Below, one piece after another: positions 1 to 64,000 of a DNA stretch of 64,000 nt (position 1 is its first letter; every line of letters begins with the position of its first letter). The stretch covers positions 23,932,001 through 23,996,000 of the forward strand of contig NC_043018.1 of NCBI RefSeq assembly GCF_006345805.1, given 5' to 3'. A program made the translations under genes and the position numbers. Source of the stretch: Octopus sinensis. Its lineage: Eukaryota. A model generated the notes under the pieces. That model searched no databases. It was given only the letters and a program-made list of their open reading frames with translations, and was not told the DNA's origin.

Positions 1-262
1 CAATGCTAAAGACATCTAAATTAAATTTGAATTACAATTAAATTTAAATTCAATTGAAATAAATTCAATTTAAAATTATAGTCAATCTTCAGGTTAACGA
101 TAATAGTTAAATAAATAAGCAAATAGAGTTAAACAATATTTATTTTTAAAATAATAAAACAATAATTTTTCTTATAGAAAAAACTCCATTAACTAAATTT
201 GAAAGTTAAAACATTAGGATTATTTCCTACAACACATTTATTATGTTAAATATTTAATATTT

Positions 263-329
<67 letters not shown>

Positions 330-820
330 GAGAAAGAGAGGGTGGGTTAAAATAATCACCTTAAGGGATAGAAAATATCCAATCAAGTACTGGTTTGTTA
401 CCTATTATTTTGTTGTGAATAATAACATTCCAAAGATAATAGATTTAAATATAAATCTTGGTTTATAAATATTCAAATTAAAATCCAGAAAATGAAGTAG
501 TAGTGTTAATATAATCTATTAACAGCAAAAATTCAACATGTTCAATTACAGCTGTTTTGATTTTGCCCAAAAGAATTAAATTCCAGTAATTAAAACATTT
601 TATTGGGCAAAATCTCATCAGAGGAGTAAAAAAAAGACATATCGTTAGGTTACATGTTATTCTTCCAAAACATCTCAACAGACTGTCTGTTGGAAGTAAA
701 TAGATTGTAAGACACACTCTTGCCACACAATGTTGTTCATCTCTATTTCTTTTCAAAATTCTCTTCTTCAGAGTCAAAACACATATAAACAAAAGAGAGA
801 GAAAAAGATATAAAACTGAC

Positions 821-871
821 CTCTTGGCACAGATTCCATTCTATAACAGTCAACACTCCTCCGTTTGGACT
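821..871 (-). CDS. CASP8: Caspase exon entering the protease domain, 51 nt (xSKRRSVDCYRMESVPRG); gene continues beyond the left edge
   Basis: Acceptor ttttctctgtcttttaag| and donor |gtcagt. The Y-x-M-x-x-x-P-R-G motif is typical of the start of caspase p20 domains. The catalytic QACxG motif is not in the window, so active caspase versus cFLIP is unresolved. Confidence 0.75.
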
Positions 872-1388
872 CTTAAAAGACAGAGAAAACAGAAAATTGT
901 TTCATCATCATCATTATCATTATCCTCATCGTCAAACATCAGCTTTCCATGCTGGCATGGGTGGGAGGGTTTGACAGGTGCCGGTCAGGCAGAAGCCTGC
1001 ACCAGACTTTTGTGTCTGTTTTGGCAGGATTTTTACGGTTGGATGCCCTTCCTAACACCAACCACTCAGCAGAATGCATGTGTAGATATTTTTTAATATT
1101 TAATTTGAATGAGTCCAATACAATGTGGCCTCATAACTTACATACTCTTTGCTCTTTTACTCTTTTACTTGTTTCAGTCATTTGACTGCGGCCATGCTGG
1201 AGCACCGCCTTTAGTCGAGCAAATCGACCCTGGGACTTATTCTTTGTAAGCCCAGTACTTATTCTATCGGTCTCTTTTTGCCGAACCGCTAAGTGACGGG
1301 GACATGCTCACTTTTCATCTTTTCTCCCATCATCATCATGACAATACCTAATTCAAAACACCATGCAGTATTTATAAGTTAATGACAC

Positions 1389-1426
<38 letters not shown>

Positions 1427-1912
1427 CTTAAGGTCTGTTTTCCTTGCTGGTATGGGTTGGATGGCTTGTCAGGAGCTGCTAATGCCAGGAGCCACAGTTT
1501 TGGCTAGGTTTCTATGGCTGGATGCCCTTCCTAATGCCAACCACTTTATATATTCAAGAATTTGTAATGGACTATTAAGTCCAGTAATTGCAAGAACTGG
1601 GGTAAGAAGTTTAATACCTTGTTTTGTTTTTTGAAGAACAATGTTTTAGAGAAGCAGAAGATTGGCGGGCGTCTTCTGCTCCTTTTCGTTTATCATTTCA
1701 TCTCATTAATGCAATGTCCAGCCTGCAGCTACATCTGTGTAATGCCCTTGTGCAAATTATATGAATAAAAGTAGCTTGCTTACCAACCACATAGGTCCAG
1801 GTTCAGTCCCACTGCATGGCACCTTGGGCAAGTGTCCTCTACTAGAGCCTCGGGCCAACCAAAGCCTTGTGAGTGGATTTGGTAGACGGAAACTGAAAGA
1901 AGCTCGTCGTAT

Positions 1913-1943
<31 letters not shown>

Positions 1944-2939
1944 CATCATCATCATCATCGTTTAACGTCCGTTTTCCGTGCTAGCACGGGTTATATATAT
2001 ACATGTGTGTGTGTGTGTTTGTGTGTGTGTCGCTTGACAACTGATGTTGGTATGTTTACATCACCATAACTTAGCAGTTCGACAAAAGAGACCGATAGAA
2101 TAAGTACTAGGTTTGGCTTGCAATGAATAAGTCCTGGGGTCGTTTTGTTCAACTAAAAGGCAGTGCTCCAGCATGGCTGCAGTCAAATGACTGAAAGAAA
2201 TTATTAACTATTAGTGATACAACTGAAAACTTCCCATATCAGTGGTGCCTGCAAAAGCTGCAGAGGATGTAGGGCCTCGAGCAAACAAAACAACACAGAG
2301 TGGACTTACGAAAGTTAAAAAATGTAATTTAAGACGATGGACAAATATAAAATAAGAAAAGAGTAAAATATGGCCTTAGAGCCAAAAAGACAAGAATGGT
2401 AGGTAACGCTTAGAAGGAATCCTAAAGGATATAGGAAATAGCAAATAGCAAGAGAGAGAAATTTTTGCAACCAGATAGCTATGCAGCTGGTGTGAAAAAG
2501 GGAGAGAATGGAAGGAAAGCTGGCCACAGGTCATGTGGCAGCAGCAAGTAGAGGAGAAAGAGGACAAGAAAGAGGGAGAGAGAGAGAGAGAGAAAATAAA
2601 GGAAGGAATGAAGGTGGGGGAGGGAAAGGAGAAAGGCTACAAATACAAGTGAGAGGGCAACAGAGAGAAAAAAGGGTAAAGTGGACAGACTAGAAATAAG
2701 AGGGAAAGGGAGACAGAATGAAGGCAAAAGTAAATTCACACAGAATATATGTATAGACTTACTGTTAATAAAAGTGGGATGTGCATTGTATACCGTTACT
2801 GAATAAATGACAAAATGCATTGTAAATAAACAACAGATAAAAAACGTATACTTATACTAAGGATATAACCAGATGGGAAACAGACACAGAAGGCCCCTAA
2901 TTTTTCAACAGGTGTAAACCAAATGGTAATTCTCAGTTT

Positions 2940-3230
2940 TGCACCATTCGATGCCAGTGCCACCTTGACTGGCTTCTGTGCCGGTGGCACGTTAAAAGCA
3001 CCAACCGATCGTGGCCGCTGCCAGACTCCCCTGGCACCTGTGCCGGTGGCACGTAAAAAGCACCCACTACACTCGTAGAGTGGTTGGCGTAAGGAAGGGC
3101 ATCCAGCTGTAGAAACACTGCCAGATCAGACTGGAGCCTGGTGCAGCCTCCTGGCTTCCCAGACTCCGGTCGAACCGTCCAACCTGTGCTAGCGCAGAAA
3201 ACGGACGTTAAACGATGATGATGATGATGA
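2940..3230 (+). mobile_element. RTE-tail-type short repeat with (GAT)n tail (second abundant family)
   Basis: Core gagtggttggcgttaggaagggcatccagctgtagaaacactgccagatcagactggagcc ending in ggacgttaaacgatgatgat. Copies at ~905-1075, 1387-1545, 10890-11030, 21000-22080, 33725-34200, 39175-39470, 53120-53290 and 56060-56340. Confidence 0.75.
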
Positions 3231-3679
3231 TATAATAGGTGTAGGTGTGAGTCTGTGGCTAAGAGGTTTCCTTCTGAACCGCATGGTTTGGGGTTCAGCA
3301 CCGCGGCATGGCACTTTCGGTAAATGTCTTCTATTATAGCCTCAGGGCTTACCAAAGTGTTGTGAGAGAATTTGGTACACAGAAACAGTGAAATCCAGTC
3401 ATGTGTATGGAGGAGGGCATGTGGATGGGGGGGGGGGGTGTCTCCAAACTTGGAAATAGGTGAGATGATGAGAGGAAAGGCATCTGGTTGTAGAAAATCT
3501 GCCTCAATAAACTTCAGCCAACTCATGCAAGCATGGAAAATTGCATGTTAAAACGATGTTGATGATGTGTGTGAATGAACATATATATTATGCATACCAC
3601 ATGCATCATATACTTTATTAAAATACTTTATTTAGTTTAGAATTGTAAAAACACGAAATACAAAATAAATATTTCTCAC

Positions 3680-3724
3680 TTTCAGAACTTAAAGATTGTT
3701 GTGACTCCGGTTGTATCTTGGGGC
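3680..3724 (-). CDS. CASP8: Caspase linker microexon G, 45 nt (xPKIQPESQQSLSSE)
   Basis: ctaatatgcag| ... |gtgaga; phase 1-1 and open. Confidence 0.65.
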
Positions 3725-4995
3725 CTGCATATTAGAAGTATTCTATATTAGACAACATCATAGAGATTACAATACCAAAAAATACAGAGATAAAAAAATA
3801 TAAATGCAAATTAGAAAAAGAACAAAGAAAAGGAAAATAAAGAAAGTTTCTAGCAATGCAGAAAGTTCTACAAAAACCTTGATATTTCAGTTGCAAAGAC
3901 CCATACTAAGAAGGAAGATGAAATGACAAAAATTGATGTAAGTACACGTTTCTTGGACTACTTCCTTCTGAAGGTAGGCCTTTGTGTATGAAATATAAAG
4001 GTTTTTCTAAAACTTGCTGCATCGTTTGAAACTGTCTTTATTTTCCTTTTCTTTTTCTACTTCTGTACTACAATGCTTCAAGTGAATTACAACACTCTCA
4101 TAAATGAGAATGATTACTTGTTTTCAAGTGAGTACTTTATTCCAATAGACTAAGCATACTGAACTGCGCAACAGTATGAGATCCGTTGCTTATACGGTAC
4201 ATAAATAAGCATAACTGCTATGCATACGACATCAATTTAAAGGCACAAAGAGAAACGCTCATAGATAGATGTATGTATGTTCTCTTTTATTGTTTCAAGC
4301 CTTCTTGCAAGGCAGTAACTGGTTTCTAACAAAGATATGTGTGTGTGTGTGTTTGTGTGTGTGTATCACCTCATTATGATATTGCATGATTGTTGCAAAT
4401 GAATACAATTCATTCTCAATATTCTGCAAAAACATGTCTAATCACGGGAGAAAATTACCTTGCTTGGAAACAGATAAGGGTCGGTCACTAGAAGGGCATC
4501 TGGTTGTTGAAAATCTGATTCAATAAACTTCACCCAACCCATGCAAGCATGGAAAAATAAAAGACACCTTTCAGTCGTGAATAATCATGAGATTGCACCT
4601 AGAAAGTTCCCCTCCAAGGCACATGTCAGGGCAAGGTTGTTTATGGAAGACCAGCAGTCACCCATGCATAACAGACTCCCCTCTCTACAGCACTGGCCAA
4701 TGTTATCCAAGGGAAAGGAAATGGCTGATACACCTTGGCACCAGTGACATTGCAACTCATTTCTACAGCAGAGTAAACTGGAGCAACATGAAATAAAGTG
4801 TGTTGCTCAAGAGCAAAACACACAGCCCAGTCCAGGAATTGAACTTGCTACCTATTGATTGTAAGTCCAATGCTCTAACCACTGAGCCAGGAATATTTAT
4901 ATATCATGCATACAACATGCATTATCTAATTTATTTTAAAATTTTATCAAGTTAGAAAAGAAAAAGCACAAAATTCAAAATAAATAGATTCTGAC

Positions 4996-5049
4996 CAATG
5001 CATGTGAGAATACTCAGAGATTCTTGGGAAGGCAGTATTGTTGCTTCAC
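4996..5049 (-). CDS. CASP8: Caspase linker microexon F, 54 nt (xEATILPSQESLSILTCI)
   Basis: ctaatatgcag| ... |gtcaga; phase 1-1 and open. Confidence 0.55.
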
Positions 5050-5078
5050 CTGCATATTAGAGGTGTGTGTGTGTGTGT

Positions 5079-5123
<45 letters not shown>

Positions 5124-5405
5124 CCTTGTCATATTACATGATTGCTGTAAATGAATATCATTCATTTCCAATATTCTGCAAAGGCAAGTCTAACCATGGG
5201 GGAAAATTACCTTGCTTGGATGCAGGTAGGGGCTGATGACTAGAAGGGCATCTGGTTCGAGAAAATCAGCCTAAGTAAACTGGTGTGTGCGGGCGAACAT
5301 AAAGATTCCTATATTATGCATACCACATGCATCATATACTTTATTAAAATATTTTATGTAGCTTAAAATTGTAAAAACACGAAATACAAAATAAATATTC
5401 CTCAC

Positions 5406-5444
5406 TTTCAATTAGTGGTTGCGCCTTCACTGATACCTCTGGGC
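5406..5444 (-). CDS. CASP8: Caspase linker microexon E, 39 nt (xPEVSVKAQPLIE)
   Basis: ctaatatgcag| ... |gtgagg; phase 1-1 and open. Confidence 0.65.
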
Positions 5445-5659
5445 CTGCATATTAGAAGTATTCTATATTAGACAACATCATAGAGATTACAATACCAAAA
5501 AATACAGAGATGAAAAAATATAAATGCAAATTAGAAAAAGAAAAAAGAAAAGGAAAATAAAGAAAGCTTCTAACAATGCAGAAAGTTCTACAAAAACCTT
5601 TATATTTCAGTTGCAAAGACCCATACTAAGAAGGAAGATAAAATGACAAAAATTGATGT

Positions 5660-6076
5660 TGTAACAGGATCTGGTATCGGTATCACTGAAAGGGTGTCGA
5701 TCCGATCCCGTCACATACAATTTAGTTAGATATAACAGACGAATTCAGGTTATCGGTGAAAGACAGCAGTGTTGTTTATTATTCGTGATGGTGTACGTAT
5801 ATCTGATGGGAAAACGACAGCCAAATCTGTTGTACAGCTTCTTGTTCGTTGGTTGAAGTGGTTCGATGTCATCCGCGGCTGAGTCGGTGTGGTTATCAGA
5901 GACTACCAATGCACGTCTGTTTACGATGGCTGAAATGCCCAGAGAAGATGAATGAGTCTGTGTGCCTTAGGGGGTCAGTTTCCCGCACATGCGCATGGGG
6001 AAGACTTCCGGTGGCCACCCGGAAGTAGTCCCATTCTGCGCATGCGCGCTGAACCTTACACAGTAGCATCACTACA
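5660..6076 (-). mobile_element. Solo LTR (417 bp), Gypsy-like
   Basis: TGTA...TACA termini and a 4-bp TSD ATGT (5656-5659 / 6077-6080). Absent from the sister units (empty site ttgatgtaaatac). Carries NRF1-like GCGCATGCGC and ETS-like CCGGAAGT motifs at the right end and a minus-strand AATAAA at 5775-5780. Confidence 0.9.
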
Positions 6077-6829
6077 ATGTAAATACACATTTCTTGGACT
6101 ACTTCCCTCTGAAGGCAGGCCTTTGAGCCTGAAATATAAAGGTTTTTCTAAAACTTGCTGCATCGTTTGAAACTGTCTTTATTTTCCTTTTCTTTTTCTA
6201 CTTCTGTACTACAATGCTTCAAGTGAACTACAACACTCTCATAAATGAGAATGATTACTTGTTTTCAAGTGAGTACTTTATCCCAATAGACTAAGCATAC
6301 TGAACTGCGCAACAGTATGAGATCTGTTGTTTATACGGTACATAATTAAGCATAACTGCTATGCATATGACATCAGTTTAAAGGCACAAAGAGAAACGCT
6401 CATACATAGATGTATGTATGTTCTCTTTTATTTTCAGTTGTTTCAAGCCTTCCTGCAAGGCAGTAACTGGTTTCTGACAAAGATATGTGTGTGTGACCTT
6501 GTCATGATATTGCATGATTGTTGTTAAATGAATACCATTCATTCCCAATATTCTGCAAAAACATGTCTAACCACGTGGGAAAATTACCTTCCTTGGATTC
6601 AGGTAAGGGTTGATGGCTAGAAGGGCATCTGGTTGTAGAAAATCTGCCTCAGTAAACTTCATCCAATGAAAAATTGCATGTTAAAATGATGTTGATGACA
6701 CTGATGATGTGTATGAATGAACTTAAAGATTCATATATTATACATTCTACATGCCTTATATATTTTATTAAAATATTTCATTTAGATTAGAAAAGTAAAA
6801 ACATGAAATACAAAATAAATATTTCTCAC

Positions 6830-6874
6830 TTGAAGGTGTTGCAGATATTTGGGTCTCCAGTATTCCCATTCTGT
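6830..6874 (-). CDS. CASP8: Caspase linker microexon D, 45 nt (xRMGILETQISATPS)
   Basis: ctaatatacag| ... |gtgaga; lies 998 bp from the identical exon C. Confidence 0.65.
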
Positions 6875-7827
6875 CTGTATATTAGAGATATTCGTATTAG
6901 ACAGCATCATAGAGATTACAATACCAAAAAATACAGAGATAAAAAATATAAATGCAAATTAGAAAAAGAAAAAGAAAAGGAAAATAAAGAAAGTTTCTAG
7001 CAATGCAGAAAGTTCTACAAAAACCTTGATATTTCAGTTGCAAAGACCCATACTAAGAAGGAAGATAAAATGACGAAATTGATGTAAATACACATTTCTT
7101 GGACTACTTCCTTCTGAAGGTAGGCCTTTGAGCCTGAAATATAAAGGTTTTTCTAAAACTTGCTGCATCATTTGAAACTGTCTTTATTTTCCTTTTCTTT
7201 TTCTACTTCTGTACTACAATGCTTCAAGTGAACTACAACACTCTCATAAATGACAATGATTACTTGTTTTCAAGTGAGTACTTTATTGCAATGGACTCTG
7301 CATACTGAACTGTGCAACAGTATGAGATCCGTTGTTTATACGGTAGATAAATAAGCATAACTGCTATGCATATGACATCAGTTTAAAGGTACAAAGAGAA
7401 ATGCTCATAGATAGATGTATGTATGTTCTCTTTTATTGTTTCAAGCCTTCCTACAAGGCAGTAACTGGTTTCTAACAAAGATATGTGTGTGTGACCTTGT
7501 CATGATATTGCATGATTGTTGTTAAATGAATACCATTCATTCCCAATATTCTGCAAAAACATGTCTAACCACGTGGGAAAATTACCTTCCTTGGATTCAG
7601 GTAAGGGTTGATGACTAGAAGGACATCTGGTTGTAGAAAATCTGCCTCAGTAAACTTCATCCAATGAAAAATTGCATGTTAAAATGATGTTGATGACACT
7701 GATGATGTGTATGAATGAACTTAAAGATTCATATATTATACATTCTACATGCCTTATATATTTTATTAAAATATTTCATTTAGATTAGAAAAGTAAAAAC
7801 ATGAAATACAAAATAAATATTTCTCAC

Positions 7828-7872
7828 TTGAAGGTGTTGCAGATATTTGGGTCTCCAGTATTCCCATTCTGT
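7828..7872 (-). CDS. CASP8: Caspase linker microexon C, 45 nt (xRMGILETQISATPS)
   Basis: ctaatatacag| ... |gtgaga; phase 1-1 and open; identical to exon D. Confidence 0.65.
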
Positions 7873-8204
7873 CTGTATATTAGAGGTATTCGTATTAGAC
7901 AGCATCATAGAGATTACAATACCAAAAAATACAGAGATAAAAAATATAAATGCAAATTAGAAAAAGAAAAAGAAAAGGAAAATAAAAAAAGTTTCTAGCA
8001 ATGCAGAAAGTTCTACAAAAACCTTGATATTTCAGTTGCAAAGACCCATACTAAGAAGGAAGATAAAATGACGAAATTGATGTAAATACACATTTCTTGG
8101 ACTACTTCCCTCTGAAGGCAGGCCTCTGAGCCTGAAATATAGAGGTTTTTCTAAAACTTGCTGCATTATTATGAACTTGAAATACAAAATAAATAAATTC
8201 TCAC

Positions 8205-8654
8205 ATAGGCGCAGGAGTGGCTGTGTGGTAAGTAGCTTGTCTACAAACCACATGGTTCCGGGTTCAGTCCCACTGCGTGACATCTTGGGCAAGTGTCTTC
8301 TGCTATAGCCCCGGGCCAACCAAGCCTTGTGAGTGGATTTGGTAGACGGAAACTGAAAGAAGCCTGTCGTGTATATGTATATATATGTATGTGTGTGTGT
8401 TTGTGTGTCTGTGTTTGTCCCCCTAGCATTGCTTGACAACCGATGCTGGTGTGTTTACGTCCCCGTCACTTAGCGGTTCGGCAAAAGAGACTGATAGAAT
8501 AAGTACTGGGCTTACAAAGAATAAGACCCGGGGTCGATTTGCTCGACTAAAGGCGGTGCTCCAGCATGGCCGCAGTCAAATGACTGAAACAAGTAAAAGA
8601 GTAAAGAGTAAAAAGAGTATGTAATACTCGAAAAGTGCAGTATTGGTGCTTCCC
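8205..8654 (-). pseudogene. Linker microexon B (GEAPILHFSSIT...) split from its gtgaga donor by a SINE at ~8206-8616
   Basis: Same ttaatatgcag| acceptor as the sister exons at 8655 and homology to exon F. The gtgaga donor lies at 8204 on the far side of the SINE. Confidence 0.55.
8206..8616 (+). mobile_element. Octopus tRNA-derived SINE (dominant family), full length
   Basis: A-box-like GTGGCTGTGTGG, B-box-like GGTTCAGTCCC, central (TA)n/(TG)n and tail ccagcatggccgcagtcaaatgactgaaacaagtaaaagag. Confidence 0.9.
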
Positions 8655-9025
8655 CTGCATATTAAAGGTATGTGTCTTCTTGTCATGAAATAACATGATT
8701 GTTGTAAGAGAATATAATTCATTTCCAATATTCTGCAAAAATATGTCTAGCCATGGGGAAAAATTACCTTACTTGGGAACAGATAAGGATTGATGACAGG
8801 AAGAGCATCTGCCTCAATAAACTTCAGCCTCAATAAAATTTGCTTCAATAAACTTCAGCCAACCCATGCAAGCATGGAAAATTGCATGTTAGAGCGATGT
8901 TGATGATGTGTGTGAATGAACATAAAGATTCATATATTATGCATACCACAGGCATTATATATTTTATCAAAATATTTTATTTAGCTTAGAAAAGTAAAAA
9001 CATGAAATACAAAATAGATTCTCAC

Positions 9026-9070
9026 ATTCACGGCATGAAGATTCTTCGGAAGGCGAGCATCTTCTTGGGC
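9026..9070 (-). CDS. CASP8: Caspase linker microexon A, 45 nt (GPRRCSPSEESSCRE)
   Basis: ctaatatgcag| ... |gtgaga; phase 1-1 and open. Confidence 0.65.
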
Positions 9071-9192
9071 CTGCATATTAGAGAAATTCTATATTAGACA
9101 ACATCATAGCGATCACAATACCAAAAAATACAGAGATAAAAAAATATAAATGCAAATTAGAAAAAGAAAAAGAAAAGGAAAATAAAGAAATA

Positions 9193-9361
9193 TAGGCGCA
9201 GGAGTGGCTGTGTGGCAAGTAGCTCGCTAACCAACCACATGGTTCCGGGTTCAGTCCCACTGTGTGGCACCTTGGGCAAGTATCTTCTACTATAGCCTCG
9301 GGCCGACCAAAGCCTTGTGAGTGGATTTGGTAGACGGAAACTGAAAGAAGCCCGTTGTGTG

Positions 9362-9434
<73 letters not shown>

Positions 9435-9646
9435 TCGTGTGTCTGTGTTTGTCCCCCTAGCATTGCTTGACAACCGATGCTGGTGTGTTTATGTCCCCAT
9501 TACTTAACGGTTCGGCAAAAGAGACCGATAGAATAAGTACTGGGCTTACAAAAGAATAAGTCCTGGGGTCGAGTTGCTCGATTAAAGGCGGTGCTCCAGC
9601 ATGGCCGCAGTCAAATGACTGAAACAAGTAAAAGAGAGTAAAAGAG
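9193..9646 (+). mobile_element. Octopus tRNA-derived SINE, full length; truncates the last 1-kb unit
   Basis: Same family as 8206-8616. Other copies or fragments lie at ~1134-1305(-), 1780-2197(+), 13893-14020(-), 14879-15030(+), 32100-32330(-), 36381-37010(+, split), 38345-38690(-), 48850-49070(-), 58500-58875 and 61315-61470. Confidence 0.9.
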
Positions 9647-9863
9647 AATGTATCAGTGTGGGTGATAACCCTATGAACACTTGCTGTAAGGGGTGTCCAT
9701 CATTACCACACCTGTGCAAAAGAGTGTAGATCCCTCACAGGATTAAAAGGTTACATCTGTACTGCTTATGTATCAGAGAACAATCAAGAGATGGCGTCGA
9801 TTAATCAGTTGCAGCGATCATGTATGCATATATTTGAGAGCAATTAAAGTAGTGAGTACAGCT

Positions 9864-10090
9864 TTAACCCTTTAGTATTTAAACCGGCCATATCCGGCCA
9901 AAATAGCTAATCTGTTTTATGTTCAAACTGACCAGATCCAAGCTCTCACACCTACCCTACAATGTTATTCTACATTAAGTAATTACACCATCAAGATCTT
10001 GAAGATATGAGATAATGCATGATTAATTCAAATCAATGGGAATCAATAAGCATTATGTTTGATAGAATAATCTGAACACTAAAGGGTTAA
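9864..10090. mobile_element. piggyBac-type MITE (TTAA|CCC...GGG|TTAA)
   Basis: TTAA at both ends with CCCTTT/AAAGGG termini. Related copies at ~15931-16160, 16614-16840 and 16861-17089. Confidence 0.7.
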
Positions 10091-10663
10091 GGGTAGTGAG
10101 TACTGTTTACACTTACAGTGTACAAGGGAACTCTTTCTGTGCTGATGCTATGGCAAAAGCTCCCCCAACCCACCCTTTACAGTAACTGGTAAACATGCAG
10201 AGAAGTAGGATTGAAAGGTTCCTTAAGTCCTGTCCAACCAAGGACTTGACAACCTCTCTAATGCTTGTACCATGTAAAAATGTTTTTTTAACCCTTTCAA
10301 CACCAACCCAGCTGCAACTGCCTCTGGCTCTCTAGTACAAATGTCTTGTTTTCATAAGTTTTGAATTAAAATCTTGTACCAAACCTAAGTCACAGTTTAT
10401 GTTTCTAACACTTGCTTATTGATAACTTAGTTATTCTACTAAATTCTCTGTTATATTTAAAATTAATTGAAAGAAATTAAGTTAAACTAATATTCACATG
10501 CTATTATCTATAGCTTTATTTGATCCAAGGTAAACCATTCCAAAACAAAAAAAGAAAAAATAAGAGTTATTTCATGCTCCCTCGAAATTTCTAAATTCTT
10601 CTTTCCAATAACTGAAACATATGGAAGATAGATAACATATCAAAGCATAAAACAATTCCTCAC

Positions 10664-10726
10664 CTTCTCTCCCACAACTTTCTGGAATGGGCCCTCTTCT
10701 CTGTTCAACTGGAGGTCGACAGTATT
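10664..10726 (-). CDS. CASP8: Caspase linker exon, 63 nt, phase 1-1 (EYCRPPVEQRRGPIPESCGRE)
   Basis: Acceptor ttttccttttatatag| and donor |gtgagg; multiple of 3 and stop-free in the DED2 frame. Confidence 0.7.
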
Positions 10727-11030
10727 CTATATAAAAGGAAAACAATTTTAAAGTAACATTTATTGATTGAAAAGATTTTGTGTAACAAAAACACCTGATT
10801 CTTGTATTTTATATTTTCATCTTTTATTTTAACATCACATAACATAGTTAGAATCTTGTTTTTATATTTTCTTTATTTAATGTTCATTTTACATGCTGAC
10901 ATGGACTGGAGAGTTTGACAGGAACTGGCAAGGACAGGGGTTACACCAGGTCTCATTGTCTGTTCTGGCATGGACGCTACGTCTGGATGCCCTTCCTAAT
11001 GCCAACCACTTTACAGAGTGTACCGGATGC

Positions 11031-12210
11031 TTCTTACATGGCACCAGCACCAGTGCTTTTTACATGGTACCAGTACCAGTGCTTTTTATGTGACACCAGC
11101 ACCAATGCTTTTTACATGGTACCAGTACCAGTGCTTTTATGTGGCACCAGCACCAGTGCTTTTATGTGGCACCAGCACCAGTGCTTTTTATGTGACACCA
11201 GCACCAATGCTTTTTACATGGTACCAGTACCAGTGCTTTTATGTGGCACCAGCACCAGTGCTTTTTATGTGACACCAGCACCAATGCTTTTTACATGGTA
11301 CCAGTACCAGTGCTTTTTATGTGACACCAGCACCAATGCTTTTTACATGGTACCAGTACCAGTGCTTTTATGTGGCACCAGCACCAATGCCTTTTACATG
11401 GTACCAGTACCAGTGCTTTTATGTGGCACCAGCACCAGTGCTTTTTATGTGACACCAGCACCAATGCTTTTTACATGGTACCAGTACCAGTGCTTTTATG
11501 TGGCACCAGCACCAGTGCTTTTTATGTGACACCAGCACCAATGCTTTTTACATGGTACCAGTACCAGTGCTTTTATGTGGCACCAGCACCAGTGCTTTTT
11601 ACATGGTACCAGTACCAGTGCTTTTATGTGGCACCAGCACCAGTGCTTTTTACATGGTACCAGTACCAGTGCTTTTTATGTGACACCAGCACCAATGCTT
11701 TTTACATGGTACCAGTACCAGTGCTTTTATGTGACACCAGCACCAGTGCTTTTTATGTGACACCAGCACCAATGCTTTTTACATGGTACCAGTACCAGTG
11801 CTTTTATGTGGCACCAGCACCAATGCCTTTTACATGGTACCAGCACCAGTGCTTTTATGTGACACCAGCACCAGTGCTTTTTATGTGACACCAGCACCAA
11901 TGCTTTTTACATGGTACCAGTACCAGTGCTTTTATGTGACACCAGCACCAGTGCTTTTTATGTGACACCAGCACCAATGCTTTTTACATGGTACCAGTAC
12001 CAGTGCTTTTATGTGGCACCAGCACCAATGCCTTTTACATGGTACCAGCACCAGTGCTTTTATGTGGCACCAGCACCAATGCCTTTTACATGGTACCAGC
12101 ACCAGTGCTTTTACTGTGACACCAGCACCAGTGCTTTTAACATGGTACCAGCACAAGTGCTTTTTATGTGACACCAGCACCAGTACCCATGCTTTTTACA
12201 TGCTACCAGC
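11031..12210. repeat. Minisatellite of 20-22-bp monomers (ttttatgtgacaccagcaccaatgc / tttttacatggtaccagtaccagtgc) with ~63-bp higher-order pattern
   Basis: Direct tandem repetition that grows out of the gtgctttttacgtgccaccggcac motif of the adjacent RTE-tail repeat (10890-11030). Confidence 0.95.
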
Positions 12211-12879
12211 ACATAATAAAACAGAAAATTGGGTATCCACAGTAGTATTTTAAGGGCCCCTGGAAAAATTTTGCTTTAGATGTGAGTATTGGTATGTATT
12301 GCAAGAAACAGCTGGGTTTCTTTCTCTAACATTTTACATAGTTCGACCTACACAAGTTAATGTGAGAAAAACAAAATAGGAATTTCTATAAAACTAACTT
12401 TTAAACATTGAATGACTTCAAGGGCCACCAGAATAAAATAGTAACCAAAGGGGTCCATAGATAAAAAATGGTTGAGAATCCCTGGTTTAGTTAAAAAAAA
12501 AATCAATGCAAGTACTTTTACTTTAAGTCAGGTACTTATTTTATCAGTCATACTTACCAAATTGCTAAGTCATAGGGACATAATCAAACCAACATTGGTT
12601 ATATATATACACATATATACATGTGACTGCAAGTGGTTATGTATGCGTGATTAACCCAAAAAGGGTTGGAAATGGTGTGTCCTTGAGAAAAATTAATTTG
12701 ATTTTCAAAATTTATGTCCCACAGATAATGTCATCCATAAATAATAATAAAAAATATAATTTGCTCTGAGAAATAACTCAACTTTTAGATCAGCAACTCT
12801 CCTACTCTCTATCTGCCACCATGAATCTATCTCAATCTATTATAAGTAGCATAAGTAGGCTGGTTACACCGCTGGCATA

Positions 12880-13410
12880 GGCCACGGGTTATGGTCTCAT
12901 TTGGCTTGCTGGGTTTTCTCAAGCACAGCATATTTCCAAAGATCTCGGCCACTAGTCATTGCCTCGGTGAGGCCTAATGTTTGAAAGGTGTGCTTCACCA
13001 CCTCATCCCAGGTCTTCGTGGGTCTACCTCTTCCACAGTTTCCCTCAACCGCTAGGGTGTGACACTTTTTCTCGCAGCTATCCTCATCTATTTGCACCAC
13101 ATCTGATGCTACTTAGGTTCAACTTTTCTCTCGAGGCACTTACACTCTGTTGAGTAAGCACACTGACATTACACATCCAGTGAATCATACTGGCTTCATT
13201 CCTTGCAAGCTTACACATGACCTCAGCAGTCACAGCCCATGTTTCACTGCCTTGTTGCATGGCTGTTCATACATGTGTGTCATACAGTCTACCTTTTACT
13301 CTGAGCAAGAGGCCCTTTGTCACTAGCAGAGGAAGGAGCTCTCTGAACTTTGCCCAGGTTATTCTTATTCTAGCAACTACACTTTCAGAGCATCCACCCC
13401 TGCTACTAAC
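12880..13410 (-). mobile_element. RTE-clade LINE 3' fragment
   Basis: Translations GLLLRVKGRLY and CGRGRPTKTWDEVVK...LGLTEAMTSGRDLWK are typical of RTE C-termini. Confidence 0.8.
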
Positions 13411-14308
13411 TTGGTCACCTAGGTAATGCCAACCACTCTGAGAGTGTAGTGGGTGCTTTTTACGTGCCAATGGCACAGGGGCCATAAGAAGCTGGCATTG
13501 ACCACGATTGGATGGTGCTTTTATGTGCCACCAGCATGGGAGCCAGAGGGGAGCTGGCATCAACCACATTTGGACGGTGCTTTTATGTGCCACCGGCACA
13601 GGGGGCCAGATAGGTAGAGCTGGTATCAGCCACAACTACAATTTTCAATTGATTGTGGTTTGATTTGATTTGATCTTGGTGTTGATGATGTACTTGACTC
13701 AATAGGTCTTCTCAAGCACAGCATGTCACCCTATGATTCAAAGGTACTTTTTGAGTGGGCTGGTTATGCGACACTGGTATAGACTACAGCTGTGATCACA
13801 CTTGATTTGCCGGGTCTTCTCCGTCTCACAGCATATCTCCAGAGGCCTCTGTGAGGCCCAATGCTCAAAGGTCATACTTCACCACCTCATCCCTACAATG
13901 GGCTTCTTTCAGTTTCTGTCTACCAAATTCACTCACAAGGCTTTGGTCGGCCTAAGACTATAGTAGAAGACACTCGTCCATGTGGTTGGGAAGCAAGCTT
14001 CTTACCACACAGCCACTCCTACATATATATACACAGAAATATGGTAGTGAAAGTGTTAAAACATGTCATTATTGTTGTTTAGTGCTGGGTCAGCTCAGAT
14101 CAAGCAGATTGTAATTCTGCTTGCATTCCACCTGTGACCATTCCATTAATTTATATATCCATAACTACATTAATCAAAATATCATATGTTTTTTTTAAGT
14201 TAGTAGGGTGTGGTTTTCAGTGATATTTGGCAGCTATTTCTAGTAGATCAATCCACCACATTGAACACCTACACCCACACATAGACAAGCACACATAAAA
14301 AAACACAT

Positions 14309-14346
<38 letters not shown>

Positions 14347-14489
14347 TTCTCATTCAAAGATGCTAGAGAGAAGTGATTTATTAGGAAAGCATGTCTGTTT
14401 CAAACAACAAACAGCGGAAGCTGATTAAATCAAATAAATATAATTTGAAAAGAGAAATAGGAAGAGAAGAGAAGAGGATAACTGCTTAC

Positions 14490-14704
14490 CTTCTAATTTA
14501 CTTGCTAAATCTTTTCTGTTAATTGAAGACAAAGTATTCACAAGAGAGCCAAAAGACCTTTCATTTATAACATCAGCATCCAGCAAGATAGTAAAGATTG
14601 ACAAAGCATCAATATTATTTTCTTTTATGTGACTCCGGTAAAAAAACCTCAGTTTTTTAACATCCTCTGATCTCAGATCCAATGCCAAATCAAAGAGTAA
14701 TGAT
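14490..14704 (-). CDS. CASP8: Caspase-8/10- or cFLIP-like gene, DED2 exon
   Basis: Acceptor aaatttcag| and donor |gtaagc; 215 nt, phase 2 to 1. Encodes RSLLFDLALDLRSEDVKKLRFF...LSSINRKDLASKLE, a second DED with RxDL. Confidence 0.8.
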
Positions 14705-15097
14705 CTGAAATTTATGAAACAATAAGCCTGTTATTTTCTTTGCTAATATTAAGTTGTTTCACATGAAATGTCACATTTTTAATAATTTGTTATTTCAGTC
14801 ATTTAAAAACTGTTTTGTATTTAATCCTGACTCTTTTTCTTTCCCAACAATATTGGTATACAAAATTCATACCCACAGTAGGCGCGGGCATGGCTGTGTG
14901 GTTAGGGAGCTTGCTTCCTAGCTACATGGTTTCGGGTTCAGTCCCACTGCGTGGCACTTTGGGTAGGTGTCTTCCACTATAGCCTCGAGCCGACCGGAGC
15001 TTTGTGATTGAATTCGGTAGGTGGAAGTTACTGCCGTGTGTGTATGTGTGCATATAGCTGCTCAGTGCCTCTCCAAAAGAGAGAGAGAGGAGGCCTT

Positions 15098-16308
15098 ATG
15101 AAAATGATAACAACCAAACTATTTAGAGTGATTTTCCCGTATGAATACAAAGTGGGCCACTCTGCCGCAGAAGCTCTACGAAATATCAAGCAGGCCTTTG
15201 TTAATGGTTTTATTGACATCAGAACTGTTCAGAGATGGTTCCAAGGGTAGGCCAAAATCACTTATTTGGCATGATGGATTAAATACTTTGGTTGAACAAA
15301 ATCTGAGAACAAAGTTTCAAAAACTTTCATCAGAACTCCAAACATCTTGCACAACTGTTTTTGGACACCTGTAAAAAATTGGAAAAGTCAAGAAAATGGA
15401 TAGGTTTGTTCCACATCAACTGAACGAGATTCCAAAAAAACAGATGCCTTGAATCGTGCTCCTTATTGCTTTCTTGGCTAGAAAAAGACCATTTTTGCAT
15501 CAAAACATTACTTGTGATGAGAAATGGATACTCTTTGATAACAGTGGGAGAACAGGAGAGTGATTAGATGCAGGAGAGTCACCTAAACACTACCCAAACC
15601 CACCATTGCACCCTAAAAAGGAAAAATGGTAACAGCAACATTGTATTGCCAGGAAATTGATAGTATGCATGAGAATTTGAAAAAGAAGCAACCCAGACTA
15701 GTGAATAGAGTTGGCCCAATTTTGCTCCACAACAATACATGTCCCCACATGGTCAAAAAGTAGCAAAGCCTGAAATACGAAATTTTGCAACATCTTCCCT
15801 ATTCCCTTGATATCTCTCCTACTGATCATCACTTATATAAGCAATTTGAACTTTTTATAAACAATAAAATATTCTTAAATAGAGAATTGAAGCATTTGGA
15901 CAGTTTATCACAGCAAAAGATGAATTTCTTTTTGACCCTTTAGTATTCAGATTAATCTGTCAAATGTAAAGCCTGTTTAATTACATTGTTTTAAATTAAT
16001 TGTACAGCATCTTGTAACTCCAAGATTTTGACGATGTCCCTGTTTATTTTTAGAATGACTTTGTAGGGTAGGTGTGAGAGGTCAGAGCTGGCAGGTTTGA
16101 GCATAAAACAGAAAGACAATTTTGGCCTGGTATGGCCGGTTTAAACACTAAAGGGTTAAAGATGGAATATATGACATAGAGAAACGTTGGCTGAATGTCA
16201 TAAATGAACATGGATCATACTTTGATCAAAGAAATCAGTTCTCTAACACTTCTGAAACATTTTATTGTTACCTTTCAAATACGACATTTCATGTGAAACA
16301 ACCTAATA
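15098..16308 (+). mobile_element. Degenerate mariner transposon, interrupted by a piggyBac-type MITE
   Basis: Remnant HTH (YEYKVGHSAAEALRNI...TVQRWF), TCDEKWI-like and HLPYSLDISPTD remnants, and TIR remnant caacctaata at ~16300. Confidence 0.8.
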
Positions 16309-17473
16309 TCTTGATGCAGTATGGCAAAACCCAAAGGAAACAGTGATCCAAATAGAGAGATGCAGAAAAGCTAGCCCAAAGTAGAGAACGGTGAAGAAAA
16401 GTCAATCATTAATAGCTGATGTTCCATAGTGGGCAATGAGCTTAAGCTAAACTAAGAGAAGACAGGCAATTCAAAACATGTTTGATCCTCAAAATCCATA
16501 GGTGATGCTTGAACCTGGCTCCATATCACATGTCACTTGATAGTTTCAGAATGAAGAGTGAGTAAGGGCTTATGCCTAAAACAGGTAAAACTGGGTTATA
16601 TGGAGTTTATCTTTAACCCCTTAGCATTCGGATTACACTTTCAAATGTAATGCTTTTTTATTCACATTTTGTTTTTGCATCTGGTTTGCAAGATTCTTTA
16701 AGAGATTTCGATGATGCAATTGTTTGCTTTCAGAATGACACTGCAGGGTAGGTGTGAGAGGTCAGATCTGGCTAGTTTAAACATAAAACAGGTAGAATAT
16801 TTGGGCCAGATATCGCTGTTTCAAATGCTAATGGGTCAAAGATACATATGTTAAAGATATTTAACCCTTTCATTACTGTATATATTTTGAGATGCTCTGT
16901 ATTTCTTTCAATTACTTTAAATATAACAAAGAATTTAGTAAAATAACTTAGTTATCATTAAGCTAGTGTTAGGAACGTAAATTGTTATTAAGGTTTGGTG
17001 GAAGATTTTAATTCAAAACTTTTGAAAACAAGACATTTGTACTACAGAGCCAGAGCAGGTTTCAGCTGGGTGGGTAACAAAAGGGTTAAAAATATTGCTG
17101 GTGGTGAGGCAGTTTATGACTCACCTAATTAACAGATGAGCCACAATATTCTGAGTGTCAATCTAAACATTCTTTTCTTCAATTCATTTATTTCAGTTTT
17201 TTTTTTTTTCATTTTAACAGAAAATAAAGACAATTGCAGTGTGGAAAGTGTTTATAAGCCAATTAAGAAACACACAAATATTTTGACAAATTAAATTTAA
17301 ATGTCGAAGTGAATCTAACGGTCTTGTGTGTTTCTTAAATGGCTTATAAGCACCTTCCACACTGCAATTGTTTTCGTTCCAGCACATGATCTCAGATCAA
17401 GTCACTCGCTATGCAAGTGCATCTCCATAAAAAGAAAATAAAGAGAAAAGAAAAAAACTGAAAAGCAACTTAC

Positions 17474-17783
17474 CTAAAAGGATTTAATTCATTTGGTTCA
17501 AAATCATCAATGTTAGACGAACCAGAATTCAATATTTTCAATAAATCAATCCTATGAATTTTCTTGAGACATTTTAATAAAAATTTGTAGTCATTTGAAG
17601 TGATAATATGGTAGTTTGAAAGTGCATCGATTATATTTAAGCCATTATGCTTTTCTATTTCTCCTGCTGGTAAGATATCATGGCACAGGAACTTCAAATA
17701 ACTTACATCCCTCTCTCGAAGGTTTTCAGCTATTTTGACTAAAGCAGAACTTAGATTGTGGTCAACATCCATCATTATCGTAT
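17474..17783 (-). CDS. CASP8: Caspase-8/10- or cFLIP-like gene, DED1 exon (probable first coding exon; ATG at 17775)
   Basis: Acceptor ttctctttaccag| at 17784 and donor |gtaagt at 17473. Translation (LSSALVKIAENLRERDVSYLKFLCHDILPAGEIEK...LLKCLKKIHRIDLLKIL) fits a death-effector domain including the RxDL motif. It splices in phase 2 to the DED2 exon (PF-R-SLLFDL). Confidence 0.8.
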
Positions 17784-17806
17784 CTGGTAAAGAGAAACAA
17801 AAATAA

Positions 17807-17842
<36 letters not shown>

Positions 17843-18031
17843 GAAAGAATGGAGTCGAACGACGATTTAACAAAATTCCTTTAAAAAAACAGACAAATTT
17901 CCACACGAAAGCAAGTGGCATGTAGCTTCAACCGTGTTTTCTGACGTAAATTTGCTACCCGGGTATCGGTTAACCGAATTATCCATACTAGGATAATTCA
18001 CTCAAATACTTATATATATATATATCTATAT

Positions 18032-18074
<43 letters not shown>

Positions 18075-18404
18075 TATATATATAATATATATATATAATA
18101 TATATATATATATATACATACATAAAATAGCTAATAATGAAGCCCAGATATGGTTGAGTGGTTACGAAGATCATTTCACAAGCATGTGGTTACATTATGC
18201 AGGGCCTTGGCAAGTGTCTTCCACTATACCCCAGGCTAACCAAAGCCTTGTGAGTGGGTTTGGTAAACAGAAACTAAAATAAGCTCCTCATATATACATG
18301 TGTGTGTGTGTGTGTGTATGTGAGAGAGAGAGAGAGGGAGAGAGAGAGTGCATGTGTACATGAAAGTGTGTGTGTGGTTATGTCGTCACCTTGTAAGAAT
18401 GTGA

Positions 18405-18455
<51 letters not shown>

Positions 18456-18458
<3 letters not shown>

Positions 18459-18669
18459 TAGGGAATGCTGAAAAGTTCCTGGCTTTAAGGGTATCATGAA
18501 AGGCTTGGTTGGAGGCCCAACCTTCAAAGTACTTTTACAGGGCTTAGAAAAACTGAAGGACCGTGGCAATAAGTGTGTGAATCTGAGAGGGGAATATGTT
18601 GAATAAAATCATAATTAACTGATCCTTATCTTTTACTCAAAGCCAAGAACTTTTCAGCATCTGCTCATG
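18456..18669. mobile_element. Mariner-derived MITE
   Basis: Inverted ends gctgaaaagttcctggcttt / aaagccaagaacttttcagc; a second copy lies at ~35883-36104. Confidence 0.8.
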
Positions 18670-18950
18670 TGTGTGTGTGTGTGTGTGTGTGTTTGTATGC
18701 ATGTCTACACACAAGGCTTTGGTTAACTTGGGTGCTGCACAATGGGGCTGAACCCAAGACCACATGCTTCTTAATCATACATTAGCATCTACCTATCTAT
18801 TGGGTTGGTAAAAAAGTTTGTAGCATTTTTCAGTTGATGATTAACCATGTGATCTACTTTATCATGTGACAGGAGCATATGACATGTATATATTTTCTGG
18901 AAGAAGAGATCACAATACATGTTTCTCTTTGAATTTTGTATGGATTATTT

Positions 18951-19352
18951 AGGAGTGGCTGTGTGGTAAGTAGCTTGCTTATGAACCACATGGTTCCAGG
19001 TTCAGTCCCACTGCATGGCACCTTGGGCAAGTGTCTTCTGCTATAGCCTCAGGCTGACCAAAGCCTTGTGAGTGGATTTGGTAGACAGAAACTGAAAGAA
19101 GCCCGTCGTATATATGTATATATATATGTGTGTGTGTGTGTTTGTGTGTCTGTGTTTGCCCCCCCCCCAACATCGCTAAAGAACCGATGCTGGTGTGTTT
19201 ACGTCCCTGTAACTTAGCGGTTTGGCAAAACAGACCGATAGAATAAGTACTGGGCTTACAAAGAATAAGTCCTGGGGTCGATTTGCTCGACTAAAGGCGG
19301 TGCTCCAGCATGGCCACAGTCAAATGACTGAAACAAGTAAAAGAGTAAAGAG
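18951..19352 (+). mobile_element. Octopus tRNA-derived SINE
   Basis: Same head, microsatellite and tail as 8206-8616. Confidence 0.9.
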
Positions 19353-19371
19353 TTCTACTATTCTTACAATA

Positions 19372-19640
19372 AAATTGAAAATGAAGGAAAATTAAATCCC
19401 TTTTCATCATTTGATGCTCTTATTTTTTCAGAAAGGCAAAAACACTGCACAAATAACAAAGAAAATATGTGCTGTTTATGGAGATGGCGTCATAGCTGAA
19501 AGTACTGTTCATAAGTGGTTCGCTAGGATTAGAACCGAAAATTTTGACCTGGAAGATCATGAACATTCTGGCAGGCCTAGAGTCATTGATAATGAACAAC
19601 TCAAGAATTTAATAAAAAAAATAAGTCATGTTACACAATG
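19372..19640 (+). mobile_element. Mariner transposase N-terminal (HTH) fragment
   Basis: FQKGKNTAQITKKICAVYGDGVIAESTVHKWFARIR...LEDHEHSGRP. Confidence 0.8.
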
Positions 19641-19690
19641 TGAGACATTGCGGAGATTCTCCACGTATCTCATTCTTTATTCTTTTCTTT

Positions 19691-20200
<510 letters not shown>

Positions 20201-20546
20201 CATAAAGCATTTAAAAACACTTGGTTACATGAATCGCTATGATGTTTGAGTGCTACATAACTTAATGGGGAAAAAAAAATTAAAAAGAGTCATTTCCTAT
20301 CTGCAATTCTATGTTCAGACGAAACAAAACAATCCATTTTAGTCCCTGACTATTGTGGGTGTCATGTTCCAACCCCTCCCCCGGCGATAGGTGAAAATCC
20401 GTAAAGTAGAAACTGTACTTTATTTGTTTTCTCTTTCTAATTTGTATATATCTTATATTATAAATGCAAAACAACTCTACGGAGGAATCGACGTGAGCTT
20501 AAATAATAAACCGTGATCGGTGAACCGCGATATGGCAAGGAATAAC

Positions 20547-20650
20547 TGTGTATATCATTTTATATATATATATATATATATATATCTATATATATATATA
20601 TATATATACATACATATATATATATATATACTATATATATATATATACTA

Positions 20651-20742
<92 letters not shown>

Positions 20743-20990
20743 TACATATATATATATTATACATATATACATAAATATATATACATATATATATACATAT
20801 ATACATAAATATATATACATATATATATATATACATATATACATAAATATATATACATATATATATATATATACATATATACATAAATATATATACATAT
20901 ATATATACATATATACATAAATATATATACATATATATATATACATATATACATAAATATATATACATATATATATATACATATATACAT
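20547..20990. repeat. Long (TA)n/(TATACA)n compound microsatellite
   Basis: Direct reading; it produces the spurious IY-rich ORFs. Confidence 0.95.
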
Positions 20991-21589
20991 CGCCAGCCTC
21001 ATCTGGCACCTGTGTCGGTGGCACATAAAAACACCTTCCGAAGACCCGGCAAGACTAGTCAGTCACCTGTGCATACCTTCCTTCTTGTGACACTTGTGAA
21101 GACCGGTTGAGGCAAGTGAAAATAAAATAAAATAAAATAAAATCAAAATAGACAAAATAGATGAACATCAATGGAATTTGTATCTTGTGGTACCAGTGCC
21201 TGTGGCACACAAGAAATCCATCAGTGCCGTAGTCAGTGCGGTGGGCACATGACAAACACCATCCGATCGTGGCCGTTCGCCAGCCTCATCTAGCACCTGT
21301 GTCGGTGGCACATAAAAACACCATCCGAAGACCCGGCAAGACTAGTCAGGCCATAACCCATGGCCCCTACCTGGGACGTAGTCAGTCCACCTGTGCATAC
21401 CTTCCTTCTTGTGACACTGTGAAGACCTGTTGAGGCAAGTGAAAATCAAAACAAATCAAAATAGATGAACATCAATGGAATTTGTATCTTTGTGGTACCA
21501 GTGCCGGTGGCACATGGCACATAAGAAAACCATCCGAACGTGGCCGTAGCCAGTACCGCATCGACTGGCCTCCGTGCTGTGGGCACGTA

Positions 21590-21900
21590 ACAAGCACCAT
21601 CCGATCGTGGCCGTTTGCCAGCCTCATCTGGCACCTGTGTCGGTGGCACATAAAAACACCATCCGAGCGGGGCCGTCTGCCAGCCTCGTCTGGCACCTGT
21701 GTCGGTGGCACATAAAAACACCATCCGAGCGTGGCCGTCTGCCAGCCTCGTCTGGCACCTGTGTCGGTGGCACATAAAAAACACCATCCGAGCGTGGCCG
21801 TCTGCCAGCCTCGTCTGGCACCTGTGTCGGTGGCACATAAAAAACACCATCCGAGCGTGGCCGTTTGCCAGCCTCGTCTGGCACCTGTGTTGGTGGCACA
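21590..21900. repeat. ~62-bp tandem repeat (about 5 copies) inside an RTE-tail repeat
   Basis: The unit ccatccgagcgtggccgtctgccagcctcgtctggcacctgtgtcggtggcacataaaaaca repeats, with partial copies at ~20990-21500. Confidence 0.9.
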
Positions 21901-22256
21901 TAAAATCACCCACTACACTCTCGGAGTGGTTGGCGTTAGGAAGGGCATCCAGCTGTAGAAACACTGCCAGATCTGACTGGACTGGTGCAGCTTTCGGGCT
22001 CCCCAGACCCCAGTTGAACCGTCCAACCCATGCTAGCATGGAAAGCGGACGTTAAATGATGATGATGATGATGATGATGATACATAAATATATATACATA
22101 TATATATATATACATAGGTGTCGCCACTGACATCTCTGTTCGAAGGCTTATATTTACCTAGTTTCAGTGGAATACATCCACTTGTTTTCAATAATAGAAA
22201 TATTAAAATTACTAAGTCTCTATAAAAGAGATTATGGCAGCGTTTACTGGAAATTA

Positions 22257-22497
22257 ATTGTTATCGCCATATTAATATGGCATTCTTATAGATATAAGAA
22301 TAATCGCTGCCATGGTCAGCTCCAGGAGGCCACCGCCATCAAGATAGTTATTGATACACGATCTGTATCCATTATAACCTTCGAACAATGGATACAGATC
22401 GTGTATCAATAGCTATCTTGATGGCGGTGGCCTCATGGAGCTGACCACGGCAGCGATTATTCTTATATCTATAAGAATGCCATATTAATATGGCGAT

Positions 22498-22503
<6 letters not shown>
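22257..22503. repeat. Fold-back palindrome, ~117-bp arms, 13-nt loop
   Basis: 22257-22373 is the reverse complement of 22387-22503 with about 3 mismatches, and the right arm ends at (TA)n. Confidence 0.95.
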
Positions 22504-22555
<52 letters not shown>

Positions 22556-22558
<3 letters not shown>

Positions 22559-22820
22559 TGGAAGCGCAATGGCCCAGTGGTCGTGGGATCGCGGTTTCGA
22601 TTCCCAGACAGGGCGTTGTGTTTATTGAGCAAAAACACCTAAAAGCTCCACGAGGCTCCGGCAAGGGTGGGGGTGATCCCTGCTGTACTCTTTCTTCTGT
22701 TGGCCTGCTTGCTTAGCCAGCGGGGTGGCGTCATTCGAAGGATAAAACAATGCAAATGCATTGTGACCAGCAATGTGTAACAACATCTGATGGTCTGGTC
22801 GTCACGTGATCACGTGATAT
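22556..22820 (+). mobile_element. Third tRNA-derived SINE family
   Basis: A-box TGGCCCAGTGG, B-box GGTTTCGATTCCC and tail gtcacgtgatcacgtga before (TA)n. Confidence 0.65.
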
Positions 22821-24717
22821 ATATATATATATATCACGTGACACATCTATCTATATATATATATATATTTATAGAGAGAGAGAGAGAGATAAATATAGAT
22901 ATGTATATATATATTTATATATATATATATACTTACAGAAAAGTATGCTATTAAAACGAATTATCATTTATATGCTTTTTTTAAATCACTGTGGATAAAT
23001 ACCAGCAATGACCTTCTCAGGCCCTCCAATATTTTGTAAACAAAAATAATGGGGGTGGGGTAGGAAATAATGTTGCAAAAAAAATCATAATTTTTCAAAT
23101 GTTTTTTTAATAGCATATAAATGAATTTATGGGGAGAAAAATATTGACAAACATCAATACATTCGAGACTGAGAAAGAAACGAGAAGGGTTGTCTTAGGA
23201 TGTGCTAAAAACAACAGCCAAATCTCTCTTAAATCACTCACTTTTTCCTCTGAAAATATTAACAATTTTTAAATATTTTTGTTACCGAAAAGGTTCCTCC
23301 CATGGTTTTGAAGAGCAAAAACACTGGCGAAAATCGGTCATAAAATTCCCCCACCTACCACCTTTTCGAAGGCTGTGGTTAAAAAAAAACTTGGGAAAAT
23401 CCCGTTCAAAACGGAGTAGTTTGCACTTATTTGGTCTTTCTGTTTCGAAACTCTTCTCCTCACCTACTCAGAAAAAATTTTTCCCGCAAATTTCTTTAGA
23501 ATCATAATCTATACCGTTTGAAAGGTATTTCCATAAAATTTCATCAAAAGATATCCATTTTCCTAAAAGTTATGAGGGGAAAAAAGTCAGATCGTGTGAA
23601 TTTTCCGAAACTCTGCTCCCTACATCCTCAGAAAAAATGTTGCCCATAAATCCCTATATACTCTGAATCCACAGCATTTAAGCGGTATTTGTTGAAATTT
23701 TCGTTAAAAAGTATCCATTTTTCTGGAAGTTATGAGGCAACAAAGTCGGCGAGTGTTACACATCTGTAGGTATGACTTCCCCTCTGCGCACGCGCGAGCG
23801 AGCGTGCATGTGTGTGTGTTGTGTGTGTGTGTGTGTTGATATACGTCCAGATTTTTTTACACATATATATATGTATATATATCATCGGCAGAAGTTAGAG
23901 AATAAGTCAAAAGCTGAGAGTTTCGTGTATTGGCACTTATCAAACACGCATTTAGCCATTGTCACTCTGTAATTTCTGCCTAATATTGTGGGGGAATGGA
24001 CGGACGGACGGATTGACACATTCTCATATTTGTTGCTATAAAAACATCTCTGGTTATCAAAGAAGGGTTTTTTTTAGGGGAGATTTTCAGTTTAAATTTT
24101 TCTGTTGACGAAGATACATCGTTTTGTCAATGGACCCGGAAGTTGTTCGCAAACAGCCACAGTAACTTTCGTCAGCTGAATACTCGTCATTGATTGGTTA
24201 AAATTACCCAAATATAACTTTAACACGAAGTAACTTCTAAAATACAAAATTTTGTCAAAAACGTTAAGAGTAAACCCTGTTCAACTTGAGACATTCAACC
24301 AGTATCAGAAGTTTCAAACTGTTTAGTTTAAAAAGATTGATTTAAAAACGTGTGCTTGAGATCGATAATTACAAACATGGCGTATAAAGATATCTTATTT
24401 TCATAGTATTTTTATCAATACTATTCCGTAAATGTTTTTCTTGTGACCCACCCATTTTCCACTTTTTAGACAGCGGGATGAGGTGGAGAGGAGTATATGA
24501 ATCAATTTTGGAGTTGCCTCATAGAAAATTTGAAATTTTGGCATATTCAGAATCTCCGTCATCGAAAATAGTAATCAGCTGGAAAAAAATTTCAAAACAA
24601 AAAGGTCGATTTTATAATAAATCAAAAAACAAAAGTTAACAAGCTTTTGACGGTCTTGAAGCTATTTCAAAATTATGATGCTAGGTGTTTCCATTATTTT
24701 GTCCAACCCCTGTATAT

Positions 24718-24750
<33 letters not shown>

Positions 24751-24751
<1 letters not shown>

Positions 24752-26423
24752 TAGCAGTATCGCCCGGCGTTGCTCGGGTTTGTAAGGGAATTAACTATAT
24801 AAGCATTTTTAGAGAGTTACTTCCCGTATAGATGCCAATTCGGGCTTTCTTAGCCAATTCTGTTTTGGTGTCTTCTCCTACGATTTAGATTCCTAACTAC
24901 TCCCACATTTTGCGGTGCAGTTTAACCAAATTCGTGTATCTTATAGTCGTGATTCATATCGAGCCCGTCTGGCTATTAGCGCGCGTCTACGATGAGTCTA
25001 CGATTTTTAAAATAATTTAACATCATTTTTTATTCCATTTTAATGCATATTTTTTCGTGTGTCGATGGCGGCGGAGTTGGCGTCCATGGTTACGCTACAC
25101 CTGTGTTGCTTCTCCCCCTTCTTCCCTCTCTCGTGAAGCTGTGGGGAAGGGAGTGTAAGGAAATCAACGTCGTAAAGCGTTGTCAAGGAGACCAGCGTTC
25201 TTTTAGAACAACGACTTCATGGCTTGAAGACACCAAAACAGAAATGGCTAAGAAAGCCCGAATTGGCATCTATAAGGGAAGTAACTCTCTAAAAATGCTT
25301 ATATAGTTATTTCCCTTACAAACCCGAGCAACGCCGGGCGATACTGCTAGTATATATATAAAACTGTAGTTGTGTGAGTGTCTGTCCCTTTCGATTTAGA
25401 TTCCTAACTACTCCCACATTTTGCGGTGCAGTTTAACCAAATTCGGGTATCTTATAGTCGTGATTCATATCGAGCCCGTCTGGCTATTAGCGCGCGTCTA
25501 CGATGAGTCTACGATTTTTAAAATAATTTAACATCATTTTTTATTCCATTTTAATGCATAAATTTTCGTGTGTCGATGGCGGCGGAGTTGGCGTCCACGC
25601 TCACATCTGCACCTGTTTGCTTCTCCCCCTTCTTCCCTCCCTCGTGAAGCTGTGGGGAAGGGAGTGTAAGGAAATCAACGTCGTAAAGCGTTGTCAAGGA
25701 GACCAGCGTTCTTTTAGAACAACGACTTCATGGCTTGAAGACACCAAAACAGAAATGGCTAAGAAAGCCCGAATTGGCATCTATAAGGGAAGTAACTCTC
25801 TAAAAATGCTTATATAGTTATTTCCCTTACAAACCCGAGCAACGCCGGGCGATACTGCTAGTATATATATAAAACTGTAGTTGTGTGAGTGTCTGTCCCT
25901 TTCGATTTAGATTCCTAACTACTCCCACATTTTGCGGTGCAGTTTAACCAAATTCGGGTATCTTATAGTCGTGATTCATATCGAGCCCGTCTGAGTATTA
26001 GCGCGCGTCTACGATGAGTCTACGATTTTAAAAATAATTTAACATCATTTTTTATTCCATTTTAATGCATATTTTTTCGTGTGTCGATGGCGGCGGAGTT
26101 GGCGTCCATGGTTACGCCTACACCTGTGTTGCTTCTCCCCCTTCTTCCCTCTCTCGTGAAGCTGTGGGGAAGGGAGTGTAAGGAAATCAACGTCGTAAAG
26201 CGTTGTCAAGGAGACCAGCGTTCTTTTAGAACAACGACTTCATGGCTTCAAGACACCAAAACAGAAAATGTCTGCGATGAGTCAACGATTTAAAAAAAAA
26301 TTTACCATAAATTTTTTTCCGTTTTCAATGCATTTTTTTTGCTATTTTTTGGCTATAACTCTCTAAAAATGCTTATATAGTTATTTCCCTTACAAACCCG
26401 AGCAACGCCGGGCGATACTGCTA
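24751..26423 (+). mobile_element. Non-autonomous Helitron tandem array (3 units) with an inverted 3' end at the left
   Basis: Units end in the hairpin cccgagcaacgccggg followed by cgatactgCTAG at 25350 and 25861 (26423 lacks the final G). 24751-24874 is the reverse complement of 25227-25350. Confidence 0.85.
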
Positions 26424-26872
26424 ATATATATATATAGAATGGTTGTATACTGTCAATCTAACAAGAACGTGACAGTAGGGGGTACACCACCGCTGTATAG
26501 CCCTAGGAAGCATCGAACGCCTCCTGATGGCTTGGACACATTTTTCCCTGTGTCCTTATATACATTTACGAAGGGGAGACAAACACCCCCGGCTGCCGGA
26601 ACTGCATCTAGGGACACGTGTTTCAGGATCGTTGTCCTTCATCGGCCTAGAGTAGCAGACACCGGTCAGCCGGTGATATTATATCTTTATTATGGGCACG
26701 ATGGCCCGAATGCAGAGGGGACATTACAAGACGGGACGTGGGGTACATAAAGTAAAAAATAAAATATGAAATGAAGATGAATTATGTGTAATGAGTTGGA
26801 TGGAACGGCTTACGAGCCCCCCAAAACTCGCAGTTTCGTTTAAAATACAATTTTACATTTTAACATTACATA

Positions 26873-28162
26873 CGAGGGGCGTTCAATATGTAATGCCCCT
26901 GACCCACTTCCCATAGCAGTAGAGCAACGAAACTTGGCACAGTTATTAGTCTTTTTCTACCTAGGAACCACCCAGAGTTACGCATTTCTCTCATCGTGTG
27001 ATGCAGCTCTGGAGACCGTTTTTGTAGAAGACCCCAGCTTGGTCCTTCAACCACGACGTGACTTCAGAAATCAAGGCTGCATCATTTGGAAAACACTTTC
27101 CTTTCAAAAACAACTTCATGGCTGGGAAGAGGTGAAAATCAGAGGGTGCAAGGTCAGGAGAGTAGGAGGATGGGGGAGGAGTTCATAGCCGCACGCCTGT
27201 GCTTCTGATCTGGCGACAGCGAGTTGTGGACCGGAGCGTTGTCCTGCAGGAGGAGGATGCCTTTGCTGATCTTGTCCCGCCTCTTGATTTTGATAGCTTC
27301 TCTTAATTTCCTCAAAAGTGAAGCATAATATGCTCCTATAATTGTGGTACCCTTTGCCAGGAAATCTATCATCACTACTCCGTCCTGGTCCCAGAAGACT
27401 GTGAGCATGACCTTGCCAGCGGAGCGCTGCACCCTTGCCTTCTTTGGAGGAGGTGAGTCACGGTGCTTCCACTGCATTGACTGGGCTTTGGTCTCTGGAT
27501 CATAGTGATGGACCCAGGTTTCATCCTGTGTAATCAGTCTTTTGAAAAAATTTGACTCATCTTCTTGGCATATCCCCAAATTCATCCTCGAGCACTCAAC
27601 GCGTTCTTGCTTCTGGAAAGATGTGAGCAACCTGGGAATCCATCTGGCAGACACCTTTTGCATATGCAAATTGTCATGAATGATAGTTTCCACAGACCCG
27701 GTACTAATCTTGACCTCATGGGCTATTTGGTGAATAGTTATGCGTCGATCTTCCAAAATGGCAGCCTCAACTTGACGGACAGATGCCTCATCAATGGAAG
27801 AAGGGGGCGACCAGATCTGGGAGCTGTTTCCACAGAGTTCCGACCATGTTTGAATTCATGATGCCAGCGTTTTACAAGGTCATATGATGGGGCATCATCA
27901 CCATAAGTTACTTTCATTTCATCAAAAGTCTCCCGTGGTGTGCGTCCTTTCAAATATAAAAACCGGATCACTGCTCGACACTCAACAGGCTCCATTTCAC
28001 ACTTGACTCAGTTCAAACACCTGTAAATCTGAAACCACAATTAGTTCAGAGCTGTAATTTTCCCCTTAATCTATAGAGATATAAGCAATTGCACATGCAA
28101 AATTTCAGCTAGATCAAACAATTGCAAGTAGGTCAGAGGCATTACTTATTGAACGTCCCTCG
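26873..28162 (-). mobile_element. Full-length (1290 bp) mariner transposon, frameshifted transposase
   Basis: TA TSDs at 26871-72 and 28163-64; imperfect TIRs cgaggggcgttcaatatgtaatgcc / ggcattacttattgaacgtccctcg. Motifs WIPRLL, TQDETW, QDNAPVH and YSPDLAPSDF are spread over 3 frames (27738-27995, 27154-27756, ~26950-27180). Confidence 0.95.
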
Positions 28163-28277
28163 TATATTCCAGTTCTTTTATATTGGACGTTCGTCCGTCA
28201 TATACTCTATCAATTCCATCTGGTCTATCACATTTGGCAAATTGTCATAACGTACATATTGCGCTACATAAACAGCA

Positions 28278-29540
28278 TTAAATATCCTTTTCAATTTTGT
28301 AAATGTCTCTTTTTCTATAACTACCCCTTTTCACATTGTCACCATACAGTTTTGGCAACTTCACCCTGTTCAATACTTTCCTACCTGCAAGTCTTTTTTC
28401 CACTTCTGTGTCTTTGATATACATCACGAATGCTTTCAGGTTTTTTCCTACAGGTCTTCTTCCCTTTTTACAAGCTTCCAACTGCTCTTTCACTTTTGTC
28501 TCCCATTCTTGGTCAGCCTCTGTCATTGTCTGCTCTCTCGCCTTCTCTTTTACTTCCTTTTCTTTGCATGTTCTCTCTTCTTTTTCTTCTGTTATCTTGC
28601 TTTTGATTTTTTTCTTTTTTAGAACTTTCGGTGGTGATTCCACCCTTGTTCTCTTCCTATCTTCTGTTCTTTCATCCTCTGCACTTGCACGTTCTTCTTC
28701 CACATCCTCAATTAGCTGCTCCTCCGTTTGCGCTTCCACTGCTTTCGTTTCCTCCTGCACTTCTCCCTCCTCCACACACGTATCTTTCCACTCCTTCGTT
28801 ACAGCCTCCGGTGCTATCGTTTTCTCCAGCGGGCACACATCCTTCATGTGGCCTCTTAATTTGCAATTATAACAGACTGGGGGTCTTCCCTCTACCACGA
28901 CTCTAAACCGTGTCTCATCAGGGAAGACCAACTCCTCCGGGATGTTGTACAGGTCTGGCATGGTTATATGTGCCAGAACCTGCACCGCATATCCCCACCA
29001 TTTAACTTCTGTTGACTTCTCCACCTTCAACACTTCTACACTTTCCTTGCAGTTGAAAACTACTGCCGCTAATATCCTCTCCATGTTAAGTTCGGGCGAA
29101 ATCCTACTAATTCTTATTCTGACTGCCCTCTTTCCGCAGTAACTAGGTAATAAAGTCCAACTTTCAGATTTCAGAATCTTTGTCGCATTCTTTCTTGCTT
29201 CATTTTCATTTTTAAAGTGTACCACCACTGTGGCATATTTCCATCCTCTGTTGAAAAAGGTAGGTTCACCCTCAATTCCTTGCAGACATTTCTCTATTTC
29301 TTCCGTCTCTGCTACTTCTATTTTTCTTGACGCCACACACCATGTCCTGTATGTTATCATACGTTTCTCCGCATTGTTTTCTTCTTCTTCGGACGGTGTG
29401 ACTCTCACGCAGTTACCCTCCCTCTTCAAACTGTCGAAATACTTTTCTAAAGTCTTCTTCTCGACTACCACTTCTTCCATTTCTAGTTCACTCGCAACCA
29501 GGCCTCTGCCTGCTGCTCTCGCATACGTCTGGTCTTGCAT
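28278..29540 (-). CDS. Retroelement ORF1/gag-like protein (420 aa from ATG 29540), CX2CX4HX4C zinc knuckle and E/K-rich tail
   Basis: VVVEGRPPVCYNCKLRGHMKDVCP resembles Tx1/L1-type ORF1 proteins; the frame is uninterrupted. Confidence 0.85.
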   Translation of the reverse strand: MQDQTYARAAGRGLVASELEMEEVVVEKKTLEKYFDSLKREGNCVRVTPSEEEENNAEKRMITYRTWCVASRKIEVAETEEIEKCLQGIEGEPTFFNRGWKYATVVVHFKNENEARKNATKILKSESWTLLPSYCGKRAVRIRISRISPELNMERILAAVVFNCKESVEVLKVEKSTEVKWWGYAVQVLAHITMPDLYNIPEELVFPDETRFRVVVEGRPPVCYNCKLRGHMKDVCPLEKTIAPEAVTKEWKDTCVEEGEVQEETKAVEAQTEEQLIEDVEEERASAEDERTEDRKRTRVESPPKVLKKKKIKSKITEEKEERTCKEKEVKEKAREQTMTEADQEWETKVKEQLEACKKGRRPVGKNLKAFVMYIKDTEVEKRLAGRKVLNRVKLPKLYGDNVKRGSYRKRDIYKIEKDI

Positions 29541-29941
29541 TTTCAAAATCTCCAACTCCAAAAAACATAGGTCGGCTGGTGATATTTGCTTCGACTTCAC
29601 TATTGTATATATCTATATTCAGTGAAGTCTATTCACTGATTATCAAAATAAGAAATATTGAATTTCTAAATCTCTTGTAGAGACATGTACGGTGGTGGGG
29701 CGATAGAATGGTTGTATACTGTCAATCTAACAAGAACGTGACAGTAGGGGGTACACCACCGCTGTATAGCCCTAGGAAGAATCGAACGCCTCCTGATGGC
29801 TTTGACACATTTTCCCCTGTGTCCCTATATACATTTACGAAGGGGAGACAAACACCCCCGGCTGCCGGAACTGCATCTATATATATATATGAAAAAACAA
29901 GTCAAGATAGAAAATGCTAAAATAATTTTATAAAGAACATT

Positions 29942-29981
29942 TCAATACCGGTTTCGGTCATTTTGAGACCTTTTCAACTGT
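29942..29981 (-). ncRNA. Candidate minimal type I hammerhead ribozyme, U3-A8 variant
   Basis: cag-TTGAAAA-GGTC(tcaaaat)GACC-GAAA-CCGG-TA-ttg, with a palindromic stem III and a GUA triplet. Confidence 0.5.
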
Positions 29982-30242
29982 AACGATTAAATAATTAAAT
30001 TTAGAAAAATTAAAAGAAAAGTTTTTTGAAAGAAATATTTGTATAGTGTTAAAATATAAGTGGCATTTTCCTTGTTTCTGCCTTTCTCTGTCTCTCTTGT
30101 TTACACTTGTGGGTTCGAGGTCGTTACACACGCACATATAGACACACATAGAAATGTATATAATATATGTATACATGTATAAATATGTAATATATGTATA
30201 TATACACACACATATATATTAAAAATAGGGAAGATCGGTTTA

Positions 30243-30305
30243 TGGGATTACCTTAGGTTTCCCGTCCATAAACAGTTTAGTTTTATGGCGTATCGTCAGA
30301 TCCCA
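30243..30305 (-). ncRNA. Candidate type I hammerhead ribozyme
   Basis: tgggat-CTGACGA-stem II (ccataaaac/gtttatgg)-GAAA-CCTAAGG-TA-atccca: intact core, 6-bp stem I and GUA site. Confidence 0.7.
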
Positions 30306-30318
30306 ACAACCTGTTGGC

Positions 30319-30384
<66 letters not shown>

Positions 30385-30453
30385 CCGGAGTAAACACATA
30401 ATGTGAAACAAGTGGAAAAAAGAGTACTCAAATACCAGTAGTAGAGTAATATG

Positions 30454-30602
30454 CTTTATTTTAAGCAGCAGAAAATTCAACAAAATCTGTTACTCTGAGT
30501 TTCTCGTTGCCGTTCATCAGACAGTTTTTGCTATGTCTGATGAACGGCAACGAGAAACTCAGAGTAACAGATTTTGTTGAATTTTCTGCTGCTTAAAATA
30601 AA

Positions 30603-30603
<1 letters not shown>
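30454..30603. repeat. Perfect 70-bp inverted repeat (10-nt loop), each arm with a hammerhead-like core
   Basis: Arms are 30454-30523 and 30534-30603; core tgt-CTGATGA-acggcaacga-GAAA-CTCAGAG-TA-aca. Confidence 0.9.
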
Positions 30604-30641
<38 letters not shown>

Positions 30642-31541
30642 AACATTGCGTTTATCGCACCTTTCCTTGAAAAATGCATTTTGGGGGAAAATTTTTTTCG
30701 GTCTCCTACATTTTAGGTGACAGAAATTACGAATATGCAAAAAAAAGTTGTTTAGTTCATCCCCCCTCTCTCCCCCCGCCCCTATTAAAATTTTCAATTT
30801 TACTCTTAATCTTCTACTTTGTTCACTTTAAAGGGAGCCGTAGCGAATTGACGAGCATATAAAAATCAAAATTAAATACAGACAACATTAAAGTGAAAAG
30901 AATTTGCGTTTTACTTAAATAATTGTTTGCCTTAAATAATAATAATAATGTAATATAAATTAAATAATGATAATTTAATGTAAATACACACCATTTTATG
31001 AGAAACAAGCAATGTTTAATAATTAACGTTATAAAGTTTAATAAGTGCTAAAAATTCACCCCCTCCCCCAATTTTAAATTTTGAACTTTTTCATCCATTT
31101 ATATATGTACCTGTCTATCTATTTATCCCTGCCCATTTATTTATAAAATATATTTGTGAACTAAATGCGGCGGTCCTGTAGAAGACAGTGTTACTTGTGT
31201 TTGTAGAACCAGGAAGACATTCATATCTATCTCTCTATACACATATCCGTGTTTATGGAATTAAAAATTTTGAAAACGTGCTTTGTTGCATATTAGGAAT
31301 GTCCGTCACCTAAAACACTCGGGAAAAAATTTCGAAAAAGTTCTAAATTTTAAATGCGGGGCGGGGATTTAAATTTTTTTTTGTTTTTGCATATTCGTAA
31401 TCTCCGACGTCTAAAACGTAGAAATCCGGAAAAAATTTTTCAAAAAATGTATTTTTCAAGAGGAGTTGCAAAACTGAATTAGCCCCATCAATAAAATATT
31501 TTATAGAAATAAAAGGAAAGCAGTTATGAAAATATGTAATA

Positions 31542-31682
31542 TTAGGTTGTCCCAAAAGTTCGTAAACACTTGCGAAAATTGAATTTTTACTCTCCAAGTA
31601 CTAACAAAAACAACAAAAATTATTCCTCAAAATAAAGACCATTATTTTCCAAGACTTTCTACGAACTTTTGGGACAACCTTA
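31542..31682. mobile_element. Tc1/mariner MITE (~140 bp)
   Basis: TIRs ttaggttgtcccaaaagttcgta / tacgaacttttgggacaacctta with TA flanks. Confidence 0.85.
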
Positions 31683-32317
31683 TATCATGATAGAAAAGAA
31701 CTTCATTATCCTTTACCTGTGTGAGACATCAATCCATCAGAAATTCAATTCGGGAATAAAGTTGGATTTATTTTTTCCCCAGGATTAAAAGTTTTCGTGG
31801 TATCTATGCGATTTCTCCCCTTAAAGTTATCTCCCTTCAAAAAGTGTAACAAATTCACTTCCTGGTTCGACTGCTAGAAACAGCAGCTACATCAGCAATC
31901 GTTAAATAATACGCTCACCACAGTTGTACCCTTTTGTTTTTTTAGCATTGTGAGTATTGCAGATGAAACTACAGCAATTCGCATTGAAAGTTATTAAAAT
32001 CCTGTTGTTAATCATACATCTGGAAATTGTATTTTGTACGTCCTGTTAATTTTCACTACCACCGCAATCCACTTGTCTCTCTCCCCCCTCTCTCTCTCTA
32101 ATTTGTTTCAGTCATTTGATTGCGGCCATACTAGAGCACCGCCTTTAATCGAATCGAACAAATTGACCCCAGAACTTATTCTTTGTAAGCCTGCCTAGTA
32201 CTTATTCTATCGTTCTCTTTTGCAGAACCGCTAAGTTACGGGGGTGTAAACACAACAGCATCGTTTGTCAAGCGATGTAGGGGGGGACAAATACACACAT
32301 ACAACAACACACACACA

Positions 32318-32377
<60 letters not shown>

Positions 32378-32519
32378 GGTGCCCCAGCATGGCCACAGCT
32401 TGTGAGCTGAAACTAGATAAAAATAAAATATATACATATATATATACATATACATATATACATGAGTATTATCTGGTAATTGATATTTGATTTAGATGTA
32501 TTTCTCCATTTTCTTATCT

Positions 32520-32565
<46 letters not shown>

Positions 32566-33180
32566 CAAAAAAAAGGGTAGAATTAATTAAGGTAGTGCTG
32601 CCCTGGGTCAAGAGGGTGGCTGCTGGAAGATCCTATGTCTGGCAACAACATAACTGTTTGCACACAGGCATCAAACAATTTGCCTTTCACTCTGAGAAGC
32701 CCTTTGTTGCCAGCAGGGGTATGAGTTCTCTGAACTTTGCCCATCCTAATCTTATTCTCACAGCTATGCTCTCGGAGCATCCACCTCCACTACTAACTTG
32801 ATCACCTATCTAACGGAAGCTATCTACCACCTCCAGCTTTACCCACTGGCAGTTGATGGAGTCTATTTTCTGTATTTATTGTACCTGTGAATCTTCCACA
32901 TACAAAAGCTAGTTTCCATGTTAACCTTCATCTGATATTGCAGCACCTTTTGTGTCCAAAGCTTACACTGGGTGCATCTTATGAAGTTTCTACCCACACC
33001 TTTATCTGATATTACAGCACCTTTTGTGTCCAAAGCTTACACTGGGTGCATCTTATGAAGTTTCTACCCACACCTTTTCTACAGATTGAGCAGAGCCATC
33101 TAACTGAAGGGATTTGTGATTTGTCTGCCTTCCTACTTACTAAGAATTTGGTTTTTGCTCGGTTAACTCTAAGGTCCTTC

Positions 33181-33722
33181 CATACCTAGAACTTCTCTAG
33201 TTCAGTTACTGATTCAGCTATAAGAGAGCAAGGTCATCAGCATAGAGGGGCCTGTCTTGAATCCTTCTGTTATTGCCTGGAGGACTATGATGAACAAGAG
33301 GGGGCTGAGCACTGATCCTTCAAGAACCCCTACTTGTACCCTGAATTCTTTACTGTACTCAATGCCAACCCTCACCTTACTGGTAGCATCTCTATACATA
33401 GCTTGTACAGCTCTCATCAACAATGCGTCTATCCCTAGTCTCCACACTGACCACCAGATAAGGGATCAGGAGACCCTGTCAAAGGCTTTCTCCAAGTCAA
33501 CAAAGGCCAAGTACAGAGGTTTGCCTTTGGTTATGTATTTCTCCTGCAGCTGCCTCACCAGAAATATGGCATCAGGGAGAAGCACCACTGATGCTATATT
33601 TCTGGTGAGGCAGCTGCAGGAGAAATACATAGCCAAAGATAAACCTCTGTACTTGGTCTTTGTTGACTAGGAGAAAGCCTTTGACAGAGTCCTCTGATGC
33701 CTTATCTGGAGGTCAATGCGGA
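33181..33722 (-). mobile_element. RTE LINE reverse-transcriptase fragment with fold-back duplication
   Basis: MYRDATSKVRVG...GVLEGSVLSPLLFIIVL. The segment ~33587-33722 (STTDAIFLVRQLQEKY...LVFVD) is an inverted copy of ~33452-33576. Confidence 0.85.
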
Positions 33723-35224
33723 AATCATCATCATCATCATCATCATCGTTTAACATCCATTTTCCATGCTAGCATGGGTTGGACGGTTTTGACTGATGGC
33801 TGGCAACCAGATGGCTGCACCAGGCTCCAGTCTTGATCTGGCAGAGTTTCTACAGCTGGATGCCCTTCCTAACGCCAACCAAGCCGAGAGTGTAGTGGGT
33901 GCTTTTTACATGCTACCTGCACGGGGGCCAGTCAGGTGGTACTGGCAATGACCTTGCTTGAATCTTTTACACGTGCCACCGACACAGGTGCCAGTGAAGC
34001 GACGTTGGTAACGATCACGCTCGAAATGGTGCCCTTTTACATGCCATGGGTATGGAAGCCAGTTGGCTGCTCTGGCAACGATCACAATGATCACGCTCAG
34101 ATGGTGTTCTTGGCACCCTACTAGCACAGGCATAAGTGCCAGTAAGGTGACGCTGGTAACGATCATACTCGAATAGCCGCTCTGTCAACGATCACACTCG
34201 TATGGTGCTCTTTGCACCCCGCTAGCACGGATGCCAGTCATCGAAATGGTTTTTCAATATTTAAAATTTTTAAATCATATTTATTTATGGTATATGAATT
34301 TCTTAAAATTGTTTGTTATGGTCATGTGATGTGTATGGACAAGGATGGCTGTGTAAAGAAGTGCAAATCTCAAAATATGGATGGAACCTGTGGCAGAAGT
34401 AGACCCAAGAAGACATGGGATGAGGCGGCGAAGCATGATCTTCAAACTTTGAGCTTCACAGAGGCAATGACAAGTAACCAAAAACCTTTGGTGGTATGTT
34501 GTGTCTGAGAAAACCCATCAAACCAAGTGAAATCATAGTCATGGCTGATGATGGCATCACATAACTGTCACCTACACTGGTGGCACGTAAAGAGCAATTT
34601 TCAAGCAGTGAGCCAAAGTGGGTGCTTTTTACATGTCACCTGCACGGGGGCCAGTCAGGCAGTACTGGCAATGACCTCGCTTGAATCTTTTACACGTGCC
34701 AGTGAAGCGACATTGGTAACGATCACGCTCGAAATGGTGCCCTTTTACATGCCACGGGTATGGAAGCCAGTTGGCTGCTCTGGCAACGATCACAATGATC
34801 ACGCTTTTGAGTGTTGGGTTTCACGGAGGCAATGACTGAGATCTTTGGCATTATGTTGTGCTTGAGAAGACCCACCAAGCTGAGCAAAATCACAGTCGCG
34901 GTGGATACTGAATAATGGTGCCCATGCTGGTGGTATGTAAAAGCACCCATTACACTCTCAAAGTGGTTGGCATTAGTTAGGGCATCCAGCCATAGAAAAC
35001 CATGCCAAATGAGACTGGAGTCCGGTGCAGTCTTCCAGCTTACCAGCCCTAATCAAACAGTCCAACCCATGCCAGCATGGACAACAGACATTAAATGATG
35101 ATGATGGTGATGTTTCTAAAGGTTTGATTGTCTTTCAATCATTCTGCCTCACCAGTTACTACCCTCTTCCGCCACACCGCTTGGGAACCACTGATATAAG
35201 GGTTACTGGTTACACTACATTATT

Positions 35225-35622
35225 TCTCTATATATAAACGGCAGTTTGTCTGTCTGTGTGGCTGTCAGGTTGTACCCTCACCCTGACCACAGCTTTCAAC
35301 CGATTCTGATGAAACTTGACACACACATAGCCCAATGTCATAATTCAAAACTAATGCATCGAAAATTTTGAAAAGTTCCCCGAGTTCTGAAAAAAATCGA
35401 TAAATTCGACATGGGGTCGAGAATCTAAGCTTTTTATATGCAACACATTTTCTGTCACGAGACAGCTAGGAACATCGTTTACACAGAAGTGTTCGAGTGA
35501 AGAGAAGACATTGCAACCTACACATGTGCCTTCGTTCCCTAGAGGGAAAGAACTAGATTGGGATTAGTCGTTGCCTACTAGGGGCTCTTACATACCCGGG
35601 CAACGCCGGGCTATGCTGCTAG
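35225..35622 (+). mobile_element. Non-autonomous Helitron (second family)
   Basis: 5' TC...tatatataaa and 3' cccgggcaacgccggg-ctatgctgCTAG|T. Confidence 0.75.
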
Positions 35623-36654
35623 TTTTGTAATAAAAGGGTAACCTGATTACACAATGCATTATAGTGTAATGTTAAGTTTACTAGTCACGCTATACAGCTT
35701 CTTTCTCTCTAATCATATCAAACCTTATTCAAATTTCCTTAAATGATTTTTGACAAAAACAGTGAGTCCTCAGCAATTGCATTTTGGGAGGCTTAGTTTT
35801 CTTTTATATTTATTTATTTTTATGATACACTCTCTTTTTCATGGTTGTACATCCAGCAGCAGCAAAGACCAAGGGAATCTTCTACAAGGGGTAACTGAAA
35901 AGTTCCTCGCTTTAAGAGTATTTACAAAAGGCCTAGTTGGAGGCCCAACCTTCTAAGTTCTTTTACAGGGCTTAGAAAAACTGAAGGACCGCTGCAATAA
36001 ATGTGTGAATCTGAGAGGGGAATATGTTAGATAAAATCATAATTAACTGATCCTCCTGTATTTTCTTTTACCCAAAGCCAGGAATTTTTCAACAACCCCT
36101 CATAAATGATTGCTTGATCAGTTCAAAATAACAGCCAAATCTCCTTTAAGTAATGATTTTTTTGTCTTAAAAAAATGGAAGGACATATCATATAATGCAG
36201 TCTTGGGTAAAATATGAAGGAATGGTCATGTTTGAAATACCTGAATTCATGACAGACCTGGGGTTAACATGGTAACTGCCATGGTCTGTTACTAGAACTT
36301 ATCAATGATGCCACATATTTTCAGTCACTGCTTAATTACAAGGAAATATAATTTTTTTTGCACTTTTATGTGGATATTTTCACTGCATGGCATCTTGGGC
36401 AAGTGTCTTCTACTATACCCTTGGGCTGACCAAAGCCTTGTGAGTGGATTTGGTAGACGGAAACTGAAAGAAGCCCGTTGTATATGTCTATATATACGTT
36501 TGCATGTCTGTGTTTGTCCCCCTAGCATTGCTTGACAACTGATGCTGGTGTGTTTATGTCCCTATCACTTAGCGGTTCGGCAAAAGAGACCAATAGAATA
36601 AGTACTAGGCTTACAAAGAATAAGTCCCAGGATTGATTTGCTTGACTAAAGTGG

Positions 36655-36955
36655 TCAGTGTGGAGACTAGGGATAGACGCATGGTTGATGAGAGCTGTAC
36701 AAGCTATGTATAGACATGCTACCAGTAAGGTGAGGGTTGGTAATGAGTACAGTAAAGAATTCAGGGTACAAGAAGGGGTTCATCAAGGATTAGTGCTCAG
36801 CCTCTTCTTGTTCATCATAGTCCTCCAGGCAATAACAGAAGGATCCAAGACAGGCCCCTCTATGCTGATGACCTTGCTCTTATAGCTGAATCAGTAAATG
36901 AACTAGAGAAGTTCTAGGTATGGAAGGACTTTAGAGTTAACCTGGTGAAAACCAG
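36655..36955 (+). mobile_element. RTE LINE RT fragment splitting a SINE
   Basis: Near copy of 33181-33470 in opposite orientation (MRAVQAMYRHATSKVRVGNEYSKEF). Confidence 0.8.
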
Positions 36956-37415
36956 CATGGCCAGTCAAATGACTGAAACAAGTAAAAGAGTAAAGAGTAA
37001 AAGAGAGATACCCCACTGTAACAGTGCTCTGCATAGTTACAGGCTGCCTCTTGGCTAGGCATAGTACCCGTTCAGCCACCTTGCCAGGGATATGGCAAAG
37101 TCATGGACTGCAGCCTGGTAGATTGTGAAGAAGTAGAAGAGCTCAAATGAGCCATTGATGCTTCCTACATAAATGCTGAGCAGAGGAATCCTAGATCAAA
37201 ATCAGGATCAACAGGCTCTATCAAGAGAATAACTGAAATGCAGCTGTAGGTGTGGTGTCCATGGTTGTGTAATTAGCTAATGAAGAAACTCCCAATTCAA
37301 ATTAATAATAATGCAATCGGTGGCAGAGAATCATGGGAATCCATAAAAGCAGCAAAAAGTTTTAAAAAAGACAATATTTACTCTTTTACTTGTTTCAGTC
37401 ATTTGACTGTGGCCA

Positions 37416-38344
37416 TTCTTCATAAATGACTTGCCCGACGACCTCACGCAACACACCCTTCTATTTGCCGACGATATCAAACTGGTCGCTCCTCGCAATG
37501 ATATAGAGGATCTTCGTCGATGCCTCCACCAAATTTGGAAGTGGTCTAACGAATGGGACCTGTGTCTGAACGTGTCAAAGTGCTGTCATCTGCCTGTTGG
37601 CTCTCCTCCTGCAACTCAACTTGATTTCGAGCCGGGTCGTCTGCTGCTGGAGAGGACCGATCAGGTAAAGGACCTGGGTATCTTGGTGGATTCCTCCATT
37701 TCGCCTTCGGCCCAGTGCGTCCATGCTGCCAACAAAGCACGCGGAATTCTGTTCTTGATTCGACGGTCATTCGGAATGCTCACAGCAGCCATATTCCTAC
37801 CACTCTATGTCACGCTGGTGAGACCCATATTGGAGTACGGGATTCAAGCCTCTTCTCCTTATCTCCTCAAAGACATACAGCATCTCAAAAGAGTCCAGAA
37901 GCTGGCTACCCGCATGGTTCATGGTCTCAAAAATTTGTCCTATGAAGAAAGGCTGAGGACGCTCGACCTTTATTCTCTTGAAAAACGCCGCCGCCGTGGT
38001 GATCTCATTCTCACCCACAACATCATAAGCGGAAAGTGTAACCTCTCGAAAGAGCTGTTCTTCACTCCTGCTCCAGAGCGTCGGCTGCGGGATCATTCCG
38101 AAAAGCTCTACCTGCGACGATTTCATCTCAATCGAAGGAGAGGAGCTTTCTCCGTCCGAGTTGCGGATCCGTGGAACAAGCTGCCAGACGAGATGGTGAA
38201 GATGCCAACGACCGCTTTGTTCAAAGCCTCCCTTGACCTCAAGTGGCCTGAACTCTTTACATGAACACCACCCTGTACTTAACTCCATGTCCCCCTACAT
38301 GGCCTTGCTATTTGCTTTTGAGCCAAATTAACTAACTAACTAAC
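37416..38344 (+). mobile_element. 5'-truncated CR1-clade LINE (RT C-terminus, 3' UTR, (ACTA)n tail) inserted in a SINE
   Basis: Open frame to 38264 with FINDLPDD, LFADDIKL, RPILEY and SLEKRRRRGDLI; tail aactaactaactaac. The flanks rejoin into one SINE tail. Confidence 0.9.
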
Positions 38345-38504
38345 CGCCTTTAATTGAGCAAATCGACCCCAGGACTTATTCTTTTGTAAGCCCAGTACTT
38401 ATTCTATCGGTCTCTTTTGCCAAACCGCTAAGTTACGGGGACATAAACACACCCGCATCAGTTGTCAAGCAATGCTAGGAGGATAAACACAGACACACAC
38501 ACGC

Positions 38505-38542
<38 letters not shown>

Positions 38543-39477
38543 GACGGGCTTCTTTCAGTTTCCGTCTACCAAATCCACTCACAAGGCTTTGGTCGGCCCG
38601 AGGCTATAGTAGAAGACACTTGCCCAAGGTGCCACGCAGTGGGACTGAACCCGGAACCATGTGGTTGGTAAACAAGCTACTTACCTCACTTAAATTTTAA
38701 TATTTAGCACTCAACTTATTTAAATGTCCTTGAAACCAATTCAAAGGTATAGAATAAAATATTTTCACAAATTATGAAAATATACCACCTGTGGTGCACA
38801 CAGCAGTCGTATGAAGTTTGCAACATGGTGCAGGTGGCAGTTACTGTGTCAAAGAATAAAAACATACTCCGATCAATAAACCATCTCAGTGCATGGAAAA
38901 TAAAAACTTACAATTAAAAGAAAATCAGAAATAAAACATTTATTTACAAAAGAGAAAAACAGTTCATGTTTTAAGTTGACAGATTAAGAATTTAAGTTTT
39001 ATGTACATATATATATATACATATATAAAGTATATACACGCATTCTATTTTAAGGTTATTTTTATTTTAACCATTTTTTTTTTCAAGCTAATAAAGTCTT
39101 GTATCGGTACTTATGTAGACAAATAATTATGTATATATGAGCATTACCTCTACAACCAATGTATGAATATATATCATCATCATCGTTTAACGTCCGCTTT
39201 CCATGCTGGCATGGGTTGGACGGTTTGACTGAGGACTGATGAGCCAGAGGCTGCACCAGGCTCAATGTGATCTGACAAATTTTCTACAGCTGGATGCTCT
39301 TCCTAATGCCAACCACTCCAAGCATGTAGTGGGTGCTTTTACATGCCACCATCACAAGGGCCAGTCAGGCAGTTCTGGCAACAACCACGCTCAAAAGGTG
39401 TTTTTACGTGTTACCTGCACGGGAGCCAGTCCGCCAGCACTGGCAACAATCACGCTCATCTTCCCACAGGCTTCAGA

Positions 39478-39885
39478 CATGGAGGAGGTAGTGCTACCCT
39501 GGGTCAAGAGGGTGGCTGTGGGAAGACCCTATGTCTGGCAAGAGGACTCTACCCAATGCCACACAAGCAGGAGAACCCAGTCATGACTACATCACCCCTA
39601 ACTACCTAGACTGCAAACCCTTCAATTATGTGTGGGGCACAGTTAAGCGACAGCCAACAAAACTCCTTCTAACACCAAAGATGAACTGAAGGCAAGGATT
39701 ATGGCAGCATTCACCAACAAGGAGACCATCCAAAAGAGTTGCAGGAAACTCCGAAATCGTCTAGAGGTCATGGTTGAAGACAGTGGCGATTTTATCGAAA
39801 TTTACTCTTTAGTATTTTAAGATATTTTTATGTAATTTTCGTAAGTATATGTTAAAATAAGATGTTAGGGTTATTTTCATTTTTG
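39478..39885 (+). mobile_element. Degenerate Tc1/mariner-superfamily transposase C-terminal fragment
   Basis: EEVVLPWVKRVAVGRPYVWQEDSTQCHTSRRTQ plus a degraded SPD-N-P-DY-VWG remnant. Confidence 0.7.
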
Positions 39886-40055
39886 CATAATTTACATGAC
39901 AGTTTATTCACTGCATCCTATATATACATCATACATATATACATTATACACACACAACTATATACATGTAAACATATGCACACATATAAATACATACACA
40001 TATTTACATAAATACATGTGTATGTATACGTTTGTTCATTTGTTTAATGTATGCG

Positions 40056-40086
<31 letters not shown>

Positions 40087-40301
40087 GAATATGCACACAC
40101 CTATATATACAGTCTGTTTCAATAGCAAATTTTATATATACATAGCTCTAACAGTGAATCATACACACATATTATATAAGTTTACCACACACCACACTAC
40201 AAGTATATCACATACACACACAAGCAAAAATTTAAATGGGGATTAATACAACCAGTTCCATTACTCTATAATTGCTATTCAGAGTTCTATATCTCAGTCT
40301 A

Positions 40302-43300
40302 TCAGCTTCGACGTGTCTGGCCTGCAACAGCAGTAGCAGGCTCTTCCATCTTAATGTCATTTTCATCTTCGTCTTCACATTTCGAGGCTGCTAGTCTTGC
40401 TGATTTAGTTCTATGTCGGCCGGGTGTAATGTTCCAAACCTTGTTTGCCTCAGGGATCCTTAAAGGAGAACTGAGGTGGATGACATTCTCAGCATTGTCT
40501 TGCAGTGAATTTAAGCTTGTTGACTGAAAAGATGTATTCCTTAAACTGTTTGGGGAGTTGTGCCGAATGGGGGAAGGTGGCGTCAGACTAATGTTTTGGT
40601 CGGAGTGAAATGTGACATTTTTAGACCTGCTGGCAACAAATGGAGTACTGATAGCACGGTTCATATAATTCTGTTCATCCGAACTGTTTATGACATCCTG
40701 TTTTGATTTTGAAGAATTGTTTGTAGAGCTGTCAGAACTTATTCTAAGAGACTGCCTCTTTTCTCCATTAATTTGCTGAAGTCTTTCAATTGATTTTTTC
40801 GCAGAATTCAAAATTGCTTTCTTAGATAAGGAAAGGGTTTCTAAATTTCTGCCCGGCTTTACAGCAGAAACAGGAACTTGGTTTGAGTTACGATTGTTAT
40901 TCACATCATCAAATTCTTGCTCAGGAGAAGGAGATTTTTGAGCGATTTCTTGTTGTTCTTCATTTTCTTTTTGTTGCTGCTGCTGCTGCTGTTGTTGTTC
41001 TTCAAACTTACGTAAATCAAATTCGATTTCATCAGCAAGTTGCTTGTCCGTACCAAGAATCTGTTGAATTTCACTTTTGAAATCTTTAATGAGTTCTCGG
41101 AGATACAACATCAGCTCTTTTAACACTGGAGACCGTTTAGTTTCTAAGACAAGTTTTAGTGACGTAACAATCGGAACTATATTTTCTATCAAATTTTTCT
41201 TCATCACTTTTGAAATAAGATTTTTGTTCATTTTTGCAATAACAGCAGCAGCCATTTCCTCTTCGTCCATGTTACCTTCATTTTGTTTGTTGACAATTAA
41301 AGATATTTTGATTTCTTTACTACCAAGGATGGTTAAAGAATCCTGCAACACTGTAGTTCCGTCTTCATCAAGTTCAATGATTCCATCAACAACTCCTGCT
41401 AGGATTTCCTGATTCAGTTTTCCAGATAAGTTGATTTTATGCTCATCAGTCATGTGTTGAAGCATAAAAGTGTAAAGACGCCACCGTAGATCAAATTTGG
41501 ATTTTCCACGTAGATCAAGGCTGTTTTTGTTGTTTTGATCTTGGGTAAATCTGTTATACATCGGATGTTTCTGGTAACGATTGAAGTAAAATATGCATTC
41601 AATAAAATGATAGAACATGATGTTTGGATTACGAACCAACAGACAATGAACAAAGCAAAACTCGGAGAACTTTTGCAGTTCTATTTGTTCATCTAAGTAA
41701 GTTGTGATGAAACGATAGAACAGTGGACCTTTCCATTTCAGATAATCTTCCTGGATGAGCATGGTGAGTAACGTCATGGTTTGTTTCCTGATCAAAGGAG
41801 AAACGTCATTGAGACATGTTGCTACCTTGGGAATATACTGATCGACAAGGGTAGTGTATCGTATACACAGGTCACACAAAATAAAGACCACGTTGTTGCG
41901 GATGGCTTCTTCTGATGATGTTTCCAGTTCTCGTACAAGTGCTGCAACACACTTTTTTGCAAGATCTTCGTTCTGAAGGCAGAATTTTCCGAGTGTAATG
42001 AATGCATGCCCTCTCACACGACTGCTTAACTTGGAACCGGCAAAATGAAGCAAAGTTTCATGATTTTTACCTGACTTTGTTTTAGATAAATTATCAAGAC
42101 CATTTGTTTGGGAGGCGACTGATCCTTGGGAACATTTCAATACAAAATCCGAAATGCAAGGAGAAGCAATAATGCTCTGTACTACTAACAAAATATGTTT
42201 GATGGGATATGCTGGATGAAGTTGACAAACTTCTCCAAGAGTAAACAAATGACAAATAACTTTTTCTTCATCAACAGCAGTATTTTCTTTTTCAGACAAA
42301 ATTAATTTGGATAAATATTTATCAGAAGCTTTCAGAATGTCCTGGCATAACGTTTTCAACTTGTTTTTCTCAAATTTATTGTCTTCAGTTAGTTTCTTGA
42401 TGGTTGCCATAGTCATAGAAATTAAGTCGATAGGAGAACCGAATTGCAACAAACGCTTGCTGAGGTCAGCTACAAGTTTTTGCTTCTCTTCAAAAGGCAC
42501 TGATTCAGCCACATTCAATAAAACTTTCAAAACATATTTACAAGTTGATGTACTCTCATTGCCACTATCTAATGAACAATTTTCATTCCAAAACTGAACT
42601 ACAAAAGAGCAATCAAATTTTACTTTTGCAGTTGAAAGTTCTGAAAGCATCATCCAAGCTGCATTGTTATGTTCAGTACCTACGTGAGTTTTAAGCACAT
42701 TGATGTGAAACACTTTGATCAGTTTCAACCTTGCCCACTGGCTAACAGCTCGTTGGAAATATCGCCGAAGGCTTTCTTCCTCTTCTCCGGCCATTATTTG
42801 TAATAAACTCCATGTCAACTGGTACTGACTTGATAGAGACCTATTATATGTACACAGATTCTGAAGGAGGACTTCTTCGAGGCACTTCATGCATTTTTCT
42901 TGTAAAGTAGTTTCACAATCCAAAATTAAAGGTAAAACTCCATTAAGCCAAGCTTTCTGAATGAAATAGCATGTTGGTAAATCAAATAGAAGGGAGCTGA
43001 GCGACTGCATAGCTTGCTTCCGAACAGACAAAGATGGGTCTCGGCATCTTTCCTCCAAAATATTTACACCCATTTGGCAGTCGTTCTGCAGCAACCGTAC
43101 AAGACTTTCAAAAGCCTGAAGAGCTGATTTCCTCACAAAAACTTTTTCATCTGATGATCTCCTTTTAAGCATTGAAAGAACACCATAATTATCAGAAAGA
43201 TTATTATCAACAGGACTAAAATCCAAGTTGACAAACGGTGTCTGTCCAGTGAAGACAATACCTTGATTAGGAGTTTTATTATTTTCAGAGTCTGAAATTG

Positions 43301-44831
43301 GAGTCACATTGTCAATTTCTAAATTTGGAAGACTTTCTAAATTTGAAGGCTTGCTGTCATATTCTTCATTTTGTGGCGTAAACAAACTTTGGCACGCATT
43401 TACAACTTTTTGATTCCTCGACCCTACACACTGGGAAAAGATTACAATTGCTCTTGAACGGACTGATGAAGAATTGTCGGAACAGCGGTCAACAACGTAA
43501 CCGATATAATGCTTATGTTTTAAATATTCTTGTAGATCGGCAGGAACATCTACTGACTCTATCTCAGTTTTCGAAAGCAACAACGAAAAAATTTCAAGAG
43601 CCATCATTCGGTTGTTAGTTTTCGAAGTACTTATCAACACACCAACCCATTTTATCATTTCGGCATAACTGGTTTTGTCAAAAGCATCCATTATAGTCAA
43701 AATAGATTCTGCCACTTTGCTTCTATAATCTGTTTTGTCTGGAGTTTTAATACATAAATGTTGAATTAAAGTCCTCGCAGACTTCATTGCTGAATCTTTG
43801 TGCTGATGAAGAATGTCACATATAAATGAAATAGAATTCAGTCGGCATTGAGCGTAAGCAACAGGAATTGTTTGGGAGAAAACCACTTTGTTATTGAGGC
43901 CAAGCATTAATATGCTGCTCATTAGTTGTTTGTAAACAACGTTGATGATGGCAGCTGAGTTACCTTGAAAGCCGGAACATAACTGTTTTAAGGCAACATA
44001 CGCCAACTCGACTGGATACTTAGCGGTGGAAGCAGTAAACGTACGGTTAATATGGTTGTCCAAACCTGCGTAGGGACGGATAAGCTCGGCCATAACTTGG
44101 ATGCTTTTGTGAATTGAAGAATCGGATCCACGCAAAGAAAAATTCTGAACAAGTTGAATAAAAGCTTTTAGCGCACTAACCAAGGCTTTCTGTAGGATAA
44201 TGTTATCTTGCGGAGAAAGTTCCTCTCCGTCACTTTCATCGCTTCCTTCGTCCCCGTCATCGTCATCCATCTCGACCGAAGGATTTCTACTCAATTTACG
44301 ATTTTTGGCGCGGTTACTCTTCTGAGAATTCTTTTGTGAGAGTTTACGTTTTCTGTTTGCGCCGGCGCTCGACGTCCACCTCCGCAAAACGTCCAGGCAC
44401 GAGTTCAATAACATCGGGTTAAAAATTTTAAAAGCGCCACTACCAGCAATGGATACGAGTTGAAAATAATTGCAAGAAGCCAACAGACCCGCATGTCTTT
44501 TTGTTGCACCCACTTTGGCTTTGGAAGAAGCAGATTCTATCAAATACGCCAGATAAGCGATGAAATGTTTGTAGGAAACATCACTTTCAACCAGAACAGT
44601 CCAAAAACTAACCTCGTTTGTTTCTCTGTTTATCCAGCAATCGAGCGAAGACTGAAGTTTAAGCAGATCTTCGATGTAGAAGTTGCTCTCTTCTAAATCG
44701 ATTATCAAATCCTCCGGAATAGTGTCTAATTCAACGAAATCTTTTTCCCATGCCGACTTTACCCAGCTATCTTCCAGTTGATCAAGAGGCAAATCGTTTA
44801 GAATCGCGATAATTTGTTCGATGCCCGCCAT
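40302..44831 (-). CDS. NCAPD3: Condensin-2 complex subunit D3, 1509 aa, single uninterrupted ORF
   Basis: HEAT-repeat protein of the expected length with the Cnd1-type segment (RGHAFITLGKFCL...IRNNVVFILCDLCIRYTTLVDQYIPKVATCLNDVSPLIRKQ...IQEDYLKWKG), VRKSALQ and VRKQAM repeats, and a low-complexity C-terminus with polyQ. Confidence 0.93.
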   Translation of the reverse strand: MAGIEQIIAILNDLPLDQLEDSWVKSAWEKDFVELDTIPEDLIIDLEESNFYIEDLLKLQSSLDCWINRETNEVSFWTVLVESDVSYKHFIAYLAYLIESASSKAKVGATKRHAGLLASCNYFQLVSIAGSGAFKIFNPMLLNSCLDVLRRWTSSAGANRKRKLSQKNSQKSNRAKNRKLSRNPSVEMDDDDGDEGSDESDGEELSPQDNIILQKALVSALKAFIQLVQNFSLRGSDSSIHKSIQVMAELIRPYAGLDNHINRTFTASTAKYPVELAYVALKQLCSGFQGNSAAIINVVYKQLMSSILMLGLNNKVVFSQTIPVAYAQCRLNSISFICDILHQHKDSAMKSARTLIQHLCIKTPDKTDYRSKVAESILTIMDAFDKTSYAEMIKWVGVLISTSKTNNRMMALEIFSLLLSKTEIESVDVPADLQEYLKHKHYIGYVVDRCSDNSSSVRSRAIVIFSQCVGSRNQKVVNACQSLFTPQNEEYDSKPSNLESLPNLEIDNVTPISDSENNKTPNQGIVFTGQTPFVNLDFSPVDNNLSDNYGVLSMLKRRSSDEKVFVRKSALQAFESLVRLLQNDCQMGVNILEERCRDPSLSVRKQAMQSLSSLLFDLPTCYFIQKAWLNGVLPLILDCETTLQEKCMKCLEEVLLQNLCTYNRSLSSQYQLTWSLLQIMAGEEEESLRRYFQRAVSQWARLKLIKVFHINVLKTHVGTEHNNAAWMMLSELSTAKVKFDCSFVVQFWNENCSLDSGNESTSTCKYVLKVLLNVAESVPFEEKQKLVADLSKRLLQFGSPIDLISMTMATIKKLTEDNKFEKNKLKTLCQDILKASDKYLSKLILSEKENTAVDEEKVICHLFTLGEVCQLHPAYPIKHILLVVQSIIASPCISDFVLKCSQGSVASQTNGLDNLSKTKSGKNHETLLHFAGSKLSSRVRGHAFITLGKFCLQNEDLAKKCVAALVRELETSSEEAIRNNVVFILCDLCIRYTTLVDQYIPKVATCLNDVSPLIRKQTMTLLTMLIQEDYLKWKGPLFYRFITTYLDEQIELQKFSEFCFVHCLLVRNPNIMFYHFIECIFYFNRYQKHPMYNRFTQDQNNKNSLDLRGKSKFDLRWRLYTFMLQHMTDEHKINLSGKLNQEILAGVVDGIIELDEDGTTVLQDSLTILGSKEIKISLIVNKQNEGNMDEEEMAAAVIAKMNKNLISKVMKKNLIENIVPIVTSLKLVLETKRSPVLKELMLYLRELIKDFKSEIQQILGTDKQLADEIEFDLRKFEEQQQQQQQQQKENEEQQEIAQKSPSPEQEFDDVNNNRNSNQVPVSAVKPGRNLETLSLSKKAILNSAKKSIERLQQINGEKRQSLRISSDSSTNNSSKSKQDVINSSDEQNYMNRAISTPFVASRSKNVTFHSDQNISLTPPSPIRHNSPNSLRNTSFQSTSLNSLQDNAENVIHLSSPLRIPEANKVWNITPGRHRTKSARLAASKCEDEDENDIKMEEPATAVAGQTRRS

Positions 44832-45006
44832 AGTTTGAATTCTAGCCTCGTTTTCATATCTCTCAACCGCTTCCCTTTCCTTTAGATTCGCTCCCCTGTT
44901 TCTGATGAGCCGCTTATACCGCTAAATAAAAACTACAGTTCGCTTTAAGACTGTCTCATAGATGGAGGTGGGAGGGGACAGCGGTTAAATTGCTTGTTAA
45001 TTAAAA

Positions 45007-45555
45007 TCTTTATATATAAAAGTGAAGTTGTGTGTCTGTCTCCTACGATTTAGATTCCTAACTACTCCCACATTTTGCGGTGCAGTGAAACCAAAAGCGG
45101 GTATCTTATAGTCGTGATTCATATCGAGCCCTTCTGGGTATTAGCGCGCGTCTACGATGAGTCTACGATTAAAAAAAAAATAAGCGGGTATCTTATAGTC
45201 GTGATTCATATCGAGCCCTTCTGGGTATTAGCGCGCGTCTACGATGAGTCTACGATTTAAAAAAAAAAAGCGGGTATCTTATAGTCGTGATTCATATCGA
45301 GCCCTTCTGGGTATTAGCGCGCGTCTACGATGAGTCTACGATTTAAAAAAAATTTACCATCATTTTTTCGCTATTATATAAGGGAAGTAACTCTCTAAAA
45401 ACGTCTACGATGAGTCAACGATTTAAAAAAAATTTACCATCATTTTTTTTCCATTTTTAATGCTTTTTTGTGCTATTTTTTGGCTATAACTCTCTAAAAA
45501 TGCTTATATAGTTATTTCCCTTACAAACCCGAGCAACGCCGGGCGATACTGCTAG
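45007..45555 (+). mobile_element. Non-autonomous Helitron with internal ~75-bp triplication, 175 bp upstream of the NCAPD3 ATG
   Basis: A|TC...CTAG|T termini and subterminal hairpin; same family as 24751-26423. Confidence 0.85.
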
Positions 45556-46305
45556 TTTAATAATAAATCTCTGAACGAGGTATAAACAGTAACTGCACGA
45601 CAATGTGAGGTATACTTGCCATCTCAATATGGCTAACCACTAAGGGTGGGTGTTACTGTAGCTTGTAGCCCCAGGAGAACATCGTCTCCAGCTGGCTTTA
45701 GGCACAATTTCTGTGCTCTTATTGTATTTGCAAAGGGGGGTCATATGTATATGATTATATATGTATAATTAAAATTTACATTCCTTTAAAATTATTTTAG
45801 CAGAACCAACAAAAAGGCGAAGAAAGGGCAGAATTCTGGTTTAAGTACCCCACCCCCCACCATTTAACCCCTCATAACGTTTTCAGAAAATTGTAGCAAA
45901 TTTGCTCTACACACGGGAATTTATACGATAATGCAGAAAAATAATTTTTGTATGATTTAAAGGTCGCTTTAGCTGTTGTTTTTAGCACAACTCACGACCC
46001 CCTGATACCTTTCTCGTTTTGTTTTTTTGTCACTGACTTGTATTGATATTTTTCGACATTTTCTTCCCATAAACACATTTAATGGAATGATGGTGCACCC
46101 AAGGATGGCGCACAGCTGGGACTTAAGAATAAAAATTCAGACTGTCTGTATTTTAAACTGATTTTTTTTTAATGCGCAATAATGCAAACTTTTAAGATTT
46201 ATTAGGAAGTGGGGTAAAAAAATTTAAAAGGAAATTTGTTTTTTGGCATAATTGTATGAATTCCCATGAGTGGAACACAAATTCGGAAATTCAAAAACTA
46301 AAAAC

Positions 46306-46348
<43 letters not shown>

Positions 46349-47520
46349 CATTGTGTACAGTGCTCAGGTGCACTACAACTCATCTAAAGTGTATGTATAG
46401 TACATAGGGTAATGTGCAAGCGTCAGGAAAAGAACAGTGCATGAGACATGACATACACATATGTGTATGAGTATGGGAGGGGGACAATCAGGTGTAGTTT
46501 TGGCGGATTTTGGAAAGCATGAGGGCCTTAAAGGATGCAGTGTCATGGCAGTCAACAACTGACGCAGGCAGTTTGTTCCATGCTTTAGCAACTCTGGGCG
46601 GGGTAAAAAATTTTAAAAGAAAATTTCTTTGGCATAATTGTATGAATTCCCCTGAGTGGAACACAAATTCGCAAAAGTTTTTGGAAATTCAAAAACTAAA
46701 AACGTCATGAGGAGTTACATGGGGTGCCTAAACCAGAATTCCACTGAAGGAAGTAGAATTATATGGCTGTATTTTCAATTTTATTTTCTCATCAATAATG
46801 AGGAGTGAGAAAAAATTCTCTTAATTTTGAGAGTGGGAGCAGGATCAAGGGATTTCTCTGATTGAGAAGCAGTCTTAAAAGATGAAATGAAATACAGACG
46901 AAAACATGGATTTCTACAACAGACACAAAGGCAGCAATTTGGTTAAAGAATGAAGTTGTTAAATCAACCCTGAACATATTACTGGTACTTATTTTCTCAT
47001 AGGTCTGCAGGATAGGTGCTGCTGTGGGACTGAACAAAAGTAAACTCTACAAGGTGATTTCATCTATGCCAAGAGAATAGACTGGGTGGTCATGGCTGGA
47101 ATGTTTTTGATCTTAAATCTCCCACCCCAGGACTGCACACAAGGTCCTGTTCTTGTGATGTGGTAGCTTGCATGCCCCAATGACTTTGAAAGCTATGCCA
47201 GTAGAACACAAACTCCTGGTGTGGCCTCTCATGCCAAACAGATCTATGCTCCATAGGCAGTGAAGGGCTTAAGTAAGTAAGGGCATGGGACTAAACAACA
47301 GCAACAGTAACAAAGATTTTTTCTCCATGCAATAGGACAGTTAGGAAGGTGGCAAGCAGGCAGAATCGTTTACATTCCAGGCAAAATGCTTAGCAGTAAT
47401 TTCATCCATCATTACAATTATCATTATCATCATTTAATGTCCATTGTCCATGCTAGCATGGATTGGACAGTTTGACCAGGGCTGGTAAGCTGAGGGGCTG
47501 CACCAAACTCTGGTCTGATT

Positions 47521-48107
47521 GTCAGTCCCTCTGTTGGATCCACACTAGGCAGACTCTCCCTCTCCCGAGAGTTCTCCGCATTTAGCAGCCTTTCATAGTG
47601 GCACTTCCAAGCCTCCTCCTTCACAGGGTTACTAACTGCCAGTGACCCATCATCCATGCGAACACATTTCTCTCCTACCACATCACGATTTTCTCTGACA
47701 CACTGTCTTGCAATCCAAAACACTTCAAGCCTCTAGTCCTCACAACACAGAACATTGGCAAACTTTCTCCTCTTTGCTTCTCCCCTGCCTATATACACCT
47801 GTCTTCTAGCCTCCCTCCTAGCTACTTGATATAATTCCCTGCTCCCACCACTCTTCCAGTCCTGCTTCTTTGTTATGATGACCTTGTCTATAGCATCATT
47901 CCACCACCATGTTACCTTAGGTCTGGTTGGGATTTTGCACCCACTACAGATTTGGTCTGTGGCACTAAGCAAACTTTCCTGCCACAATTCCTAGTTGCCA
48001 TCTATATTACAAGTCTGTAATTCCTCTTCCTTCTCATCAAATTTGTCAATTAGGATGTCCCTAAATCTCTGACCATATGAAGGATTCTTAAGCTTCCATA
48101 TTCTGAG
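47521..48107 (-). mobile_element. RTE LINE internal fragment (degenerate)
   Basis: CVRENRDVVGEKCVRMDDGSLAV...KEEAWKCHYERLLN and KVTWWWNDAIDK. Confidence 0.75.
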
Positions 48108-49071
48108 TTCAAATTCTGCCAAGATCAACTTAGCCTTTCATCCTTTTGGAGTTGGTAAAAATAAGTACCAGTGAAATACTGAAGTCATTGTAATCGACTT
48201 ACCTGCTCCCCTGAAATTTCTGACCTTATGCCAAAATTTTAAATCAAGATGTAGACTGTTAGGAGCATGAAAGTAGGTTAGTATGGGAGTGCACATTCAT
48301 AAGGTCAGGAGTTCAATTTCAGAAACAGAGGATGCATTATGTACTTGAGCAAAGCACTTTATTTCATATCACTCTAGTCCACTCACCTGTATATGAAAGC
48401 CAGCCTAGAGCTCTCTTTCATTCTACCTGTCTCATCATCAATGTTTTACTGGGTCAAGGGAGGGCAAACCAAGATGGTTTCTACATCTGCTCACGGCTAC
48501 ATAGTTACCTGAAACAACTATCAAAAGCATAAGAGTAGGTGAGCCAAGAAGGCCCTAGTCTCTACTCACAACTATATATGCACCGGAAAACAGTGAGAGC
48601 ATAAGGATGGATGAATCCTAATGCTAGGCACCTAAATTCGTAAAAGCCACTTAGTTTCACATTTTGGCACAAGGCCAGCAGTTTCAGGGAAGCAGGTAAA
48701 TCAGTTACATTGACCCCAGTGTTCAACTGGTACTCATCTTATTGAACCCAAAACGATAAAAGGTAGAATCAACCTTGGTGCCATTTGAACTGAGAATGTA
48801 AAGCTAGAAGAAATGTCGCTAAGCACTTTTTCTGGTATTCTATTATTTATTTCAGTCATTTGACTGTGGTCATGCTGGAGCACTGCCTTTAGCCAGACAA
48901 ATCAAACCCAGGACTTATTCTTTGTAATACTAGTACTTATCCTATCAGTCTCTTTTTCTGAACCGCTAAGTTACGGGGACGTAAACACACCAACATCAGT
49001 TGTCAATCAATGATGGGGAACAAACACAGACACACACACATATTTATATAACGGTTTCTTTCAGTTTCCGT

Positions 49072-49770
49072 CATGGAAGTTTTGAAGGATGCAGTTCTCC
49101 GAAAACTAACAACTGACGCCGGCAGTTTGTTCCATGCTTCAGCAACTCTCAGCGTGAAAAAATGTTTCCTAAAGTCATGGGAGCTGTGCTGTTTTCTGAC
49201 TTTGTAAATATGTCCATGGGTGGAGTTTGAAAAGGTGCTCAGAGTTATTGTTTGTAAGATGGTTAATAATTTTATGGGTGTCTGCCAAGTCAGCTGCCAG
49301 ACGTCAGAGTTTCAATGTGTTCATGCCCAGGGAAGTAAGGCGTTCAGAATATGGCAAATGCCTGATGGAGGGTATTCTTTTGGTTGCACATCGCTGAACG
49401 GCTTCCAGACGATTAATATCCTGGGCAAGATGGGGGTTCCAGACTGGTGATGCAAATTCCAGGTGAAGTCTTACCATAGCTATATAAAGCCGCAGATAGA
49501 TAGCCGGAGAGTGGCTCACAAAGGACACCCCTATTGGTTGTCTCCTAATGGACTGTGCCATAATATAAATGGACATATGCAGAGGGACTTCAGAGCAGTG
49601 TAAAGCTGAGAGTTGTGTATTGTTGAGGGTTATTACCAGTACCCTGAGTAGAATGATTTGCGAGGACATTATTAATATCCAGTTATATCGACATTGAACA
49701 TACAATACAACAAATAATAAAGCCGACTCTGACGGGATTGCAATCCGGAATGTAAAGCATTTTATTTGGT
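49072..49770 (-). mobile_element. CR1-clade LINE 3' fragment (others at ~46370-46560(-), 55690-56060(+), 62170-62340(+))
   Basis: YIAMVRLHLEFASPVWNPHLAQDINRLEAVQRCATKRIP...YSERL. Confidence 0.8.
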
Positions 49771-51549
49771 GCACTATAAATTCTGCTCAAAACATAAATT
49801 TATGGAAAATAATGACAAAACATTTTTTTTATTGAAAACTATATATTATTTATTTTATTTTTTACCTTTTGAGATTGCAAGATACAACCACATACATACA
49901 TTTATATACATATTTAAATACATGCATACATATCCATATGAATTTACACACACACACGCGCGCGCATGCATTTTCACACATACACAAAAAGTAACAATAA
50001 TTATTAGTTGATATTTTCGTGTAAATTAATATATTAACTGACTTAACAATACAAATAAGGTAAGCAATATTTGAATAGGGGTGAGAGGGCGATGAATATG
50101 CATCACTCTCACCACCAGTCAAGCAGAGAAAATATTTATTACAATACTGAAGTTGACTACTTTTCCATTACTCCAAATTTCTTGCTGAATAGGCAATCAG
50201 CAGATTTTAATAAATGTCAGCAGGGAGGTGTATCAGCAAAAAAAAAAAAGTGTTTCCAATGTCAATGGGCTTCTTTCAATAACATTCAGCATCACGTGAT
50301 ACCATAAAGTAAACTTTAGGTTTGACTTATTTATATCAGATGGTCAAATGCATCAAAAAAATATTCCTAATACTAACAATTTTTCCATTGCCTTTCAACA
50401 GTACAAGACAGTAGGCTGTAAACTACCAGTCAATCTTGTTAAAATCTGGGAGTTCAATTTGATTCTATTGCTCCGTCATAGTTTGCCAGGCAGAACTTAT
50501 TTTCATGAGCATTTTTACGTTTTCTCTCTCTCTAATTAAAATATATGTTAGCTTCCAGAATATATGAGACTTCTAAGCAATAGCTAGCTGATGGTACTTT
50601 GTACCATTTATATATGGAGTGCTGTATTCAATAACTAAGAACTTGATATTACAATTGTCATTTAATTATTTAATTAACATTTATTTAATTACCATAACAT
50701 AAGGTTGTGACATTCCCCTTTCTATCATGCCTGAAAATGGATTTGTCGTTCAAGTGGGAGCATTTAAAGTAACCTCCATTCACACCAGTATAACACTTTA
50801 TGTTAAGCATTTTCCATCCAAATGACAGTTCTTGTTAGTCCTACAGTTACACACAATCTCTAGAGAGTGATACAAATTGGCTTCCAAAGTTTACTCTTTA
50901 TAATACAGCCAATTTTTCATACAGTTATAATTTGTTTTGATATTCATCATCATCATTTAAAGTCTGCCTTCCATGCTGGCATGGGTTGGACACTTTGACA
51001 GGAGCCAGCCAGGTGATGCCAGACTTCTGTGTCTGTTTTGGCATGGTTTTTTAATACATGTGGTACTTGTAACTGTTTAGGAAGTGATTTTATTTCTCAA
51101 TTTTTTTCTTTTTATTGGTACTAAAAATTGTTAGCAATGTTTCATAATAATCATTCGAAATTTTTGTTAAAAAAAAAAAAGAAAAAGAAAAATGTTTAAA
51201 TCAGATGATGTTGCATTTTCTGGGGGTTTTTTTGTCATTTTTCCTCCTTTTTTAGTAAGTAATTATTAATGTTGATAAGATTTCTTTTCATTCACATACA
51301 ATAGCTGCTGTTCCATTAAGAAAATAAAGTAATAGAAAAATCATACTTAATAATAATAATAACTATAATTATAATTATTATTATTTCTAGCACAGGGTCA
51401 ATCAATACCATCAATCTCAGTACTTGACTGGTACTTTATTTTATCAGCCCCAAAAAGGATGAAAGGCAAAGCTGACCATGGCAGGAACTGAACATAATAA
51501 TAATAATAACATTTGCATCATTTACATATTAATGATAACATGTATATAT

Positions 51550-51581
<32 letters not shown>

Positions 51582-51890
51582 CACACACACAAACTGGAAC
51601 TCTCACACGTAATTTCAACATCCGTTTATTATTAACATTGAATGCATTTTATAATTTTAGATTCCTTTGATTGTATTATCTGGTTTACCTATTTTATATG
51701 TATACACACATACATGTACATACAGATACATATATAAATATACATACACAGACACTGACAGGCATACACATATGCGCATATATATATGTGTGTGTGTGTG
51801 TGTGGTGTGTGTATACACTATATATATATATATACATACATACATACATATAAGCATACATATACATTCACATATATACATAAGTATCTA

Positions 51891-51946
<56 letters not shown>

Positions 51947-52210
51947 CATACACAACACACACATTATATATATATATGTATGTATATATATATACACACA
52001 CACACATATATATACATGCACACACTGTCAGTATGTGTGTGAGTATGTCTGGAATGATGATTATCAAATTTGATTGGTAAACTTCAAAGACACTGCTTTT
52101 CTGCATAGGGGTTCTATATGGAAATGCTGATCCTAGTCTGAGGGGACACACAGACATTCTACTATGACATTCACGTAAGTTTGACATTAGTCTGAGATTC
52201 AGCAGTGTCT

Positions 52211-52231
52211 TCATCCATTTCTTCCCAAATC
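52211..52231 (-). CDS. IP3K: IP3 3-kinase, terminal coding exon (IWEENG*)
   Basis: Acceptor ttctttgatttattccag|; phase 0; completes GLDNIIQ-IWEE. Confidence 0.65.
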   Translation of the reverse strand, partial: DLGRNG

Positions 52232-52736
52232 TGGAATAAATCAAAGAAATACATCATATTATTATTATTATTATAAAATGTATCTTTCTGGATGATGGAG
52301 TGTGTTCTATGTATACATCATATATACATGTGTGTGTGTGTGTGAGTGAGAGAGACAGAGAGAGAGAGAGTGTGTATTTCCATACATATGCAGGTTGTAG
52401 TACTGTGGATGTGTGCTTCCATAAGTGTGTGTGTGTGTGTGTTTATTTTGAGATTTATGAAAATCTGTACAGAAATTCATGCTGAAATCTATGCTTGTGT
52501 GGACATGTGAATCTATTTTTCTCTCTCTCTTTTCACAAACCTAACACACATACACACACACTTTCCAGAAGTTTATCATTTAAGTATATATGAGCATGTC
52601 CAGATATGCAAGTATATGCATGAGAAAATATACATAAAACAAAACATACAAATCTGCACATATATGATTGATTGATTCTAGTTTCAGCTCATGAGCTGTG
52701 GCCATGCTGGGGCACCGCCATTTAAAATTTCTGTGC

Positions 52737-52803
52737 AGCCCCCAGTGAGAAACGAACTCACGACCCCTGGTTTACAAGACCAGTGCTCTAACCTCTGAGC
52801 TAT
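52737..52803 (-). pseudogene. tRNA-Thr(TGT)-like sequence lacking the 5' acceptor strand, fused to a SINE tail (52680-52720)
   Basis: AGCTCAGAGGTTAGAGCACTGGTC-T-TGT-AA-ACCAGGGGTCGTGAGTTCGTTTCTCACTGGGGGC; the 5' GGCTCC-type strand is replaced by (TA)n. Confidence 0.75.
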
Positions 52804-53967
52804 ATATATATATATATATATACATGCATTCAAAAATACCCTGTGGCTGATGTTGAAGTTCCAATGGAGGAGCCTTGGATCTAAGTTAGAAACCAGCTCT
52901 TTCTCTATTGGCAAGAAATCATGAAATAAAAACTGAATAATGACACATATATAGTAGTGTAGGCATGGCAGCGTGGTAAAGAGGTTCAAATTGCAAGCTT
53001 AGGGTTTGGGGTTCAGGCACACTTCATAACACCTTTAGTAAATACCTTCTGCTGTGGCCAGAGACCACCCAATACCTTGTGAGTGGGTCTGACGGAGGAA
53101 AATTGTACAAAATCCATTGTCATCATCATCATCATTATTTAACATCCATTGACCATACTGACATGGTTTCAACAGTTTGACCAGGGCTGTCAAACTGGAA
53201 GGCTGCACCAGACTCCAGTCTGATTTGGCATGGTTTCCTACAGCTGGAAGCCCTTCCTAACACCAACCATTCTGAGAGTGTAATAGGTGCCACAACTGTG
53301 ATTTTGCTCGGCTTGATGGCTCTTCTTCTCAAGCACAATATAACACCAAAGGTCTTGGTCATTGCTTCCATAAGGCCTAATGCTCAAAAGGAACTCAGCT
53401 ACTTTGCCTCCTTGAGCCCCAACACTTGAAAGGAACTCGGTCACTTTGCCTCCATGAGGCCCAACACTCAAAAGGAACTCAGCCACTTTGCCTCTGTGAG
53501 GCCTAACGCTTGAAAGGAACTCAACCATTTTTCCGCCATGAGGCCCAATGTTTGAACTGTGCTCTTTACGTGCCACTGGCACAGGTGCCAATTATGTGGC
53601 ACCAGCATCGGCCATGACTATGATTTCACTTGGCTTGACAGGTCTTCTCAAGCACAGTGTATTGCCAAAGGTCTCAGACACTAATCATAGCCTCTGTGAG
53701 ACTCAAAGTTCAAAGATCATGCTGCATCACTTTGTTGCACCACTTTGTTGCACGTCTTCCTGGGTCTGCTTCTGTGACAGATTCCCTCCACAGTTAGAGA
53801 TTGGCACTTCTTTACACAGCTGTCCTCATCCATATGCATCACATGACTTGTGTGTATGGTAAGTTCCAAACCTGCATATATATGTGTGTGTGTGTGTTTG
53901 TGTGTGAATATATATATATTTATTGTTTGTGCATGTGACAATGCATGTTAATCAATAGAGAATATAC

Positions 53968-54144
53968 CTGTATGATATTATCTAAACCGAAGAGGACACC
54001 ATCTTCATAGGAATTCTTCTTCCAGCGGCTGCGGTGGTCAATTTGGATGTGGTCTGGTACAGGAGTTGTCTTTGTGAAATCTATTAGCCAGACCCCAGTT
54101 TTGCCAGTGCTGTCATATATTGCCAATAACGAACTTCCAATTAA
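53968..54144 (-). CDS. IP3K: IP3 3-kinase exon (SSLL and IDF motifs)
   Basis: ttttcag| ... |gtatat; 177 nt; LIGSSLLAIYDSTGKTGVWLIDFTKTTPVPDHIQIDHRSRWKKNSYEDGVLFGLDNIIQ matches the ITPKA/B/C C-terminal consensus (IGSSLL...GVWLIDFGKT..DHR..W...N.EDGYL.GLDN). Confidence 0.92.
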
Positions 54145-54629
54145 CTGAAAAAAAAAAAAAAGAGAAAAAAATTATTGTTAAATACAAACTTCTTTTGAGT
54201 CGTCCCTCACTACAATACTTGTTGATGCTTATTTTAATTTTCAGAATAAGCACAAGGCCAGAAATTTGGTGGAGTGAGGCAGGGAAGTGTATAATTGATT
54301 GTATGTAACTAGTATTTATTCTTTCCACCCTAGAGGGATGGAAAGTAAAAGCTGATCTAAGTGGAATTTGAACTCAAAATAAAGTGAAGAGTTGCCCAAC
54401 ACTCTCATGGTTCTTCCAATCCACCACCTAAAAGGTTATTATTATGTTGACTTCAAATTTTGGCACAATGCCAGCAATTTAGAAGGAAGGATTAAGTTGA
54501 TTATATCAACACTTGAATTTAACTGGTACTTATTTTATCAACCCTGAAAGGATGAAAGACAAAGTCAACCTTGGTGGAATTTGAACTCAAAACATAAAAA
54601 ACAGATGAAATGCTGCTAAGCATTTTGTG

Positions 54630-54900
54630 TGGCATGTGTGGGATGACGTCAGCAGCTGGGGAGCTGACCGGAACTTGGGGCTGAGCGGAAGGGGCAGCGG
54701 TGACACGCGTGCAGCGAGGGCAGGATTCTGCCTTTTTTCGAGTCAGGTCGCCGAGTGGGTAAGACGGGTCAGCATGTTGTTAAGGTTTGGGAGAAGCAGC
54801 TGCTATCTCTAGCATTCGGGTCGGGCTGTGTTGAAGGATCCATTACCGCTGAAGGGTCTCCATCTGAGCGAAGATAAGGTAGGTGCCTTTATTTCGAATC
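54630..54900 (+). promoter_or_regulatory. GC/CpG-rich island in an IP3K intron with CRE and ETS-like motifs
   Basis: TGACGTCA at 54644-54651, CCGGAAC and GCGGAAG motifs, and plus-strand donor-like GTAAGA (~54759) and GTAGGT (~54879) in otherwise AT-rich DNA. Confidence 0.35.
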
Positions 54901-55032
54901 TCTCGCATACACCACAGCATGCTAATGATTCTGCTAGCACATCACCTTACCTTAATCAAATATTAAGAGGGAATGGGGAAAGAGGAAGGAAAGGAATGGG
55001 ATGGAGTAGTTTAGGTAAGAAGTGACTTTTAC

Positions 55033-55149
55033 CTGGTGTTTCATGAAAAATGTTGATGATTCTAAAACGGAACGCATCTCTCTGAGACGCCGAAGAAACG
55101 AGTGTCGTACTACTTTGTTTCGCAAAAATTTGTGAATGATATGTGTAAC
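55033..55149 (-). CDS. IP3K: IP3 3-kinase exon
   Basis: cttccccag| ... |gtaaaa; 117 nt; VTHIIHKFL...FLRRLREMRSVLESSTFFMKHQ. Confidence 0.9.
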
Positions 55150-57659
55150 CTGGGGAAGAGAGAAAAACAAAATGAACAAAACAAATATATGGATTAAAAG
55201 CCATGCTAACGTTGTAAACATTACTGACCAAATATACTCGATGTGTTTTGCTTGTTTGCTGAGGTACAGCATTCAGGGGATGACTCCTGTTTAGCACTGG
55301 GTGTTAAAACACCTGAGATTCCTAGACATGGAAGACAATTCACCTCCAATCTCTTTCAGGTGTGATGGATACCGATATTTCACTATTTTTGTGACTTGTC
55401 AACATCATGTACCTGAATCAGACGGGGGACAAACTCAATGACCAACCTATAACTCTATACAAATAGTGTCAGAACTACTTGCTGGCATGCTACAGCAATG
55501 CATATATAAGATTAAATTGAATTCTGAATTAAAACCAGCACTAGCCATTTCAAAAGTTTGATTACAACAAAACATAAGTCCTCACAAGAGTGTTCATAAT
55601 GTAGTTAACATATGTAGTGATGTTGTTTAGCTCCAGGTCAACCCTAAGCAAACTTCTGAGCGAAGATGTTCCAGTTGTGACCATGCTTTTCCTTTTTGTT
55701 TCTCCTAGGCATAGTGTATGTACCTGAACCCGTCTAACACCTGTGGACATATTTACAAAGTCAGAAAACAGCACAGTTCCCATGACTTTAGGAGACATTT
55801 TTTCACGCTGAGAGTTGCTGAAGCATGGAACAAACTGCTGGCATCAGTTGTTAGTTGTCGGAGCACTGCATCCTTCAAAACTTCCATGCTTTCTGAGATT
55901 CGCCAACACTACACCTGATTTTCTCCCCTCCATACACACACAAGTATGTATCTGACTCCTACATTGTTCGCTTTCCAGACATTTGTACATTACTGCATAT
56001 ACTTTATATGCACTGTCTGACAAGTTGTGGTGCATTTGAGCACTGTATACAATAATTTTATTATCATCATCATCATCATTTAACGTCCGCTGCACCAGGA
56101 CCAGTCTGATCTGGCAGTGTTTCTACAGCTGGATGCCCTTCCTAACACCAACCACTCCGTGAGTGTAGTGGGTGCTTTTTACGTACCACCGGCACAGGTG
56201 CCAGACGGGGCTGGCAGACGACCACGATTGGATGGTGCTTTTTATGTGCCACCGGCACGGGAACCAGACGAAGCTGGCAACGGCCACGGTCGGATGGTGC
56301 TTTTTATGTGCCACCGACACGGAGGCCAGTCGGGCGGCACTATTATATTATTATCAACTGTATGCTTCATTTCTTTTTTAAGATTATTGGTTGTGATTTA
56401 AAGGAGATTTGATTGCTATTTCTAGAAGCCAGAGCAAAAGAAAGGTTCCTTTATTGGCTTTTGTGTAAAAATGTGATCCATATATGTGAATATTTGTTTA
56501 TTTAAAACCATAGTCTTTGATTCAGGGAAATTTGAGAAATCCAGCAGGGGGAAATTCTTTATCGTTTTTTGTTCTATTATGCACTCAATTTATTTTCCTT
56601 AATACTGATGTTAATATTAAATTGACGCTGCAGTAAAAGATTTAAGTTAATTTTAATCTCTGTGTATAAAAGACTACTTTTTCTTATACACCGGAGTAAA
56701 TTGGGAAATTGAACTGGTAAAGGGAGATAATTACCAATACATCTTTTATAATTATTTCCCTTCGTAACATTCTTCGCTGGAGATGATATATTTTGCAAAA
56801 ACACTTCACTCAAAGAAACGCTCTTGTATTCCACCTTCTCATCATGAACAATCTCGGAATAAAAGCCGCAAAGTCACTACAAATGCTAGATTTCACAACC
56901 TCGGACGATCGTACTTACTGAACCGATGTACGTACGTACGTACATACATACATACATACATACATACACACACACATACGTCTGGTGGTGTGGGCTTTGG
57001 CCTAGTCACCCGTATTGTAAACCAGTATAAGGGCTGTACAGGCACTATACAGAGATGCCGTCAATGGGGTTAGGATTGGAAATGAGTATAGTGAAGAATT
57101 CCGGGTAGAAGTAGGGGTCTACCAAGGATCAGCCCTCAGCCACCACTTATTCATCATAGTCCTCCAGATAATAACAGAGAAATTCAAGACAAGTTGCCCC
57201 TGGGAACTCCTCTATGCTGATGATCTGGCCCTCATAGCAGAATCACAACCAGAACTAGAGAAGAAGCTTCAAATCTGGAAGCAAGGTTTAGAATCGAAAG
57301 GCCTTAGAGTCAATGGTGCAAAGACCAAAGTTCTAGTTAGTAGGAAGACGAACACATCACATGACCCTTCATGTAGGTGGCCCTGCTCGATCTTTAGAAA
57401 AGGTGTAGGTAGAAATTCCATTGGATGCTAATGGGCTAGACATTATCTCTGAGTTTACCTGTCTCTCTCACTTCAGCATCTCTCTGGTAATAGGAATGTT
57501 CCGTCATTGACTAGCAATGCGTAGCATTCTCATGGTTATGTCGATCCAATAGTGATCATCACTCATGACTCTGAGGCTGAGTTACTTTCATACAACTCAC
57601 ATTTGATATTATGAAGCAGAGGAAATAAAACAATAAAGATTCTAAATCTATGGACTTAC

Positions 57660-57713
57660 TTGTTCTCTTGTTTTGACTTTTTTCAAATTAGCATTTGGTG
57701 CTTCTCCAGACAT
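57660..57713 (-). CDS. IP3K: IP3 3-kinase exon
   Basis: tctgttgcag| ... |gtaagt; 54 nt; MSGEAPNANLKKVKTREQ. Confidence 0.88.
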
Positions 57714-58624
57714 CTGCAACAGATACAGAGGATGATTAACTCAGCAGAATTTTTAAATGGTTTTTCTCACACAGACAGACACAAAAATAGACATGTACAA
57801 ACATACACTGAAACATATATAGTTATACAGTACACATAAACAAACACACACACACACACACATATATATTTATATACATATATATATACATTCTGTTGTG
57901 TCTGGGGAGGGTCATTTGCTTTTTGTGCCTTATAATGTAACACACTCACTGGTAAAATTTCCAGACTATTGAAAAGGTTGCAAGACGCAAAAAAAATTTT
58001 AGGAAAATAAAAATAAGCGGAAATTTTACCGGTGAGTGTGTTACATTATAAGGCACAAAAAGAAAATTATTTCCCCAGACACAACAGAATATGCTTCAAC
58101 ACACAAACTCATATAAAGAATCTTGCAAACCAAATCCAAAAACAGAATATATATATATATATATATATACATATATATATGTGTGTGTGTGTGACTTTGG
58201 AGGGATATGTTACCTGGGCGGATACTGTATTGGCTCTTAGTTAAGTTCCAATTAATGGCTAACAACTTAATGTCTGTGATTACTATTGTTGTTAATCACT
58301 CTGTGAATTCTTTTGATGGTTAATTCCATGTAAATGCTTTGCTGGATGGTAAAAACTGTCTGGAGTATATATTATTATTAATAATAATAAACAGTATGGA
58401 GACTTCAACATCCACAAAATTTATTTTATGACTTAATACTTACATATAAATGTGTGTGTGTGTCTGTGTGTATATATATATATACACACACACACACATA
58501 TACATGGTTCCGGGTTCAGTCCCACTGCATGGCACCTTGGGCAAGTGTCTTCTACTATAGCCTCAGGCCAACCAAAGCCTTGTGAGTGGAATTCGTAGAC
58601 GGTAACTGAAAGAAGCCTGTTGTA

Positions 58625-58664
<40 letters not shown>

Positions 58665-58876
58665 ATTATATGTTTGTGTGCCTGTGTTTGTCGCCCCAAC
58701 ATTGCTTGATAACCGATGCTGGTGTGTTTATGTCCCCGTAACTTAGCAGTTCGATAAAAGAGACCGATAGAATAAGTACTAGTATTACAAAGAATAAGAC
58801 CTGGGGTCGATTTGCTCGACTAAAGGTGGTGCTCCAGCATGGCCACAGTCACATGACTGAAACAAGTAAAAGAGTA

Positions 58877-58929
<53 letters not shown>

Positions 58930-58933
<4 letters not shown>

Positions 58934-59576
58934 AAATTAGAGAATGGAGAAATATACTTAAATCAGTAAAACATCAACTATCCGATGATACTCAATCCAT
59001 ACTTTAATACACCATTACATATGAGTAAAGGCAATGCATAAAATGAAATGAGATATACAGTAATAGTAAAAAGATAAAGAGATATAAGTAAAAAATTTTC
59101 AAATATAATATGCAAATAAATCAAAACTGACAGCTGTTTTGGCAGTGAGGACAGTCATACCTCATTTAACCTATAAGCCATAAAGGCAGGTATAAATGAG
59201 GCATTAACAAGGATGCCCCACGGCCTCTTCAGAGAATTAAATTAAATTTGTTATAATAGTGAAAAATATTATACAATCATATACATATAAATATAAAAAT
59301 ATAAAAATGTAAAATATAAAAACTTATACATCATAATGCTACACTTATATAATATAATACACATTTGTACAAAAAAGGAAGGTAAACAGAACAAAATAAA
59401 ACAAAATATATAATAGTGTATATTAATATCAATAAGTACCGATATTATACATATTTGGCTATAGTTCTTTTATATATATAAAAAAAAGGCTAACATATAT
59501 GGAGATGAAAAATAATAATTAAATCCGTGGTACAGTTCATAAGATTCTAAAGCTATAAAAGTTAATAAAAATTACT

Positions 59577-59631
<55 letters not shown>

Positions 59632-60275
59632 TATAATAAAAAATAGATACAGTTAAGTTAGCACCAAGTCCATCCTTACAAGATCGAAATTATTATTTTT
59701 CATCTCCATATATGTTAGCCTTTTTTTTATATATATAAAAAAACTATTAGCCAAATATGTATAATATCGGTACTTATTGATATTAATATATACACTATTA
59801 TATATTTTGTTTTATTTTGTTCTGTTTACCTTCCTTTTTGTACAAATGTGTATTATATTATATAAGTGTAGCATTATGATGTATAAGTTTTTATATTTTA
59901 CATTTTTATATTTTATATTTATATGTATATGATTGTATAATATTTTTCACTATTATAACAAATTTAATTTAATTCTCTGAAGAGGCCGGGGCATCTTGTT
60001 AATGCCTCATTTATACCTGCCTTTATGGCTATAGGTTAAATGAGGTATGACTGTCCTCACTGCCGAAACAGCTGTCAGTTTTGATTTATTTGCATATTAT
60101 ATTTGAAAATTTTTTACTTATATCTCTTTATCTTTTTACTATTACTGTATATCATTTCATTTTATGTATTGCCTTTACTCATATGTAATGGTGTATTAAA
60201 GTATATGGATTGAGTATCATCGGATAGTTGATGTTTTACTGATTTAAGTATATTTCTCCATTCTCTAATTTTGTA
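58930..60275. repeat. Large inverted repeat (~590-bp arms, ~165-bp spacer with (AAT)n), Penelope-like remnant
   Basis: 58930-59521 is a near-perfect reverse complement of 59687-60275; the left flank is (TA)n. Confidence 0.95.
59971..60082 (+). ncRNA. Candidate Penelope-type hammerhead ribozyme with branched long stem II
   Basis: ct-CTGAAGA-GGC[...]GCC-GAAA-CAGCTG-TC-ag: all core positions are canonical, stem III is palindromic, and a GUC site lies at 60074-60076. Confidence 0.65.
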
Positions 60276-60439
60276 GTATTAATTTACGGTAATATTATTA
60301 CCTTTACCCATATAATGCAATAGATGAACTGATTGTTTGACAATTTTTAACATCTATGTATTAATTTTGTTGGGTACCTATCTAGCAGTATATTGGATAT
60401 ATATTATCCCATGGTGGGTTGAATTTTCAACCCCTATCT

Positions 60440-60488
<49 letters not shown>

Positions 60489-60559
60489 TATATACATGCA
60501 ATGAGTATATAAGGATAAATTATCCTGGCAGGTACCATACAAGTACTCAGGTATATATT

Positions 60560-60790
60560 TCTTTACTACCCACAAGGGGATAAACACAGAGGGGACAAAC
60601 AAGGACAGACAAACGGATTATGTCGATTATATCGACCCCAGTGCGTAACTCGTGCTTAATTTATCGACCCTGAAAGGATGAAAGGCAAAGTCGACCTCGG
60701 CAGAATTTGAACTCAGAACGTAGCGGCAGACGAAATACGGCTACGCATTTCGCCAGGTGTGCTAACGTTTCTGCCAGCTCGCCGCAGTAC
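60560..60790 (-). mobile_element. Fourth SINE-like family (copies at ~62610-62780, degraded at 48660-48830, 51390-51500, 54230-54630)
   Basis: Recurring tatcgaccccagtgcgtaactggtacttaatttatcgaccccgaaaggatgaaaggcaaagtcgacctcggcggaatttgaactc. Confidence 0.7.
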
Positions 60791-62933
60791 TCAGGTATAG
60801 TCTAGGTTCAGGCTAAGTGCATTGAGTAGTAAGAAGCATCTAGGATTACTTAGGGTGAGCAATCCCACTGTAATTAGGGTTAGGTCAGCCTTTGGTCAAC
60901 CTGGGCTATAGTAGAAGACATTGGCCCAAGGTGCCATGCAGTGGGACTGATCCTGAAACCATGTGGTTGGGAAGAAAAATTCTTAACCATACAGCCACAC
61001 CTTTGTATAAGATATGACATTACATTGTATTCATTTGTCTAGATTACAAAATGTCAATTATTATTATTTGGGGTAAAAATGTTCTAAATATATTCTGGAA
61101 AACAAGGTGGTTGTTACTGTCATTGAACATGTTCTTACTTTTCCCCTTTCTGTAAATCTCTCTCTCCCTCTCTCCTCTCCTCTTTTATCTATCACAAATT
61201 TCTATGGTCACAATTTAGCAGGCAACTATACAATATAGTTTATTTATATCTTGCTGGGTTTTGTCTTGGTTACAATAGACTTCAATTCCAGGGTTGTTAA
61301 CATAAATACTATTGGCACAGGTGTGGCTGTGTGGATAAGAAGTTCACTTTCCAACCACATGTTCTTAGGTTCAGTCCCACTGCATGGCACCATGAGCAAG
61401 TGTTTTCAACTACAGCCCCAAGATGACCAAAGCCTTGTGAGTAGATCTGGTAGACAAAAACTGAAAGAAGCCCACAGTGTGAGTATGGGGTGGAGGTTAT
61501 TCACAGTATGTAATGTTGGGCCATGGGGAAATATTACTTTACTTGGAAACAAATGAAGGGTGGTGACAGGAAGGGCATCCAGCTGTAGAAGTCAGTAACA
61601 TACACCCACACAGACATGTACATATACGCAACAGGCTTTTTTCTGTCAGCTAAATCCACTAAGAAGGCTAGAGTAGAAGACACTTGCCAAAATTTCCATG
61701 TGGTTGGACTGACCTCAAAACTAAATGGTTGGGAAGCAAACATCCTACCATGGAGTCTGCACACACCTATATTTTCAAAAATTTCACATTCTCTTTCTGG
61801 AAATCATTACTTTTGCTAGGATCATTTAACATTACAAACATACCAAGAAATTGAAACATCCGGTTCAAGGTTTTCCACATGTTATTACTTTTAACTTACA
61901 AGCAATTGTTGCAAGCATGATTTTTTCTGTGGCTTTATTGGGCTAATGGGACGTTCTAAAAATTTTAAACTTGAATGACAGCTCAACCAACACTAGACTC
62001 TTTTTATCAATACTGTACTATATTTAAACTTTTATGAAGATCTTTCTTACTGTTGTTCACTCCAAAATAGAATGTTTGCTTCTATCAAACAAACAAACAT
62101 TCCACTGTAAGCTTAAGTTTTATGCTGCTATCTTGCCTCGATGAATTCTGGCTCTAAATTAATGAAATGTCGTGGATATATCTGCGACTTTATATAGCTA
62201 TGGTAAGACCTCACCTGGAATTTGTATCACCGGTCTGGAACCCCTATCTTGCCCAGGATATTAATCGTCTGGAAGCCGTTCAGCGACGTGCAACCAAAAG
62301 AATACCCTCCATCAGGCATTTGCCATATTCTGAACGCCTTAAAATGACAATGATAATGATACACATACTCATAATGATAGATAGAAATGTCTCCCCAATG
62401 ACCTCAGCTCCTCTAATAGTTACTGGTTCTATTCCACTTACTTGTAAACCCACTGCACCCAACTCCTCCACTTCTCCCCTACTGGATCAGAGCATGTCTG
62501 GGGTTTGAACAACACTTGAATTAGATAAGTGCTACATTACAGTTCTGTCTTACTTCTTAGCTGGAGAGACTTGTTAAAGGGTCTCCTAACAAACTGCCAA
62601 TTATGCTCTACGAAGTGAATACCTATTTCTTTACTACCCACAAGGGGCTAAACATAGAGTGGACAAACAAGGACAGACAAAGGATTAAGTTGATTACATC
62701 GACCCCAGTGCGTAACTGGTACTTAATTTATCAACCCCGAAAGGATGAAAGACAAAGTCGACCTCGGCGGAATTTGAAAAAGTGAATACCTTCCCCTCAA
62801 ACACACACACATGAGTTCAGGATCACTGAACTGTGTTACTATGTTAGATCGCAGGGCCAACTGCAAAGTTTACTCTCCCCTGTCCACCTTTTTTCAAAAC
62901 ACCTCACTAAGAATGATCTGAAGCTTCACTCAC

Positions 62934-62990
62934 CCTTACAGCCTCGATTCGGAATCCCAGTGATGCAGATGAACTTTGCTGTTCTCTAAA
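62934..62990 (-). CDS. IP3K: IP3 3-kinase exon (upstream exons lie beyond the window)
   Basis: tctttttcag| ... |gtgagt; 57 nt; FREQQSSSASLGFRIEAVR (SSxxLGFRIE motif). Confidence 0.9.
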
Positions 62991-64000
62991 CTGAAAAAGA
63001 AATAGGTCATATACATTTCATAGGATCAGAATAGGAAAGATTTCACAGCATAGAAGAAAATTAGAACACATTTCATAGTATAAAATATAAACAGGATGTA
63101 TTTCAGATCTATAATAATAAAAGTGAAATTCTGTCTGTTCGTCTGGGACCCTTGTATCTCAGTTTACATTTGCTCTACATAGACATGTTATACCTTTTTG
63201 GGAATCAGGATGATCCCAGGATTGCAAATCTGCCCTTCATTTGGTTCTTGAACATCTAACATTGGGATCTGATTTAAAAGCATTTGGGTTGCTATTTCTA
63301 GCAGGTTGATTCATGCTATCTTGGTTGGCAGATGACGTCAGAGATCAAGGGAGAGATAAATGACATTTGCTTTGTTCATTTTACGTTGAGATAAGAACTT
63401 TGGGACAAATTGGCCAACAATTGGAATTCAAACTGGGACAGTAGAATGTTTGCATTACAGAATCAATTCTCATCTGTCCTTAACCTCTGAACAAACAATA
63501 ATAGATGTATTATAGCCATGCTATTCAGCTCTCTATTAGTCTTATGCAGGAGCTAGCTCAAATGTCCGCAGAGAGTGCGGCTTTTACGCTAATATAATAA
63601 CATAGTAGTAAACAGGAAACAGTTTACAATATAGGAAATAATCAACAAACATTACATAGTAACGAAGATAAATAAAAGCAGTAATGGTGGTGTAGTAGAA
63701 AATAATATACACTTTATAGCAAAGGAAATTAGCTAGCTTGCTTGCTATACTGTGTTTGGGAAGCATTTGTAGAATTGATTTGTTTCTGGCTGGTCTGAAA
63801 ATGGCAAATGAAGAGACATCCAGAAAAATTTGCAATTCATAGATCTATGCATGTGGTTTGCTACATGTGGCTCTTAGACTATCAGCAGAGTGAAATGTCT
63901 TTCAGTAAGATAATCAACATCCCAGTTCTACAACATGTTGTGTGTAGTTACCATATTTTGTAGATTTGACACAACCCACTGCATAGAAGTAGATAAATAA

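Follow-up and report, generated by a model that had tools for sequence, protein, structure and literature searches.

The 64,000-nt stretch of Octopus sinensis DNA analysed here (the window) maps inside locus L002, and the gene that it exposes is LOC115223204, annotated as "caspase-8" and encoded on the minus strand; all features below lie on that strand and are given by their window positions. The translations of the in-window exons equal the RefSeq protein sequences. The first coding exon, ATGTCTCACACAG (31717-31729), encodes M-S-H-T plus 1 nt, which matches the start of the RefSeq proteins (MSHTDT...) and the gene start of L002. It is followed by the DED1 exon (17474-17783), the translation of which corresponds to RefSeq residues 5-108, and by the DED2 exon (14490-14704), which ends at a phase 1 intron. 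Pfam recognises two DED stretches in the protein (PF01335, E=7.8e-28), both of which align with the DEDs of human caspase-8, together with a Peptidase_C14 domain (PF00656, E=4.9e-47), and the AF2 model contains two confident helical bundles, corresponding to the DEDs, and a confident protease. The catalytic residues are kept, in that SHG and QAC align with H317 and C360 of human caspase-8, as are the residues of the S1 pocket (Arg in QRLG, Gln in IQAC and Arg in SYRC). The best full-length matches are caspase-8/10-like proteins at ~30% identity, and the protease domain is only ~30-35% identical to that of vertebrate caspase-8. Judged from these sequence and domain comparisons, LOC115223204 is a divergent caspase-8-like DED-DED-C14 gene, as the first-pass annotation had proposed. 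That annotation had also entertained a cFLIP-like pseudo-caspase, which we ruled out because the catalytic His and Cys are both present in the alignment to human caspase-8. The QACxG pentapeptide, the integrity of which had been raised as a point to check, retains QAC, and with it the catalytic Cys, but lacks the canonical final Gly: it reads QACQN in O. sinensis and O. vulgaris and QACQG in the aligned homologues. At the p10 C terminus, the O. sinensis models end in ...SDEG, whereas the O. vulgaris DNA continues in frame past SDEG into a KQLP...LRKMLRF segment that resembles the C termini of the homologues; the two assemblies are one T apart at this point, within a T-run.

Between DED2 (14704-14490) and the exon encoding KSKRRSVD|CYRMESVPRG, where p20 starts (871-821), the first-pass annotation had reported seven symmetric, stop-free exons of 63, 45, 45, 45, 39, 54 and 45 nt. 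Their positions, AG acceptors, GT donors and 1-1 phases were all re-derived: each is a multiple of three, every intron is in phase 1, and all seven are open in the frame that links the two outer exons. The 63-nt exon (EYCRPPVEQRRGPIPESCGRE; 10664-10726) lies in unique sequence and is found in 12 of 12 isoforms. The other six (39-54 nt) bear out the claim that most of the exons sit in duplicated units, since each occupies one of the ~1-kb intronic units of a tandem array (3475-9190) recognised by self-BLAST and repeat families; no copy of this unit was found elsewhere in the 64-kb window or in L001. In the order of transcription, the units are F, the remnant B', E, D, C, B and A, and the array is broken by three insertions, two of them SINE-like and the other 417 nt long. 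Microexon F (45 nt; PRRCSPSEESSCRE; 9026-9070) is present in all isoforms. Microexons E (45 nt; RMGILETQISATPS; 7828-7872) and D (45 nt; 6830-6874) have the same sequence, and C (39 nt; PEVSVKAQPLIE; 5406-5444) and A (45 nt; PKIQPESQQSLSSE; 3680-3724) are optional cassettes. Two units, B and B', have decayed. The microexon-like B (54 nt; EATILPSQESLSILTCI; 4996-5049) is open and symmetric, and has a GTCAGA donor and a CA repeat in place of the pyrimidine tract; B' (8626-8654) is a pseudo-exon, a SINE-truncated remnant of the 54-nt type that keeps its acceptor, has an internal deletion and has had its donor destroyed by the SINE-like insertion. A further phase 1-1 exon that the first-pass annotation had not listed, cassette H (36 nt, encoding TVYNAHPTFIN; 2763-2798), lies outside the tandem units.

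How are these exons used? The isoform evidence consists of RefSeq (Gnomon) models, 12 predicted isoforms with 10 different linker versions of 73-115 aa. Each model joins 3-5 array exons, on which ground a mutually exclusive cluster of the Dscam type was rejected. All 12 models contain the 63-nt exon, F and no fewer than one of the D/E pair; they vary in whether the pair is complete and in whether C, A and exon H, which lies outside the array, are included, and H is present only alongside A. Exon B appears in none of the 12. The idea that any subset of the cassettes can be spliced in frame is thus borne out in part, in that the models combine them in 10 ways, but it does not extend to the 54-nt exon. 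Because every exon is symmetric, each cassette could be included or skipped independently, and in our proposed mechanism the spliceosome would make that choice for each one on its own.

The linker region (residues 184-293) has AF2 pLDDT values of 25-33 and no secondary structure, and is predicted to be intrinsically disordered. The cassette peptides are rich in Ser, Glu, Pro and Gln; the paralogous peptides otherwise share little. Outside the SVD site, none of the 115 unique linker residues is Asp, although 13 are Glu; elsewhere, Asp accounts for 7.5% of residues (P about 1e-4 to 3e-3). The sole Asp, in the SVD|C motif of the exon at 821-871, aligns with D216, the prodomain-processing site of human caspase-8. 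The lack of any other Asp suggests that the linker is constrained not to gain further sites that caspases could cleave. Between the DED pair and this one processing site, the tether would owe both its composition and its length (73-115 aa) to splicing, and after cleavage at SVD|C the variable segment would remain on the prodomain side. The linker may, we infer, tune the distance from the DEDs to the protease.

What history do the units record? The flanks (±120 nt) of units A, C, D/E and F are 89-95% identical, consistent with the initial estimate of ~90% or more, but those of the 54-nt unit B are only 74-77% identical to the flanks of the others. The paralogous exons of the former are 50-67% identical, far below their flanks (p=1e-6 to 1e-10), so that the first-pass observation of exon bodies much more diverged than the introns around them stands, and its ungapped counts of 24/45 and 25/45 matches were reproduced. 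In full-unit alignments, 45-nt windows reach their lowest identity at the exon in every pair except D vs E, and identity drops precisely at the splice sites. The divergence of exons is not proportional to that of their flanks: exons differ by 0% where the flanks differ by 1-2.5%, and by 26-50% where the flanks differ by 5-11%. In unit B, flank divergence (~25%) is comparable to exon divergence (22-44%).

In an independent assembly of O. vulgaris, all of these units recur in unchanged order at 98-99% identity, together with an additional one, so that the comparison of copy number across Octopus species that had been called for gives one unit more in O. vulgaris than in O. sinensis. The extra unit is chimeric: a stretch of ~730 nt that contains the exon is 100% E-type, and the sequence on either side of it is A-type. 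It is by unequal recombination within the conserved flanks, therefore, that the array changes. We also noted an intronic inverted repeat in unit D (6961-7210), with two 104-nt arms that are 81% complementary, which in the pre-mRNA precedes the exon by 90-340 nt. The RNA fold predicted for it has an energy of -116.8 kcal/mol (z=-15.4), and its 3' arm includes a pyrimidine-rich stretch that all units share at 96-99% identity. A counterpart with 94-nt arms lies in unit A (3824-4054). Between units, identity is 95-100% in the upstream flank, where the hairpin lies, and 80-92% in the downstream flank.

From these observations, we consider it probable that the locus holds an in-frame, optional array derived from tandem units, in which the exon types are old and the flanks have been homogenised by recombination. 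A ~1-kb unit, which carries a single phase 1-1 exon of ~45 nt, an intronic hairpin and splice signals that are strong and conserved, has multiplied in tandem via unequal recombination. The exon types would be old, and the flanks would appear young since recombination between units keeps them alike, a process that the long intronic palindrome possibly promotes. Three observations lead to this reading: exons do not diverge in proportion to their flanks; in unit B, which was not homogenised, the flanks are about as diverged as the exons; and the upstream flank with the hairpin is more alike between units than the downstream flank. The homogenisation itself is read from one recombinant unit. The distinct exon types would have been retained by selection or by chance. 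For the old divergence of the exons, two explanations are still in play, and diversifying selection is one of them.

Alternatively, the flanks might record the true, fairly recent age of each duplication, every new cassette having undergone a short adaptive burst followed by stability. Comparisons involving exon D, with pN of 0.54-0.66 vs pS of 0.16-0.31 and few third-position changes ([10,8,1], [8,9,3] and [11,9,4] by codon position), lean towards past positive selection, as such bursts would predict; over all exon pairs, pN/pS ranges from 0.8 to 4, at 13-14 codons per pair and with uncertain alignment. B and B' are about equally similar in exon and flank (~88-90%), a hint that flank divergence may record the true age of duplication, and the F-C flanks (79-91% identical) likewise fit a block duplication dated by its flanks. 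A test for short-tract conversion since the species split found no clear case, 2 of only 8 informative sites being compatible with it, and quartet site patterns gave no clear mosaic. However, this account requires four independent bursts, each of ~15-20 substitutions within 45 nt, and must accept three D-type copies that had no burst at all. Exon divergence follows a star-like pattern and bears no relation to the distance between flanks, and flank identity is strongly heterogeneous (73-100%), both of which speak against it. We therefore regard recent duplication with episodic bursts as possible but doubtful.

Could the cassettes simply be neutral passengers, that is, in-frame insertions tolerated in a disordered linker, their inclusion splicing noise and the array a by-product of an unstable repeat? 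The predicted disorder of the whole linker, paralogous peptides alike only in their S/E/Q/P richness, the decay of one unit (B) and one remnant (B'), and the difference in copy number between sister species would all be compatible with this. Nevertheless, every exon in use has stayed open and in frame, even after indels of -6 and +9 nt; the splice signals and ~100 nt of upstream intron are 96-99% identical across all units; and the linker has no Asp beyond the processing site, despite its 13 Glu. Neutrality is thus an unlikely explanation. The opposite extreme is more speculative still: the cassettes might be functionally distinct linker modules, each positively selected after duplication, with DED1 and p20 also under positive selection between the sister species. 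Splicing would then vary tethering, processing or targeting at death-signalling platforms, pathogen inhibitors or proteases being a possible driver, and the hairpins would act as splicing switches.

The first-pass annotation had preferred a rapidly evolving combinatorial spacer, in which ongoing diversifying selection, of the kind known from conotoxin and other venom genes, makes the exons of recent duplicates diverge. The contrast of exons with flanks at the splice sites and the excess or equality of pN over pS in most exon pairs, together with the scarcity of third-position changes in comparisons with exon D, are what this process would leave among paralogues. Between O. sinensis and O. vulgaris, moreover, the whole gene has a dN of 0.0216 vs 0.0085 for introns (p=4e-4), and selection therefore acts on LOC115223204; it is in DED1 and the N-terminal p20, however, rather than in the linker, that evolution is fast today. 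Orthologous microexons differ between the two species at 2/273 nt (0.73%) and introns at 76/8921 (0.85%), and exon/intron rate ratios of at least 5 (P=7e-4) or at least 9 (P=2e-7) are rejected. Exons D and E are identical (45/45), although their units differ at 27/1093 positions (2.5%), and the extra O. vulgaris copy, D', makes three D-type copies with identical exons in two species. Finally, the pS of 0.52 in comparisons with exon F exceeds flank divergence, which positive selection alone on recent copies does not predict. At present, the array exons evolve no faster than introns, and the terms "hypervariable" and "rapidly evolving" are not supported: over recent time, exon divergence does not exceed that of introns, although it does among the old paralogues. 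We consider continuing diversifying selection improbable. An artefact, whether of assembly (a repeat collapsed or expanded) or of annotation (exons called wrongly), is conceivable in principle for units D and E (97% identical) but highly implausible, given the shared units, order and extra copy in the independent O. vulgaris assembly and the presence of the exons in annotated proteins of both species.

Several known systems resemble parts of this array. Human caspase-8 isoforms 8A and 8B, among ten or so splice variants, differ by 15 aa at 217-232, near D216 (PMC11853578); therefore, alternative splicing of a caspase-8 linker is not new in itself. The octopus protein shares the DED-DED-caspase architecture, and its cassettes also encode ~15 aa just upstream of the D216-aligned Asp. 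In contrast to the single human segment, however, it has 5-6 duplicated cassettes in conserved 1-kb tandem units, and homology of the cassettes to the 8A/8B segment is unlikely. Tandem exon duplication with alternative splicing is a general class, the events of which have been catalogued (PMC8373072). Octopus exons have likewise multiplied within a gene while staying in frame, and they are alternatively spliced. In the classical functional cases, the copies are mutually exclusive and substitute for one another within a folded domain, whereas the octopus copies are additive, several occurring together in a predicted disordered linker.

The Schistosoma micro-exon genes (MEGs), to which the first-pass annotation had likened the cassettes, have short symmetric exons that yield protein variants by differential splicing, ~80% of the coding region consisting of exons of 6-36 bp, and their products are secreted or at the surface (PMC5825161). 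The likeness holds for short, symmetric cassettes and no further: octopus exons of 36-63 nt make up ~20% of a ~1.5-kb CDS for an intracellular caspase that begins directly with DED1 and has no secreted or surface architecture, and membership of this class was rejected. Exons more diverged than introns among duplicates have been described in venom and host-defence genes, among them in primate segmental duplications (PMC3906575) and three-finger toxin genes (PMC2474615). The octopus paralogues share this pattern, with its break at the splice sites, but in those systems rapid change continues between close species, whereas here orthologous exons show no excess over introns (2/273 vs 0.85%) and the youngest copies are identical; the comparison with conotoxins thus applies to the old paralogues. 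In HLA-DRB1 exon 2, deeply diverged types lie within more similar introns, which is explained by recombination or conversion in the flanks while exon types persist. Diverged exon types within more similar introns are also what the octopus array presents, and we offer the parallel as a mechanistic analogy: HLA-DRB1 types are alleles at one locus under balancing selection, whereas the octopus cassettes are paralogues in one transcript.

We confirm that the array exists, and it is an unusual feature in a caspase gene. As the first-pass annotation had supposed, our literature search found no published description of an octopus caspase linker microexon array, although the isoforms were already in RefSeq, and nothing known about caspases is overturned. 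Caspase-8 activation depends on DED filament assembly, which brings the protease domains together; because activation needs this proximity, the tether between DEDs and protease is mechanistically relevant. The gene offers a natural length series, ten or more linker lengths in steps of 12-15 aa, with which the effect of the tether on activation and processing could be tested. It is also a clean evolutionary example of exon and intron divergence decoupled within a single gene. Internal controls are at hand in young copies that are identical, in a unit that has decayed and in the additional, recombinant unit of a sister species, and the array can therefore help to separate adaptive bursts after duplication from the concerted evolution of flanks.

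The coding exons of LOC115223204 in the window all lie on the minus strand, and their translations are those of the RefSeq proteins of this gene, which carry the name caspase-8 or, in some isoforms, caspase-7; the window maps within L002, the O. sinensis gene locus. A first coding exon of 13 nt (31729-31717) is followed by the exons encoding DED1 (17783-17474, 310 nt) and DED2 (14704-14490, 215 nt). The linker opens with a 63-nt exon of unique sequence, E63 (10726-10664), and continues through the six microexons of the tandem array, F (9070-9026), E (7872-7828), D (6874-6830), C (5444-5406), B (5049-4996) and A (3724-3680), which are 45, 45, 45, 39, 54 and 45 nt long, respectively. A 36-nt cassette outside the array, H (2798-2763), precedes the last exon in the window (871-821, 51 nt; KSKRRSVDCYRMESVPRG). 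The exon sizes and positions listed in the first-pass annotation match exactly those located here, H being absent from its list. Because the introns after DED2 are all phase 1 and the linker exons are all open, with lengths that are multiples of three, any subset of them can be joined in frame. The intron between DED2 and E63 also holds a large minisatellite (11028-12213; periods of 51, 77 and 205 nt, approximately 15-23 copies, approximately 86% identity), and a shorter block related to it lies at 13452-13635.

How are these cassettes used? RefSeq lists 12 isoforms (X1-X12), which are automatic gene models. Among the ten with an intact protease domain, the linker is the sole difference: every one of them includes E63, F and a D/E copy, whereas inclusion varies for C, A, H and the other D/E copy. 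H is found only alongside A, and C and A are never both missing. The resulting linkers span 73-115 aa. The combinatorial use of symmetric cassettes proposed in the first-pass annotation is thus upheld by the phase-1 frame and by these linker-variant gene models; no transcript-derived (Logan) fragments of LOC115223204 turned up. Microexon B occurs in none of the RefSeq models. Its donor (GTCAGA) is weaker, its pyrimidine tract is replaced by a CA repeat, and its flanks are far more diverged. A second B-type exon, B′ (8654-8626), has been wrecked by a SINE-like insertion.

The protein contains two DEDs and a Peptidase_C14 domain according to Pfam. In an alignment with human caspase-8 (8ybx), both catalytic residues, His (in SHG) and Cys, are present together with the S1 Arg/Gln/Arg residues, and the Asp of the SVD/C site aligns exactly with human D216, the prodomain processing site. 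With His and Cys both in place, the alternative identity of cFLIP, which had been entertained from the sequence, is ruled out. The active-site pentapeptide, encoded by an exon outside the window, is QACQN rather than QACxG in both octopus species (proteins P0010 and P0005), whereas all aligned DED-caspase homologues have QACQG. Word-based protein searches with the DEDs and linker, with DED2, the linker and the start of p20, and with the caspase domain returned identities above approximately 40% only in O. sinensis and O. vulgaris. When 1.84 billion representatives were searched exhaustively with HMMER, no hit fell between the cluster of the gene itself and approximately 34-38% identity, and the best relatives beyond the O. 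vulgaris orthologue among these representatives share 30-38%. The protein is thus an outlier. The last coding exon, also outside the window, reads GAAGGTTAGG in O. sinensis (L002, ~45488-45495), leading to a stop after ...SDEG; in the orthologous O. vulgaris locus (L001, ~57318-57326), there is one extra T and the frame continues through LGDKQLPTHRHQLRKMLRF, the counterpart of the C-terminal strand in other caspases. Either one of the assemblies has a homopolymer error here, or the truncation is genuine.

Self-comparison revealed a period of approximately 1 kb across 3475-9190. Among units A, C, D/E and F, the flanks within 120 nt on either side of the exon are 89-95% identical, whereas the exons are 50-67% identical (Fisher p from 1e-6 to 1e-10). 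This identity break coincides exactly with the AG and GT. Across all units, the 100-180 nt or so upstream of each exon are 96-100% identical; identity is lower in the downstream flank (80-92%) and drops to 73% in some intronic stretches. In whole-unit alignments of six pairs, no intronic 45-nt window matches the dissimilarity of the exon. The claim that the exons have diverged more than their flanking introns among paralogous units therefore survives proper alignment, because the exon is the most dissimilar 45-nt window and the break falls at the splice sites. We regard the observation as real and statistically solid.

In each unit, the intron also contains a long inverted repeat, whose two arms (approximately 100 nt each, 81% complementary) lie 90-340 nt before the microexon in the direction of transcription (RNA folding energy -116.8 kcal/mol, z = -15.4). 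Its 3′ arm is a pyrimidine-rich stretch nearly identical among all units. The arms lie at 6961-7064 and 7107-7210 in unit D and at 3824-3917 and 3961-4054 in unit A; the repeat is truncated in units E (~7959-8177) and F and is split in unit C by a 417-nt insertion (5660-6076). It might be a MITE-like element, serve as a structure in splicing or editing, or be a hot spot for recombination. Copies of a single SINE-like dispersed repeat occur at 8179-8620 and 9190-9650, with related ones at ~1140-1310 and 1769-2200; two copies within the array interrupt the hairpins in units E and F and have eliminated the donor side of B′. Rfam and tRNA scans of the array gave no matches.

Is the linker evolving rapidly at present? 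The O. vulgaris locus is collinear with that of O. sinensis at 98-99% identity. Between these species, there are 2 differences, both nonsynonymous, in the 273 nt of the six orthologous microexons, and 76 in the 8921 nt of intron from the same interval. The microexon/intron rate ratio is therefore approximately 0.9; a ratio of 3 is rejected at P = 0.03, one of 5 at 7e-4 and one of 9 at 2e-7. Units D and E have identical exons, although the units as a whole differ at 27 of the 1093 positions aligned. On these counts, the hypervariable, fast-evolving linker envisaged in the first-pass annotation is not borne out.

How, then, did the exons come to differ so much more than the introns around them? 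The O. vulgaris array consists of seven units, F, E, D, C, B, D′ and A, of which D′ is a clean chimera: approximately 700 nt of A type, approximately 730 nt of E type including the exon, and A type again. Its middle ~730 nt is 100% identical to O. sinensis unit E, and its junctions fall within the most conserved flank segments. From this structure, unequal recombination in the flanks evidently shifts whole units as blocks, and the sister species have different copy numbers. We considered that the exon types might be old, and that recombination between units would have kept the flanks similar. First, exon divergence is unrelated to that of the flanks, being 0% at 1-2.5% flank divergence and 26-50% at 5-11%. 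Second, in the B unit, which has lost the long flanks, flank divergence (approximately 25%) and exon divergence (22-44%) are comparable. Third, flank identity is uneven and peaks over the long inverted repeat. Fourth, synonymous divergence in comparisons with F exceeds flank divergence, and recombination between units is itself proven by D′. Alternatively, recent duplications might each have been followed by a burst of adaptive change. This is supported by pN being at least equal to pS and by the scarcity of third-position changes in D comparisons; B and B′ are also equally diverged in exon and flank, and short-tract conversion since the species split is not clearly seen, although only 8 sites are informative (2 of them compatible) and power is low. 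Quartet site patterns for mosaic flanks offered too few informative sites. We lean tentatively towards old exon types with flanks kept similar by recombination, or a mixture of both processes; recent duplication with adaptive bursts is the less probable account. An assembly artefact is rejected, since a second assembly, that of O. vulgaris, is collinear with the array, and so is the exonisation of transposon copies, because in neither species does the unit recur as a dispersed repeat within 64 kb: no further copy was found in the rest of the 64-kb window or in the O. vulgaris locus of 67 kb.

Elsewhere in the window, transposon-derived-looking long open frames lie on the minus strand at 27157-29612 (a transposase-like frame at 27855-27157 and a large acidic/basic ORF at 29612-28281) and at 47433-49786, with reverse-transcriptase-like fragments at ~47-50 kb; neither these nor the single tRNA-like Rfam match (52743-52804) has any connection to the array. 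An uninterrupted ORF of 1539 codons (40305-44921, minus strand) has condensin-II subunit D3-like domains (Cnd1, HEAT), and the O. vulgaris neighbour gene is annotated with NCAPD3 Pfam families. So long an intron-free stretch is unusual for an NCAPD3-like gene in an animal genome.

The fast-changing parts of the gene between the species are DED1 (17783-17474), with 7 nonsynonymous differences and 1 synonymous, and the N-terminal p20 (13 and 0; L002 exons at ~35039-35107 and ~39806-40129), whereas DED2 shows no difference. Over the folded domains, L002 and L001 differ by 21 nonsynonymous and 4 synonymous changes, and dN is 0.0216 versus an intron rate of 0.0085 (p = 4e-4). The differences cluster in DED1 and the N-terminal p20, and they suggest that the caspase itself has been under positive selection between the sister species.

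Alternative splicing near D216 is not new for caspases, since in humans a 15-aa segment at positions 217-232 distinguishes caspase-8A from 8B, and approximately ten splice variants are known (PMC11853578). Exons diverging faster than introns among duplicates also have precedents (PMC3906575, PMC2474615). The octopus gene does not fit the definition of a Schistosoma-type MEG (PMC5825161), its array is not a mutually exclusive exon cluster and, unlike venom-like systems, it is not currently accelerating. What is new here is the tandemly duplicated array of additive cassettes; our literature searches, in agreement with the first-pass annotation, found no description of this locus or array. Other invertebrate DED caspases that we inspected also have long linkers, but these lack such a repeat and contain Asp.

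AlphaFold2, run on a 14-sequence alignment, predicts the DEDs and the protease domain with confidence, whereas residues 184-293, the entire microexon-encoded stretch, have no secondary structure (pLDDT 25-33). Ser (18), Glu (13), Pro (13) and Arg (11) are abundant in the linker, which in isoform X1 (residues 181-295; exons 10726-821) includes a single Asp, at the processing site, versus 7.5% Asp in the rest of the protein. Zero Asp among the 115 unique linker residues outside the SVD site has P of approximately 1e-4 to 3e-3, and the unused exon B likewise has none. This composition may mean that the exposed tether is constrained from acquiring further caspase-cleavable sites. Upon cleavage at SVD/C, the variable segment would stay with the DED prodomain, and linker length might plausibly influence caspase activation.

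What the first reader, a model, noticed from the sequence alone, without database searches (positions are those of the whole stretch)
40302..44831. Essential condensin-II gene NCAPD3 is a 4.5-kb intronless, TE-free ORF in an intron-rich genome
Seen: 1509 uninterrupted codons, while both neighbouring genes are split into small exons by repeat-filled introns. There is no residual poly(A) tract, and an AATAAA lies ~400 bp past the stop (39903-39908). Known: vertebrate NCAPD3 has dozens of exons. Inference: an ancient retrocopy that replaced the parental gene, or wholesale intron loss. The intact frame argues that it is functional.
Basis: partly seen in the sequence, partly recalled or inferred. 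Interest (0 to 1): 0.7.

Follow-up and report, generated by a model that had tools for sequence, protein, structure and literature searches.

The report
Intronless condensin gene shared by coleoid cephalopods
The octopus gene for condensin-II subunit D3 really is one uninterrupted 4.5-kb coding exon; cuttlefish-type cephalopods share this state while limpets and scallops have about 35-40 exons, so it is an old, functional product of an RNA-mediated intron wipe-out, which is a neat but already known kind of event.

Summary
Window 40302-44831 (-) is a 1509-codon ORF encoding full-length NCAPD3 (E=5e-248 to human CAP-D3). It contains no sequence repeated elsewhere in the window, and its two neighbours, an IPK-domain gene and a caspase-8-like gene, are split genes in repeat-rich DNA. 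The window is Octopus vulgaris or a very close relative.

The intronless state is not specific to this octopus. The coding sequence is also one exon in the O. vulgaris reference, a second Octopus species, Argonauta hians and a 418-kb genomic contig of the cuttlefish/squid clade. The five coleoid proteins form one clade (100/100).

The outgroups are intron-rich. Lottia has about 38-40 exons over 21.6 kb and Pecten at least 35 over 59 kb, and they share intron positions. All coding introns were therefore lost before octopods and decapodiforms split.

dN/dS of 0.12-0.14 shows a working gene. No second cephalopod copy appeared among annotated proteins.

I could not decide between retroposition with loss of the parent gene (favoured) and in-place replacement by a cDNA. 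Local synteny is uninformative and no Nautilus sequence was available. I found no earlier report. I file it as a new member of a known kind (retrogene replacement / orphan retrogene), of moderate interest.

The parts
40302..44831 (-). Single-exon coding sequence of NCAPD3 (condensin-II subunit D3), 1509 codons plus stop
   Evidence: ORF; human CAP-D3 E=5e-248; Pfam Cnd1; 1366/1370 identical to O. vulgaris CAI9738936.1; no repeats; dN/dS 0.14
44832..45092 (-). Unique proximal upstream region (5' UTR and probable core promoter), bounded upstream by a tandem repeat
   Evidence: Aligns with the O. vulgaris reference. Colinear with a second Octopus species up to 44903 and with Argonauta up to 44854-44879. 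No transcript data, so the start site is not known
45093..45352 (.). 86-bp tandem repeat, 3 copies, 260 bp upstream of the ATG; first repeat upstream of the gene
   Evidence: TRF; related copies at 24.7-26.4 kb of the window
40064..40301 (-). Proximal 3' flank (probable 3' UTR), rich in TA/TG microsatellites
   Evidence: Colinear with the L008 contig of a second Octopus species to its end; sequence read
39903..39908 (-). AATAAA, candidate polyadenylation signal about 400 nt after the stop
   Evidence: Read directly; use not shown, no transcript data
53956..54168 (-). Context: exon of the upstream neighbour, an inositol-polyphosphate-kinase (IPK) domain gene on the same strand
   Evidence: Pfam IPK 1.6e-12; 85% aa identity to the Argonauta locus; IPK gene annotated upstream of NCAPD3 in O. 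vulgaris and Argonauta
17473..17880 (-). Context: first death-effector-domain exon of the downstream caspase-8-like gene
   Evidence: Pfam DED 2.8e-16; gene annotated with DED + Peptidase_C14 in the O. vulgaris reference, with its start mapping to about window 31729
14428..14730 (-). Context: second death-effector-domain exon of the downstream caspase-8-like gene
   Evidence: Pfam DED 5.2e-13

Best explanation
This is the working NCAPD3 (CAP-D3) ortholog of the octopus, and apparently its only one. CAP-D3 is the HEAT-repeat subunit of condensin II.

Its coding sequence is one exon because a fully spliced NCAPD3 mRNA was reverse-transcribed in the stem lineage of coleoid cephalopods, before octopods and cuttlefish/squids diverged. 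The most likely route is retrogene replacement: the cDNA inserted at a new locus, picked up a promoter there, took over the function, and the ancestral gene of about 35-40 exons was then lost.

Shown here:
- the identity of the gene;
- the single-exon state in five coleoid lineages;
- the multi-exon state in a gastropod and a bivalve;
- a single coleoid clade;
- purifying selection.

Inferred:
- the RNA intermediate;
- the move to a new locus;
- the loss of the parent gene.
For: - Identity: E=5e-248 to human CAP-D3 over nearly the full length. All NCAPD3-specific Pfam families are recorded on the orthologs.
- One exon in O. vulgaris reference: the gene range equals CDS length, and the frame is open from M1.
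- One exon in Argonauta hians: 5046 nt = 1681 codons + stop.
- One exon on a 418-kb genomic contig of the decapodiform clade: 4656 nt = 1551 codons + stop. That protein is 83% identical to the cuttlefish Acanthosepion esculentum protein.
- A second Octopus species is colinear with the window.
- Outgroups: Lottia has about 38-40 exons in 21.6 kb. Pecten has at least 35 exons in 59 kb. 9 of 21 resolved Lottia intron positions coincide with Pecten positions, against 2.4 expected by chance.
- Tree: the coleoids form one clade (100/100) inside the molluscs.
- Selection: dN/dS is 0.141 (window vs second Octopus, dS 0.32), 0.066 (vs O. vulgaris reference) and 0.121 (within decapodiforms).
- Copy number: no second cephalopod NCAPD3 was found. 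The word-indexed searches returned one per species. In the exhaustive search of representatives, every hit I looked up after the coleoid one belongs to a non-cephalopod taxon or falls outside the molluscs in the tree.
- Neighbours: IPK and the caspase-8-like gene in octopods differ from those in Lottia (NAD_binding_10) and Pecten (aminotransferase).
- Precedent: retrogene replacement is defined in PMC5803294 (amphioxus SYCP1, a 3.2-kb single coding exon) and PMC3548309.
Against: - No retroposition scars are present: no poly(A) remnant and no target-site duplication. After a few hundred million years none would be expected.
- Relocation is not demonstrated. Lottia and Pecten do not share NCAPD3 neighbours with each other either, so local synteny carries no signal.
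- Absence of a parental copy rests on annotated proteins only. I could not search whole cephalopod genomes.
- Coleoid root-to-tip lengths in the tree (about 1.3-1.6) fall within the range of the other molluscs (0.75-1.6). There is therefore no clear post-relocation acceleration.
- The decapodiform and octopod loci could not be shown to sit at the same position.
Confidence: 0.55

Rival explanations
1. In-place wholesale intron loss. A full-length NCAPD3 cDNA recombined with the resident gene (gene conversion) in the coleoid stem and erased all coding introns. The gene kept its ancestral locus and promoter, and no second copy ever existed.
For: - This fits the same core facts: a single-exon CDS across coleoids against about 35-40 exons in Lottia and Pecten.
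- No parental relic or second copy was found.
- No poly(A) tract or target-site duplication is present.
- Continuous purifying selection and unexceptional root-to-tip lengths fit a gene that never had to acquire a new promoter.
Against: - Converting a 20-60-kb gene with about 35-40 introns along its whole length in one step is rarely documented in animals (established knowledge, not tested here). cDNA-mediated loss usually removes a few adjacent introns, biased to the 3' end.
- The octopod neighbours (IPK, caspase-8-like) are not next to NCAPD3 in Lottia or Pecten. This is weak evidence, because those two outgroups also differ from each other.
Confidence: 0.3
2. Retro-duplicate with a surviving parent. 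The intronless gene is an extra copy, and a multi-exon NCAPD3 still exists elsewhere in coleoid genomes.
For: I could not run tblastn against whole cephalopod genomes. Long multi-exon genes in 2.7-5.7-Gb repeat-rich genomes are easily missed or fragmented by annotation.
Against: - Only one NCAPD3 protein per cephalopod species was returned.
- In the exhaustive search, every representative I looked up below the coleoid one is non-cephalopod or falls outside the molluscs.
- The intronless copy keeps full-length similarity to human CAP-D3 and is under strong constraint, as expected of the sole functional gene.
Confidence: 0.07
3. Gradual loss. The roughly 35-40 introns were removed one by one or in small batches along the cephalopod stem.
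For: The coleoid stem branch is long (1.06 substitutions per site). No Nautilus or other early-branching cephalopod was available to break it up.
Against: - All coding introns are gone in every coleoid examined, with no lineage retaining any.
- The neighbouring genes in the same region keep long introns, so the genome shows no general drive towards intron loss.
Confidence: 0.05
4. Artefact: cDNA contamination or misassembly created an intronless copy in the assembly.
For: None found.
Against: The same structure sits in genomic context, between repeats and neighbouring genes, in independent assemblies. These are the window itself, the O. vulgaris reference (aligned through both flanks), Argonauta with the same IPK neighbour, and a 418-kb decapodiform contig.
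Confidence: 0.01

Closest known systems
Retrogene replacement / orphan retrogenes (for example amphioxus SYCP1, PMC5803294; human orphan retrogenes, PMC3548309)
   Same: - A single coding exon of several kb stands in for a gene that is multi-exonic in related phyla.
- No parental copy is detected.
- The gene is intact and constrained, and it is shared by a whole clade, so the event is old.
   Different: - Relocation away from the ancestral locus is part of the definition, and it could not be shown here.
- The coding sequence is longer (4.5 kb against about 3.2 kb for AmphiSYCP1).
- The gene is a constitutive chromosome-condensation factor and not a meiosis-specific one.
- The event appears to predate the split of the two coleoid superorders.
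NCAPD3 / CAP-D3 of vertebrates and other molluscs (human structure 9f5w chain D)
   Same: - Full-length HEAT-repeat architecture and a Cnd1 domain.
- 36-39% identity to gastropod orthologs and an end-to-end alignment with human.
- Placed inside the molluscan NCAPD3 clade.
   Different: - Gene structure only: one coding exon against about 35-40 in Lottia and Pecten. Human has about 35 by my own recollection, not tested here.
- The C-terminal tail is divergent and of low complexity, with a poly-Q run.
Processed pseudogenes
   Same: Intronless copy of a multi-exon gene, presumably made through an mRNA intermediate.
   Different: It has no frameshifts or stops in 1509 codons, dN/dS is 0.07-0.14, and it is conserved across coleoids. 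It is a functional gene and not a pseudogene.

Membership tests
NCAPD3 (condensin-II subunit D3) | Full-length sequence similarity to an experimentally characterised CAP-D3 | tested here: met
   Human 9f5w_D: E=5e-248, query 15-1289 aligned to chain 16-1272
NCAPD3 (condensin-II subunit D3) | Cnd1 C-terminal domain plus the NCAPD3-specific N-terminal and HEAT families | tested here: met
   Pfam Cnd1 2.6e-14, above its cut-off. PF26777, PF26778 and PF26779 are recorded on the 99.7%-identical O. vulgaris protein
NCAPD3 (condensin-II subunit D3) | Orthology: groups with NCAPD3 of related phyla and not with condensin-I CAP-D2 | tested here: met
   Falls inside the mollusc NCAPD3 clade at 100/99. 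CAP-D2/Ycs4 chains match only at E=7.7e-4
NCAPD3 (condensin-II subunit D3) | Assembles with SMC2/4, CAP-H2 and CAP-G2 and acts in chromosome condensation | not testable with these tools
   Needs biochemistry or genetics
Retrogene replacement / orphan retrogene | Single coding exon where orthologs in outgroups are multi-exonic | tested here: met
   against Lottia at about 38-40 exons and Pecten at 35 or more, with shared intron positions
Retrogene replacement / orphan retrogene | [quoted passage not shown] | tested here: inconclusive
   No shared neighbours with Lottia or Pecten, but those two share none with each other either. Chromosome-scale synteny was not available
Retrogene replacement / orphan retrogene | Parental multi-exon copy absent from the genome | tested here: inconclusive
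   No second cephalopod protein. Whole-genome tblastn was not possible with these tools
Retrogene replacement / orphan retrogene | Retroposition scars (3' poly(A) tract, target-site duplications) | tested here: not met
   None seen in the flanks. Erosion is expected at this age, so this is weak evidence against
Retrogene replacement / orphan retrogene | Retained function (intact frame, purifying selection) | tested here: met
   dN/dS 0.066-0.141; intact ORFs in five lineages
Processed pseudogene | Disabling mutations or neutral evolution | tested here: not met
   No stop in 1509 codons; dN/dS well below 1

The most novel reading that the evidence does not exclude
An essential chromosome-architecture gene was re-founded as a retrogene in the coleoid stem, which is the lineage whose genomes were massively rearranged and enlarged. 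In taking on a new promoter and losing all intron-borne regulation, it may have changed condensin-II dosage or timing. That could be one contributor to the unusual chromosome organisation of coleoids.

The link between condensin II and nuclear architecture type comes from my own knowledge of published cross-species 3D-genome work. It was not tested here.
Probability: 0.05. Interest if true: 0.75.

Novelty: new member of a known kind. Interest (0 to 1): 0.4.

Why it matters
The case shows that even a long (4.5-kb CDS), constitutively required gene with about 35-40 introns can be replaced wholesale by a spliced copy. That copy has then been maintained for what is probably more than 250 million years (the divergence date is from my own knowledge).

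Practical uses:
- It is a clean shared derived character for coleoid cephalopods.
- It is a convenient single-exon marker or cloning target for condensin II in these animals.
- It is a natural experiment on how an essential gene works without its introns and possibly with a new promoter.
- It flags an annotation error: the O. vulgaris protein CAI9738936.1 starts 139 residues too late.

It is not a new kind of biology.

Tried and rejected
- Microsynteny, window against the decapodiform contig and against Lottia (tblastx). Only repeats and noise were found outside NCAPD3.
- Extending the decapodiform contig. Downstream, 10 kb more (L012) held no IPK or DED exon. Upstream, the extension failed because the recorded gene calls there contain in-frame stops and the look-up refuses them.
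- Searching for a Nautilus ortholog or a second cephalopod copy. No hit that I looked up was cephalopod. The unnamed P0034, P0043 and P0009 fall outside the molluscs in the tree.
- Using the higher identity of the gene block to the O. vulgaris reference as evidence of selection (98.8% against 94-96%). I rejected this because the 2.8 kb of TE-bearing 3' flank is just as similar, at about 99.5%. The effect is regional and haplotype-related, so I used dN/dS instead.
- Reading the long coleoid stem branch as post-relocation acceleration. I rejected this because total root-to-tip lengths are within the range of other molluscs.
- The 1370-aa NCBI model as a sign of a 5' lesion or an intron. I rejected this because the reference frame is open and identical from M1, and the window's own genome is annotated with 1509 aa.
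- Literature searches for NCAPD3 with 'intronless', and for cephalopod retrogene replacement. They found precedents in other taxa only.
- Whether the cuttlefish Logan contigs are DNA or RNA was not settled. The source paper used the run for chromosome coverage, which suggests DNA. The conclusion for decapodiforms rests on the 418-kb ENA contig.
Full report
**1. The observation**

The window contains one very long ORF at 40302..44831 on the minus strand, with an ATG start and 1509 codons plus a stop. Local G+C is about 0.37. At that composition about 7% of random triplets are stops, so an open frame of this length has a chance probability near 1e-46 (my own arithmetic).

The protein aligns with human condensin-2 subunit D3 (PDB 9f5w chain D) at E=5e-248 over residues 15-1289. 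It also carries the Cnd1 domain above Pfam's cut-off. Condensin-I Ycs4 chains match only at E=7.7e-4. The gene is NCAPD3.

A self-comparison of the window finds no repeated sequence at all in 40001-45000. Most flanking kilobase bins are 10-100% repeat.

The 3' flank is TA/TG microsatellite-like and has no poly(A) tract.

**2. Source and neighbours**

The closest protein is 'condensin-2 complex subunit D3-like [Octopus vulgaris]', with 1366 of 1370 residues identical. The window aligns with that reference locus (OX597835.1) through both flanks. The window is therefore O. vulgaris or a very close relative.

The NCBI model starts at M140 of the ORF. The reference frame is nevertheless open and identical from M1, and the first 139 residues align with human CAP-D3. 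The window's own genome carries a 1509-aa annotated product. The short model is an annotation start-site error.

The upstream neighbour, on the same strand, is an IPK-domain gene. It has an exon at 53956-54168 (Pfam 1.6e-12), which is 85% identical at protein level to Argonauta.

The downstream neighbour is a DED + Peptidase_C14 (caspase-8-like) gene:
- Its annotated start maps to about 31.7 kb.
- Its two DED exons lie at 17473-17880 and 14428-14730.
- Its introns hold a mariner-type transposase (27154-28007), a gag-like CCHC ORF (28278-29600) and many repeats.

**3. How widespread is the intronless state?**

| Species or contig | Evidence for one coding exon |
|---|---|
| Argonauta hians | Gene range 5046 nt = 1681 codons + stop; IPK gene upstream as in Octopus |
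| 418-kb ENA genomic contig | Gene range 4656 nt = 1551 codons + stop |
| Second Octopus species | 89% nt identity, colinear with the window across the CDS and adjacent flanks |

The ENA contig's protein is 57% identical to the octopus protein. It is 83% identical to a protein assembled from runs that include ERR12945500. The Sepia officinalis genome paper identifies that run as short reads of the cuttlefish Acanthosepion esculentum. The ENA contig therefore belongs to the decapodiform clade. The cuttlefish contig is colinear with it beyond both ends of the CDS.

In a maximum-likelihood tree the five coleoid proteins form one clade (100/100) inside the molluscs (100/99). That clade is sister to bivalves plus gastropods.

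**4. The ancestral state**

Lottia gigantea NCAPD3 spans 21.6 kb and resolves into about 38-40 coding exons. Pecten maximus NCAPD3 spans 59 kb with at least 35.

Of 21 well-resolved Lottia intron positions, 9 coincide with Pecten positions within four alignment columns. About 2.4 are expected by chance, and the maximum in 2000 randomisations was 9. HSP edges are imprecise, so this is a lower bound.

Patella has several annotated isoforms, which also implies introns. Vertebrate NCAPD3 has dozens of exons by my own knowledge.

The many-intron gene is therefore ancestral, and coleoids lost every coding intron.

**5. Is it functional, and is it the only copy?**

Nei-Gojobori estimates:

| Comparison | dN/dS |
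|---|---|
| Window vs second Octopus species (dS 0.32) | 0.141 |
| Window vs O. vulgaris reference | 0.066 |
| Between the two decapodiform sequences | 0.121 |

The frame is intact in all five lineages.

The block 37.5-44.5 kb is about 99.5% identical to the reference, against about 96% further out. This includes TE-bearing 3' flank, so it is a regional effect and not evidence of selection.

Two word-indexed searches of 5.8 billion proteins returned one NCAPD3 per cephalopod. In the exhaustive search of 1.84 billion representatives, the only coleoid-type representative is the decapodiform protein. The next-best hits that I looked up were all named non-cephalopods or fell outside the molluscs.

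This argues against a surviving multi-exon parent, but it is not a whole-genome search.

**6. Mechanism**

Losing about 35-40 introns completely, in a genome whose neighbouring genes keep long introns, points to a single RNA-mediated event using a full-length spliced cDNA. There are two routes:

- (a) Retroposition to a new locus followed by loss of the parent. This is 'retrogene replacement' or an 'orphan retrogene', as defined in PMC5803294 and PMC3548309.
- (b) Homologous replacement of the resident gene by the cDNA.

I favour (a), at 0.55 against 0.30. Whole-gene replacement by retrogenes has documented animal precedents of similar size, and the octopod neighbours are not those seen in Lottia or Pecten.

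The synteny argument is weak for three reasons:
- Lottia and Pecten share no neighbours with each other.
- No poly(A) or target-site-duplication scar survives.
- I could not show that octopod and decapodiform loci are positionally orthologous.

The coleoid stem branch is long (1.06 substitutions per site). Total root-to-tip lengths are unexceptional, so I do not claim acceleration.

Gradual loss, a retro-duplicate with a hidden parent, and an assembly artefact are minor rivals. The last is excluded by four independent assemblies with genomic flanks.

**7. Timing**

The event predates the Octopodiformes-Decapodiformes split, commonly dated to roughly 250-300 million years ago (my own knowledge). 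No Nautilus sequence was reachable, so the upper bound is the cephalopod-gastropod/bivalve divergence.

**8. Novelty**

Searches for NCAPD3 with 'intronless', and for retrogene replacement or intron loss with octopus or cephalopod terms, found no report of this case. The phenomenon itself is well known. I rate this a new member of a known kind and of moderate interest: solidly supported, phylogenetically informative and useful for annotation, but not surprising in principle.

The most novel reading is that re-founding this architecture gene altered condensin-II regulation in the lineage with drastically reorganised genomes. That is speculative (about 5%).

Noticed in passing
L007:9584-10000 (O. 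vulgaris reference) / window 44414-44831: The NCBI/ENA O. vulgaris protein CAI9738936.1 (1370 aa) starts at Met-140 of the real ORF. The upstream 139 codons are open, identical, and homologous to human CAP-D3, so the deposited model is N-terminally truncated.
   Followed up: yes
window 28278-29600 (-): A 440-aa ORF with a CCHC zinc-knuckle motif and Glu/Lys-rich tails has no Pfam hit. It lies in non-repeated sequence inside the first long intron of the caspase-8-like gene, in a stretch with strong negative GC and AT skew (28-30 kb). It looks like a retroelement gag-like or domesticated gene.
   Followed up: partly
window 27154-28007 (-): A mariner/Mos1-type transposase remnant (Transposase_1 1.5e-24, HTH_48 8.5e-10), single copy within the window.
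   Followed up: partly
window 45093-45352 and 24700-26440: An 86-bp unit is repeated 3 times in tandem just upstream of NCAPD3. Related copies form a longer array about 20 kb away. The family was not identified.
   Followed up: no
window 37500-44500 vs L007: A 7-kb block is about 99.5% identical to the O. vulgaris reference. It covers the gene plus 2.8 kb of TE-bearing 3' flank, including a weak RVT_1 fragment at 37431-38264. Adjacent sequence is about 96% identical. This may be a shared haplotype, low local diversity, or a long conserved 3' UTR.
   Followed up: partly
L002:290-736, 906-1073, 5047-5286 (ENA contig ctg122688l): The gene calls recorded on this contig contain in-frame stop codons under the standard code. 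This suggests a eukaryotic (cephalopod) contig was run through a prokaryote-style caller with another genetic code inside a metagenome assembly. The long NCAPD3 ORF was called correctly only because it is intronless.
   Followed up: partly
window 40302-41100 (-), protein residues about 1279-1509: The C-terminal tail is of low complexity (a poly-Q run, Ser/Asn-rich) and varies in length between species. The Argonauta protein is about 170 residues longer overall.
   Followed up: no
L011:27376-28975 (Pecten maximus): A 301-aa gene with a faint PHD_NSD hit is annotated inside an intron of Pecten NCAPD3 on the same strand. It may be a nested gene or a TE-derived ORF.
   Followed up: no
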